Below the pieces are notes generated by a model. That model saw only the letters and a program-made list of their open reading frames with translations. It searched no databases and was not told the origin of the DNA. 27,768 bases of DNA, taken from assembly GCA_964385215.1 (NCBI GenBank), contig CAYLOF010000001.1, positions 1 through 27,768 on the forward strand, in the 5' to 3' direction. This document shows positions 1 through 27,768 of this stretch, one piece after another; the first letter of the stretch is position 1, and each line of letters begins with the position of its first letter. This stretch comes from an uncultured Thermoplasmatales archaeon (GTDB taxonomy: Archaea > Thermoplasmatota > E2 > DHVEG-1). A program made the translations under genes and the position numbers.

Positions 1-11
1 AACCTAAAACA

Positions 12-52
12 TGAGGGAAATTTCCCTCACCTCTAATTTTTTTATTTTTTTA
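12..52 (+). terminator. Perfect 18-bp palindrome followed by T-tracts; probable terminator of a gene upstream of the window
   Basis: TGAGGGAAATTTCCCTCA (12-29) is its own reverse complement and is followed by cctctaa and two 7-nt T-runs. Confidence 0.6.
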
Positions 53-104
53 AAGCTAATAGCGATAGCTAACCTTCTTTTTTGAAAACACCATCAATAT
101 AACG

Positions 105-1355
105 ATGAAAATCTTTAAAAGAATGAAACAAGTATGGTTCTTCATGAAGAAAAAACATAATAAGCATATTTACAATCTTGTTACATTCATCTGTTTTATA
201 ATTATTACAGATCTCTTTTTAAGTGGATGCATCACTGAAGAAACAGAACCATATCAAAAAAAACTTACATGTGAAATTTTAGATGAGTCACTCAAGCAGG
301 GAACCCAATTTCTCATAAACAATCAGAAACCTGAAGGTAATTTCAACTATGAATACAACTGGATCAACAAATCAATGAACCCTGATGATAATGAGGTACG
401 TCAGGCTGGAGTATTGTGGGGAGTTGCTTTATTGTACAATGATAAGCCCAACGATACATTGTTTAATGTACTTAAGAAAGGATTTAATTTCTTCAAGAAC
501 TATTCTAAAGAATCAGAGGATAAAAGAAAATGGGTAACCTATCCCGATGATGATGTGGGTAAAACCGGTACAGTGGCACTTCTTAGTCTTGCAATTATTG
601 ATTTCCTACGTTCAGCTGAAAACATTGATGCAGAATACCGAGAGGAACTTGAAGATGATCTGGACAAATACTTAAATTTCCTTATATCGATACGTTTAGA
701 AAATTTCCTGTTTCATGAAACATATTATCTAACAAATGGTACAGGTTATGGGCCTCCATCGCCTTATTTTGATGGCGAAACATTATTGGCTCTCACTAAA
801 GCTGCAAAGTATATGCAAAAAGATGAACTAAAGCCTTATATCTTAGAAACAGCAAATGCTACCTATCATTATATTGTAGAACTTGAGCTAATCTATAAAA
901 ACGATTCGCCAATCACAAAAGGCTTCTTCCAATGGGGCTGTATGTCCTATTTTGAACTTGCCACATCTGGCTGGGAAGAAACTGAGAACTATTCTGATAT
1001 TTTGATTGATCTTGCAGATTGGATGATTGATGTCCATCATACGCTCAAACGTACAAGAAACACAGGCTATGCATATGAGGGCATTATTCATGCCTATAAA
1101 ATAGCCCTTGATGCAGGCGATGAAAACCACACTGAAAAATTCGCATCTGTTATCGATGAAGGTCTTTACAAATTAACCAGTTGGCAGGTAGAAGGTCCGG
1201 TACCAAATGCCTATCTACAGAATCATTCAACAACCGACAATTTTGCTATTGGTGGTATAATGAATCATAAAGAAGAACCACCCCTTAGAATCGATGTTAC
1301 GCAACATCAGATGCATGCTGTGATACTTGCACGTAAATATGTTTACGACTGCTAA
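105..1355 (+). CDS. Lipoprotein with alpha/alpha-toroid (six-hairpin-like) domain, function unknown; paralogue of 1367..2596
   Basis: Lipobox LSGC after a hydrophobic stretch (true start may be ATG 144). Motifs RQAG, KTGTVAL, YFDGETLLAL and LRIDVTQH match the neighbouring ORF. From memory it resembles the C-terminal domain of proteins often annotated as poly(glycerol-phosphate) alpha-glucosyltransferase or epimerase-like. Confidence 0.7.
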   Translation: MKIFKRMKQVWFFMKKKHNKHIYNLVTFICFIIITDLFLSGCITEETEPYQKKLTCEILDESLKQGTQFLINNQKPEGNFNYEYNWINKSMNPDDNEVRQAGVLWGVALLYNDKPNDTLFNVLKKGFNFFKNYSKESEDKRKWVTYPDDDVGKTGTVALLSLAIIDFLRSAENIDAEYREELEDDLDKYLNFLISIRLENFLFHETYYLTNGTGYGPPSPYFDGETLLALTKAAKYMQKDELKPYILETANATYHYIVELELIYKNDSPITKGFFQWGCMSYFELATSGWEETENYSDILIDLADWMIDVHHTLKRTRNTGYAYEGIIHAYKIALDAGDENHTEKFASVIDEGLYKLTSWQVEGPVPNAYLQNHSTTDNFAIGGIMNHKEEPPLRIDVTQHQMHAVILARKYVYDC

Positions 1356-1366
1356 TATGCCGCATT

Positions 1367-2596
1367 TCAATTTGTACTTGTTTCATTCAAGATATGATAT
1401 AGACCAAGAATACTACAAAGATTATGTTGGACGTAATCTATTCTAATATCATATGTGGTTAAATAATCCCTAAAGCCACCCAATGCCTGCTGAGGATTTG
1501 GCAAATCTGCGACATCTTCTGTTGTAAACTGCATTTGTAGCTGAAATTTGATCCCTAATTTTATGGAGTTGAGAATTTTCTTTTCCATAGTAGCATTGCC
1601 AAAATCAGTAGCCAGATGATATGCTGCAATAATCCCCTCAGAACGCGTCGCTGTAGGCGTAGCTCGCGTGCTAGAGTAACTACCTATAAACTTTGGATTA
1701 CCTGCTTCACCGTCCACCCCATCTTTCTGCGAATATATTATCGATTCTGCAATACGCATACTTTGATTGAGATACAAAGGATTGCTTCTGTACCGGTAAA
1801 GCTCGTTAAGAGCCATAAGCAACCAATGATCGTGAACCAGGCCATATGTTGAAATGTTCCCGTCTCGTACTAAAATAAGGTATTGAGCACCCTTTTCAGC
1901 CACGTCAAGCCATGTTTCATTGTTATCTAGGGAATATAACCGGCAGAGGGCAAGCAAAGCCTCACCAGGGTAATACTGCGATACAAAGTCCGATACTTCC
2001 CCAGTGGAATAGTAGCGTTTGCATAGAAATTCGCCAGTTTCCTTTTGTGATTGTTTTATATATTTAGTTAGATTTTGCATAGATGACAGAAAAATATCAT
2101 TGCCTGTGACTTTTGTGTATTCTGCTAAGGCAATAACTGCAAGGGCATTTCCCCCTAGTTTGATCTTATCGCCAAATACGATGCAACTGGCATTATCGTA
2201 TGGTTTTTCAAAATCTAGAAGGACATCTATGGCTTTTTGGGATTTGTTTAACAATCGCTCGTCCTTAGTGACGTTATACAATTGAAGCATAGAATATGTA
2301 GTTCCCGCATGTCTTAGAATATTATATTGACTGACGTTTACTGAATCATGCAATGCATCATACATATAGGCAAAGACCCCTTCATCACTAGTTGCATTGA
2401 TTAGATAGTTTCCTGCCATTCTTGATGAATTTAAAAGCATTTCAGGCGAAAAATAATTGTCAAGATTAAAATCTCCATTTGTATTGGTTTGATTATCCTC
2501 ATTGGACTCTGGTTGATTTAAAAGATAAACGCTTATTGACAACAAAGTGATAATGATCAAAACTATGCCTAATTTGCCAAGTGATTCTTTTCTCAT
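1367..2596 (-). CDS. Membrane-anchored or secreted alpha/alpha-toroid protein; paralogue of 105..1355
   Basis: ORF open from 2659; the ATG at 2596 (MRKES) directly precedes a hydrophobic segment and an Asn-rich linker. Motifs YNILRHAG, KLGGNAL, YYPGEALLAL, DHW, IRIDYVQH. Confidence 0.7.
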   Translation of the reverse strand: MRKESLGKLGIVLIIITLLSISVYLLNQPESNEDNQTNTNGDFNLDNYFSPEMLLNSSRMAGNYLINATSDEGVFAYMYDALHDSVNVSQYNILRHAGTTYSMLQLYNVTKDERLLNKSQKAIDVLLDFEKPYDNASCIVFGDKIKLGGNALAVIALAEYTKVTGNDIFLSSMQNLTKYIKQSQKETGEFLCKRYYSTGEVSDFVSQYYPGEALLALCRLYSLDNNETWLDVAEKGAQYLILVRDGNISTYGLVHDHWLLMALNELYRYRSNPLYLNQSMRIAESIIYSQKDGVDGEAGNPKFIGSYSSTRATPTATRSEGIIAAYHLATDFGNATMEKKILNSIKLGIKFQLQMQFTTEDVADLPNPQQALGGFRDYLTTYDIRIDYVQHNLCSILGLYHILNETSTN

Positions 2597-2818
2597 TTTT
2601 TCAGCAACCAAAGTAGATTCCCATTCATATATACTTTGCCATCTAAAGATAGATATCAATGGTATGAAACACTGTCCTTAAAACAGCGGCTTTAATTCTT
2701 TGTTACATATTAAGATCTATTCGGTAGAAAGGCATAAGCTTTAGGTTACTGACCAATATTATTTTAGGGTTATGTTTTTAAAGCAATACTGATATTTACC
2801 TTTATCAGGTGAAAAACA

Positions 2819-3370
2819 ATGAAAATAAAATTAATAACAACCGGGATTTTTTTTACTTTGATTCTTGCCAGTTTAAGCGGATGTGTCGAGGAAAAAACAA
2901 GTGGAATAAATGTATCACTTAACACTCTTGCGTTAACTTTAGATGACATAGGTAAAGAATGTAAGGTTATTGATGAAACACATGAAACCGAACCATATAC
3001 TGTTGAAGAAGGCCTCATATTGGATGGTTGGTATGTGCTTGAGAAATATGAAATATGGTTTTCCTTTGGCGAATATGATGTAGCTCAAACTTTAGTTAAA
3101 TTAGATTCCAACGAAAAGGCAAGTGAATTTATTGAGGTTGTCGGGATAAATTTGAGTGGACAATTCCCAGAATCACAGACAGATTCCATAGGCGAAGACT
3201 TGTATTTTGGAAAAAATAATACCATTGGAAATTTGTCTATATATTTGTTATGCTTCAAAATTGAAAATGTGGTGGTCATATTATTTGGAACTGTTCCTAC
3301 AGAAGAAACACTTATAAATTATGCAAACATAATAGAAAATAATTTAAATGAAGCAACTACCAAAAATTAG
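2819..3370 (+). CDS. Hypothetical lipoprotein
   Basis: AGGTGA RBS, lipobox LSGC-VEE, acidic mature domain. Confidence 0.75.
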   Translation: MKIKLITTGIFFTLILASLSGCVEEKTSGINVSLNTLALTLDDIGKECKVIDETHETEPYTVEEGLILDGWYVLEKYEIWFSFGEYDVAQTLVKLDSNEKASEFIEVVGINLSGQFPESQTDSIGEDLYFGKNNTIGNLSIYLLCFKIENVVVILFGTVPTEETLINYANIIENNLNEATTKN

Positions 3371-3396
3371 ACTAATACTTTAATAGGGTGATTGAT

Positions 3397-3897
3397 ATGA
3401 AATGGCAGATATTGGTGACATTTTTTATTGCCAGTGTACTAACTTTTAGCGGATGTGTAGAAATAAACGATAATAATGGCAATAACACTGATGAATTGAA
3501 GGTAATCGAATATTCCATCATCACAGAGGCATATAGTTATAATACCAATTGGACAAACTTTGGCGATGGTTTTTACCCTAATGATCTACCTGAAATTGTC
3601 CACAATGATGCAGGAATCTATTTGGCTGACGAATTTACCAAGGCTAGGTATAGGATAAACGGCACGGTAAAAAACATAGCAGATCATGTTCTTAATTCTG
3701 TTATAGTTAACCTTATTTTCTATGATGGCAATAATACCTTTCTAACTTTGGAACAACTGAATAATTTTAGCAAACTCCCAGTGGGAAGTACATGGACTTT
3801 TGAATATGAGTATGATTTTAACGATGATTATTTTGAGGATGTGAATCATTTAGAAATAACGACAGGGCCCCCCTCAAAAGAAGTGTCAGATGGATGA
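3397..3897 (+). CDS. Lipoprotein with FxLYD-like Ig-fold domain
   Basis: GGGTGA RBS before ATG 3397 (ORF track starts at GTG 3388). Lipobox FSGC-VE; C-terminal half INGTVKN...VIVNLIFYDGNN resembles the FxLYD pattern. Confidence 0.65.
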   Translation: MKWQILVTFFIASVLTFSGCVEINDNNGNNTDELKVIEYSIITEAYSYNTNWTNFGDGFYPNDLPEIVHNDAGIYLADEFTKARYRINGTVKNIADHVLNSVIVNLIFYDGNNTFLTLEQLNNFSKLPVGSTWTFEYEYDFNDDYFEDVNHLEITTGPPSKEVSDG

Positions 3898-3945
3898 TGA
3901 GATGTTTAAATATTATCCATTCATCTTAAACATGGAGTTAGACGT

Positions 3946-4911
3946 ATGTGCAGACAAATGTTCACGTATGTGATTTTCATAGTGATATTGATCGCTGCCT
4001 TCAGTGGATGTGTAGAAATAAAGCACAGTCAGAATAATAAATCCCCTCTGATAAACAATGTTGAAATCCTTGGTAAAGGCAACTATCCCACAATACAGAG
4101 TGCTATTGATAATGCTTCTGATAATGATACTATATTTGTTTATAGTGGAACGTATTCTGAGAATATTGATGTGAACAAATCAATTGAGTTGATAGGCGCT
4201 GGAAGAGAAACTACATTTATTGATGGTAACAATTCAGGAGATATCGTCCATATTTCTGCCAACTGGACAAAGGTCAGTGGATTTACAATACAAAATGGTG
4301 GGGATGGTTTATATGATGCAGGAATCTATGTTCATTCAAACAATGTAGTCATTAGAGATAATCTCATCTTAAACAATACATATGGAATATATTTCCATCG
4401 AGAGTCACAAAAAAATAATGTTACCAATAATACAATATTAAACAATCAAAACGGTATTTATTTAATATCTGCTATCTACAACAATATCTCGTTAAATACT
4501 GTAACTAACAATACCCATTATGGGCTTTATGCAAGAGATCACTCAAGTTACAATACACTGTGGAAAAACACATTTTCATACAATGATGATGGCATGCGTA
4601 TCAAAACTTCAAAGTACAATAAAGTTTTTGAGAACAAGATTATAAATAATTATGATAAGGGACTTTATGTTTGTTGTTCATCAAACAACAATTGGATATA
4701 CAAAAATACCCTATCTGGAAATGTTAATAATGCGCAGGACAGCTACTCAAATCAATGGAATTTTAATTATATAGGAAATTATTGGGGCGATTATACAGAA
4801 AAATATCCTGATGCAAAAGATGCAGATGGTGATGGCATATGGGACACGCCGTACGAGATTTCAGGAGAAAGTAACACAGACGAATTTCCTTTGACAGAAC
4901 CGTATAGTTGA
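3946..4911 (+). CDS. Lipoprotein with right-handed parallel beta-helix (NosD/CASH-like)
   Basis: Lipobox FSGC-VE; YPTIQSAIDNAS..DTIFVYSGTY.ENI cap; repeated N-x-I-x-x-N-x-I-x-x-N-x-x-GI coils; C-terminal GNYW.DY...DADGDGIWDTPY motif. Confidence 0.85.
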   Translation: MCRQMFTYVIFIVILIAAFSGCVEIKHSQNNKSPLINNVEILGKGNYPTIQSAIDNASDNDTIFVYSGTYSENIDVNKSIELIGAGRETTFIDGNNSGDIVHISANWTKVSGFTIQNGGDGLYDAGIYVHSNNVVIRDNLILNNTYGIYFHRESQKNNVTNNTILNNQNGIYLISAIYNNISLNTVTNNTHYGLYARDHSSYNTLWKNTFSYNDDGMRIKTSKYNKVFENKIINNYDKGLYVCCSSNNNWIYKNTLSGNVNNAQDSYSNQWNFNYIGNYWGDYTEKYPDAKDADGDGIWDTPYEISGESNTDEFPLTEPYS

Positions 4912-4988
4912 TTTAATCAAATCAAAAATGAAAAATAGATTTTTAAGGCATTTTTCGTTAATATGTTTACTATAAGAAGGAAAATGAT

Positions 4989-5756
4989 ATGAAGGAAAAA
5001 ACAACATTGTGTGTCATACTGCTAATTTTCTTTAGTATGCTTTTAACAGGATGTATGAATAATGGTTCTCTATCTAACTGTGCTGTAATAGAGGGCAAAG
5101 GCACTTATTTAAAAATTCAAGATGCAATTGATGCCTCATCTGAGGGCGATACGATTCATGTATATGTGGGAACATATTATGAAAGCATCATACTAAACAA
5201 ATCAATCCATTTGATAGGCGATGGCAAGGATAAAACAATCATTGACTACCATAAAAACGATTCTGGAAATATTATTGCAATCAGCAAGAATCAATGCACA
5301 ATTAAAGGATTCACAATAACAAATAGTATGAAAAAATTTGGTTCAACATGGTTCATAAAAGGCATCGAAATCGATTCATCAAATAATTCAATATCTAATA
5401 ATTACATATCAAATACTAGCTATGGCATTCAAATTTTACCCAATTCAAGAAATAATATAATATCCAGAAACATGATATTTAATAACCAGAATGGTATTGA
5501 AATATGGCAATCATCATATAACAAAATCTTGTCAAATAATATATCATTAAATAGTCAATTTGGCGCCCTCATATTTGAAAAAGCAGAGTATAACGTGATT
5601 TCAAGTAACATTTTTTCAAATAATAATGAGGCAGTTCGACTTAAGGATGTACAATACAACACAATTAAACAAAATGTACTAATTAACAACACAAAAAACA
5701 TAGAACAATGCTGTGGAGCAAAGAATAATAACATTTACGAAAATACATATGAATAA
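4989..5756 (+). CDS. Lipoprotein with right-handed parallel beta-helix (NosD/CASH-like), short form
   Basis: Lipobox LTGC; IQDAIDASSEGDTIHVYVGTYYE cap; Asn/Ile coils; lacks the DGDG C-terminal cap. Confidence 0.85.
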   Translation: MKEKTTLCVILLIFFSMLLTGCMNNGSLSNCAVIEGKGTYLKIQDAIDASSEGDTIHVYVGTYYESIILNKSIHLIGDGKDKTIIDYHKNDSGNIIAISKNQCTIKGFTITNSMKKFGSTWFIKGIEIDSSNNSISNNYISNTSYGIQILPNSRNNIISRNMIFNNQNGIEIWQSSYNKILSNNISLNSQFGALIFEKAEYNVISSNIFSNNNEAVRLKDVQYNTIKQNVLINNTKNIEQCCGAKNNNIYENTYE

Positions 5757-5784
5757 TTCATAATAAAAATTTGGAGAGAGTTGT

Positions 5785-6174
5785 TTGCATTCAAATAGAA
5801 AATTTTTGATAGCCGGAATTGCTGTTCTGTTTTTGACAGGCGGATTTAGTGGATGTATTGATGAAGAAAATGATGAAAGTCAAGCTAATATTTATATATC
5901 CTTAGAAGAGCTTGAAAACCATCTTGATACTTACTTAGGAAAGGAAATCACTACAGAAGGTTATGTAGATGAGGGTTTTGGGGATAATATGAGTTCATCA
6001 TATGTTGCTGCTCTTTGCAGTTCCAATTCTTCCAATCCCCTATATTGTGTGCTGATAAAAATTCCAGTTAATGTAACAATTGATAAAGGCATGTATAAAA
6101 TCACAGGAATAATAGAAACACACGACATAACATCAATTCCAGTGATCAATGTCACTTCAGCAATACCGATATGA
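5785..6174 (+). CDS. Small lipoprotein, possibly OB-fold-like
   Basis: GGAGAG RBS with TTG start; lipobox FSGC-IDEE; helix then YLGKEITTEGYV strand pattern; two Cys in the mature part. Confidence 0.65.
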   Translation: MHSNRKFLIAGIAVLFLTGGFSGCIDEENDESQANIYISLEELENHLDTYLGKEITTEGYVDEGFGDNMSSSYVAALCSSNSSNPLYCVLIKIPVNVTIDKGMYKITGIIETHDITSIPVINVTSAIPI

Positions 6175-6260
6175 AAAAAAGATTCGATCTGTGTATAAAA
6201 ATTGAAAAAAATGAGTTGATTTAACCAGTTCTAGTTGGATATATTCTGTCACGGTTGATA

Positions 6261-6279
6261 CTTTGCCTTTTTTTTCTTT
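6261..6279 (+). terminator. Oligo-T terminator after the lipoprotein array
   Basis: ctttgcc followed by an 8-nt T-run and cttt, downstream of the last lipoprotein stop. Confidence 0.45.
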
Positions 6280-6332
6280 AAAATCTAGATGATTTCAGTG
6301 CTTCTCTTCAGTACACGAGTTTCTAGATGTAC

Positions 6333-6345
6333 AAAAAGTTTAAAT
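6333..6345 (+). promoter_or_regulatory. BRE/TATA-like promoter for 6405
   Basis: AAAAAGTTTAAAT about 60 nt upstream of ATG 6405; GGGGCG RBS-like element before the start. Confidence 0.45.
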
Positions 6346-6404
6346 AATTAACAATCGTTTATATAATTAATAATAGATAACCAATTTATGGGGCGTGAAA
6401 CAAT

Positions 6405-8090
6405 ATGAGGTACATATTATCAAAAAAAGTGCTAATTTTAGCAATAACGACGCTGTTGATTCTAGTAACCATACCAAGTTTTTCAAGCGAAATAGAAGAA
6501 ACAAACAAAGTAGTTGATCTTTATGATGAGCCAGTAAGCAGTTCAACAGCAAAGGGGACTCATACAGTACTTGCTGAATATGGTACTTCTACTACATGTG
6601 GCTATTGTAAATATGCAAATCAAGCATTGAAAAATATTTACTGGGGCGGGGCACAAGATTTATGTGTAGTTACATTTGTCGCTCAAAATTCATATTCCTC
6701 ATCAAGATTCAGTGAATATAATCTTTATGGATACCCAACCGTCTGGTTTGATGGTGGATATCAGGTAGTTGTTGGAGCAGGTAGCACTTCTTCTGCACAA
6801 GCTAATTACAATTCAGCAATAGATCAATGTGAGGTTTATTCTGTATATGATGTTGATCTTCAATTATCAGCTAATTGGCTGGGAAGTGCAACTATGCAGA
6901 TTAGCGTTTCTGTTCAGAATAATGAAGCCTCGACATATGATGGACACATTCGAGTTTATGTTATAGAAAAAAATTCTACCTACTGGCATGATACAAATAA
7001 TCAACCATATGGTTTTGCGTTTCTGAACTATGCTTTTAATCAAGATATATCAATAGGAGTCGGTAATACATGGCAGAGCTCTACTGTTTGGAATGGAAAC
7101 GATTATGGTTTTGGATCAATAACTCAAGATAATACGATGGTTGTTGCAGCAGTATTTAATGATGATTGGCATCAGGGATATTCCTATCCGCCAAGCACTA
7201 ACCCATTTGATGCTTATTATGTTGATGAATCAACAATTGCAATTCCTGTTTTGGATAATAACCCGCCTGAAATATCTAACGTTTTATCAACTCCGCCGGT
7301 TCAAACGTCCGGAGATTATGTAAATACTTCTGCAGATGTTATTGATGATAGTGATGTAGATCAAGTTAAAGCAGTAATTACGTATCCCGACATGTCTTCT
7401 GCAAATGAAACAATGGCTGAAGATAGCGGCGATACCTATTATTTAAACGATATTTATTCAATGATTGGAACCTATAGTTATCATATTTGGGCAGAGGATG
7501 TTAATGGCAATCAGAACACATCGAGCACATATACATTTGAAATTGTTTCACCACACATAGCTGATTTATCGCAAAATTGGAATTTTATATCACTACCATT
7601 TAACCAGTCAATAGACAAGGCAGACATCATAGTAAACTACAGCGGTCTTGACCATGCCTGGGCTGATGCAGTAACAGCTGGCATTATAAACGACGTCATC
7701 TTTGGATGGAATCGTGCTACCCAAGGATACGAATTTGCAAATACCCTTGAACCAGGATATGGTTATTGGATATATGCTTATAATGCCTGTGAACTTTTGG
7801 CACCAGAAGTAAGTGCAATTTCTGATGGTTTTATAACAAATCTCGAGGTAAATTGGAATATCGTTGGTGCCCCAGACGATCAGTCAGTAGACAAAGCAGA
7901 TGTTCTTGTAAACTATGGCGGTACTGATTATAACTGGGCTGATGCAGTAACAGCTGGTTACGTAAATGATGTTGTATTTGGATGGAATGGTGCTACCCAA
8001 GGATACGAATTTTCAGATACTCTTATGCCCGGCTATAGTTATTGGATTTTCGCGTACTATGATTGTTCATTACTTCGCACCATTGTTTAA
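6405..8090 (+). CDS. Secreted protein: thioredoxin-like CxxC/Omp28-like N-terminal region, Ig-like domain, and two copies of a 92-aa C-terminal domain
   Basis: Signal peptide; VLAEYGTSTTCGYC (C65-C68) with GYPTVWFDG cis-Pro-type motif; beta-sandwich with HIRVYVIE; DNNPPEISNV Ig-like domain; two NWN..S/GxP...WADAVTAG...PGYxYWI units. Confidence 0.7.
   Translation: MRYILSKKVLILAITTLLILVTIPSFSSEIEETNKVVDLYDEPVSSSTAKGTHTVLAEYGTSTTCGYCKYANQALKNIYWGGAQDLCVVTFVAQNSYSSSRFSEYNLYGYPTVWFDGGYQVVVGAGSTSSAQANYNSAIDQCEVYSVYDVDLQLSANWLGSATMQISVSVQNNEASTYDGHIRVYVIEKNSTYWHDTNNQPYGFAFLNYAFNQDISIGVGNTWQSSTVWNGNDYGFGSITQDNTMVVAAVFNDDWHQGYSYPPSTNPFDAYYVDESTIAIPVLDNNPPEISNVLSTPPVQTSGDYVNTSADVIDDSDVDQVKAVITYPDMSSANETMAEDSGDTYYLNDIYSMIGTYSYHIWAEDVNGNQNTSSTYTFEIVSPHIADLSQNWNFISLPFNQSIDKADIIVNYSGLDHAWADAVTAGIINDVIFGWNRATQGYEFANTLEPGYGYWIYAYNACELLAPEVSAISDGFITNLEVNWNIVGAPDDQSVDKADVLVNYGGTDYNWADAVTAGYVNDVVFGWNGATQGYEFSDTLMPGYSYWIFAYYDCSLLRTIV
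7567..8066 (+). repeat. Intragenic tandem duplication with a 276-bp (92-codon) period
   Basis: CTGGGCTGATGCAGTAACAGCTGG identical at 7658 and 7934; TTTGGATGGAAT..GTGCTACCCAAGGATACGAATTT at 7701 and 7977; cagtca at 7605 and 7881. Confidence 0.9.
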
Positions 8091-8146
8091 TAAAACCTTT
8101 AATATTCCAACGCCATAATAGAGCAAATATTTGGATGTGAAATACA

Positions 8147-9406
8147 ATGATAGTAAAAAAAAGACCGAAGAGATATCATCAAACTAAAAAAATAACTACT
8201 ATCATTTGTATAATCAGTTTACTCGCTACAGTTCCATTACTTAATGCGTCAATGGTGTATACTCTTACATGTAGTACTGATCATTCAGAATACTATCCTG
8301 GGGAGACTGTACAGATATCAGGCTATCTAAAAAATGATGGAAATGGGGTAAGCGGTTCAGTTTGTGTCGAAGTTAAATATGGCGGAGAAACGGTATTTTC
8401 TATTTGCATTTCAACTTCATCCAGTGGTTACTATGGCACGTTTTATACTGCAAATGGTTTGGGATACTATTCTGTTAAAGCTGAGGCTCATGACTATAGT
8501 GTTACAGCATATGATTCATTCAAGGTAGTATCGACTTCTGTAATTGCCGATGCCAATGGACCATATTATGGAGTTGTTGATCAACCCATACAGTTTGATG
8601 GAGGTGTTGATGGAGGAAAATCTCCACATACATGGCTTTGGATTTTTGGGGATGGTACCAATACATCAAGTGACAAAGATCCCGTATATACCTATTATTC
8701 GATAGGCAATTATACTGTTAGTTTAACCGTTCGTGACGATGGCGGGCACGAAGGTGAAGATCAAACCACTGTAACTATAACAAATGAGCTGGTAGCTGAT
8801 GCAAATGGTCCTTATGAAGGTCCACCAAACATATCAATTAGTTTCAAAGGACTAGCGTATGGTGGTTATCCACCATATTCATATGAATGGGATTTTGGTG
8901 ATGGCGATAGTTCAAACGAGCAAAACCCTGATTATAGCTACAGTTTGCTTGGTTCATATACTGTCAATTTAACAGTTACTGATGGAAAGGACATTCAGAC
9001 AACAGACTCAACAACTGTAGCTGTTGCTGAGAACTATCCACCAAATAAACCAAGCACTCCAAATGGCCCAACAAATGGGAAAGCCAATACTGAATACACA
9101 TATTCAAGTGATACCACTGATCCAAATCAAAACCAGATTTACTATCTATGGGACTGGGGAGATGGAAATACGAGTGGATGGCTTGGTCCTTATGAATCTG
9201 GAGTTATCGTAAATGCTTCATATATTTGGAGTGAAAAAGGAGATTATGAAATTAAAGTAAAGACTAAAGACGTATACGAAGCAGAAAGCGAATGGTCAGA
9301 TCCACTGCCGATCAGCATGCCAAAAAACAGAAACACACCATTCTTGCGATTTTTGCAAAATCACCTATATATATTTCCAATCTTGAGACAACTACTTGAA
9401 TTGTAA
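8147..9406 (+). CDS. Secreted PKD-domain surface protein with an amphipathic C-terminal tail
   Basis: Signal peptide; MG2/Ig-like N-terminal domain; two ADANGPY...W.FGDG..S...P.Y.Y..G.YTV.LTV PKD domains; a PP.KP...GP...WDWGDG PKD-like domain; tail MPKNRNTPFLRFLQNHLYIFPILRQLLEL. Confidence 0.85.
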   Translation: MIVKKRPKRYHQTKKITTIICIISLLATVPLLNASMVYTLTCSTDHSEYYPGETVQISGYLKNDGNGVSGSVCVEVKYGGETVFSICISTSSSGYYGTFYTANGLGYYSVKAEAHDYSVTAYDSFKVVSTSVIADANGPYYGVVDQPIQFDGGVDGGKSPHTWLWIFGDGTNTSSDKDPVYTYYSIGNYTVSLTVRDDGGHEGEDQTTVTITNELVADANGPYEGPPNISISFKGLAYGGYPPYSYEWDFGDGDSSNEQNPDYSYSLLGSYTVNLTVTDGKDIQTTDSTTVAVAENYPPNKPSTPNGPTNGKANTEYTYSSDTTDPNQNQIYYLWDWGDGNTSGWLGPYESGVIVNASYIWSEKGDYEIKVKTKDVYEAESEWSDPLPISMPKNRNTPFLRFLQNHLYIFPILRQLLEL

Positions 9407-9460
9407 AAATTACTCAAATAATCGCTTTTATTCATTCTTTATTAAATGATTAACAAAAAT

Positions 9461-9499
9461 ATTATAAGTTGATAAATGTTTATATAATTATAAGTTGAT
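9461..9499 (+). promoter_or_regulatory. TATA box flanked by a 13-bp direct repeat
   Basis: ATTATAAGTTGAT at 9461-9473 and 9487-9499 brackets AAATGTTTATATA; GGAG RBS at 9508 before TTG 9520. Confidence 0.55.
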
Positions 9500-9519
9500 T
9501 AATATTTGGAGAAATTGAA

Positions 9520-11577
9520 TTGTTAAATAAAAGACCCAAGGAATATTTAGTTGTTGGTATTGCAATTCTGTTGATTGGACTTATATTTGGATCAACTGTA
9601 AATGTGTTGAGTGTTGGAATGAAACAAACATTTAACACACCTGTCACCAATAATTTATTAAGTGGATATACAGACATTTCTGTTGAAGAAGCTTGGACTC
9701 TGTTAAATGACACGTCCAATGGTCTTCAACTACCTATAGATGTTAGAACCGATGTAGAATGGGCAGGCGAACACATAGACATCCCTTCTCCTGAAAATCC
9801 AAGACATCATTGTGTTTGCGAATGGAGCGATGAAAGCATATTACAAGAGTTTATATCATTATATAAAGGTGAGGAGATTATTCTTTACTGCCTGTCTGGC
9901 GGCAGGAGTACTGATGCGGCAAATATTCTTGTTGATAATGGATTTAATGGAATAATCTATAATATGCTTGGTGGAATAACTGCATGGAAGAATGCTGGTT
10001 ATCCTACTATAGCTAATCAGCCGCCAGGTGCACCCGATATAACGGGCCCCATAACTGGAAAGGCAGGTGAAGAACAGGAATATACGATAGTTTCAACAGA
10101 TATTGAAGGTGACGACATATATTACTACATCAATTGGAGTGATGGCACCAATACAACATATATTGGCCCGTATGAATCTGATGAAGAAGTAAGCATAAGT
10201 CATACTTGGGAAGAAAAGGGAACATATATTATTAAAGCGAAGGCATGGGATTATTACCAAGCTGAAGGTGAATGGGGAACACTTGAAGTTAGTATGCCTG
10301 AAGATATGAGATCTGATCTATTATCACAATTATTTGAAAGATTAACTCAAAAATATCCTATTTTAAATAAATTTTTTTTTCAACAAACTTCCGCGCATTT
10401 AATTTATGGAACTGCAACATACAGTGATGACAGCTCTGCCGCAGGAGCACTAGTGGATGTTGTTAGTTCATTAGGTACTCTACGTACCTCTGTTTATTCT
10501 GGTGGAAACTGGCAAGTTGATTGCGGTGATCCTGGTCCAAATTGGCCTGACAGTACAGTGTTCACTGTTTATGCTACAGGTTGCTGTGGTCATCGCGGTT
10601 GGTCAGGAGAATCTTCAGGTATTGTAAGCGGCGAGTATAACGATATGGGAAATATTGTTATGTATCCAAACAGTGATCCAAATGCCCCAAGCATCCCTAA
10701 CGGGCCAATTGCACTGCATATAGGTGATTCTGGTACATACACTACAAATGCAACAGACCCTAACGATCTTCACGAAATAAGATATAAATTTGATTGGGAT
10801 GCTGAAGGATCTCATGACTATAGCAATTTCACAGAATTTGTGGATAATGGTATGCCTGCCAGTAAATCCCATTTTTGGAATGTTCCTGGCACCTATGTAG
10901 TAAAGGCTCAGGCCGAAGATGAATATGGCTATGAAAGCGATTGGTCAGAAGGTTTTACCGTAATTGTTTATGATGATGACACTCCTCCAGAGGTACCTGT
11001 TATAGATGGTCCCACCTCTGGCAAAAAAGAAAATGAATACACATATAACATCACAACAACCGATCAAGATGGCGATGTTGTCAAATATTTTGTTGACTGG
11101 GGCGATGGTACGGATAGTGGATGGGTTGGCCCATATGATTCTGGTGAGAAGATAACAGCGGCTCATGACTGGACTGAAAGAGGAGCATATGAAATTACAG
11201 TAAAAGCAAAAGACGTATGTGAAATCGAAAGTAATTGGTCAGAACCATTAGTTATGAATATCATAGGGCCAGAAATTGAAATAGGTGTTATAACTGGTGG
11301 GGCGTTCAGAATAAACGCCGTTATAAAAAATATTGGGGGAGGAGAGGCTACAGACGTTAATTGGAACATTACATTAAATGGTGGTGCAATATTTTCAGGT
11401 AAAACAACATCAGGTTTGATTGAAAGTATTCCTCCAGGGAATCAGGTGACAATAAGTTCAGATGTGATAACAGGCATAGGTAAAACAGTGGTAACAGTGG
11501 ATGTAAGCATTTATGAAGGGAATTCAGATGCAAAAGTTGTAGATGCTACTGTGCTTTTGTTTTTCATTTTGTTGTAG
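9520..11577 (+). CDS. Secreted rhodanese-domain / PKD-like multidomain protein with a shared C-terminal domain; apparent fusion of two genes
   Basis: Signal peptide; rhodanese IDVR...YCLSGGRS (Cys124)...MLGGITAW; three PKD-like units; internal tail-like motif at 10294-10380; carboxypeptidase-regulatory-like IYGTATYSD unit; C-terminal domain 11269-11577. Confidence 0.8.
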   Translation: MLNKRPKEYLVVGIAILLIGLIFGSTVNVLSVGMKQTFNTPVTNNLLSGYTDISVEEAWTLLNDTSNGLQLPIDVRTDVEWAGEHIDIPSPENPRHHCVCEWSDESILQEFISLYKGEEIILYCLSGGRSTDAANILVDNGFNGIIYNMLGGITAWKNAGYPTIANQPPGAPDITGPITGKAGEEQEYTIVSTDIEGDDIYYYINWSDGTNTTYIGPYESDEEVSISHTWEEKGTYIIKAKAWDYYQAEGEWGTLEVSMPEDMRSDLLSQLFERLTQKYPILNKFFFQQTSAHLIYGTATYSDDSSAAGALVDVVSSLGTLRTSVYSGGNWQVDCGDPGPNWPDSTVFTVYATGCCGHRGWSGESSGIVSGEYNDMGNIVMYPNSDPNAPSIPNGPIALHIGDSGTYTTNATDPNDLHEIRYKFDWDAEGSHDYSNFTEFVDNGMPASKSHFWNVPGTYVVKAQAEDEYGYESDWSEGFTVIVYDDDTPPEVPVIDGPTSGKKENEYTYNITTTDQDGDVVKYFVDWGDGTDSGWVGPYDSGEKITAAHDWTERGAYEITVKAKDVCEIESNWSEPLVMNIIGPEIEIGVITGGAFRINAVIKNIGGGEATDVNWNITLNGGAIFSGKTTSGLIESIPPGNQVTISSDVITGIGKTVVTVDVSIYEGNSDAKVVDATVLLFFILL

Positions 11578-11607
11578 TATTTAATTGTAGTATTTAATAT
11601 ATAATGG

Positions 11608-11647
11608 TTTAAAAGGGTATTTTTGCCCCTAAACTCCCTGCTTTTTA
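11608..11647 (+). terminator. Possible weak hairpin plus T-run after 9520..11577
   Basis: tttaaaagggtatttttgcccctaaa forms an imperfect inverted repeat, followed by ctgcttttt. Confidence 0.3.
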
Positions 11648-11927
11648 ATGGAAAAACCACGTTCCTAATAATGTTCCATTTCTTCAATTAGAATCTGCAA
11701 ACATTTCTCATATTTATTTGAAAATAAAGAATTTATTGTTTAATTGTTTTTATATTTTAAAGAAGGAATTCTACCTGCTCTATAGTAAACGAAGTGGGAA
11801 GTGGCTGGTGGTAGACATACCTATTGACATTTTTCTTTACAATCAGAATCAACGAGGGATATACATGTTAGTCAGTTGGCACTTCAATAAATTAACTGAG
11901 CAGGTTACCAATAGAATTGATATGATT

Positions 11928-11956
11928 AAAAAATAAAAAAAGAGAAAAAGGTAGAT
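11928..11956 (-). terminator. Pyrimidine-rich/oligo-T terminator of the 1253-aa gene
   Basis: The minus strand reads ctacctttttctc followed by two long T-runs immediately after the stop at 11960. Confidence 0.55.
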
Positions 11957-11959
11957 GCT

Positions 11960-14900
11960 TTAAGCATCTATTGGTTCTGGTGATGTCCACTCAGGACTAT
12001 ATACGATAAGATCTGGATCTCCGTATAGGCACTGAACTGTTGTCACAGTAAGAGATGAAGAACCGTACATTGACGTTGGATCTTTTGTTGTAAAATCTCG
12101 CAGATGACGCCAAACTTCATTAGAATATGCTAGGCCTATTGAAACACCATCAACCATAACACTATCAAAGACGATATTGTCCATTAAATCTTCCTGTGGA
12201 GTTAATCCCGATCCTGCATTACCAAAGAAGAAAGATGCTCCGTGATCAAGATATACCATTGGTCCAAACGCATCACCGGTTGTACATGAAAGATAGAATA
12301 TTACATTGCTTCCTAGATTTTCAAATAATTCGTCAGCATAGTCATAGTGAATAATGTCATACAAGGATGGTGGTTCAGCATTATACCAACTTCTTCCATT
12401 GTTTCTGACAATCTGCCAATTATCATATTTTGAATAACCACGCCATGCATCCCACCATATTTGTTCTGGGTAGTTACAATGTTCTGTTTGGTCAAATTGT
12501 GCAGATGTTCCACTTCCACCAGTTCCATGTCCTGCATAATACATAGCACTTGCACCTTCATTTAAACGTTGAAGATGAGCATCCCATAAACAATGACCCT
12601 CGTAGTTTCTAAAATGAGATCCAAATGATTTCTTAACACTTCTACTTGAGTAAGCTGGTGTTGTCTCGTGATCGTTAGTTGTCCATTGACCACCATCTGC
12701 AAAGTTCATAAGTTGAGAAGTTGTGACATCACGATTCGGGTTTGCAAAGATTACTGCAGGATATAATATATTTCTTAATACCATTGCAGAAGTATACGCT
12801 GGTGTGATTCCTACAATGTGTCCTGCATATGAGTTATTGCCCAACATAACTGAGTGAGCCGGGATATATATGTCCTTTCGAGGTGCTACGAAACAGTATC
12901 CTTCTTTTCCAGATTGGTCAAGCCCTAGGCTATTGATATAATTGTATATTCCATCATGCAATTCTTCATTCCAATATCTTTTTGCATCCATTCCCAAAGG
13001 CGGAAGTCCTCCTGATGATCCTCCAGAGATTGCATATAAAAATGCGTCAAAGAGGGATTTTATAGACCATTCTCCTTCTCCAGCTAAGGGTTCATTGTGA
13101 TCTGGAAGATGTCCAGTTGATCTCGAACCATGATAATAATCTCCTGACCAAAGTCTCCAAGTTTCTATTCTGTCAGCCACACCTGCTGGATTTTCCGGTG
13201 CCTCTCCTATTCTAAGAACTGGAGAGCAATGATATGCAGCAAGCATTGCAGCAGGGGCAAAGTATCCATCTCCGGATTTAATTGAAGTTATGGTAATATA
13301 ATTTTCAGAGTTGTCATATCCTTTGACATAGTCAACAATATCTTGCATAGTCGTTAGATCTGCGTCAATGGTTGGTAAATCATTTTTCACATCCGCTCCA
13401 ATATTGCCTCTTTCAACAAATATGACTTTGCTAACGCCAAGCTGACTTAATGCATTAGATGTTGCAGATGGAATGCTGTCCGAATTGACGTACAATAATG
13501 GAGCATGTTCCTGCGATGCAATAACTGCTGCATTAGCTGCAGATATTGATGCATCCGCTCGCGAATGGGTTGCTCGTAATTCCGCCGTAATTGTATATGT
13601 CACATCTGAACCCTCAGAATTTCTTGGTACTACTATTGCTGTCCATTTCCCCTCATCAGGATGAAGTGCTTCTACTGAAAAATCAAGATGTGGTTCAGGA
13701 TTCCAAGTTCTCCATGGATTGTCCACTGGGTTTTCTAATCCATTCCATTCATGTATTGGATTTACAGGTCCATTCCATTGAGGAATATCAGGTGATATTA
13801 GATATCCTTCAGGATCAATAAGAAATACAATCAAATCAGATGGAGAGTCAGTTTGAGTTTTAACACTTAGTACAGATTCTGAATCATCAACATTGAGGGT
13901 ATACCGATCTCCCGCAAACTTTTTCACAGTGATATGGGACCAATCATCAGATGTTATATCAGAGCCTGTTCCCCAAATTCCAGGTTCTGCAATCGGATAA
14001 TAAACATCTATGCCATCTCCACTACCGTCATATGGAACGGGCCACCAATCCCCTCCAAAATTCATAAACTTGGGGAAATAACATGTTAAGAAATTCGCGT
14101 CGTCGTTGGCATGATATCCTGTTATATCATGTATTTCAACTTGAATTGCTCCCCATTTTTCATTCAAAAACATAGTATATTGGAGTTCAGTATTAAAAGC
14201 AGGATCGCTACTTTGAATATTTTCGACTTCCACTTCCCGTTTTAATGTTGTTGTTTTTTCAACTAACGTTGTAACACTATCTTCGAATTCACTGCCATCT
14301 ACTGCAATAACTGCAAGATCAGATGAGGTCCAACCTTGAGTTGCTATTTCAGCAGCTGCTGTTACTGGGTCAGAAGGTACTGTGTATTCAACTGCTACCT
14401 TTTCATGCAACGAAAGGTATGCATTCCAATCATCTATTAGATATTGTGTCGTGTCGTCAACCGTTCCTCTGTCAGCATCCACTCCAAACCAATTTGTAGG
14501 CGTATCATCGCCCTCATAGAAAATTGGGGCTAAATATCTTTGTCCACCTTCGTAATAGTTACAAGCGGGTACTGATGAAAGATAGGCATATTCGTCATTA
14601 TTGCTATTTGGATCATTAGTTATTATGAAACTTTTTGCAATAGGGGTGATATCAGGTTGAGGTATTGGAGCAGGGGGCGATGGCGCGCTTGATTCAACTG
14701 CAAAGTTCATCTTGTATGCACCAGATCCATATGTGTAGTATTTCCAATCAACCGGTTGAGGGATATCTGTGTACCCTGGGAAAATATCAATTTTAACTCG
14801 CCATTCTCCCGACTCGTCAGCAGGATAAAGCAATTCATCATCATAGTAGTAATCTTCTTCAAAAACCAATTCTCCACTAGGATTATACAACGAAATATCA

Positions 14901-15721
14901 AAGTCGGATAGGTAGGCAAGTTTTTTCATTTCTAAAGTAAAGTGGATGCCTTGGCCAGAATTAATATTGAATTTATACCAATCTTGCTCATCATTCATAT
15001 CAACGTATCCGTAATACTCACCAGGGCTTATTGTAGTGGCACCACTAAACGAGTTACCAGCATCACTTCCGGTGCCAGCATCATTTTGACTAGATAAAGA
15101 AACATCAAAAGTATACTCGCCATCACCTGAATCGCTACCTGGAACTATTGCCATATAATAATATCCACTATATTCTGCTACGTATGTAATTGATTCTGTA
15201 GTACTTGGTCCAGTAGAAGTGGCCATTTCATCTCCGGCATCATTATGAAGATAAAGATCATAGTTGTCAGTTGCAAAAAATGACATTTCGATAGTTTGAC
15301 CTTCACACACAGAGAAGAAATACCAATCTTCGTCACCACTAGATGTAATCTTCCCAGTTCTGCCTCTGCCAGGAGTATTATCAATCATTTCACCTGGGTA
15401 TAAAGCAGTAGCTCGAGAGATCTTATCTCCTGCATCCCTTCGGGTTCCTGCATCATCAAAGTCATCGCCATCAAGATTTAGCGGCTCCTCTGAATAAGGA
15501 TCTTGAATGATATATTTATTGTCAAGCCAAAATGGACCTAAATCTATAGTATCTTTGGTAGGTTCAGCAATTGGGTCACGGAAGATTGTTGCATCTTCAT
15601 TGACAAGCAAACTTTTTTCCTTTTCCACTCCTATCGAACCTGCAGGAACAAGAAACATTGTTCCAAGCAGCAGTATTGTTAAAACAACAGCGTCTATTTT
15701 TATGTTTTTTCTATATTTCAA
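11960..15721 (-). CDS. Large secreted clan CD (gingipain/C25-like) cysteine peptidase with N-terminal PPC-like repeats and CWB2-like repeats
   Basis: TTG start with AGGGGG RBS; signal peptide; two DAG...DAG..S.AT.I/LxPGE...D.D.Y.F PPC-like units; CWB2-like segments; catalytic-type YYAGHG (His1065) and YLSCTTG (Cys1146); terminal YGDP motif as in C25 proteins. Confidence 0.7.
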   Translation of the reverse strand: MKYRKNIKIDAVVLTILLLGTMFLVPAGSIGVEKEKSLLVNEDATIFRDPIAEPTKDTIDLGPFWLDNKYIIQDPYSEEPLNLDGDDFDDAGTRRDAGDKISRATALYPGEMIDNTPGRGRTGKITSSGDEDWYFFSVCEGQTIEMSFFATDNYDLYLHNDAGDEMATSTGPSTTESITYVAEYSGYYYMAIVPGSDSGDGEYTFDVSLSSQNDAGTGSDAGNSFSGATTISPGEYYGYVDMNDEQDWYKFNINSGQGIHFTLEMKKLAYLSDFDISLYNPSGELVFEEDYYYDDELLYPADESGEWRVKIDIFPGYTDIPQPVDWKYYTYGSGAYKMNFAVESSAPSPPAPIPQPDITPIAKSFIITNDPNSNNDEYAYLSSVPACNYYEGGQRYLAPIFYEGDDTPTNWFGVDADRGTVDDTTQYLIDDWNAYLSLHEKVAVEYTVPSDPVTAAAEIATQGWTSSDLAVIAVDGSEFEDSVTTLVEKTTTLKREVEVENIQSSDPAFNTELQYTMFLNEKWGAIQVEIHDITGYHANDDANFLTCYFPKFMNFGGDWWPVPYDGSGDGIDVYYPIAEPGIWGTGSDITSDDWSHITVKKFAGDRYTLNVDDSESVLSVKTQTDSPSDLIVFLIDPEGYLISPDIPQWNGPVNPIHEWNGLENPVDNPWRTWNPEPHLDFSVEALHPDEGKWTAIVVPRNSEGSDVTYTITAELRATHSRADASISAANAAVIASQEHAPLLYVNSDSIPSATSNALSQLGVSKVIFVERGNIGADVKNDLPTIDADLTTMQDIVDYVKGYDNSENYITITSIKSGDGYFAPAAMLAAYHCSPVLRIGEAPENPAGVADRIETWRLWSGDYYHGSRSTGHLPDHNEPLAGEGEWSIKSLFDAFLYAISGGSSGGLPPLGMDAKRYWNEELHDGIYNYINSLGLDQSGKEGYCFVAPRKDIYIPAHSVMLGNNSYAGHIVGITPAYTSAMVLRNILYPAVIFANPNRDVTTSQLMNFADGGQWTTNDHETTPAYSSRSVKKSFGSHFRNYEGHCLWDAHLQRLNEGASAMYYAGHGTGGSGTSAQFDQTEHCNYPEQIWWDAWRGYSKYDNWQIVRNNGRSWYNAEPPSLYDIIHYDYADELFENLGSNVIFYLSCTTGDAFGPMVYLDHGASFFFGNAGSGLTPQEDLMDNIVFDSVMVDGVSIGLAYSNEVWRHLRDFTTKDPTSMYGSSSLTVTTVQCLYGDPDLIVYSPEWTSPEPIDA

Positions 15722-15773
15722 TTTATTCTGCCCCCTAATCTGATATATATATTAAATATATATGATACTTGAT

Positions 15774-15795
15774 GTATAAATAATTTACCTTTATC
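15774..15795 (-). promoter_or_regulatory. BRE/TATA-like promoter for the 1253-aa gene
   Basis: The minus strand reads gataaaggtaaattaTTTATAc about 55 nt upstream of the start. Confidence 0.4.
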
Positions 15796-16041
15796 ATTTT
15801 ATCTAGATCATTCTTTAATGTTTGATAGTAATTAATATTCAAGCTTATGTTATCATGCTATCTTAGGTATCTTAGGAAAATACTCCCAATGTTATCCAAA
15901 TTTAATACTAATACCACTATTATGTAACATTTACTACATACTATACCTTTTCACTACACATTTTCCATTTATATAATATTGTAATAGTGCAAAATGTATT
16001 AACACTCTAGAGATGGACAACATGGCTCTCTGTTTTTAACA

Positions 16042-16117
16042 AAATTCAAGCAAATTCAAGCAAAACATTACGAAACATTTATACATTACCTAATATATAT
16101 ACAATAGGGGAAACCTT
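16042..16117 (+). promoter_or_regulatory. Promoter of 16118 with upstream 10-bp phased repeats, BRE/TATA and GGGGA RBS
   Basis: aaattcaagc twice (16042, 16052), aaaacattac, cgaaacaTTTATA (16071-16083), taGGGGAaaccttATG. Confidence 0.6.
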
Positions 16118-16218
16118 ATGAATAAATCAAAAAAGGCAAAAATATTTATTGAGGCAGCTTTAGTGATTGTTGTTACATTGGCTTTACTTATGCCAGCTTC
16201 AGCAGTAGTCACTAACAA
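16071..16218 (+). repeat. 5' constant block, copy 1 (promoter + RBS + signal peptide); copy 2 at 17841..17988
   Basis: 148-nt ungapped alignment, 8 mismatches by manual count, offset 1770. Confidence 0.95.
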
Positions 16219-17713
16219 TGTAGACAATGCCTATGGTTTTGAGAGAGTTGATAACCAAGGCAATTTAAAGAAAAAAACAATAGCCAATACTTTTGCAGGA
16301 GATGACATTTGGGCGACACCATTCCAAGGTGATGATTATATACCAGCAATTACTAAAGATTTAGATGGTAATGTTGTAATATCCTGGACAAATGAACAGA
16401 GTTTCAGTGAATCATATTTTGGAATAAGTTATTCTGATGATCCATCTGATGCGCAAACATGGTATGATAATGGATTGGTTCTAACACTCTCTGGAAATGA
16501 TTATGGTTTTGATACTGCACTAATCGTAGGACCTGAATCTGATGATTTCAAGGGTCTTGTTGGTGTCTATTTCTCTTTAGCTGATGATTTAGCTGGCTAT
16601 TATGAAATTGAAGACATCACTGGAGATTTTGGAGATTGGCCAATTTATTCCTGGACTGATTTTGGACAAGATTCTTATTACTCATGTATTGCGGATGGTG
16701 GTTTTGTTCAGGGAGGATATTATCCTGACATGTTTGGACCAATGATATTTCATATATGTTTAAATGATCTATGTGGAACCATACCTGAATGTCCAGTTTT
16801 TGGCCATATTGATATTCGCAATGATGGTAGTGGCGTATTTTTCTATGATTGCCAGGAATTTGAACAGACAGCACCAGCCGCAGACCCTGATTACTTTATG
16901 GTTGTAGATAGAGAGATATATCATACAGTAGTCTATAATCATGAAACCAATGACGTGATATGGAAAAAAGTCGACCCAACTGTTGAACATGATTATGAAT
17001 ACACTCCATTCCAGAGTACCATTGGAACAGGAACAAACCCTGCTATTGCAGGCTATGGCACAAATGTAGCTGTTGTTTATACAGATGAAGGACAGGTAAA
17101 ATGTGCACATAGTAGTGATGATGGAGAAACATGGGACACTTCACCAGTAGCTTCAGGAGGATTTTCAGACATATGTGCAGTTGGAACAACGCTTTATGTT
17201 ACATACATCTCTAGTGGAAATTTATTTAAAGTTACATCAGAGGATGGTGGAGCAACCTGGAGTCAAGCAGAGCAAATAAACGATGTCGATGGAACTGTTG
17301 TTGCAATGGAAAATTCTGTTGATATACATGAAGCAGGAATTGTATGGGTAGATGAAAGAGGCGAAGATTGGGATATCTATTATGAAGGACTAGTGAGCAT
17401 ACCACAACCAAAAATTGAAATAGATCAGATAGCCGGAGGTATCGGTGTCAGTGCAGTAGTTACAAACAATGGAGATGTCGATGCAACAGATGTAGAGTGG
17501 AGCATCACATTAGATGGTACAGTATTCCTTGGCGCTGAGAAAACTGACACAATTTCAAGCATTGCAGTTGGTGAATCCGTCCCAATTAAATCAGGATTCC
17601 CATTAGGCTTTGGTCCTATAGATATAACAATAACTGCACAAAGTGCTGAAGGACCATCTGATACAGAAACAGCAAGTGGAAAGTTACTTCTATTCTTTAT
17701 AACTGGATTATAA
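16118..17713 (+). CDS. Secreted BNR/Asp-box (sialidase-like propeller) protein with shared C-terminal domain, paralogue A
   Basis: Signal peptide ending PASA; Asp-boxes SSDDGETW and SEDGGATW; IVWVDER..DWDIYY; C-terminal domain 17408-17713 ending LLLFFITGL. Confidence 0.8.
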   Translation: MNKSKKAKIFIEAALVIVVTLALLMPASAVVTNNVDNAYGFERVDNQGNLKKKTIANTFAGDDIWATPFQGDDYIPAITKDLDGNVVISWTNEQSFSESYFGISYSDDPSDAQTWYDNGLVLTLSGNDYGFDTALIVGPESDDFKGLVGVYFSLADDLAGYYEIEDITGDFGDWPIYSWTDFGQDSYYSCIADGGFVQGGYYPDMFGPMIFHICLNDLCGTIPECPVFGHIDIRNDGSGVFFYDCQEFEQTAPAADPDYFMVVDREIYHTVVYNHETNDVIWKKVDPTVEHDYEYTPFQSTIGTGTNPAIAGYGTNVAVVYTDEGQVKCAHSSDDGETWDTSPVASGGFSDICAVGTTLYVTYISSGNLFKVTSEDGGATWSQAEQINDVDGTVVAMENSVDIHEAGIVWVDERGEDWDIYYEGLVSIPQPKIEIDQIAGGIGVSAVVTNNGDVDATDVEWSITLDGTVFLGAEKTDTISSIAVGESVPIKSGFPLGFGPIDITITAQSAEGPSDTETASGKLLLFFITGL

Positions 17714-17751
17714 TTAGAATAGATAAAACTACCCACCTCTCTTCTTTTTTT
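17491..17751 (+). repeat. 3' constant block, copy 1 (distal C-terminal domain + 3' UTR + terminator); copy 2 at 19294..19554
   Basis: 261-nt ungapped alignment, 7 mismatches by manual count, all transitions, offset 1803. Confidence 0.95.
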
Positions 17752-17760
17752 TTAATTTTT
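17731..17760 (+). terminator. Oligo-T terminator of paralogue A
   Basis: acccacctctcttc followed by T9 and aattttt. Confidence 0.6.
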
Positions 17761-17840
17761 AATTAAACATACAAATATTTCTTTATATTGTGGCTTGCTT
17801 TACCTCTTAACTATTAATTGTATAAAAATTATGGGTAAAG

Positions 17841-17887
17841 CGAAACATTTATACATTACTTAATATATATAAGGTAGGGGAAACCTT
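17841..17887 (+). promoter_or_regulatory. Promoter and RBS of paralogue B, near-identical to that of paralogue A
   Basis: cgaaacaTTTATAcattac...taGGGGAaaccttATG. Confidence 0.65.
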
Positions 17888-19516
17888 ATGAATAAAGCAA
17901 AAAAGGCAAAAATATTTATTGAGGCAGCTTTAGTGGTTGTTGTTACACTGGCTTTAATTATGCCAGCTTCAGCAGTAGTCACTAACAAAACAACGGATAA
18001 TTCAACATCCATTAAAATAGTTCCAACGAATACACCGATTTCAAATGCAGGATCATTAGCTGCAGGCAATATTTTAATAACGGCAGACAATCCTGATGAA
18101 GATGATCAAAACCCAAAGATACTAAAGGACGGTGGAGGAAACATCCTTGTTGTTTATGAAAAAGTTAAGGACACCTTCACCATCGCCAGTGAGTTAGTTT
18201 TTACAGACGATGATGGAGCTACATGGTATTTGGCATATGATTTTGATTCCACAAATTGGGACTCTGGTTCCGGTGAGCTTATATCAGGGGACATATCATA
18301 CAATCCAGCTATTGATAAAACTTTCTGGTGTGCAATAGATGCAATTGGCGATATGTACAATCTAAGAATGACTTGGTTGGAGGGAAATATTGTCAATGCT
18401 GGAGACGTTACGATATATGGTGTTTCTGGTACAGGTGCAACAGAACATTATGAGACATCATGTACTTGTGTGTCTGAATGGGCAATCACTCCATATATTT
18501 GCGATGAACCTGATTATGATCTTTATCGTTGCCCTGGCCTAGGATATTGGGATATCGATTTTGAGCATCCAGATATGGGTGGATTTTATTATGATGGAGG
18601 ATCAATCCTTGAAACCACTCCCGCAAGCAATATCGAGGCTGAAACTGGTGTAGAACGCATGTACATGGTAATGCAAGTTGATGATAAGATTGCTTTCAAG
18701 GCAACTACTACTGATCCGGAACTTCTTCAAACCAATGGCGGCGGACCTGGAGGAATGGACCAATATGCAGATATCGAATGCTGGCCATGGCAAAATTGGA
18801 TTGCAACAGAAAACGCAGAAGATCCTGATGTTTCAGGTGATGCTGGAAAAGTCTGTGTTGTCTATTCACAGGACGGAATGGTAAAATGTGCATATAGTAG
18901 CGATGTTGTAAAGGAATATGAAGAAGAAATTGAATTCCAAGTATCTGAGATAGATGCGGGGAGCTATCCAACTGTTTATATGTCTGGAAATGACGTATAC
19001 GTCGGATACGTAGAGAGTGGAAACCTTTACTTCATAAAATCTACTGACGGTGGAGCAACATGGGGCACTCCTGTACAAAAGAACGAAATAGATGGAACTG
19101 TTGTTGGACAATATGGTACTTGTCACATCGATTCTGTTGGTATTGTTTGGACTGACTCTAGAAACGGAAACTATGATGTTTATTATGATGTAACTCAATA
19201 CATCCCACAACCAAAAATAGACATTGAACAAATATCCGGTGGTTTAGGAGTTAGCGCAGTTGTAACAAACAATGGAGATGCTGATGCTACAAATGTAGAG
19301 TGGAGTATCACATTAGATGGTACAGTATTTCTTGGCGCTGAGAAAACTGACACAATTTCAAGCATTGCAGTTGGCGAATCCGTCCCAATTAAATCAGGAT
19401 TCCCATTAGGTTTTGGCCCTATAGATGTAACAATAACTGCACAAAGTGCTGAAGGACCATCTGATACAGAAACAGCAAGTGGAAAGTTACTTCTATTCTT
19501 TATAACTGGATTATGA
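17888..19516 (+). CDS. Secreted BNR/Asp-box propeller protein with shared C-terminal domain, paralogue B
   Basis: Signal peptide nearly identical to paralogue A; Asp-boxes TDDDGATW and STDGGATW; IVWTDSRNGNYDVYY; C-terminal domain 19211-19516. Confidence 0.8.
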   Translation: MNKAKKAKIFIEAALVVVVTLALIMPASAVVTNKTTDNSTSIKIVPTNTPISNAGSLAAGNILITADNPDEDDQNPKILKDGGGNILVVYEKVKDTFTIASELVFTDDDGATWYLAYDFDSTNWDSGSGELISGDISYNPAIDKTFWCAIDAIGDMYNLRMTWLEGNIVNAGDVTIYGVSGTGATEHYETSCTCVSEWAITPYICDEPDYDLYRCPGLGYWDIDFEHPDMGGFYYDGGSILETTPASNIEAETGVERMYMVMQVDDKIAFKATTTDPELLQTNGGGPGGMDQYADIECWPWQNWIATENAEDPDVSGDAGKVCVVYSQDGMVKCAYSSDVVKEYEEEIEFQVSEIDAGSYPTVYMSGNDVYVGYVESGNLYFIKSTDGGATWGTPVQKNEIDGTVVGQYGTCHIDSVGIVWTDSRNGNYDVYYDVTQYIPQPKIDIEQISGGLGVSAVVTNNGDADATNVEWSITLDGTVFLGAEKTDTISSIAVGESVPIKSGFPLGFGPIDVTITAQSAEGPSDTETASGKLLLFFITGL

Positions 19517-19532
19517 TTAGAATAGATAAAAC

Positions 19533-19565
19533 TACCCACCTCTCTTCTTTTTTTATTTTCTTTTT
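19533..19565 (+). terminator. Oligo-T terminator of paralogue B
   Basis: Same acccacctctcttc + T-run as paralogue A. Confidence 0.6.
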
Positions 19566-19742
19566 TAATAAATTTATTTAATAAAATTCTGTTATTATTT
19601 TATATTGCTTATATTAAACAAAACATTTAAGTAATGGAAAATAGATATCTTCCATAACATTGGAGGAAAAAAGTTATAGATTGTAAAGTGAAGAAAAATA
19701 TGAGTATTTGTTAGATACATACAGACAAAATTGGTGAAAAAT

Positions 19743-21320
19743 ATGAAGAAAAAAAATATTGGAATATATGCAATAACATTGATTATTGCAGGGCTGATGA
19801 TTGCAGTTTCTGCTACTGCTATAGTGCAGAAACCAAACGAGGAAAAAAGATACATTAACTGGAATAGAACTGAGGCTTGTATATCTGGAGTAGAAATGAC
19901 AGAAATAATGCCTGCAAAAGAACTCAAACATGCACCAGGACAACTTAGTGCTGATCCATTGTATAATGGCGCCTATCCAGATGTTGCAAGTGGAGGATCT
20001 AACATTTGTCTCGGTTTTGATAGTTTAGAGACTCCAGGTACAGCATTTACATTCTCACAAGACGGCGGTGCATCCTGGCATGAAAGTGCATATGGTTGGG
20101 AATTAGGAGAATCAATGTGGCCCTCAGTTGACTTTTCAGCAGGTAATCGATTCTATGGAACAGTTTCCCCAGATTGGTCAACAAATGGTTATGTGACTCA
20201 ATGTGATTTTGTGGATATAACTGACCCAGAAACATGGGTTGCTGGTACTTGGGACTGGTCATCATATGATATGATGGAGTTTGAAGGAATATCTATTGCA
20301 GCAATGGATGATAGCCTAGAAGAATGGAGATGGGGATTCATCACAATGTCGGGCTACAATGGATATAACGACCCCGCTGCAGATGGTTGTCCATATGTGA
20401 TGTATGCAACTGATGATGGCTATGCTACAATTAGCTGGCTAATAGATAGTGACTCAGGAGATATCCTTGGTGGCTGTGAAAATGCAGCTAGTGAAATAGA
20501 TCCAGTTCGCTACCATAATTATGCAATATGGGAACGATATAATGATGACGAGGAAAGTTACAACTTAGAATTCCGTAAGGATGATTCTGCTGCAGAAGCA
20601 GGTGAAAGCGGATTTGTTACAGCAGGAGAACTAGTAACCTCTGAAAATAGCCGTTATCCTGATATTAGCGCCTATGATAGCAATGTCATTATTGTTTCAG
20701 AAGCAGATGGAGATATAGTCTGCTATTATTCTAATAATGGACTGAACAATTTCGATGCAATTTTTGTAGCATCCACAACAGATGACGAAACATTTCCGAG
20801 GATAACCCATACAGGAGAAGATGAAGCAATTTGCACCTTTATTAAAAATGAAAATATCTACTACTCCATGACAGATGATGGAGGAGCTACATGGGACGAA
20901 CCTACAATGATTAATGATGTAGAAGGACAAGTAACAGAAGATTACCTTTCATCAGGCGTCTGTGAATTGGGTGCATGTTTCGGCGGCAATGATGATATAG
21001 TTTATTATGGGGCAGTAGGGGCCAAACCTATTATTACAATTGAAGGGTTTACTGGCGGTCTTGGTGCAACTGCAACCATAAAGAACGTAGGGACTGCTGA
21101 TGCAACAAATGTGGAATGCTCCATAACTGTGACAGGCGGAATTTTAGGGATGGTAAACAAAACAGTCACTGAAACAATATCAGGTATTGCAGTAGACGAA
21201 GAGGTAACCATAAGTACAGGAATCTTTTTGGGACTTGGTGCAATAGAAATAACCGCTACCGCAGGATCGTCAAGTGATTCCACAACAGGTACACAGATAC
21301 TGATCTATACAATGCTATAA
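19743..21320 (+). CDS. Secreted BNR/Asp-box propeller protein with divergent shared C-terminal domain, paralogue C
   Basis: GGTGA RBS before ATG 19743 (ORF track starts at GTG 19731); signal peptide ending SATA; SQDGGASW and TDDGGATW Asp-boxes; C-terminal domain 21027-21320 ending QILIYTML. Confidence 0.8.
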   Translation: MKKKNIGIYAITLIIAGLMIAVSATAIVQKPNEEKRYINWNRTEACISGVEMTEIMPAKELKHAPGQLSADPLYNGAYPDVASGGSNICLGFDSLETPGTAFTFSQDGGASWHESAYGWELGESMWPSVDFSAGNRFYGTVSPDWSTNGYVTQCDFVDITDPETWVAGTWDWSSYDMMEFEGISIAAMDDSLEEWRWGFITMSGYNGYNDPAADGCPYVMYATDDGYATISWLIDSDSGDILGGCENAASEIDPVRYHNYAIWERYNDDEESYNLEFRKDDSAAEAGESGFVTAGELVTSENSRYPDISAYDSNVIIVSEADGDIVCYYSNNGLNNFDAIFVASTTDDETFPRITHTGEDEAICTFIKNENIYYSMTDDGGATWDEPTMINDVEGQVTEDYLSSGVCELGACFGGNDDIVYYGAVGAKPIITIEGFTGGLGATATIKNVGTADATNVECSITVTGGILGMVNKTVTETISGIAVDEEVTISTGIFLGLGAIEITATAGSSSDSTTGTQILIYTML

Positions 21321-21332
21321 ATCGGTAAGCAA

Positions 21333-21363
21333 CTCCTCTCTTCCTTTTTTTCTTTTTTATTTC
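21333..21363 (+). terminator. Oligo-T terminator of paralogue C
   Basis: actcctctcttcc followed by T7, c, T6; same cctctcttc core as A and B. Confidence 0.55.
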
Positions 21364-21504
21364 TGCTAGATCATCCTTATTGTTTTTCAATAATTTGTAT
21401 CTATGTAATTGCTAGGATTAGATATAAGTGATAAATGCTGCAAACTAGTTTCTTGAACGGAAGCAATTGCTAAATGTTCTAGTTCAAACCCTTGAAACAG
21501 ATGT

Positions 21505-23091
21505 TTACCAAGGCCAAAGATGATGCCAAGATCCTTGCAAATATAGTTCAATGGAAATTGATGTAAATTCAATTTCACCAGTTGTCTCTAAATTCCAGTC
21601 AACAGGAGGCCAGACCGTCCAATCAAGACGAAAATCTTCGGCTTTGAACATTTCAGATACCGTTCTTATTCCAAGGTCCTCTCCCTGTATCAAAAGGTCA
21701 ATTTCATTCAATGGCTGCCAGTTTGTATCGTATTCTAAATATCCTGTAATATTGGTGTACCATGAAATTGAGATGTCCTCAGCTGCTGGCATAGCGTTAA
21801 GTTTTGCTACCCACTCGCCGATATAAAACTCAATATCAATGTTAAATGATGGATTCTTTTTTACAACAAATTCGCCCGGATTCGTCAGATTCCATTGAGC
21901 AGTCATATCGATATCTTCAAGATTACGTATGGTTAGGTTAACAGTTGGGTTTGTTAAAGAATCTTTGAGGATAAAATCAGTCCCATCGGAATCTACAACA
22001 ATGGAATATGAGCCATTTTCTCGTGTTGGTGTCCATTCAGCATTGATTTTTCGTGGAGTATTTTTAATAGTAGCATATTTACATACTCCCATTTCAGTTG
22101 ATGTAACAAGCACCTCAACATCATACATTTCATCACTTTCATACAGAAAGCTACCACCTCCATCGATCAAAGGTGTTAGCGCAAGAGAAAAGGATAGTTC
22201 CTTAGGAATTTCATCAATTGTAAAGACTGTTTCTTTTTCCTCTTCATCCTTTATTCTTGTAAAATTAACAGTGATTTTCGCATCAGTAGACGATTCTCGA
22301 ATAAATTGATATTTCCATTCACCTTGATTTCGTGTTGAAGAGATAGTCATTTGTGTTTCTATGGCGGGTTCAAAATCAAAAGAAAAAATCTTCTCAGTGT
22401 CTTCACTGGTATGTTTCGCATAGAATACAATTTGTTTGCCTTCTCTTCCAGTTAAATATTCTGGGTTCACATAAAATTTCAATCCATTTGTCTGTTCAGT
22501 GGGATTGAAAAATAACATACAGGATATTCGTATGGAGTTAGGAATTTCGTTTCCTTCATTAGATGGAGACCAATATCCCATCTCTAGGTTATTGTTTCCA
22601 AAATCCATAGTAAACTTGAAGTTTTTATCTTTTATTTCTTCACCAATTCGCTCTATATTTACAGTGAAAAGAAGACCAAAAATAAGATTTGGATCTGGCA
22701 ATATATATGGAAGTATCAGGAACTGTACCCGGATATCAGCACCATTAATTCCTGTGTTTTCATTATCATCAACATCAATGTCATTAAAAAATCCAAAATA
22801 TACTTCCTTTGTTTTTTCTACATCATTACATGTTGTATGTATGACACTGGTAAAAATCCCACTTTGCTTAAGATTTTTGCCATACCCTCTATAAATATTT
22901 TTTATGTTATCTCTAAAATTAAAAGATTGTTTCATTTTTTCAGAGAATTTTCCATCAGCATTTTCTAATAATTTTTTAGTATACGGCTCATGATGTCCGA
23001 TGCTTGCCATTCCAGATGGTAGTATGGTCCCAATCAAAAAAAACACAACCAAAATGACCAATATGTTTTCCAATATTTTGTTTTTCTTCAT
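21505..23091 (-). CDS. Secreted beta-rich hypothetical protein with ~45-58-aa internal repeats
   Basis: GAGGTGA RBS; signal peptide; DIDVDDNENTG acidic motif; recurring TIxN/ExPxxIxxxW units; Trp-rich end WHHLWPW. Confidence 0.75.
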   Translation of the reverse strand: MKKNKILENILVILVVFFLIGTILPSGMASIGHHEPYTKKLLENADGKFSEKMKQSFNFRDNIKNIYRGYGKNLKQSGIFTSVIHTTCNDVEKTKEVYFGFFNDIDVDDNENTGINGADIRVQFLILPYILPDPNLIFGLLFTVNIERIGEEIKDKNFKFTMDFGNNNLEMGYWSPSNEGNEIPNSIRISCMLFFNPTEQTNGLKFYVNPEYLTGREGKQIVFYAKHTSEDTEKIFSFDFEPAIETQMTISSTRNQGEWKYQFIRESSTDAKITVNFTRIKDEEEKETVFTIDEIPKELSFSLALTPLIDGGGSFLYESDEMYDVEVLVTSTEMGVCKYATIKNTPRKINAEWTPTRENGSYSIVVDSDGTDFILKDSLTNPTVNLTIRNLEDIDMTAQWNLTNPGEFVVKKNPSFNIDIEFYIGEWVAKLNAMPAAEDISISWYTNITGYLEYDTNWQPLNEIDLLIQGEDLGIRTVSEMFKAEDFRLDWTVWPPVDWNLETTGEIEFTSISIELYLQGSWHHLWPW

Positions 23092-23220
23092 TTAAACGTC
23101 ACCTCTTAACTCGCTATATATTTATTACATTATATATCTTTGTTGCTAATATTATATAGCATTTCCGTTAATTTCCAACAACTTTGGCCAAATATTTTGA
23201 AAAATCCATCATAAAAGCGA

Positions 23221-24450
23221 CTATTTTGATAAACTACCCCACGTTTTCTTTAGCATGAAGGCAAGAACCAACGCACATAGGGCGATACTCAGTCCGAACC
23301 CATATGTTTTACCCACTTTGGCATTTGTTTTGAAGAAACCTAAAGGATACAAATCTATGCTTTCCCCATTAGGTAATATGCCCTCATACGGCACGTCTCC
23401 AATACCGTCACCATCTGCATCTGTTCCGTTATAATCGCTCCAATAATTGCCAATTTTGTTTTTATACCATTGATTGTCAAAAGTATCATATGCACTTTTA
23501 TTGTTTAATGAAAAGTTATTTAGATAAAGCGTATTAAAATAAGATTTACAGCATATCCAACAGCCAAACATTTTGCTCGAATGTATTGCATTTTCAAAGA
23601 CCATGTTGTCATTGGAGTGTATAATGTAAATCCCATAATCGTTATTTCCTACAAAATTTTCGGTAACAGTATTATTTGACGCATAGTTTAAACGTATCCC
23701 AAAGATGCTATTAGAAACACTAGTATTTATGATTGAACAAGTTGAAGAGTACCCAAGCACAATGCCTTGATCTGCATTTGATATGGTTATATCTTGTATT
23801 GTAAGGTTAGTACAGTTTGATATGATTACTTGGCCAGGCTCATCAGGTGAAATTGTTTTGTTAACCATGTTTTTGTAGAAGTAAAGCTTTTTTCCATTTA
23901 CTGTGTTGTTTTTGATAATATGGGTATTCCAACCAGTAATGTTGCCTACGATGTTTATTCCGTCATTTATAAATGTATTATTCTCAAAAACATTGTTTGA
24001 TGAATGGTATAAATAGATGCCCCAATCGCTGTTGTTTTCAATGATATTATCTGTTATTGCATTGTTGTCCGATTCAATATTTATGCCAGAATAACCCTTG
24101 CCCTTAGAATTTCTTACAGTAAATCTCTTAAAAGTACATCCATCTGCTGTTATAGACACAGTTTCGCCACTTTCATTGTATTCTATTATTGTAGATGATT
24201 TTTCTTCCCCGATGAGATGTACTGTTTTATATAGTCTAATGCTCTCACGATAGATACCATTAGAAACATATATGATGTCACCTTGTTGTGCATTATTTAT
24301 GGCGTCCTGTATGGACAGAAATTTTCCATCTGTCTCTCCTCCTACGTATATGGCATTTTTATCTGCAGCCAAACAATTATTAGCGGGAATTAAAAAGAGC
24401 ATAAGTAACAAAAGTGTAATTGATATTTCAATGAATTTTTTGTTATTCAT
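23221..24450 (-). CDS. Secreted beta-helix (NosD/CASH-like) protein with a PGF-CTERM-like membrane anchor
   Basis: Signal peptide; SIQDAINNAQQGDIIYVSNGIYRE cap; coils; GNYWSDY.GTDADGDGIGDVPY; tail KTYGF + hydrophobic helix + KK. Confidence 0.85.
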   Translation of the reverse strand: MNNKKFIEISITLLLLMLFLIPANNCLAADKNAIYVGGETDGKFLSIQDAINNAQQGDIIYVSNGIYRESIRLYKTVHLIGEEKSSTIIEYNESGETVSITADGCTFKRFTVRNSKGKGYSGINIESDNNAITDNIIENNSDWGIYLYHSSNNVFENNTFINDGINIVGNITGWNTHIIKNNTVNGKKLYFYKNMVNKTISPDEPGQVIISNCTNLTIQDITISNADQGIVLGYSSTCSIINTSVSNSIFGIRLNYASNNTVTENFVGNNDYGIYIIHSNDNMVFENAIHSSKMFGCWICCKSYFNTLYLNNFSLNNKSAYDTFDNQWYKNKIGNYWSDYNGTDADGDGIGDVPYEGILPNGESIDLYPLGFFKTNAKVGKTYGFGLSIALCALVLAFMLKKTWGSLSK

Positions 24451-24556
24451 AAAGTTAAGTCGTATGAAAAGATTGGCATTTTATAAGTTTTACCTAAAAG
24501 GAACGTGTAGATCTTTACTTCTCACATTAAGTTTCTTAATTCCAAGTAGATAGGTA

Positions 24557-24571
24557 GGAAATATTTATATA
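24557..24571 (+). promoter_or_regulatory. BRE/TATA-like promoter for the C25 peptidase operon
   Basis: GGAAATATTTATATA about 46 nt upstream of ATG 24617; AAGGGGC RBS. Confidence 0.5.
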
Positions 24572-24616
24572 GCCACAAAGTATATATTATTATACTATAC
24601 ATAAGGGGCATAAATC

Positions 24617-26515
24617 ATGAAAGAAACTTTGCCAATACTAATAGTAGGAATTTTAATTATAAGTGGACTTGGAGCAGTTGCTATACCAGATAGTGAACCA
24701 GAAGTGTTTGTAAAAGCAGATACAATATCTCTTTCAGAGCCAGTTTTTGAAGTGAGTGGAGAATATCTATCTGTAGATTTTGAAGAATCGACATCTATGC
24801 TTTTGGATGAGGGAAAACCTGTGATACCGTCCGTGTCTAAGACATTTGTCTTTCCTCTTGGAACAAAAATTGTTAATACAGATATTAGCTCTGATATTAA
24901 GGAGTATGATCTTTCCATGAAGATCCAACCTTCACCAAAACCTGTTCCATCGGCCAGTAATCTTTTGTCAAAGATGTCGGTAGAAGTGATTCCAGATGAA
25001 TTGGTGTATTCAAGCGAAGATATGTATCCTTCTGAATTTTATTCCATAAAAATGGGGGCAGGATTAAAGGATAAAGAACATGTTCTTTATTTTACAGTTA
25101 AATGTTATGCTCAATATTCTCCAGCAACAGATGTACTAATCATTCCAGAAAATATTGAGATTAAGATTGAATACAATCTACCAAAAACTTCTCTCCTAAC
25201 TGCTGATGAATATGATATGCTTATCATTACTGACAAGAAGTTTGAATCACAGCTACAACCATTGGTGAATCACAAAAACAACATTGGTGTAAAAACAATA
25301 CTTGAAACAACTGATAAGATTTACTCAAACTATAATGGCCGTGACGATCCTGAAGATATTAAATTACGTATTAAGGATGCCATCGAAGAATGGGGCATTG
25401 AATATGTGCTCCTTGCAGGCGGTCGCAAAGGCCAAACATTTGAGTGGTACGTGCCCGACCGAAGAACAAATCTTGACGATGCATCAGGCTATGAAACGGG
25501 TTATTCCAGTGATTTATATTATGCAGATATTTACAAATATGATGGTAGTTTTGACGATTGGGACTCCAATGGTAACGGTGTGTTTGCCGAATTTTCTTCT
25601 TTTGGCGTTAATAAAGATATCATTGATTACTATCCTGATGTTTATGTTGGAAGGATACCTCTCCGATATTCGTGGGAAGCAGATATTGCCGTGAATAAAA
25701 TTTTAACCTATGAAAATTCAGCTGATGACTCATGGTTTAAAAATGCATATGTGGTATCTGGAGACACTTCTCCTCCTGCTCGAGGAAACGTTGAAGAGGG
25801 AGTCTATGAAGGTGAGCTTTCTACGGCTATCACTGTAGATCTGTTAGAAGATATCGGCTTTAATGTAGAGAAACTTTGGACTTCTGGAACATGGGATTGT
25901 AAAGAGGATGTTACTAATGCAATAAGTTCTGGTTCTGGATTTATTCATTTTGCTGGACATGGGAATCCTTCAAGTTGGGTTAATTTCCTTCCTGATGCTC
26001 AGACTGAAGAGGAGAAGGTCGATGGTTTTGGACTATCAGATATGAGAAAATATTCAAATGGCAATAAACTTCCGATTGTCATTGTTGGTGGTTGTCATAA
26101 TGCTCAATTCAATGTAACAATGCAATTTCTATTAGAAGGTCTTCTTGAACATGGAATGGAGTATCTTAATTATGAATTTTGGTTTATGGAATGGGTACCA
26201 TCTGACACCTGCTCTTGGTTCATGTTAGAAGGCGGCGGCGGAGCTATTGCTTCAATTGGGAACACTGGTCTTGGTTACGGATATGTCAACGAATTTTGCA
26301 CTGAGGGTCTTGGGGGTTGGATCAATCCGCGATTCTTCCATGCATATGCTAGTCAAAACAAAGAGGTTCTTGGAGAAGCACATAGTCAGGCAATTGTAGA
26401 TTATCTTAACATTGTGTTTGGAGAAGTAGCACCTGGAAATATGGATGTGGATAGAAAAACTATCGAAGAATGGGAACTCTTAGGTGATCCTAGCTTGAAG
26501 ATTGGAGGTATATAA
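24617..26515 (+). CDS. Secreted peptidase family C25 (gingipain-like) cysteine peptidase with propeptide
   Basis: Signal peptide; GKPVIP propeptide; YDMLIIT...LVNHK...GV; YVLLAG; SDLYYAD; DVYVGRIP; FAGHG (His448); VGGCHNAQF (Cys493); GAIASIG; W.LLGDPSLKI. Confidence 0.9.
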   Translation: MKETLPILIVGILIISGLGAVAIPDSEPEVFVKADTISLSEPVFEVSGEYLSVDFEESTSMLLDEGKPVIPSVSKTFVFPLGTKIVNTDISSDIKEYDLSMKIQPSPKPVPSASNLLSKMSVEVIPDELVYSSEDMYPSEFYSIKMGAGLKDKEHVLYFTVKCYAQYSPATDVLIIPENIEIKIEYNLPKTSLLTADEYDMLIITDKKFESQLQPLVNHKNNIGVKTILETTDKIYSNYNGRDDPEDIKLRIKDAIEEWGIEYVLLAGGRKGQTFEWYVPDRRTNLDDASGYETGYSSDLYYADIYKYDGSFDDWDSNGNGVFAEFSSFGVNKDIIDYYPDVYVGRIPLRYSWEADIAVNKILTYENSADDSWFKNAYVVSGDTSPPARGNVEEGVYEGELSTAITVDLLEDIGFNVEKLWTSGTWDCKEDVTNAISSGSGFIHFAGHGNPSSWVNFLPDAQTEEEKVDGFGLSDMRKYSNGNKLPIVIVGGCHNAQFNVTMQFLLEGLLEHGMEYLNYEFWFMEWVPSDTCSWFMLEGGGGAIASIGNTGLGYGYVNEFCTEGLGGWINPRFFHAYASQNKEVLGEAHSQAIVDYLNIVFGEVAPGNMDVDRKTIEEWELLGDPSLKIGGI

Positions 26516-26516
26516 A

Positions 26517-27539
26517 ATGAAAAGTAAAATTGTTGCGTTCTTAATTTGCATGATGATGCTGGTAACCATTTTTGTTTCAGCAGGCAGCAATATAACAGAT
26601 AAAAATGTTGAAAATATATCTGTGCAAAAAACAGCTCTATTTGGCGATGATGTGCCAACCTGGGAGGAAGGAACAGTATGGACATATAAAATTGACAATT
26701 TTGATTTTACCTTTGCTGAAACAGAGGGAAGGTCAATAGATTTTCATCTATCAACAAGTGAGTTAAAGCTCAAAGTTGCAACGGAAACGGGACCATCATA
26801 TAGAACGGAATTTGAAGCAAATATAGAACTTGAGTTTGATATAAACATTGATCTTTATATTGAAGACAAGGACCCAATCATCATTTCTGGCAGCTTATTA
26901 GATGCAACCATTGAGGGCGACATCTATTTCGATAAATCCACATTAGGGATAAGAAAGATAGATGGTTATCTGACGGGTGTAATGAAGATAAATAGCACAT
27001 CCCCTATTAACCTGCAGTTTCTCGCATCTTTCCCAATTCCAATTACACTTAACCTAGATGTAGATTTTGATGAACCCTATACATTTATTGATTTTCCGAT
27101 TAATGCGGATGAAACATGGGGGCTTCCTCAAATAAATGTTACAATAGATGGAGAAATAAGGTCCATATGGTTGAGACTGGCCAACGTAGCTAATAAAATA
27201 TTGAGCTTATTTGGTATGGGTTTTATACCACCCGAACTTGCACAATTCCTCCCGATTGTTGATATTTCCGAAGTGTTGAATGCCTTCAACATTTCAGATA
27301 AAATGCCACTACCTAAAGTGCCAGACATATTTGAAAGTTCAAGTCAGAAGTCGATTACTGTTGAGGCAGGAACATATGATGCATATGACATATCGATTCT
27401 TGATGGAATTGGAAACATGTACTATTCTCCTGAAGTGGGAATGATTTTAAAAATGACAGGGAATTTCAACGATATGTTTCCATTTATGCAGGACATTAAC
27501 ATTGAGCTTAGTGACATAGGAGAAGAACAATTGGATTAG
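26517..27539 (+). CDS. Secreted hypothetical protein, DUF3108-like beta-sheet; translationally coupled to the C25 gene
   Basis: ATG 26517 lies 1 nt after the C25 stop, with a GGAGGT RBS inside the C25 final codons (ORF track starts at TTG 26502); signal peptide; PTWEEGTVWTY and ITVEAGTYDAY...YYSPEVGMILK motifs. Confidence 0.7.
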   Translation: MKSKIVAFLICMMMLVTIFVSAGSNITDKNVENISVQKTALFGDDVPTWEEGTVWTYKIDNFDFTFAETEGRSIDFHLSTSELKLKVATETGPSYRTEFEANIELEFDINIDLYIEDKDPIIISGSLLDATIEGDIYFDKSTLGIRKIDGYLTGVMKINSTSPINLQFLASFPIPITLNLDVDFDEPYTFIDFPINADETWGLPQINVTIDGEIRSIWLRLANVANKILSLFGMGFIPPELAQFLPIVDISEVLNAFNISDKMPLPKVPDIFESSSQKSITVEAGTYDAYDISILDGIGNMYYSPEVGMILKMTGNFNDMFPFMQDINIELSDIGEEQLD

Positions 27540-27666
27540 TTCTAAACTTCCATTGAACGCCAAATTATTTACAAATGCGGCAGAAAATTGTTGTTAAAAC
27601 GTATACTCCTTTACCTGTTTTATCTGCCTTAATTCCGATCTCTAAAACGCTATTATTAAACTGTGA

Positions 27667-27726
27667 GAAAACATTTATATAATGGAGAAGAATATATTAT
27701 ATTACCATAAATAGGGGACATAAACC
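27667..27726 (+). promoter_or_regulatory. BRE/TATA and RBS for the next gene
   Basis: GAAAACATTTATAT, sharing AAACATTTATA with the propeller promoters, and taGGGGAcataaaccATG. Confidence 0.55.
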
Positions 27727-27768
27727 ATGAAGAAAATATTGCCATTGTTACTAATAGGAATCCTAATC
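27727..27768 (+). CDS. Start of a secreted protein truncated by the window edge
   Basis: MKKILPLLLIGILI resembles the C25 signal peptide MKETLPILIVGILI. Confidence 0.6.
   Translation, partial: MKKILPLLLIGILI

Follow-up and report, generated by a model that had tools for sequence, protein, structure and literature searches.

In the tau/gamma system of Thermus thermophilus dnaX, transcriptional slippage on a run of nine A gives rise to a truncated product. The C-terminal protein-sorting signals of archaea are represented by the PGF-CTERM/archaeosortase system. In bacteria, runs of nine A or T are prone to slippage (survey, PMC1088944; PMC5009743 is the general review used for the slippage comparison). 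The archaeal RNA polymerase terminates at T5–T6 in vitro (PMC2253867), and in vivo the efficiency of termination correlates with U-tracts (PMC8716108). Here, we compare these systems with an open reading frame (ORF) that contains an internal, in-frame T9 tract. It lies in a 27,768-nt window (the whole stretch of DNA analyzed) of contig CAYLOF010000001.1, and its host is probably an uncultured Thermoplasmatota-like (MBG-D/Thermoprofundales-type) sediment archaeon.

The ORF occupies positions 9520–11577 of the forward strand, as do all window features given below, and encodes 685 aa from a TTG start, as supported by the ORF list, Pfam, an AlphaFold2 model (mean pLDDT 83.5) and full-length orthologues with 78–91% identity. 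Its product consists of an N-terminal signal/anchor helix, a rhodanese domain, a PKD domain, a relic of a C-terminal tail, a beta-sandwich, two further PKD domains and a CARDB-like domain. The rhodanese domain (aa 56–159, 9685–9996) matched Pfam PF00581 (E=4e-11), and the first PKD domain (aa 166–258, 10015–10293; Pfam PKD at 182–247), which ends in ...TLEVS, shared 55% identity with 4xed, a PKD domain of solved structure from a Thermoplasmatales archaeon. The relic tail (MPEDMRSDLLSQLFERLTQKYPILNKFFFQQT; 32 residues, aa 259–290, 10294–10389), assigned by a tail HMM, alignment and the model, contains the T9 tract (10372–10380), whose codons TTT TTT TTT encode F285–F287, three codons before the putative fusion junction. 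The beta-sandwich that follows (aa 291–385, 10390–10674; SAHLIYG...) was delimited by tblastn and the model and would be the first domain of a former downstream gene. Its strands (294–382) were modelled at pLDDT 85–90, a Pfam search of the segment gave no match, and Foldseek comparison of the whole model to the PDB returned only generic multi-Ig matches and the 4xed PKD domain, which leave this sandwich unassigned. The second and third PKD-like domains (aa 386–585, 10675–11274) are supported by Pfam PKD_4 (489–572), internal tblastn repeats and the model.

The last domain is a CARDB-like beta-sandwich (11275–11574, ending ATVLLFFILL), assigned from the model and a weak Pfam CARDB match of 19 bits, under the 22.7 cut-off. 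The same module also terminates ORFs 16118, 17888 and 19731. A role for the C-terminal LLFFILL in membrane anchoring, or as a tag, was rejected, given the CARDB match and the modelling of the last residues as beta strands (669–680 and 682–684) at pLDDT >90. The swap of sorting tags that the original prediction had envisaged at the tract is not supported, since these residues are predicted to be the last strands of the CARDB-like domain.

Relatives carry the two halves as separate genes. In L008, a gene at 7569–8456 (minus strand) encodes a 295-aa rhodanese-PKD-tail protein that is 59.6% identical to window residues 1–286, and a separate gene for the C half (62% identical) adjoins it; in L004 and L005, the two halves sit ~5 kb apart. 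Stand-alone C-half proteins of 431–448 aa (P0008, P0009, P0012 and P0017) each have their own signal peptide, past which they align with the fused product from S291 on; with P0012, the tblastn alignment of the C half begins at residue 51. These homologues keep the motif (T/V/I)S(S/E)H(L/Y)IYG in the mature protein, ~15 residues past the hydrophobic core of the signal peptide, which does not support the earlier view of TSA-HLIYG as the remnant of a signal-peptidase site. In the window, the C half has no in-frame start codon before a GTG at 10453.

The fused form was found in 11 protein versions of 681–686 aa (75–91% identity), eight of them with DNA, and is limited to a narrow clade of close relatives (at least 78% identical). 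At least eight contigs, from independent assemblies of several ENA and JGI samples, carry it, each time as a single uninterrupted ORF. All three marks of a fixed fusion are present: separate halves in relatives, an intact and conserved ORF, and loss of the start and signal peptide of the downstream gene. Judged by these comparisons, ORF 9520–11577 is a genuine, fixed gene fusion. The original prediction had called it a fused gene, had asked whether orthologues are split in two, as they are in L008 and L004/L005, and had seen in rhodanese, PKD and tail a complete-looking protein, of which the 295-aa homologue is a stand-alone example. A scan of the genome collection returned only distant relatives (39–40% identity), in Thermoplasmatota and Thermoplasmatales MAGs.

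The locus resembles fusions of the Rosetta-stone type in that both halves are separate genes in related genomes, within the same neighbourhood, and in that the downstream half is without its own signal peptide and one intact ORF is kept in the clade. It differs from them in that nearly the whole upstream C-terminal tail is kept as an internal segment, an arrangement that is rare among tail-bearing proteins, with P0107 as the one other case seen. It also recalls domain shuffling in PKD-rich surface proteins, where the likeness lies in the mosaic exchange of C-terminal cassettes within the same family: in fused P0004, the C-terminal 160 aa were 86% identical to stand-alone P0009, compared to 51% for fused P0001. 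This mosaic and the independent internal tail of P0107 indicate that recombination is active in this family. The fusion is probably the derived state and may have originated via recombination or deletion. A simple joining of this kind, which the original prediction had offered as a fallback, is the reading that the evidence favours.

The mid-protein stretch had been likened to the genuine tail at the end of the upstream gene (8147–9406; tail SMPKNRNTPFLRFLQNHLYIFPILRQLLEL*, 9314–9403), which we used for comparison. The likeness stands as regards position and spacing, but the copy is weak. The stretch starts right after the last PKD strand (...TLEVSMP), where true terminal tails begin, and the solved PKD construct 4xed has the C-terminal end ...TLEVTMPK. 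MP and PIL are spaced by 24 residues, as they are in the L008 295-aa protein's tail (...MPKNKTINPFLLFLERLIERFPILEQILQTIYVYLG*), with which the relic aligns up to residue 286; the resemblance to terminal tails is thus one of homology. With MP(260)...YP(280)IL, the relic also shows the post-PKD ...SMP[KR] start and the two prolines ~19 residues apart that define a tail. A tail, however, should lie within ~18 residues of the C-terminus, whereas the relic ends 398 residues from it, and it scored 9.6 bits with an HMM made from 47 terminal tails (1–11 bits for fused genes versus a terminal median of 35.7). Where all of 31 true tails have the second proline, L013, P0126 and P0127 have His, and in L014 the aromatic residue before the conserved tail proline is replaced by Cys. 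By alignment and profile, the relic is a degenerate copy of the C-terminal tail usual at the end of PKD-bearing secreted Thermoplasmatota-like proteins. Its mean identity among six orthologues was 77%, compared with 85–89% for the flanking domains, and at that level of conservation it is not free of constraint. AlphaFold2 placed two low-confidence helices (264–278 and 281–286) between well-folded domains, a model in which the relic probably now acts as a short inter-domain linker.

True tails take the form of an amphipathic helix-Pro-helix after 'MPKNK', an uncurated motif; NCBIfam and Pfam models gave no match to three tail sequences even at E ≤ 10. A search with the tail profile (A1) yielded 2031 representative clusters, and among the best 150 of these all matches ended 0–18 residues from the C-terminus, with none (0/150) internal. 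The tail shares with PGF-CTERM its shortness, its conservation, its strict confinement to the C-terminus and its presence on many secreted proteins within a single lineage, but it differs in having no transmembrane stretch and basic cluster and no Pfam or NCBIfam model.

The T9 tract was confirmed as three in-frame TTT codons at the end of the relic, and the shifted frames translate as had been worked out by hand in the original prediction. Loss of one T gives ...FFFNKLPRI*, a 293-aa product with a TAA stop at 10400–10402, and gain of one T gives ...FFFSTNFRAFNLWNCNIQ*, a 302-aa product with a TGA stop at 10425–10427. The FFF aligns with hydrophobic tail positions after PIL (PILEQ-IL-QT versus PILNK-FFF-QQT). 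Orthologue tracts were T8, T9, T10, T10, T10, T10 and T11, every one in frame, and their differences in length trace to the third position of the codon before the tract (AAA, GAT, AAT or ATT) or a change of F to I, as in L013 (ATT TTT TTT; IFF, T8), and not indels. Once FFF is given, the run is no more than chance would produce, because 73% of the window's Phe codons are TTT and synonymous shuffles of the window genes predicted 1.3 sense-strand runs of T ≥ 9 versus one observed. Similarly, 8 of the 13 Phe columns fully conserved in six orthologues are all-TTT, so that an all-TTT junction is expected. Of the features of a slippage site, the tract has the homopolymer of about nine or more A or T with a defined shifted-frame product (both stops), but not nucleotide conservation above what the protein needs, as the Phe columns and the L013 codons indicate.

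Shorter sense-strand T runs are rarer in the window than expected (T5, 36 versus 46.8; T6, 8 versus 15.1), and FF dipeptides are coded TTTTTT in 7 of 21 cases. A T8–T11 tract is kept in every fused orthologue despite this avoidance. Two other sense T8 runs in the window fall in signal-peptide codons of ordinary genes, which suggests that such runs are tolerated without a special role.

The tract shares with dnaX nine identical bases inside a gene and early stops in both alternative frames, which would lead to a short N-terminal-domain protein. It differs in being U and not A in the mRNA; the conservation of T9 is explained by the protein sequence, and the host is an archaeon, in which oligo-T is also a termination signal. 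For −1 ribosomal frameshifting, a slippery U UUU UUU is present, but a stem-loop or pseudoknot at 5–9 nt is not: the fold of 10330–10470 was unremarkable (z = −0.46), its sole stem beginning 28 nt past the tract. No Rfam family was found in the window, and with neither a match nor a significant fold we rejected an RNA element. Taken as indirect tests of a short product, the fold and the codon comparison thus gave no positive sign.

As for archaeal oligo-T and aCPSF1-assisted terminators, T7–T9 tracts lie 19–32 nt past the stop codons of four window genes, and the T9 is likewise on the non-template strand, where at least five T are required. The avoidance of T5–T6 in genes and the T7–T9 after them make the T9 resemble a terminator signal inside a gene. 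Unlike the window's real terminators, it is single, without their second T run, and instead of lying past a stop where a transcription unit ends it is in frame ~1.2 kb (1195 nt) before the stop codon. On physical grounds, a tract of this sequence could plausibly cause some premature termination or slippage, and since the coding sequence downstream is conserved at 75–93% identity, read-through must be the rule. A relic of the upstream gene's own terminator was rejected as the source of the T9, because relatives have their T runs 15–30 nt past the tail stop and because FFF aligns with coding positions of the tail. Also rejected was an internal archaeal promoter: TTTAAATA (10362–10369) matches the TATA consensus, which is also found 34–53 nt upstream of the start codons for genes 3946, 6405, 9520 and 24617, but it is conserved in none of the orthologues, and neither a start codon nor a signal peptide follows it.

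The most probable reading, and one we hold with good confidence, is that of a fixed fusion in which the tail is a decaying linker, the T9 is plain coding of FFF and the full-length product is what selection maintains. A complete secreted rhodanese-PKD protein with nearly its whole tail would have been joined in frame, between T290 and S291, to the mature portion of another secreted protein, made up of the beta-sandwich, two PKD domains and the CARDB-like domain; across this junction the full-length product reads …KFFFQQTSAHLIYGTATYSDDSSAAGALVDVVSSLGTLR. The join would have removed the last ~6–8 tail residues and the stop codon of the first gene, together with the start codon, the signal peptide and ~15 more residues of the second. 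The old tail would have become a short, partly helical linker, now in decay, in which TTT TTT TTT codes, in an AT-rich genome, for three hydrophobic tail positions, and the full-length protein would be exported via the single N-terminal signal/anchor. Against this reading weigh the avoidance of sense T runs, the T7–T9 tracts past stop codons, the persistence of the tract in every fused orthologue and the 77% conservation of the relic; some transcripts are likely to be truncated, and a minor short product is possible.

An unlikely alternative is a dual-product gene, in which the U8–U11 causes polymerase termination or a one-base slip and a short, tail-ended rhodanese-PKD protein is made beside the full fusion, which would bring back the ancestral stand-alone protein. 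The tract is kept, and is even longer, in all fused orthologues, the alternative-frame stops come within 6–15 codons, and the 293- and 302-aa products would be built like the 295-aa stand-alone homologue. The oligo-T pattern after and within window genes is consistent with this alternative, as are archaeal termination in vitro (PMC2253867), its U-tract correlation in vivo (PMC8716108) and bacterial slippage at runs of nine A or T (PMC1088944). However, codon conservation of the tract is not above background, one lineage with IFF (T8) indicates that the residues can change, the two T8 runs in signal-peptide codons belong to ordinary genes and a stimulatory structure is lacking. Termination within the tract would moreover leave a non-stop mRNA, and a degenerate relic, with its invariant Pro gone in one lineage, is unexpected for the tail of a functional short product. 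It is decidedly unlikely that the T8–T11 works within the gene as a leaky terminator, a slippage site or both, and that the resulting short protein, with its tail terminal once more, again uses that tail as an anchoring or sorting signal; if this were true, the ancestral two-gene output would have been kept after fusion.

We consider very unlikely a polyprotein-like processing, in which the internal tail is still recognised by the tail machinery and the precursor is cut there to give two mature proteins. Processing of the terminal tails themselves is hypothetical and known C-terminal sorting signals require a terminus position, while the relic scores far under true tails and has lost the invariant Pro in L013/P0126/P0127. 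These points outweigh the widespread, strictly C-terminal and signal-like nature of the tail with its invariant prolines, the retention of MP...ERL...YPIL in a relic 77% conserved among orthologues and its place in an exposed, low-confidence linker of the model. A phase-variable contingency locus, also part of the original prediction, is highly improbable: replication slippage would alter the tract length and turn the C half on or off between cells or strains, and an 8–11-base homopolymer of varying length does lie mid-gene, yet 8/8 contigs and 11/11 protein versions are in frame, T8–T11 arises through substitutions in the preceding codon or F to I and not indels, and no near-identical truncated protein of ~290 aa was among the matches from 5.8 billion clusters. 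Finally, although errors are frequent in homopolymers and the window is a contig of metagenome type, a false joining of two genes by assembly chimera or homopolymer length error is almost certainly wrong, because independent assemblies of ENA and JGI samples contain the same fusion with flanking codons that differ, which refutes the chimera, and a frameshifted C half would have neither a start codon (the first in frame is GTG 10453) nor a signal peptide.

These results show that a homopolymer inside a gene, close to where two domains meet, is not necessarily a switch. Because the window combines avoidance of sense T5–T6 with oligo-T terminators, the fused gene is a natural test of archaeal polymerase read-through at a long T tract within a gene. 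The tails form a large motif family, strictly C-terminal and without a Pfam or NCBIfam model, that marks secreted proteins of the lineage and may act in anchoring, sorting or processing. The fusion that enclosed one of its copies is a clean and datable case in which fusion and cassette exchange rebuild the modular surface proteins of uncultured archaea from sediments.

The gene at 9520..11577 (+, 685 aa), which carries the T9 tract, is an ordinary gene fusion that kept a tail relic. A fusion is what had originally been predicted, and the two parts occur as stand-alone genes in relatives. Its homologues fell into three classes. In the first, full-length fused proteins (P0002-P0004), identity is never below 78%; the second consists of numerous rhodanese-(PKD)-tail proteins of ~400 aa that match the N part alone, and the third of 431- to 555-aa proteins that match the C part alone. 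In the third class, P0008, P0009, P0012 and P0017 each bring a signal peptide of their own, and their alignment to the window protein begins at S291 (residue 51 in P0012); we infer a junction at T290|S291. At the DNA level the two halves are split in relatives: contigs L004/L005 have them as separate genes with ~5 kb in between, in a region syntenic with the window, and contig L008 has them as adjacent, convergent genes. The motif TS(A/S/E)H(L/Y)IYG is conserved ~15 residues past the signal-peptide core of the stand-alone proteins, within their mature part, and QQTSA-HLIYG is therefore not the signal-peptidase remnant it had been taken for. Because the fused form is narrowly distributed and both separate forms widely, the fusion is probably the derived state. 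Four clusters of fused proteins comprised 11 sequences, including 10 of full length (681-686 aa) and one 376-aa fragment that still covers the junction.

The internal stretch MPEDMRSDLLSQLFERLTQKYPILNKFFFQQT (aa 259-290) follows ...TLEVS in the window protein, just as true tails follow the end of a PKD domain. Its proposed likeness to the true tail of the upstream gene (8147..9406; tail at 9314-9403, after a PKD domain, ending SMPKNRNTPFLRFLQNHLYIFPILRQLLEL before the stop) stood up as homology, although the copy is degenerate: an HMM of 47 terminal tails gave the relic 9.6 bits and its orthologues 1-11 bits, compared to a median of 35.7 bits for terminal tails. Despite this low score, the copy is homologous, a degenerate relic of a real tail: the alignment of a stand-alone 295-aa rhodanese-PKD-tail protein (L008 7569-8456, minus strand) with window residues 1-286 (59.6% identity) extends into the tail of the former, MPKNKTINPFLLFLERLIERFPILEQILQTIYVYLG, and breaks off 8 residues short of its stop. 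Both have 24 residues from MP to PIL. The relic is also in decay: a proline that never varies among 31 true tails, the second one, is His in the relics of L013, P0126 and P0127, the aromatic residue preceding it is Cys in that of L014, and mean identity among orthologues is 77% in the relic versus 85-89% in the flanking domains. An independent second case occurs in P0107 (879 aa), where an internal tail, SMPKNKKAPVIKHYQCFPLFNRLLSQ (residues 390-414), separates a NosD-PKD part from additional PKD domains; a true tail closes the protein itself.

Comparison of fused and stand-alone proteins offers some indication of how such genes form. The last 160 residues of the fused protein P0004 (L003 5001-7049) share 86% identity with stand-alone P0009 and 51% with the window's fused protein, P0001, while the preceding 230 residues share 90% with P0001 and 62% with P0009, which indicates a mosaic gene and cassette exchange by recombination. 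P0005-P0007, to which the window's C half is most closely related, have another N-terminal piece (a signal peptide and an apparently decayed NosD N-terminus). After it comes YS(F/L)LEQFFLSYH(A/S)SHLIYG, every position of which lines up with YPILNKFFFQQTSAHLIYG, suggesting that the part upstream of this junction was replaced repeatedly. In P0005-P0007 and L008 6001-7512, the segment ...LLEQFFLSYHSSHLIYG, which includes a T6 run, lines up with the last part of the relic tail. More speculatively, the short similarity between the end of the L008 stand-alone tail (...QTIYVYLG, then stop) and the start of the C half (...SAHLIYG) might have guided illegitimate recombination.

The T9 tract lies at the coordinates originally given (10372-10380), reads TTT TTT TTT and encodes F285-F287. 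Retranslation reproduced the predicted shifted frames: loss of one T gives FFFNKLPRI and a stop at 10400-10402 (293 aa), and gain of one T gives FFFSTNFRAFNLWNCNIQ and a stop at 10425-10427 (302 aa). Tract length was T9 in the window and L014, T10 in L001, L003, L017 and L018, T11 in L002 and T8 in L013, where F285 is replaced by Ile (ATT). All of these differences are substitutions in the preceding codon (AAA, GAT, AAT or ATT) or the first Phe codon, with no indels among the orthologous contigs compared.

Some premature termination or slippage at an in-frame T8-T11 run is plausible. In vitro, Pyrococcus polymerase terminates efficiently at T5-T6 (PMC2253867), termination efficiency in Methanococcus correlates with U-tract number (PMC8716108), and in many bacteria runs of nine A or nine T are prone to slippage and selected against (PMC1088944). 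Relative to synonymous shuffles of the window's genes, sense-strand T5 runs (36 versus 46.8 expected) and T6 runs (8 versus 15.1) were avoided, the observed count or a lower one arising in fractions of 0.02 and 0.006 of the shuffles, respectively; A runs were not depleted. TTT makes up 73% of Phe codons, yet TTTTTT encodes only 7 of 21 FF dipeptides. Tracts of T7-T9 lie 19-32 nt past the stops of ORFs 11960 (minus strand), 16118, 17888 and 19731, which fits archaeal oligo-T termination; together with the depleted T5 and T6 runs, this is consistent with such termination shaping codon choice. However, sense T8 runs also occur in two ordinary genes, within the signal-peptide codons close to the 5' end (2847-2854, codon 10 of ORF 2819..3370; 23036-23043, codon 17 of ORF 21505..23091, minus strand), so long intragenic T runs are tolerated here. 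Termination inside the tract would also yield a non-stop mRNA, and the C half is conserved at 73-93% identity; read-through must therefore be the rule. The sequences give no indication of selection for a short product.

None of the indirect tests run here gave a positive signal for a switch at the tract. No truncated variant of ~290 aa with about 80-100% identity stood near the top of the homologue ranking, where one would be expected. Of the 13 fully conserved Phe columns in a codon alignment of six genes, 8 were all-TTT, so the all-TTT junction columns are expected (about 0.2-0.4) and show no sign of selection on the DNA. RNA structure at 10330-10470 was unremarkable (z = -0.46; the sole stem starts 28 nt past the tract), and an Rfam scan gave no match. 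The suggested swap of sorting tags fails for want of a second tag, the C-terminal ATVLLFFILL being modelled as the final strands of a CARDB-like beta-sandwich (pLDDT above 90). A CARDB-like C-terminal region of ~100 aa is common to ORFs 9520..11577, 16118..17713, 17888..19516 and 19731..21320; these modules end in a short hydrophobic run (LLFFILL, LLLFFITGL or ILIYTML), predicted to form the last beta strands rather than a membrane anchor. An assembly chimera, raised in the original prediction, and a homopolymer error are excluded because the DNA of all 8 distinct contigs compared, which come from different ENA and JGI samples, is in frame.

The window is AT-rich (30-41% G+C) and encodes a row of secreted proteins (NosD/beta-helix, PKD-rich, C25 gingipain-like peptidase and PPC-domain). 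The C25 (gingipain-type) peptidase with propeptide (24617..26515, E=3e-58) and the 1253-aa PPC-domain protein (11960..15721, minus strand) are in keeping with descriptions of MBG-D/Thermoprofundales archaea as extracellular protein degraders, and the source is likely a Thermoplasmatota archaeon of this type (PMC6461988). Six consecutive small proteins (ORFs 105, 2819, 3388, 3946, 4989 and 5785) have signal peptides with a lipobox-like (S/T)GC end (LSGC, FSGC or LTGC), suggesting lipid-anchored surface proteins. TTTAWATA boxes at 3905, 6358, 9479 and 24564 (+), likely archaeal TATA boxes, end 34-46 nt upstream of ORFs 3946, 6405, 9520 and 24617 (16 matches in the window versus 9.6 expected). 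ORFs 16118..17713 and 17888..19516 are tandem paralogues whose last ~60 residues differ at one position and whose 3' flanks are identical for the first 38 nt past the stop, oligo-T tract included (T9 and T7), which points to recent duplication or gene conversion.

Tails of the same kind end 47 homologues of the fused protein, with the pattern [MTI]P[KR]NK, 4-8 residues, then FLxRFLExxPxxFP[IL]LRxLLGL, or as a variant, ...FLERLIERFPILEQIL plus 8-14 further residues. The tail begins exactly at the end of the PKD fold; the construct of a solved PKD domain from a Thermoplasmatales single-cell genome (4xed, 55% identity to the window's first PKD domain) terminates ...TLEVTMPK. A profile of 31 aligned tails (A1), searched against 1.84 billion representative proteins, matched 2031 clusters at E<=1e-3, of which 236 reached E<=1e-10, and in the best 150 of the 2031 the match always ended 0-18 residues from the C-terminus. 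We found no Pfam or NCBIfam model for this large tail family, which may represent an anchoring or sorting signal, as yet uncurated, of secreted proteins in Thermoplasmatota-like archaea. In L008 8513-10159 (minus strand), the reading frame runs on for 26 residues past a typical tail (...FLENHPYMFPLLRQLLGS) before it stops, as if the stop codon had been lost or the frame shifted just where the tail ends. Other C-terminal endings, in window ORF 23221..24450 (minus strand; ...YGFGLSIALCALVLAFMLKK...) and L004 5146-5868 (...TPGFEIFLIFIATVSTIILLYRKNKI, then stop), look like PGF-CTERM-type anchors; if so, at least two kinds of C-terminal ending would be in use in this lineage.

Follow-up and report, generated by a model that had tools for sequence, protein, structure and literature searches.

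A terminal CARDB/Ig-like domain shared by secreted proteins of Thermoplasmatota, with a proposed role in surface targeting

Described C-terminal modules and the four copies in the window

Several systems have been described in which exported proteins carry a common module at the C-terminus. The T9SS C-terminal domain of Bacteroidota, an Ig-like sandwich that is self-contained and comprises about 80-100 aa, is the last domain of signal-peptide-bearing hydrolases and adhesins, including C25 peptidases. The C-terminal domain described here, denoted CTD in the following, has the same layout, but its hosts are archaeal, it has no sequence match to T9SS models, and the C25 peptidases found here look like cargo. 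The PGF-CTERM/archaeosortase, PEF-CTERM and LPXTG/sortase signals are also C-terminal on secreted proteins and, like the CTD, have a hydrophobic stretch near the end; however, these tripartite signals are short (about 25-35 aa) and consist of a motif, a TM helix of about 15-20 residues and a basic cluster at the very C-terminus, whereas the CTD is a folded domain of 100 aa. Dockerins of cellulosomes and the wall-binding SLH/CWB2 domains, which dock non-covalently, resemble the CTD in that one lineage-specific, usually terminal module is present on many exoenzymes per genome, but the fold is unrelated, i.e., dockerins are Ca-binding and helical, SLH/CWB2 domains are alpha/beta, and the CTD is predicted to be all-beta and Ig-like. 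In donor-strand subunits (chaperone-usher, type V pilins, archaeal threads, bundling pili) the Ig fold is incomplete, and its open groove receives a strand of the next subunit; the predicted CTD monomer is complete, which argues against this kind, although such a prediction can self-complement. CARDB (PF07705), a seven-stranded Ig-like fold, has the beta-sandwich fold class and a central x-V-x-N-x-G-x-x-x-A-x-x-V motif in common with the CTD, but canonical CARDB domains are tandem and internal, whereas the CTD is single and terminal.

The window, i.e., the whole stretch of 27,768 nucleotides that was analysed, stems from an uncultured Thermoplasmatales archaeon (GCA_964385215.1 CAYLOF010000001.1:1-27768) and contains four CTD copies, all on the + strand. 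Gene A (9520..11577, 685 aa) ends with copy A (11269..11577), the last residues of which are VLLFFILL, directly followed by the stop codon. Gene B (16118..17713, 531 aa), which has also been called on JGI contig Ga0307422_1001846, encodes a signal peptide, a weakly BNR-like passenger and copy B (17408..17713), ending with KLLLFFITGL. Its tandem paralogue, gene C (17888..19516, 542 aa), carries copy C (19211..19516). Gene D, a paralogue of B and C, spans 19731..21320 and encodes 529 aa if translation starts at the TTG at 19731, but the ATG at 19743 is the more likely start, in agreement with a JGI call of 525 aa; its copy D (21027..21320) ends with QILIYTML and belongs to a 'VTGGILGxxN ... Q-I-I-I-F/Y-T' subtype. 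The four intervals named in the original prediction correspond to the last approximately 100 codons plus the stop codons of these ORFs.

The MAFFT alignment of the four copies has 25 invariant columns. Copies B, C and D are 42, 41 and 36% identical to copy A, respectively, while B and C are 93% identical to each other. Pairwise BLASTP gave E values of 3e-18 for copy A against B and 5e-10 for A against D, and thus the similarity is not due to chance. Copy A matches positions 7-117 of the 118 positions of the family HMM, and the match stops one residue before the stop codon. The consensus that had been read from the four copies (P-x-I-x-I-x-x-I-x-GG...N-x-G...AT-D/N-V-x-W-x-IT...G-F/I/L-G...hydrophobic end) was recovered as the family consensus from 153 relatives.

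The N-termini of all four proteins are of the Sec type, i.e., they begin with a K/R-rich stretch and continue with a hydrophobic core. In gene A the signal peptide is followed by a rhodanese domain, a PKD domain, an internal helix motif, two further PKD domains and the CTD (Pfam matches: Rhodanese 4e-11, PKD_4 5e-11, and a weak CARDB match at aa 594-659). B, C and D are paralogues in one weakly BNR-like family, and therefore the window holds two independent passenger architectures, not four. The claim that the domain is attached to unrelated passengers thus applies to the wider family, in which 43 Pfam families were found, but within the window only to this reduced extent. In the tandem pair B/C, DNA identity of about 93-95% is confined to the signal peptide and the CTD. 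The 5' block of B (16071..16218, + strand) comprises the upstream region and the signal peptide and is 94.6% identical to 17841-17988 of C, and the 3' block (17398..17751, + strand) comprises the CTD and 38 bp past the stop codon and is 92.7% identical to 19201-19554 (both blastn). The passengers between these homogenised blocks have a windowed protein identity of just 3-46%. The strictly terminal position of the CTD could partly reflect spread by 3' recombination of the kind seen in B and C, and not a need for a free C-terminus.

Predicted fold and the hydrophobic end

Copy B was modelled with AlphaFold2 using an alignment of 74 sequences, which yielded an all-beta structure with a pLDDT of 97.1 and a pTM of 0.87. 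Seven to eight beta-strands were predicted in the 105 residues (7-13, 19-24, 30-45, 48-56, 61-65, 70-82, 88-99 and 101-103), and the tail residues 97-103 lie in strand. A Foldseek search with the first AlphaFold2 model retrieved Ig-like sandwiches with TM scores of 0.6-0.7 at E>=1e-3, including the CARDB structure 2L0D (TM 0.63); 2L0D and 2KUT were also the best PDB matches by sequence. At E<=1, 64 of 74 CTDs had a match to Pfam CARDB, the best of them with 3.7e-8, and therefore the CTD is related to CARDB at the superfamily level. The four window copies are not formal CARDB members; their scores against PF07705 (13.6, 22.1, 20.5 and 14.8 bits) stayed below the gathering threshold of 22.7, and they align with only about positions 19-81 of the 101 profile positions. 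Beyond the CARDB core, the CTD has an N-terminal P-x-L-E-I-x-x-I-x-G-G strand, an invariant G-x-G that opens strand F, and a long F-G hairpin, the second half of which is the 'V-L-L-F-F-I' end. According to the model, the CTD is a divergent, self-contained CARDB/Ig-like beta-sandwich of about 100 residues, in line with the CARDB/Ig-like assignment in the original prediction.

The hydrophobic end had attracted attention as a possible donor strand or short anchor. In the deep-alignment model it is the second half of the F-G hairpin, with a pLDDT of about 96-98, and thus the monomer check that had been proposed placed the last strand in the CTD's own fold; in a shallow-alignment AlphaFold2 model the tail was a low-confidence coil. 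Covariation links the tail columns to the A-B loop, strand C/C' and strand F of the CTD, a signal in which intra- and intermolecular contacts are not separable. In 297 CTDs the strictly hydrophobic run does not exceed 10 residues (median 6); about 31% of them have a run of just 1-4 residues, and only 13 have at least two K/R in the last six residues. These lengths and the rarity of a paired basic tail bear out the view that the end is not a signal of the PGF/PEF-CTERM or LPxTG type. A transmembrane segment as the CTD end was rejected, the longest run being 10 residues. In some genomes the tail is an ordinary amphipathic strand, e.g., IILSKVTIQ. The integral strand in the model, the covariation, the short runs and the amphipathic tails argue against the end as a special element; it is predicted to be the last beta-strand of the CTD fold. 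The attractive idea that the end itself is the signal is thus probably wrong, and an ordinary buried strand is predicted instead. A CARDB that is self-contained and the last strand of which is buried had been named as an outcome that would speak against a special domain; it is indeed what the model predicts, but it is compatible with a sorting role, because the T9SS domain is also a self-contained Ig-like sandwich.

Position, passengers and distribution of the family

An exhaustive profile search revealed 2,993 cluster representatives at E<=1e-3, 1,638 at <=1e-10 and 40 at <=1e-30, of which the approximately 2,800 weaker matches may include internal CARDB repeats. The positions were analysed for the best 150 profile matches and for motif-seeded genome loci. 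Of 158 proteins examined, 156 have a CTD that ends 0-9 residues from the C-terminus. In genomic DNA (816 kb from 75 sources) 119 copies were found in 119 ORFs, two copies per ORF were never seen, and a stop codon followed within 10 residues in 114 of 117 evaluable copies. The assertion that the CTD is always the last domain therefore holds for nearly all of the cases examined. Signal-peptide-like N-termini were present in 85 of the 158 proteins, and the remainder were mostly fragments; neither of the contrary outcomes named beforehand, i.e., frequent internal matches and CTDs on proteins without a signal peptide, was seen in these sets.

The 43 Pfam families were found among 85 full-length members, and the passengers include PKD arrays, propellers, C25 or subtilisin peptidases, beta-helices and adhesin-like domains. 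Proteins consisting of a signal peptide and the CTD alone also exist (P0077, 138 aa). Two further C-terminal devices were observed, i.e., a TM helix with a basic tail, which in the window is represented by the NosD-like protein at 23221-24450 as a true tail of this kind in this organism, and a conserved 'FPILRxLLG' helix tail. Homologous passengers can have different ends: some C25 peptidases carry the CTD, others the helix tail and others neither of the two, and in PKD proteins the end is the CTD, the helix tail or a TM helix plus KKK.

Two motif-seeded scans of GTDB species genomes yielded 71 loci, of which 70 belonged to Thermoplasmatota-type MAGs. The profile, count, positional bias and taxonomic range that had been proposed as checks thus describe a large, terminal family, nearly all of it from Thermoplasmatota in the scans that were run. 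One closed genome of 2.3 Mb contains at least 10 copies. The flavour of the tail is genome-specific, an example being 'F-I-K-V-N-P-G-G-G-I'. No dedicated model for the CTD was found in Pfam or NCBIfam, in accordance with the earlier statement that no characterised function was known for it.

Candidate functions of the CTD

The CTD is nearly always last in secreted proteins, and therefore it looks like a surface-targeting tag. We lean towards the reading that it is a lineage-specific, self-contained C-terminal module that targets exoproteins to, or retains them at, the cell surface. The layout would be that of a modular tag, with a Sec signal peptide, a variable passenger and a single CTD as the last domain. 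By docking, without a covalent link, to a component of the envelope or to a partner protein, the CTD would target exported enzymes and binding proteins to the cell surface or hold them there. On this reading these archaea would have several C-terminal anchoring devices that are interchangeable, the CTD being one of them. A more far-reaching version, which we regard as possible but rather doubtful, is that the CTD is the address tag of an undescribed sorting or surface-display system, nearly confined to Thermoplasmatota, in which a receptor or processing enzyme docks or covalently attaches the exoproteins. In each genome, many exoproteins (peptidases, propellers, PKD adhesins) would then be recognised via the folded sandwich and genome-specific end motifs of the kind quoted above. 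No partner or receptor, cohesin-like or otherwise, was identified, nor were a dedicated machinery or a sortase, and the CTD is not known to be cleaved.

A cleaved signal like that of the T9SS, with a C25-type, PorU-like sortase that links the passenger covalently to the surface, is less well supported than a surface-targeting module, as are a donor strand and a membrane anchor, and we consider it unlikely. The obligatory C-terminal position, the self-contained Ig-like sandwich and the diverse hydrolase and adhesin cargo, including C25 (gingipain-family) peptidases, recall T9SS cargo, and the genome-specific tail flavours resemble lineage-specific sorting motifs. In addition, the window encodes a C25 peptidase without CTD at 24617-26515 (Pfam Peptidase_C25 3e-58), which weakly matches the PorU sortase model (E 6e-17). 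However, its 60.6 bits are far below the cut-off of 420 bits and would be obtained with any C25 peptidase, and C25 homologues are themselves CTD cargo in four loci (L005, L006, L033 and L034), while a further one has the helix tail (L039). Clustering of the neighbouring ORFs revealed no enzyme or other non-cargo gene that recurs beside CTD genes, and in 153 relatives the CTD is preceded by a Pro-containing linker, but by no other conserved cleavage motif. The T9SS models Por_Secre_tail/TIGR04183 and TIGR04131 did not match the four whole proteins (Pfam E<=0.1, NCBIfam E<=0.01), no NCBIfam sorting-signal model matched them either, and the 74 isolated CTDs matched neither a T9SS nor any other sorting-signal model at E<=1. 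These archaea are not known to have the outer membrane that the T9SS serves. About equally improbable is a CBM-like module that binds a ligand or substrate and tethers the enzymes to detrital particles or polymers, not to the cell. CBMs are common among the beta-sandwich modules found at the C-terminus of enzymes, many CTD passengers are hydrolases or binding domains, and weak matches to CBM_2 (4 of 74 CTDs, best E 0.006) and NPCBM_assoc (6 of 74, best E 0.024) were obtained. But CBMs are found at either end, internally and in multiples, whereas the CTD is single and terminal in 97-99% of cases, and the proteins that consist of a signal peptide and the CTD alone also speak against such a module. 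The sole conserved aromatic residue, a W in 145 of 153 relatives, belongs to the alternating V-x-W-x-I-x-L pattern of strand C and shares its face with the residues of the hydrophobic core, and therefore it is probably buried.

A donor-strand or strand-swap module, the last strand of which would enter the sandwich of a neighbour and build surface dimers or polymers, is very unlikely in our view. Four consecutive tail positions are strictly hydrophobic (columns 99-102 in hmmalign numbering, 145-148 in the consensus table of 153 relatives), which implies burial on both faces, the tail was not placed in the shallow-alignment model, and an AlphaFold2 model of a monomer can close the fold with a strand that in vivo is exchanged between molecules. 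Against this stand the deep-alignment model, which has complete strands and no sign of a vacant groove, the covariation of the tail with the CTD's own strands and A-B loop (subject to the ambiguity mentioned above), the short hydrophobic runs of about 31% of members and the amphipathic tails of some, and the passengers, which are enzymes and propellers and not pilin-like. It is at least as improbable that the CTD is an ordinary structural CARDB spacer that is terminal only as a by-product of ancestry and recombination. The self-contained sandwich of the CARDB superfamily and the gene-end recombination visible in B and C would fit a spacer, but the single-copy terminal rule is kept over 43 passenger families in a family of about 1,600 clusters (positions from the best 150 matches and the genome loci), and the CTD alternates with other anchoring devices on homologous passengers. 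Furthermore, the tandem CARDB proteins P0014 and P0030 match mostly the profile core (about 16-66; few P0030 repeats reach 94-103), and their repeats have neither the N-terminal A strand nor the hydrophobic tail.

The CTD defines a domain family that is not captured by current Pfam and NCBIfam models, and it marks the C-termini of secreted peptidases, propellers and adhesins, and thus the surface proteome of these lineages can be predicted by a simple rule. As a surface-targeting module it is a candidate for a new device that anchors or sorts proteins in archaea, and one that can be tested; if the address-tag version were true, the system would correspond in function to the T9SS domain or to dockerin, but in archaea. 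For Thermoplasmatota of anoxic sediments (MBG-D/Thermoprofundales-like lineages), the degradation of detrital protein by extracellular peptidases has been proposed (PMC6461988). The CTD family, with at least 1,600 clusters, is a concrete handle on how these uncultured archaea may keep their exoenzymes at the cell.

Four window genes with a common C-terminal domain

The window has a low G+C content (31-40%) and is crowded with genes for secreted proteins, four of which, genes A to D, end in an Ig-like (CARDB-type) C-terminal domain of about 100 residues (CTD). All four are encoded on the + strand and have a Sec-type N-terminus, i.e., gene A (9520-11577, 685 aa), gene B (16118-17713, 531 aa), gene C (17888-19516, 542 aa) and gene D (19731-21320, 529 aa, probable start ATG 19743). 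The original prediction of four homologous copies, at 11269-11577, 17408-17713, 19211-19516 and 21027-21320, was confirmed by an alignment of about 100 residues, of which 25 columns were invariant, and by pairwise BLASTP (A versus B, E 3e-18; A versus D, E 5e-10). The identities of copies B, C and D to copy A were 42, 41 and 36%, respectively, and copies B and C were 93% identical to one another. The passengers, i.e., the parts preceding the CTD, had been described as unrelated. This was true for gene A (rhodanese and PKD) versus the other three; genes B, C and D, however, are paralogues of one family with weak BNR/Asp-box signatures. Thus, the window contains two independent architectures, and the idea of four independent fusions was wrong.

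The Pfam CARDB model matched the window copies with 13.6-22.1 bits (cut-off 22.7) at profile positions ~19-81 of 101, and 64 of 74 isolated CTDs were matched at E≤1 (best 3.7e-8), so that the predicted CARDB/Ig-like nature holds at the superfamily level. None of the 74 matched the sorting domain of the Bacteroidota (T9SS CTD) or other sorting-signal families, NCBIfam contained nothing specific to the CTD, and no close sequence relative was found among solved structures, the best being the CARDB entries 2KUT and 2L0D (E ~0.1). The consensus of 153 relatives reads P-x-L-E-I-x-x-I-x-G-G-[FIL]-[GK]-V-x-A-x-I-K-N-x-G-x-x-x-A-T-N-V-x-W-x-I-x-L-x-G-G in its first half and L-G-F-G-x-x-x-I-T-V-T-A-x-(C-D-E-G)-x-S ... 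G-x-V-L-L-F-F-[IV]-x-x in its second half. The G-x-G was invariant (153/153), and the N, the W and several G were nearly so. A single Cys was present in 73 of the 153 relatives in a C-[DA]-E-G loop before the last strand, between strands F and G (alignment columns 130-133); in the window copies the loop reads S/I-x-E-G or is missing. This Cys may bind metal, form a disulfide or be a site of modification.

Between genes A and B a secreted protein of 1,253 aa is encoded on the - strand (11960-15721), which contains two PPC domains (Pfam 4.5e-06). The protein weakly matches the CWB2 wall-binding region of C. difficile Cwp6 (5J72, E 9e-4), and its C-terminal "HGTGGSG" and "LSCTTGD" motifs recall the His/Cys dyad of clan CD. 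No homologue was found in the other fetched loci.

Family size, terminal position and taxonomic range

When 1.84 billion cluster representatives were searched exhaustively with a profile, the CTD family comprised 2,993 proteins at E≤1e-3, with 1,638 at E≤1e-10 and 40 at E≤1e-30. Word-indexed searches retrieved only short fragments (13 and 44 matches); the CTD was C-terminal in all 13 fragments, one of which was from a Thermoplasmata MAG. The best 150 proteins of the profile search and the earlier matches, together 158 proteins, were inspected. As predicted, the CTD was the last domain, ending 0-9 residues from the C-terminus in 156 of them. The two exceptions were giant tandem-repeat proteins, in which mostly the profile core (positions ~16-66) was matched and only few repeats, in the giant P0030, reached positions 94-103; the repeats lack the family-specific first strand and the hydrophobic tail. 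Signal-peptide-like N-termini were found in 85 proteins, and most others were contig-edge fragments. The passengers of these 85 full-length members belonged to 43 Pfam families. PKD was present in 31 members, and further passengers were BNR, PQQ and other propellers, beta-helix, FG-GAP, MAM, Cleaved_Adhesin and several DUFs; subtilisin passengers were found among the fragments.

The position rule was also seen at the DNA level. A six-frame HMM scan of 75 sources (816 kb), which did not use gene calls, yielded 119 CTD copies in 119 ORFs, never two per ORF, and a stop codon followed within 10 residues of the model end in 114 of the 117 evaluable copies. The remaining three are accounted for by a masked stretch, a frameshift in the gene and one apparent fusion. 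The one apparent internal copy is a partial match (profile 3-74) at aa 60-132 of a 579-aa ORF of a related locus (L047, 6566-8302, -); a tail-like RVIGPLVIKI lies just 3' of the match, and more than 400 residues follow. A fusion, the loss of a stop codon or an error in the assembly could account for it.

Core motifs of the CTD, among them [VI][DNT][WY][ST]I[TNS][LF][DE]GG and AT[ND]V[EQD]W[STE]I[TNI], served as seeds for two scans of the GTDB species (one genome each), which resulted in 37 and 34 loci. Of the 71 loci, 70 were from MAGs labelled Thermoplasmatota, Thermoplasmata, Thermoplasmatales, "Euryarchaeota archaeon UBA..." or "uncultured archaeon", and the sources of these 70 included SM1-50 and three closed chromosomes. 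At least ten CTD copies were counted in the fetched stretches of a closed genome of 2.3 Mb. No cultured organism was seen among the CTD hits, and full-length protein B as query found no relatives in the GTDB species genomes. Only two hits had non-archaeal labels, i.e., the sole outlier locus, L062, on a contig in a Planctomycetales bin (CAYUZU010000122.1, 1,387 bp), and P0178, an incomplete protein whose 2 kb contig carries the label "Proteobacteria bacterium". In both cases the most likely cause is misbinning of a short contig.

The hydrophobic end

The strictly hydrophobic run at the end was measured in 297 non-redundant CTDs; its median length was 6 residues, it reached at most 10, and in 93 of the CTDs it comprised only 1-4. 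A transmembrane or membrane-inserted tail was rejected because this run is far too short, in agreement with the original prediction. Also the tripartite sorting signals could be dismissed as predicted, since the layout of PGF/PEF-CTERM or LPXTG-type signals is absent and NCBIfam gave no match. Unlike the CTD, a genuine C-terminal membrane anchor of the same organism is found in a secreted NosD/beta-helix protein (23221-24450, -), which ends in a transmembrane helix and a basic tail (...GFGLSIALCALVLAFMLKKTWGSLSK). Two further secreted NosD/beta-helix proteins are encoded at 3946-4911 and 4989-5756 (+).

Copy B was modelled with AlphaFold2. With an alignment of 17 sequences the pLDDT was 80.8 and LLFFITGL was a low-confidence coil. 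With 74 sequences the pLDDT was 97.1 and the pTM 0.87 (all five models ≥94), and the last strand comprised residues 88-99 and 101-103 of 105, so that the tail L97-T103 is predicted to be the second half of a long F-G hairpin. By hairpin register, it would adjoin the invariant L-G-F-G with which strand F begins. Tail columns 98 and 103 had their strongest mutual information (APC-corrected) with columns 39, 41, 44 and 47 in strands C/C', with 70 and 76 in strand F and with 17, which directly follows the GG motif; mean-field DCA with 218 sequences was too noisy for contacts. This covariation fits packing inside the domain, mutual information being inflated by subfamily structure. Most simply, the hydrophobic end would be the last strand of a closed sandwich, completing its own fold in the confident monomer model.

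Donor-strand assembly, in which the last strand would complete the fold of a neighbour, is disfavoured by this closed model, although strand exchange between molecules would still be compatible with a monomer prediction.

The end sequence varied between genomes. Some have an ordinary amphipathic last strand, and others a conserved polar extension after the strand; the tail flavour tends to be common to the paralogues of one genome. A motif of the type F-I-K-V-N-P-G-G-G-I formed the end of 8 of 10 copies in the closed genome CP070724 (L006, L017, L023, L051, L058), the copies of CP070836 (L043) end in L-L-L-F-F-I-T-G-L, and those of CAZUBH01 (L054, L060, L066) in the amphipathic I-I-L-S-K-V-T-I-Q. 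The genome-specific ends could result from concerted evolution among paralogues or from co-evolution with a lineage-specific partner.

Interchangeable endings and the putative function

The CTD is one of several alternative endings. PKD proteins end in the CTD, in a transmembrane helix with KKK or in a second conserved element, the helix tail (...F-L-x-R-F-P-N-A-F-P-I-L-R-x-L-L-G-x). The general form of the latter, after PKD domains, is ...F-L-x-[RF]-[FL]-x-x-[FH]-P-x-x-F-P-I-L-R-x-L-L-G-x; it closes at least 10 ORFs in related genomes (L004, L008, L016, L017, L023, L027, L039, L056, L058). In the window it is present at 9332-9403 at the end of a PKD protein (ORF 8147-9406; NTPFLRFLQNHLYIFPILRQLLEL), and a diverged internal copy lies inside gene A (10315-10380, aa 266-287), so that gene A looks like a fusion of "rhodanese-PKD-helix tail" and "PKD-PKD-CTD". 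Genes B and C had 94.6% DNA identity in the upstream region and signal peptide (16071-16218 versus 17841-17988) and 92.7% in the CTD and 38 bp past the stop codon (17398-17751 versus 19201-19554), but only 3-46% protein identity in the passengers. With identity high only there, the ends behave as exchangeable or homogenised cassettes, and the mosaic structure points to gene conversion or an exchange of cassettes at the 5' and the 3' end.

In 97-99% of its occurrences, on dozens of different passenger types, the CTD was the only copy and the final domain. Nothing in the structure of a self-contained Ig-like domain calls for such a placement, which would rather fit a targeting module. A purely structural spacer would explain neither the position rule nor the interchange with other anchors. 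A substrate-binding (CBM-like) module would be compatible with the fold, but leaves the strict terminal position unaccounted for. A cleaved sorting signal as in the T9SS is attractive in view of the C25 (gingipain-family) peptidases, one of which is encoded in the window (24617-26515, +; Pfam 3e-58) with propeptide and signal peptide but without a CTD, and weakly matches the model of the T9SS sortase PorU, with 60.6 bits (cut-off 420 bits). However, its homologues carry the CTD in L005, L006, L033 and L034 and the helix tail in L039, and are thus cargo themselves, which weakens the case for this peptidase as the dedicated sortase. In addition, the CTD has no HMM similarity to T9SS CTDs, and all-against-all clustering of 543 ORFs neighbouring CTD genes revealed no recurrent enzyme or other non-cargo partner gene.

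Taken together, the position rule, the interchange of endings, the exchangeable ends and the common tail flavour are the features expected of an address or anchoring module. The CTD would most likely be a tag for the non-covalent surface retention or targeting of its exoprotein; confidence is high for identity and fold and moderate for this function.

The fold and the superfamily (CARDB/E-set) are already known, and the family is without a dedicated model in the Pfam and NCBIfam copies used. A literature search on CARDB in Thermoplasmat*, archaeal sorting and the closed-genome accessions found no description of the CTD. The family is set apart by its obligatory place at the C-terminus, an additional N-terminal strand, the invariant G-x-G, the hydrophobic hairpin end and, within these scans, the near-restriction to Thermoplasmatota. 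A receptor or processing enzyme, if found, would make the CTD considerably more interesting.

Follow-up and report, generated by a model that had tools for sequence, protein, structure and literature searches.

A probable secreted-protein island of a Thermoplasmatota archaeon with two gingipain-type peptidases, BNR-type propellers and a widespread C-terminal domain

In a sediment Thermoplasmatota archaeon, MBG-D/Thermoprofundales-like, three genes that share a C-terminal domain (CTD) lie between two clan CD cysteine peptidases, and a fourth gene with the same CTD is adjacent. This raises the question of whether one of the peptidases serves as the sortase or maturase of the CTD, as the first-pass annotation had suggested with PorU of Bacteroidota as its model, or whether both are ordinary secreted enzymes. 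We analysed the surrounding 27.7-kb stretch of DNA (hereafter the window; Table 1). The layout was confirmed, with the fourth tagged gene just outside the range given for the system, in keeping with its description as adjacent. Both flanking enzymes are of the clan CD/C25 type, and neither is tagged: a CTD HMM found no carrier among the window ORFs beyond the four tagged genes. The island thus encodes a canonical C25 zymogen, a divergent C25-like peptidase termed BIG, and three BNR-type beta-propellers.

Table 1. Features of the window, with positions in nucleotides.
Feature	Position	Strand	Support
Secreted PKD-repeat protein with second tag (helix tail) at C-terminus	8147..9406	+	Pfam PKD_4 E 3e-34
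Secreted rhodanese + PKD + CTD protein (fourth tagged gene)	9520..11577	+	Pfam Rhodanese E 4e-11, PKD
CTD of rhodanese protein (aa 579-684 of 685)	11254-11571	+	CTD HMM E 1.4e-40
BIG, 1253-aa secreted divergent gingipain-like (clan CD) cysteine peptidase	11960..15721	-	Pfam PPC, AF2 + Foldseek
Codon of putative catalytic Cys1146 of BIG, motif IFYLSCTTGD	12284..12286	-	>=90% conserved in 32 homologues; after hydrophobic strand E795-799 of model
Codon of putative catalytic His1065 of BIG, motif YYAGHGTGGSG	12527..12529	-	Invariant in 32 homologues; follows beta-strand in model
CWB2-like segment of BIG, aa 727-775	13397..13543	-	phmmer Cwp6 5j72 E 0.003; Foldseek 5j72_A E 1e-4, prob 0.89
PPC (pre-peptidase C-terminal type) domain of BIG, near N-terminus	15152..15334	-	Pfam PF04151 E 4.4e-6
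BNR/Asp-box propeller 1 with CTD (CTD 17393-17707)	16118..17713	+	CTD HMM E 2e-48; weak BNR, CARDB matches
BNR/Asp-box propeller 2 with CTD (CTD 19193-19510)	17888..19516	+	CTD HMM E 6e-49
BNR/Asp-box propeller 3 with CTD (CTD 21018-21314)	19731..21320	+	CTD HMM E 4.5e-33; aligns with propeller family
Secreted 528-aa protein, unknown family	21505..23091	-	Relatives present in 5 CTD loci
NosD-type right-handed beta-helix protein, signal peptide + C-terminal TM anchor	23221..24450	-	Pfam NosD E 4e-26, Beta_helix E 3e-16
Canonical C25 (gingipain-family) peptidase, N-terminal Propeptide_C25, no C-terminal tag	24617..26515	+	Pfam PF01364 E 3e-58, PF08126 E 7e-5
C25 dyad His448	25958-25960	+	Invariant in 20 relatives
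C25 dyad Cys493	26093-26095	+	Invariant in 20 relatives
Secreted 345-aa protein (unk345), likely start ATG 26517	26502..27539	+	Homologue fused to C25 C-terminus elsewhere

Secreted or lipoprotein-like genes make up almost the entire window. The tagged genes and C25 are separated by two further genes on the minus strand, one encoding the 528-aa protein, which matched nothing in Pfam or NCBIfam, and the other the NosD-type protein, whose C-terminal TM anchor was read off the sequence as a hydrophobic C-terminus. Besides this anchor and the CTD, the window contains lipobox-like signals and the helix tail, a C-terminal segment of ~25 aa that closes the PKD-repeat protein (...FLRFLQNHLYIFPILRQLLEL) and was seen again on 24+5 ORFs of related loci. 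The arrangement was found again in other Thermoplasmatota MAGs (L026, L047, L048, L049, L065 and L118), and L026, L049, L047, L048 and L118 contain arrays like that of the window, in which C25 and BIG stand with several CTD genes; in L026 and L049 these include PKD-CTD cargo.

The propellers and the rhodanese protein end in a lineage-typical, Ig-like beta-sandwich of ~100 aa and of the CARDB type. The four all-beta domains align at 93, 43 and 41% identity, the CTDs of propellers 1 and 2 being 93% identical, and match the CTD HMM at E 1e-33 to 6e-49, each ending 1 aa before the stop. At E<=1e-3 the family has 2251 representative proteins, and 952 clusters are left at E<=1e-10, a recurrence that far exceeds chance. 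Its position is C-terminal, at most 12 aa from the end in 152 of 158 matches and terminal in 131/144 ORFs of an unbiased sample of CTD loci, while the cargo is varied (PKD, BNR, PQQ propellers, beta-helix, laminin-G, thioredoxin, M28). The CTD is therefore a real, widespread and previously unnamed family, a modular tag on hundreds of different secreted proteins, and the shared C-terminal tag perceived in the first-pass annotation is borne out.

No specific Pfam or NCBIfam model matches the CTD; Pfam CARDB (PF07705) reached 22.1 bits, under its cutoff of 22.7. The domain closes with a conserved hydrophobic strand (..EGxSxxxxxxGxVLLFFvxG), and in the AF2 model (pLDDT 91) the terminal LLLFFxxG forms an integral strand of an 8-strand sandwich. 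Its nearest folds are FlaF, archaeal pilin domains, CARDB PF1109 and MA_4588, with Foldseek prob 1.0 and TM 0.5-0.59 to 4zbh (FlaF), 2kl6 and 3idu (CARDB) and 2l0d (MA_4588). The fold is that of CARDB and the soluble domain of FlaF, a protein reported to bind the S-layer, but sequence similarity is weak (E 0.004 to 2l0d), and CARDB is usually internal and repeated, whereas the CTD is single, strictly C-terminal and hydrophobic in its final strand. The tags also resemble the PGF-CTERM signals of archaeosortases in that a single lineage has them on many of its secreted proteins, and the helix tail is of comparable length to such short signals. The CTD differs from them in being a folded domain that lacks a TM segment, neither tag matched the NCBIfam sorting-signal models, and no archaeosortase was found in the window.

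BIG begins with a signal peptide and PPC domains, continues with two alpha/beta CWB2-like modules into which beta-sandwiches are inserted, and ends in a caspase-fold domain. In Pfam its sole match was PPC, neither the C25 nor the CW_binding_2 model giving one, and its family profile matches PPC/CBD structures of collagenases (e.g. 5iku, E 9e-10). Gingipain K was the top Foldseek match of the AF2 model (pLDDT 78; E 1.5e-5, prob 1.0); separases came next, and Cwp6 and PorU were also among the top matches. In hhalign, the 81 columns at the C-terminus, with a GNxGxG...GDPxL block, align to the C25 family at E 5.5e-5. Together with the conserved His/Cys pair, these results place BIG in clan CD. It differs from the gingipains RgpB and Kgp (MEROPS C25) in being about twice as long, in its N-terminal PPC domains and CWB2-like modules, and in a ~65-aa insert of low confidence between the His and Cys strands (pLDDT <50, model residues 720-786). 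The label of a CWB2-bearing, cell-surface-binding enzyme has weak backing: BIG resembles the CWB2 modules of Cwp6 in both sequence and fold, but the likeness is weak and below what Pfam recognizes, and we know of no wall polymer in Thermoplasmatota that CWB2 would bind. BIG has over 300 homologues with identities of 53-87%, and almost all of those that are named come from Thermoplasmatota; databases label the protein 'hypothetical' or 'PPC domain-containing'. BIG occurs in multiple paralogous copies (at least four in CP070724, three in CP070836 and two in CP070798).

The second peptidase is a canonical C25 enzyme, as had been stated, with the gingipain-type propeptide, the catalytic domain and an invariant dyad. 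A role as PorU found no support: the NCBIfam PorU model gave 60.6 bits against a cutoff of 420, and the enzyme is nearer to RgpB (1cvr, E 1e-8) than to PorU (6za2, E 0.008). In 114 unbiased CTD loci, seven CTD ORFs match C25; all six of those scanned with Pfam contain Peptidase_C25 (E 1e-38 to 7e-66) and five also Propeptide_C25. Genuine Propeptide_C25 + Peptidase_C25 proteins thus end in the CTD, and other relatives bear the helix tail, which argues that the C25 enzymes are themselves cargo and would act as extracellular hydrolases. Gingipains, too, are cargo in their own system. The peptidases of the window resemble the 'gingipain-like' extracellular peptidases of Thermoprofundales, whose C25 enzymes have been read as extracellular enzymes that degrade protein (PMC6461988, PMC9585477). 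The feeding-protease alternative named in the first-pass annotation fits better than a sortase.

Could the CTD nevertheless be a cleavable sorting signal, removed by a PorU-like BIG or C25 that either links the cargo to an acceptor on the surface or does no more than mature it? The T9SS offers the parallel: an Ig-like domain of ~80-100 aa that forms the very C-terminus of secreted proteins of many unrelated kinds, C25 peptidases included (here propeptide + catalytic domain + Ig/PKD + CTD), with C25-class enzymes encoded near CTD genes. BIG has a fold of the gingipain/PorU class and an intact His/Cys pair, the CTD was never found on BIG proteins, and the arrays described above are retained. However, the CTD matches no T9SS CTD model in sequence, no T9SS CTD is among its top 50 Foldseek matches, no conserved junction motif was found upstream of it, and archaea are not known to have an outer membrane across which a T9SS-like signal would have to act.

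The gene neighbourhoods speak in the same direction. In the unbiased sample, BIG is present in 5/18 propeller-CTD loci and in 0/85 other CTD loci (Fisher p=1e-4), and propeller homologues are found beside BIG with a different C-terminal tail, the helix tail, or with none; the linkage of BIG therefore tracks the body of the BNR propeller and not the tag. Most BIG copies have no CTD neighbour, and when the genes next to CTD genes were clustered without bias, no enzyme family was present in most loci. Within 2.5 kb of BIG, CTD genes reach ~2.4 times the density seen at 7.5-10 kb, and some coupling at the level of the tag is possible. Since the candidate sortase is multi-copy and tied to one cargo type, the C25 relatives are tagged and the window C25 fails the PorU model, the tests run lend no support to either peptidase as a dedicated CTD sortase or maturase, and we consider such a role improbable.

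A different role for BIG would be that of a dedicated protease which, independently of the CTD, processes or activates its neighbours, be it the BNR propellers and/or the C25 zymogens (the latter by removing the propeptide), much as Cwp84 matures SlpA in C. difficile. The window C25 bears a propeptide that requires removal, two BIG clades are consistently C25-linked, and closer than 2.5 kb to BIG there are 5.6 C25 genes per 100 kb, compared with 1.25 at 7.5-10 kb. For CTD genes and C25 genes alike, the density near BIG is about 2-4 times that of the far flanks, which served as the reference in place of genome-wide density. Specific adjacency to propellers and CWB2-like modules, as on Cwp84-type surface proteases, would also suit a surface-held cysteine peptidase that could mature surface proteins, but the CWB2 assignment is weak and BIG belongs to clan CD, unlike the papain-like Cwp84/Cwp6 family. 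Moreover, gingipain zymogens activate by auto- or trans-processing among themselves, most BIG copies lie beside neither type of neighbour, and no cleavage site was identifiable. We therefore regard this role as unlikely, if somewhat less so than that of a sortase.

It may also be asked whether the genes are coupled at all, given that secreted-protein genes could simply aggregate, with peptidases, propellers and tags being independent of each other. The composition of the window would agree with this, CTD genes have NosD beta-helix and PKD proteins as neighbours just as often, and 99 of the 130 immediate neighbours of BIG belong to none of the island families that were scored and have neither of the two C-terminal tags. 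Against it, the adjacency of BIG and propeller is highly non-random even in this secreted-gene context. Propellers adjoin BIG in 8 of ~77 BIG loci across at least three BIG clades, and the adjacency recurs over deep clades at 42-65% identity, with short gaps and in same-strand or divergent orientation. Fused C25+unk345 ORFs (L058, L048 and L099) likewise reveal real coupling inside the island. There is thus only a slim chance that coupling is lacking altogether.

On balance, we lean towards a secreted-protein island that combines clan CD peptidases of the cargo type, a conserved pairing of BIG with a propeller, and a tag for surface retention that can be exchanged for others, neither peptidase acting as a dedicated CTD sortase. 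The CTD may serve to retain proteins at the surface or to target them, by binding some conserved partner in the envelope. Among homologous propellers, rhodanese proteins and PKD proteins, some members end in the CTD and others in the helix tail, and the CTD could be functionally interchangeable with that tail, with the lipobox-like cysteines and with the C-terminal TM anchors of the same island. The conserved functional unit would then be BIG with a BNR propeller. The three propellers of the window are paralogues of ~530 aa, and their identity is supported at the sequence level by Asp-box motifs and a profile match to sialidase BNR propellers (E 6e-6), the Pfam BNR model staying under its cutoff. 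Tricorn protease and the prolyl oligopeptidase family similarly pair a peptidase with a beta-propeller, which could serve to bind substrates or to filter them, although here the peptidase is of clan CD, the propeller is a separate secreted protein and the pairing is known from gene linkage. By pure inference, we posit that the propeller is probably a surface-held binding, capture or gating partner of BIG, or its specific substrate.

The ~100-residue all-beta domain that ends four proteins of the window (hereafter CTD) is a genuine C-terminal module found across the lineage. The CTDs of the three propeller paralogues and of the rhodanese protein align over their last ~100 residues, with identities of 93, 43 and 41%, and none of the other window ORFs contains the domain. 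A profile built from these four copies was used for an exhaustive search of 1.84 billion representative proteins, of which 2251 matched with E<=1e-3 and, under the stricter limit of E<=1e-10, 952. Cluster names, looked up for their taxonomy, gave a single named taxon for 10 CTD proteins. In 152 of 158 proteins examined, the match ended within 12 residues of the C-terminus. The domain starts with a conserved P-x-L-E-I-x-x-I-[ST]-G-G and closes with ..EGxSxxxxxxGxVLLFF-x-x-G, often trailed by a few extra residues, while no conservation was found upstream of the first proline (information content <0.8 bit). The cargo of 88 full-length relatives includes PKD (36), BNR (10), and PQQ and other propellers (8), in addition to beta-helix/NosD, laminin-G, thioredoxin, FG-GAP and MG2 domains; an M28 exopeptidase fragment with a CTD was also found. 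The number of matches at E<=1e-10, their terminal position and the diversity of cargo confirm that the tag recognized in the first-pass annotation is a real shared domain and non-random. Neither Pfam nor NCBIfam holds a specific model for it, and it is apparently undescribed.

In the AF2 model (39 sequences, pLDDT 91), the CTD folds into a sandwich of eight strands, with its hydrophobic terminus built in as an integral strand and not as a membrane segment. The nearest solved folds (TM 0.5-0.59) are FlaF of the archaellum (soluble domain), transglutaminase Ig domains, archaeal pilin domains, PF1109 (CARDB domain) and MA_4588, a cell-surface protein of Methanosarcina. The fold matches CARDB structures 2kl6/3idu with a probability of 1.0 (TM ~0.5), and the sequence relatives are CARDB-like only (2l0d at E 0.004). 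Two window proteins reach 22.1 and 20.5 bits against Pfam CARDB (PF07705), just under the cutoff of 22.7, and 16 of the 88 relatives match it at E<1e-3 (best 1.8e-6). Like the CTD of the bacterial type IX secretion system (T9SS), the archaeal domain is an Ig-like beta-sandwich that forms the very C-terminal end of secreted proteins of many kinds, but it differs in these best structural matches. Solved T9SS CTDs are absent from its top 50 PDB structural matches, and the T9SS tail models (Por_Secre_tail, TIGR04183 / PF18962) gave no match in Pfam/NCBIfam even at E<=10.

Many secreted proteins of these archaea end in a second device, a ~25-aa helix tail with the consensus ..[KR]..F(L)xRFLExFPxxFPILRxLLGL, which in the window reads ...NTPFLRFLQNHLYIFPILRQLLEL. 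Its carriers are PKD, rhodanese and BNR propeller proteins, some C25 peptidases and two paralogues of the 1253-aa window protein BIG; among homologous cargo proteins it stands where others have the CTD. NCBIfam has no model that fits it. The features discussed here are listed in the table; the window has a G+C content of 36%, is contained in salt-marsh metagenome runs and in no RNA run, and its genes almost all encode secreted proteins.

Positions of features in the window and in related loci from other genomes or metagenome contigs (L numbers)
Locus	Feature	Position	Strand	Remarks
Window	Secreted or membrane-anchored protein, convergent pair	105-1355	+	
Window	Secreted or membrane-anchored protein, convergent pair	1367-2659	-	
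Window	Six ORFs with lipobox-like [LF][ST]GC	105, 2819, 3388, 3946, 4989, 5785 (within 105-6174)		motif directly after signal h-region
Window	Protein with helix tail	8147-9406		C-terminus at about nt 9330-9403
Window	Rhodanese+PKD protein, directly upstream of the range 11960-26515	9520-11577	+	signal-peptide-like N-terminus; CTD
Window	BIG, 1253 aa	11960-15721	-	signal-peptide-like N-terminus, read from sequence
Window	Collagenase-type PPC domain of BIG	15152-15334		
Window	Three ~530-aa propeller paralogues	16118-17713, 17888-19516, 19731-21320	+	signal-peptide-like N-termini; CTD
Window	Unassigned 528-aa secreted protein, between propellers and C25	21505-23091	-	signal-peptide-like N-terminus
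Window	NosD-type beta-helix protein	23221-24450	-	signal-peptide-like N-terminus; C-terminal TM
Window	Peptidase_C25	24617-26515	+	signal-peptide-like N-terminus
Window	unk345, 345 aa	26502-27539	+	likely ATG 26517; own signal peptide
L026	Protein with helix tail	18373-19875		
L035	Protein with helix tail	4237-8406		
L041	Protein with helix tail	4159-6090		
L045	Protein with helix tail	4861-6531		
L060	Protein with helix tail	5-1675		
L002	Rhodanese protein	8807-9856		helix tail
L069	Rhodanese protein	14142-15305		helix tail
L077	Rhodanese protein	4386-5600		
L103	Rhodanese protein	153-2210		CTD
L181	Rhodanese protein	10421-11302		helix tail
L048	C25 fused to unk345 homologue	15515-18421		
L058	C25 fused to unk345 homologue	5143-8022		
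L099	C25 fused to unk345 homologue	586-3534		
L180	Relative of 528-aa protein	1415-4093		

The first-pass annotation had suggested that the CTD could be a sorting signal and that one of the two peptidases of the island, either the C25 enzyme or, more plausibly, BIG, could act on it as a sortase-like or maturation enzyme in the manner of PorU. Its description of the former as a canonical C25 peptidase is borne out by a match to PF01364 of 198.2 bits (cutoff 23, E 3e-58) over 373 of 374 profile positions, an N-terminal Propeptide_C25 domain, and G447-H448 and C493 that are invariant in 20 relatives. Judged from its sequence, this is an ordinary C25 enzyme. A PorU identity is not supported by its scores against the sortase model NF033707 (T9SS_sortase; 60.6 bits, cutoff 420) and the PorU2 model (34, cutoff 450), both of which it fails, or by its closer resemblance to RgpB (E 1e-8) than to PorU 6za2 (E 0.008).

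CTD loci were sampled without bias by searching metagenome contigs with a degenerate DNA pattern that describes the core of the domain; this returned 120 loci, of which 114 truly contained the domain (144 ORFs, 131 terminal). Seven of the 144 CTD ORFs matched C25, and the six that were scanned with Pfam all contain Peptidase_C25 (E 1e-38 to 7e-66) with the CTD at the end, accompanied by Propeptide_C25 in five and a PKD domain in two. Other C25 copies end in the helix tail. C25 enzymes thus behave like cargo, with variants that carry the CTD, the helix tail or neither, which agrees with the literature, where the C25 enzymes of Thermoprofundales are usually taken to degrade protein outside the cell (PMC6461988, PMC9585477).

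The gene that follows the window C25 encodes unk345, a protein without a family match in Pfam or NCBIfam, whose likely start lies 3 nt past the C25 stop. Its homologue is fused to the C25 C-terminus in other MAGs (L048, L058 and L099), so that the two are connected by fusion or fission. That they form a single frameshifted gene in the window is ruled out, since C25 ends there in a clean TAA stop and unk345 begins with a separate ATG and signal peptide.

BIG is best described as a divergent, unannotated gingipain-like putative peptidase. Its only Pfam match is PPC, and the clan CD assignment rests on AF2 and Foldseek, since the family profile found by sequence only collagenase PPC domains in the PDB, with no peptidase and no C25 among the matches. 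The AF2 model of residues 346-1253 (pLDDT 78, pTM 0.84; poor between the catalytic strands) has gingipain K as its best Foldseek matches (4rbm, 6i9a; E 1.5e-5 to 7e-5, probability 1.0), followed by the clan CD separases (probability 0.96-1.0), Cwp6 with its CWB2 repeats, and PorU. In the model, strands E714-718 and E795-799, the second of them hydrophobic, precede an invariant His1065-Gly1066 and a Cys1146 conserved in at least 90% of members. The clan CD type given to BIG in the first reading is therefore supported by a gingipain/separase-like fold together with this His/Cys signature. An hhalign comparison with C25 (probability 66%, E 5.5e-5) covers only the C-terminal 81 columns, where the GNxGxG...GDPxL block of BIG meets its counterpart in C25; Pfam C25 itself does not match BIG. 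The further claim that BIG bears CWB2 and hence binds the cell surface held only as far as weak matches to Cwp6, by phmmer (E 0.003 overall, per-domain E-values of 6-12) and by Foldseek (5j72_A, E 1e-4, probability 0.89, at a low TM of 0.13-0.17); Pfam CW_binding_2 (PF04122) was not found in BIG at E<=0.01.

The PPC domain is the only part of BIG that databases recognize. Thermoprofundales transcriptomes show very high expression of an 'M09B collagenase' (PMC6461988), and it is worth checking whether some of these M09B calls are BIG paralogues.

BIG belongs to a large, multi-copy family of paralogues restricted to Thermoplasmatota. A scan with one genome per species found 116 loci, of which 80 were kept, all but two labelled Thermoplasmatota, and nearly all named homologues come from Thermoplasmata, Thermoplasmatales or Thermoplasmatota MAGs. 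Over 300 protein clusters, 53-87% identical, make up the family and are annotated only as hypothetical or as PPC-, PKD- or PQQ-domain proteins; some members are lengthened at the N-terminus by PQQ propeller or PKD sequence (to 1360-1510 aa). Chromosome CP070724 carries at least four copies (e.g., L002, L018, L026 and L050), CP070836 at least three and CP070798 at least two. A single-copy housekeeping enzyme is ruled out by the presence of four or more copies per genome. No CTD was seen on any BIG copy in the related BIG and CTD loci, and some copies end in the helix tail.

At the locus level, the peptidases were not seen to track the tag as expected for a sorting pair. BIG is multi-copy, and 99 of its 130 immediate neighbors (~77 loci) belong to none of the scored island families and have neither tag. 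The remainder includes five CTD genes, eight with the other C-terminal tail, seven C25 genes and six propellers. Measured against BIG's own far flanks (7.5-10 kb), and not a genome-wide background, gene density within 2.5 kb of BIG is higher for both C25 (5.6 versus 1.25 per 100 kb) and the CTD (3.0 versus 1.25). Arrays like that of the window recur in L026, L049, L047, L048/L081 and L065. When all non-CTD neighbors of CTD genes were clustered without bias, no enzyme family turned up in the majority of loci, the most frequent families being C25/PKD (23 loci), NosD beta-helix (13) and BIG (5).

In these five sampled loci BIG lies directly beside a CTD gene, which is a BNR propeller in 5/5 cases. 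BIG occurs in 5 of 18 propeller-CTD loci and in 0 of 85 other CTD loci (Fisher p=1e-4), so that the genomic link follows the propeller cargo and not the tag. Of the BIG-adjacent propellers, those of the window, L047, L048 and L065 have the CTD, those of L035, L045 and L060 a PKD domain with a different ~25-aa C-terminal tail (PKD was not detected in the N-terminally truncated L035 ORF), and that of L067 neither. The tag is dispensable for the linkage. A rough NJ tree distributes the propeller-linked BIGs over three or more separate clades and groups the C25-linked ones into two. The coupling of BIG to BNR propellers is specific and independent of their tail, and BIG is also frequently coupled to C25 genes.

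The reading of the three tagged genes as BNR/Asp-box propellers stands at the sequence level, on the basis of Asp-box motifs and of a family profile with matches to exo-alpha-sialidases (E 6e-6) and to NanC (positions 100-385). Relatives match BNR, BNR_2, PSII_BNR and Sortilin-Vps10, and Pfam BNR is below cutoff in the window proteins. Among 20 family members only W115 and G378 are invariant, and none of the GH33 catalytic residues (Arg triad, Tyr, Glu) is conserved, which rules out GH33 sialidases and makes a binding role likelier than glycosidase activity.

None of the tests able to support a PorU-like role for BIG or C25 did so: some propellers beside BIG bear the helix tail or no tag, and C25 relatives themselves carry the CTD. 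The first reading had merged three things, namely the CTD module, a cargo-like C25 and the coupling of BIG to propellers. We posit instead that the CTD may be an interchangeable surface-retention or targeting domain, because of its CARDB/FlaF-type fold, because it swaps with other C-terminal devices on homologous cargo, and because the same island has lipobox-like cysteines and a C-terminal TM anchor. BIG and the propeller would form a working pair, in which the propeller may be a surface-held binding or capture partner of BIG or else its specific substrate. A quite improbable alternative is that the CTD is the cleaved sorting signal of a Thermoplasmatota-specific surface-attachment pathway, in which the transpeptidase would be a C25-derived enzyme of clan CD (BIG paralogue or C25 subfamily) and the helix tail a second, parallel signal. 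If true, archaea would possess an equivalent of the T9SS PorU/CTD step, one that evolved without an outer membrane.

The lipobox-like motif of the six upstream ORFs (e.g., LSGCITEE, FSGCVEIN) suggests lipoprotein-type anchoring; beside the other devices, the island would thus use at least four different means of retention. Two of the six are further NosD-type beta-helix proteins. One member of the convergent pair has a weak match to a GH127 (beta-L-arabinofuranosidase)/LanC-like alpha-toroid (E 2e-7), and the other has none. The 528-aa protein matches no family among the database models, and its relatives occur in 5 of 114 independent CTD loci. A secreted rhodanese-domain protein adjoins BIG in four loci (the window, L002, L069 and L077), which sets an extracellular rhodanese next to a putative cysteine peptidase.

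Uncultured Thermoplasmatota of the MBG-D/Thermoprofundales type rank with the most abundant archaea of sediments, and protein remineralization is held to be driven by their extracellular peptidases. Gingipain-like peptidases in MBG-D are already known, and the CTD, the helix tail and BIG are variants within C-terminal anchoring/sorting modules and C25-type peptidases that establish no new category. The CTD as a strictly terminal tag, the helix tail, BIG as a clan CD peptidase family and its pairing with propellers were not found in Pfam-A, NCBIfam, PMC6461988, PMC9585477 or the literature searched. Our analysis defines a large unnamed family of strictly C-terminal Ig-like tags, carried by hundreds of secreted proteins, a second, short tag that can take its place on homologous cargo, and a multi-copy, unannotated family of 1250-aa gingipain-like proteins with a conserved pairing to BNR propellers. 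Cleavage of the CTD by a C25-type enzyme, if true, would strikingly parallel T9SS sorting in bacteria. The definitions of the two tags and of BIG would improve the annotation of thousands of 'hypothetical' proteins, and together with the BIG-propeller pair they open concrete ways of testing how these archaea display proteins at their surface and carry out extracellular proteolysis.

Follow-up and report, generated by a model that had tools for sequence, protein, structure and literature searches.

Near-identical ends and anciently diverged cores in tandem archaeal β-propeller genes: a probable case of segmental concerted evolution

In Helicobacter pylori, the end segment (segment 3) of the OMP paralogues babA/babB and homA/homB clusters by strain and not by gene, which has been explained by intragenomic gene conversion favored by structural constraint (PMC2795765). 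The same pattern, open to the same explanation, is encountered in two genes of an uncultured archaeon, termed A and B in the following, whose ends group by strain while the divergent middles group by gene. In contrast to the dispersed OMP paralogues, the archaeal copies are directly tandem and are homogenized at both ends, predicted promoter and terminator included. Moreover, their middles represent old conserved types instead of allelic or antigenically variable segments, and neither phase variation nor chimeric genes were seen. Comparable as well are the streptococcal emm-like tandem genes, in which near-identical leader and anchor sequences enclose dissimilar parts and end recombination changes the gene number. 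A and B likewise share signal-peptide and C-terminal segments around dissimilar functional regions, but Pfam/NCBIfam searches returned neither LPXTG nor PGF-CTERM nor another known sorting signal, archaeal C-terminal ones included. The hydrophobic C-terminus LLLFFITGL was considered as membrane anchor and rejected, as it comprises only 9 residues and is modeled by AF2 as β-strand within the last strands of a β-sandwich (pLDDT 84–94).

The window, i.e., the whole stretch of 27,768 nucleotides analyzed here, holds three tandem ORFs on the plus strand (A, B, and C), located within an island of genes for surface proteins and exo-enzymes in an uncultured member of the Thermoplasmatota. A tRNA scan found no tRNA genes in the window, and its single inverted repeat, with copies 18.5 kb apart, lies in unrelated NosD-like genes. 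The propeller family has C25 peptidases, NosD/β-helix, and PKD proteins as neighbors. The features are positioned as follows.

9520–11577, plus strand: Rhodanese/PKD surface protein; C-terminal CARDB-like domain of the same type as in A, B, and C
16071–16117, plus strand: non-coding portion of the 5′ constant block in copy A, with BRE/TATA-like motif and, ahead of the ATG, an AGGGG Shine-Dalgarno-like box
16073–16087, plus strand: BRE/TATA-like motif of copy A, AAACATTTATACATT
16118–16218, plus strand: coding portion of the 5′ constant block in copy A; predicted signal peptide MNKSKKAKIFIEAALVIVVTLALLMPASAVVTN
16118–17713, plus strand: gene A with A-type core; ORF of 531 aa, predicted secreted BNR/Asp-box β-propeller with CARDB-like C-terminal domain (CTD)
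16219–17475, plus strand: A core, diverged; comprises propeller, linker, and the initial CTD strands
17476–17751, plus strand: copy A of the 3′ constant block, consisting of distal CTD (codons ~453–531), stop TAA, and 38-nt 3′ flank with T-run
17752–17840, plus strand: A–B junction spacer, present once in the window, with homologues at the junctions A|D (contig L002) and E|A (contig L095)
17841–17988, plus strand: 5′ constant block, copy B; promoter-like motif (17843–17857), SD-like box, and signal peptide
17888–19516, plus strand: gene B with B-type core; ORF of 542 aa, architecture as in A
19279–19554, plus strand: copy B of the 3′ constant block, consisting of distal CTD, stop TGA, and T-rich flank
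19731–21320, plus strand: gene C, C-type paralogue; 529 aa, own signal peptide and diverged CTD, outside the A/B homogenization

In a public gene call, gene C starts at 19743 (525 aa). The BRE/TATA-like motif occurs four times in the window (0.17 expected), each time upstream of a gene encoding a secreted protein, and probably acts as promoter; the promoter-like motif of gene C is found at 19621. The T-rich 3′ flanks resemble archaeal terminators and may function as such, and signal peptide cleavage is predicted after ASA. All three genes are full-length and possess a promoter-like motif, ATG, signal peptide, stop codon, and T-run of their own, and a repeat search did not reveal further partial copies of them in the window.

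For the blocks shared by A and B, the first-pass annotation had counted 140/148 identical nucleotides at the 5′ end and 254/261 at the 3′ end, and the recount yields exactly the same figures, the latter for 17491–17751 versus 19294–19554. With a repeat finder, 95% identity is obtained for 16071–16218 versus 17841–17988 and 92% for 17398–17697 versus 19201–19500, while the 3′ block established by BLASTN reaches from 17398 to 17751 versus 19201 to 19554 (92.7% over 354 nt, with 87 nt as longest exact run). Between the copies there are 8 and 26 mismatches, which involve all bases. In the 5′ block, 43 of 47 positions are identical in the non-coding flank upstream of the ATG (16071–16117 versus 17841–17887) and 97 of 101 in the coding part (16118–16218 versus 17888–17988), compared to only 13 of the next 50 nt further upstream. 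Downstream of the stop codons, the flanks are identical at 38 of 38 positions. In stark contrast, the cores share only about 30–45% of their nucleotides in sliding windows. Synonymous divergence follows the same partition, with dS values of 0.04 for the signal peptide and 0.13 for the distal CTD but above 2.7 for the core (2.8 or saturated; pS between 0.6 and 1.0 in 24-codon windows). Correspondingly, at shared degenerate amino acids the same codon is used in 27/28 cases (96%) in the signal peptide and 71/77 (92%) in the distal CTD, but only in 62/121 (51%) in the core (Fisher P = 2.6e-6 and 4.5e-10, respectively). Hence, the identity of the ends is neither due to chance nor only to selection at the protein level and, as had been claimed before, includes synonymous and non-coding sites, for which selection alone is insufficient and recombination is needed.

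The 3′ block has a sharp boundary at about 17476–17490 (codon ~451–457), preceded by a proximal stretch of lower identity (79% over 17398–17489, then 97%). Contrary to the first-pass picture of constant ends around a propeller core, this edge does not coincide with the propeller/CTD border (~codon 428–433) but sits within the CTD. At this position, pN is already low whereas pS is still 0.6, indicating that the boundary reflects recombination history and not a change in protein constraint. Gene C, which had been described as an older, fully diverged member, indeed is a separate old type outside the homogenization, as dS versus A exceeds 1.2 in every segment; its ends resemble those of the C-type genes of contigs L006, L008, and L032.

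The ends of A and B are probably kept near-identical by recurrent gene conversion between the neighboring copies, while their anciently diverged cores persist. In a tandem array of such old paralogues (A, B, and C), non-reciprocal homologous recombination, i.e., gene conversion with or without unequal crossing-over, would recur between the neighbors A and B and homogenize promoter, RBS, and signal peptide at one end and distal CTD, stop, and terminator at the other. Purifying selection on signal peptide and CTD would keep the ends similar enough for pairing, and conversion tracts would end on reaching the cores, which differ in function and are too dissimilar to pair. As a by-product, the junction modules, composed of 3′ block, spacer, and 5′ block, may serve unequal crossing-over, by which whole units would be deleted, duplicated, or reordered between strains. 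The recombination mechanism itself is deduced from sequence comparisons.

Loci of relatives were located with a 7-sequence CTD alignment; with the CTD as single protein query against genome contigs, no match was obtained, and L030 (80%) was the single close relative to emerge from a metagenome scan. The cross-strain comparisons all rest on short-read metagenome contigs, and global-alignment identities near 58–62% represent baseline noise in the nucleotide matrices (Biopython alignments). In these matrices, the cores group by type (A/A2 86%, B/L097_B 90%, and D/D 92%), whereas the blocks at either end group by contig, with 95–96% identity in the window, 92% in L002, and 84–85% in L098. The 5′ blocks of A and B in the window share 95% and those of A and D in L002 92%, compared to 86–90% between the two contigs, and the 3′ blocks 96 and 92% within these contigs versus 80–86% between them. 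Similarly, the B and A blocks of L098 are 84–85% identical to each other, but only 66–74% to those of the window. In L002, a relative of about 86% nucleotide identity, the signal peptides of the A orthologue (A2) and its neighbor (D2) are identical to each other and unlike those of the window, and both genes have derived 3′ states in common; dS between them amounts to 0.15 and 0.13 at the ends versus 1.5 in the core. For the orthologues A and A2, dS is 0.18 in the signal peptide, 0.27 in the distal CTD, and 0.61 in the core (86% nucleotide and 88% amino acid identity), so in the end blocks orthologues are more diverged than paralogues inside either genome. The partition is also seen, as an independent occurrence, in the distant MAG L004 (g2/g3 with dS of 0.04 for the signal peptide, 1.5 for the core, and 0.09 for the distal CTD), and repeated end blocks are likewise present in L023, L037, and L038. 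In a further lineage, A-type and D-type cores alike are joined to a non-homologous CTD (PKD plus the tail ...FPNAFPLLRYLLGL), showing that the end module goes with the lineage rather than with the core type. With ends tracking the genome and cores tracking the paralogue type, the data point to segmental concerted evolution by gene conversion. Three features by which concerted evolution is recognized were found: paralogue ends closer than orthologue ends, a reach into synonymous and non-coding sites, and a core phylogeny by type.

The cores themselves are ancient paralogue lineages under purifying selection. At least five types (A, B, and C plus D and E) can be distinguished, with 55–90% amino acid identity within type across Thermoplasmatota MAGs; in the identity comparison of cores, values range from 55 to 91% within type and from 21 to 42% between types. 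Among the B-type orthologues, P0048 has a core with 90% amino acid identity, and P0083, P0069, P0072, and P0074 show 57–62%. Core dN/dS between orthologues is 0.10 for A, 0.16 for B, and 0.30 for D.

Such conservation bears on the cassette system proposed in the first-pass annotation, in which constant flanks allow propeller cores to be swapped, gained, or lost as in variable adhesin or antigenic-variation loci. If the flanks existed for this purpose, the population would obtain a variable surface or exo-enzyme repertoire (e.g., against viruses or for different substrates). We consider this explanation unlikely. Its recombination between homologous flanks is retained, but the antigenic-variation analogy fails, as it is the ends that get moved or overwritten and not the cores, which are conserved. 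Antigenic-variation cassettes such as pilE/pilS and vlsE/vls consist of one expressed locus, promoterless partial donors, and a hypervariable mosaic region. In contrast, the copies at the present locus are all complete genes that have a promoter-like motif, start, and stop of their own, which rules out a silent-donor/expression-site layout; partial silent copies were not seen. Programmed antigenic variation was rejected as well, since the core dN/dS values do not indicate diversifying selection and no A/B hybrid proteins or hybrid cores are present among 124 homologues. Diversity-generating retroelements combine a reverse transcriptase with template and variable repeats showing adenine-specific mismatches, and invertible or shufflon switches have inverted repeats around the variable segment and a nearby recombinase. 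Both were dismissed: the absence of recombinase and reverse transcriptase genes from the window, observed in the first pass, is confirmed by domain searches (no RT domain in any large ORF), the block mismatches are not adenine-specific, and the cores are flanked by direct repeats only.

More favorable to a cassette exchange is the array content, which varies from one related contig to another, with homology of the junction modules preserved. The window shows the order big(-)|A|B|C, L002 big(-)|A|D, L095 E|A, and L096 D|C, while L003 has A only and L100 an A-type gene with another CTD followed by C; in L098 and L099 (big(-)|B|A|C-position gene), B precedes A, unlike in the window. Positions 5265–7216 of L002 align continuously to 16058–17988 of the window (84%) and 1761–2299 of L095 to 17435–17988 (83%). 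Homologous flanks go along with gain, loss, and reordering of units, as suggested in the first pass, and the differing content would fit unequal crossing-over at shared junction modules. Core and end divergence are also discordant, with core dS of 0.21 for D and 0.61 for A versus 0.62 in the D 5′ block and 0.18–0.27 in the A ends, and the C gene of L100 is 89.5% identical to that of the window while the adjacent 1250-aa gene reaches only 74%. On the other hand, the A-type core keeps pace with the adjacent 1253-aa gene (86/87%, 68.5/74%, and 71/68% nucleotide identity), indicating vertical inheritance, and a near-identical second assembly carries the same A, B, and C. Moreover, most arrangements are derivable by simple deletions between junctions, and as short-read metagenome contigs tend to break or mis-join at such repeats, some could be chimeric; L097, for example, starts and ends in constant blocks, and the ends of L033 are identical.

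A single recent duplication of A (or B) as a whole, followed by core replacement from another paralogue or strain and without continuing homogenization, would leave an identical constant-variable-constant mosaic in a given pair, and the proximal 3′ gradient could be one old tract end. Nevertheless, such a history is highly improbable, as the pattern recurs with other partners and derived states in L002, L098, L004, and L023, so that a rare two-step event would be needed many times, and B-type cores have orthologues in distant lineages within the same arrays.

Selection on the nucleotide sequence, e.g., for a regulatory or localization element in the mRNA ends, or an assembly artefact can practically be disregarded. 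Translation-initiation regions are often under synonymous constraint, the 5′ block holds the conserved promoter-like motif and SD-like box, and block dS between A and A2 (0.18–0.27) is lower than core dS (0.61), albeit at borderline significance (P = 0.07 and 0.02); the latter could mean end-module exchange between strains or nucleotide-level constraint besides within-genome conversion. However, dS of the distal CTD (0.33) is practically that of the core (0.34) between B and L097_B, and for D-type orthologues the ends (0.62 in the 5′ block and 0.28) even exceed the core (0.21), excluding a general synonymous constraint. Furthermore, an Rfam search of 15500–21600 did not match any family at E ≤ 1, hence no known RNA element accounts for the non-coding identity, and the paralogue ends carry genome-specific derived states. 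An artefact is unlikely also because the distinct SNPs already invoked against it hold (8 and 26 positions), JGI contig L001 is 100% identical to the window over 10.8 kb, and a second contig of 34,781 bp contains A with one amino-acid change as well as exact B and C.

Going beyond recurrent gene conversion between A and B, it is conceivable, though rather doubtful, that the junction module (distal CTD, terminator, spacer, promoter, and signal peptide) is a self-homogenizing portable unit across Thermoplasmatota surface-protein arrays, mediating exchange, loss, reordering, and replacement of core and CTD types between co-existing strains. If so, it would represent a recombinase-free population-level cassette system tuning the extracellular repertoire of sediment archaea.

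Regarding the gene products, modeling suggests a Sec-type signal peptide, a sialidase-fold BNR/Asp-box β-propeller, and a C-terminal CARDB-like β-sandwich. The AF2 model of the gene A product (pLDDT 89.4) shows a signal-peptide helix (residues 5–23) followed by a disordered linker, a six-bladed propeller with the Asp-boxes SSDDGETW and SEDGGATW, and a 7–8-stranded β-sandwich at residues 433–531. Pfam and NCBIfam searches gave only sub-threshold BNR, CARDB, and β-propeller matches (CARDB, PF07705: 22.1 bits for A and 20.5 bits for B at a cut-off of 22.7), while some relatives carry precomputed PF07705 matches. The family CTD profile also matches residues 591–691 of the Rhodanese/PKD ORF (E = 3e-23) and, in the window, nothing else besides A, B, and C, suggesting that the CARDB-like CTD is a module common to these four proteins. 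In Foldseek, the best matches of A are bacterial sialidases, from Micromonospora and Pseudomonas, and an archaeal S-layer propeller-PKD protein, with TM-scores of only 0.3–0.46 for the top matches (1wcq, 2ber, 3h6j, 2w38, and 8t26). The likeness to GH33 sialidases extends to a profile search of PDB sequences, which matches sialidases through the Asp-boxes, and to the NCBI name of the relative P0067 ("sialidase family protein"). However, the position of the sialidase (F)RIP arginine is occupied by Y in A (DYIPAIT) and by Q in B (DQNPKIL), and R414 is the only nearly invariant arginine in the family alignment. Given these replacements and the low TM-scores, sialidase catalysis is not supported, and what propeller and CTD do biochemically can only be surmised from sequence. 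The Methanosarcina mazei YVTN propeller-PKD protein (PDB 1L0Q, Foldseek rank 5) likewise is an extracellular archaeal β-propeller followed by an Ig-like domain, but it has YVTN instead of BNR repeats and no detectable sequence relationship.

A and B clearly illustrate a known process, segmental concerted evolution, in an archaeon and do not constitute a new variation machine. They offer a clean and quantifiable example of regulatory and sorting ends being overwritten while old functional cores are kept. Whole-gene trees of propeller genes would mix these two histories, signal-peptide and CTD similarity must not serve for orthology inference, and such repeats fragment and can mis-join metagenome assemblies. 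The pattern recurs across an uncharacterized family of secreted BNR-propeller/CARDB-like proteins found almost wholly within uncultured Thermoplasmatota. Considering its peptidase, β-helix, and PKD protein neighbors, this family is a candidate for the machinery by which sediment archaea degrade polymers outside the cell, or for their cell-surface apparatus.

The genes A, B and C, encoding predicted secreted propellers with a CARDB-like C-terminal domain (CTD), lie in tandem in the window (27,768 nt, 36% G+C), and the cores of A and B are flanked by a shared 5' block (promoter-like region, RBS and signal peptide) and a shared 3' block (distal CTD, stop and T-rich terminator-like flank):

16118-17713, plus strand: ORF A, 531 aa, in tandem with B and C
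17888-19516, plus strand: ORF B, 542 aa
19731-21320, plus strand: ORF C, the third tandem ORF
16071-16218 and 17841-17988: 5' blocks of A and B, 95% identical
17398-17751 and 19201-19554: 3' blocks of A and B, 92.7% identical, final ~260 nt 97%

Both blocks were recovered by a repeat finder and BLASTN, and a recount gave the same numbers of identical positions as the first-pass annotation, 140/148 and 254/261. Exact matches extend over at most 38 nt in the 5' block and 87 nt in the 3' block; the mismatches number 8 and 26, respectively, the latter including the stop codon (TAA versus TGA). In the 50 nt farther upstream of the 5' block, A and B agree at 13/50 positions, and between the blocks their nucleotide identity is ~30-45%. 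An 85-nt propeller stretch around the VKCAxSSD Asp-box blade (17039-17123 versus 18824-18908) is 73% identical, with pS dipping to 0.26-0.4, which may reflect strong constraint on the blade or else a short conversion tract of old date.

Identity at synonymous and non-coding positions had been claimed to exceed what protein-level selection can explain, which is borne out by the substitution rates: by Nei-Gojobori, the signal peptides of A and B differ by a dS of 0.04 and their distal CTDs (codons 451-531) by 0.13, versus a saturated core (>2.7). Of the non-coding positions in the blocks, 43/47 ahead of the ATG and 38/38 behind the stop are identical. At degenerate amino acids common to A and B, the same codon is used in 27/28 cases in the signal peptide, 71/77 in the distal CTD and 62/121 in the core (excess over the core, P = 2.6e-6 for signal and 4.5e-10 for distal CTD). 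Judged from these comparisons, the block identity is attributable neither to chance nor to protein selection alone. The 3' boundary of identity falls within the CTD, and since codons 428-450 combine a low pN (0.09) with a pS of 0.63, this step looks like the end of a recombination tract rather than a shift in protein constraint. Window 10550-21385 recurs with 100% identity in a JGI contig (sample 3300031369), and a separate 34,781-bp contig carries A with one amino-acid change and exact B and C; the A/B identity does not appear to be an obvious assembly artefact.

For 124 homologues, 33 residues at the N-terminus and 104 at the C-terminus of each protein were separated from the core. Core identity is 55-91% inside a type and just 21-42% across types (P-numbers, homologous proteins):

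A-type core: A, P0001-P0004
B-type core: B, P0048, P0083, P0069, P0072, P0074
D-type core: P0012, P0018, P0033
E-type core: P0066, P0094
C-type core: the fifth deep type

Unlike the cores, the protein ends cluster by lineage. The related contig L002 (ENA), ~86% identical in nucleotides to the window across the 1253-aa gene beside the array and A, holds the A orthologue A2 and then a D-type gene. The signal peptides of these two are mutually identical (MNKMKKTKIFIEAALVIVVTLALIMPVSSVVTN) and unlike those of the window, and their 3' blocks have derived states in common that are missing from A and B. Nucleotide identity of same-contig pairs is 95% (window A/B), 92% (L002 A/D) and 84% (L098 B/A) in the 5' block and 96, 92 and 85%, respectively, in the 3' block; for cores, it is 86% (A, window/L002), 90% (B, window/L097) and 92% (D, L096/L002). 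Between the orthologues A and A2, dS is 0.61 in the core, 0.18 in the signal and 0.27 in the distal CTD, and same-contig paralogues are closer than this, with block dS of 0.04-0.15. Such lower values for paralogues than for orthologues are the defining mark of concerted evolution through gene conversion once strains have split, which is how the sequences of the A/B and A2/D blocks are best read. The pattern of homogenised ends is not peculiar to the window genome: L004, from a distant Thermoplasmatales MAG, has an array of three genes, the second and third of which show dS of 0.04 in the signal, 1.5 in the core and 0.09 in the distal CTD, and end blocks are also repeated in L023, L037 and L038. 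On A-type and D-type cores alike, a further lineage carries a non-homologous C-terminal module (PKD + ...FPNAFPLLRYLLGL), hence end modules track lineage even after module replacement.

Nucleotide-level constraint was considered as another cause of block identity. The 5' non-coding block contains a conserved promoter-like motif, AAACATTTAWRYATT, presumably acting as BRE/TATA, which occurs at four sites in the window (16073, 17843, 19621 and 27669) against a chance expectation of 0.17; every copy lies upstream of a gene for a secreted protein, with an AGGGG box and then the ATG after it. The predicted TATA of A is at 16079 and that of B at 17849. Against such constraint, B and its L097 orthologue show a distal-CTD dS of 0.33 at a core dS of 0.34, D-type orthologues are more diverged in their ends (0.62 and 0.28) than in the core (0.21), and an Rfam search of the A-B-C region matched no family; this candidate was rejected. 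The motif copy at 27669 precedes a new gene starting at 27728 (MKKILPLLLIGILI...), incomplete at the window end, whose TAGGGGA...ATG spacing matches that of A and B, and AAACATTTAWRYATT may be the common promoter of a secreted-protein regulon. At the A-D junction of L002 (7038-7115), the motif is locally duplicated (CGAAACCTTTATACATTATTTATACCTTAC).

Array content varies among related contigs, all arrangements being derived from short-read contigs, which break, and could mis-join, at these repeats (big(-), the 1253-aa gene on the minus strand or its counterpart):

window: big(-), A, B, C
L002: big(-), A, D...
L095: (A-upstream-like spacer), E, A...
L096: ...D, C
L098/L099: big(-), B, A, C-position gene, C25
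L003: big(-), A, C25
L100: big(-), A-type with PKD tail, C
L006, L008, L032: A-type, C-type

As A-B, A-D and E-A have a homologous junction of 3' block, spacer and 5' block (83-84% nt identity), unequal crossing-over between junctions would most simply account for these differences. In L098 the B-A order is reversed and in L100 C is discordant, both hinting at additional exchange. In L100 (JGI 3300040953, Ga0451424_039608), C and its upstream region (6572-8292) are 89.5% identical to window 19608-21321, versus only 74% for the 1250-aa gene and 68.5% for the A-type gene of the same contig, suggesting that either the locus was replaced laterally or the contig is chimeric. Different sub-lineages seem to occupy the C slot: the third gene of L098 (3716-5299) is very diverged from window C (core pN 0.47), and C of L100 is nearly the same as the window's. 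Family contigs are often about one gene long, starting or stopping in constant blocks (ends of L097; P0012, P0018, P0048 and P0066 contigs of ~1.8-2.3 kb), and the ends of L033 (1-122 and 1848-1969) are 100% identical, hence the repeats fragment or loop short-read assemblies.

From the constant-variable-constant structure, the first-pass annotation had proposed a cassette system akin to antigenic-variation loci. Of this interpretation, the parts on recombining homologous flanks and on units being gained or lost are supported, whereas cassette-based antigenic variation is not: orthologous cores have dN/dS of 0.10 (A), 0.16 (B) and 0.30 (D), every core type is conserved over distant lineages, all copies appear to be complete, separately promoted genes, and hybrid or partial copies were not seen among them. 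Divergence of the A-type core keeps pace with that of the adjacent 1253-aa gene (86/87% in L002, 68.5/74% in L100 and 71/68% in L098-L099). P0007 (ENA, 314 aa), A-type and 86% identical, runs out of frame past ~residue 290 into an unrelated end and could be a frameshifted allele or a sequencing error from another sample.

In Pfam and NCBIfam, A, B and C give BNR/Asp-box, CARDB and beta-propeller matches, all sub-threshold. The AlphaFold2 model of A, built from a family alignment of 78 sequences, is confident (pLDDT 89.4); it begins with a helix (residues 5-23, signal peptide), continues as an all-beta propeller to ~residue 423 and closes with a beta-sandwich of 7-8 strands (residues 433-531), the last strands being the hydrophobic tail ...GKLLLFFITGL. 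Its best Foldseek matches, at low TM-scores (0.3-0.46), include bacterial sialidases (1wcq, 2ber, 3h6j/2w38, 8t26) and the Methanosarcina S-layer propeller-PKD protein 1L0Q, and the family profile matches GH33 sialidases in the PDB through Asp-boxes only. While fold and Asp-boxes are common to both, the arginine of the sialidase RIP motif aligns with Y (A) or Q (B), and family-wide just a single arginine is close to invariant; hence, A, B and C are regarded as secreted sialidase-fold propellers whose specificity is probably not that of a sialidase. Homologues come almost exclusively from uncultured Thermoplasmatota/Thermoplasmatales MAGs. Across the window, the CTD profile matches A, B, C and a rhodanese/PKD protein (9520-11577, E = 3e-23) and nothing else, indicating a module common to several proteins. 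The latter protein also has an internal tail motif, ...SMPEDMRSDLLSQLFERLTQKYPILNKFF, after its PKD domain (residues ~255-295), and a PKD protein (8147-9406) bears a second tail-motif type, ...SMPKNRNTPFLRFLQNHLYIFPILRQLLEL, after the PKD domain at its C-terminus; a PKD-tail module of the same kind replaces the CARDB-like CTD of A-/D-type propellers elsewhere (P0005, P0008, P0082, L100). With these motifs beside CARDB-like CTDs, two C-terminal module types thus coexist in the window genome.

The neighbourhood of A-B-C is a surface-protein and exo-enzyme island with NosD/beta-helix proteins, PKD proteins, a GH127-like protein, two C25 peptidase-related genes and the 1253-aa PPC-domain protein. 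As previously stated for recombinase and reverse transcriptase genes, none was found in the window, nor was a transposase or tRNA. ORF 6405-8090 contains a direct repeat (7605-7790/7881-8066, 186 nt, 77%) corresponding to a duplicated ~90-aa C-terminal domain (...NWNxxxxPxxQSxDKADxxVNYxGxDxxWADAVTAGxxNDVxFGWNxATQGYEF...). An inverted match (4815-4857/23383-23425, 43 nt, 79%) was rejected as a switch, being coding similarity, the DADGDGIWDTPYE motif common to the C-termini of two opposite-strand NosD/beta-helix paralogues.

The closest described parallel is found in the H. pylori genes homA/homB and babA/babB, whose 3' segments cluster by strain, as the A/B ends do, which has been ascribed to gene conversion within the genome in the presence of structural constraint (PMC2795765). 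The A/B array is a new, well-resolved archaeal case of this known kind of evolution, and its protein family is uncharacterised.
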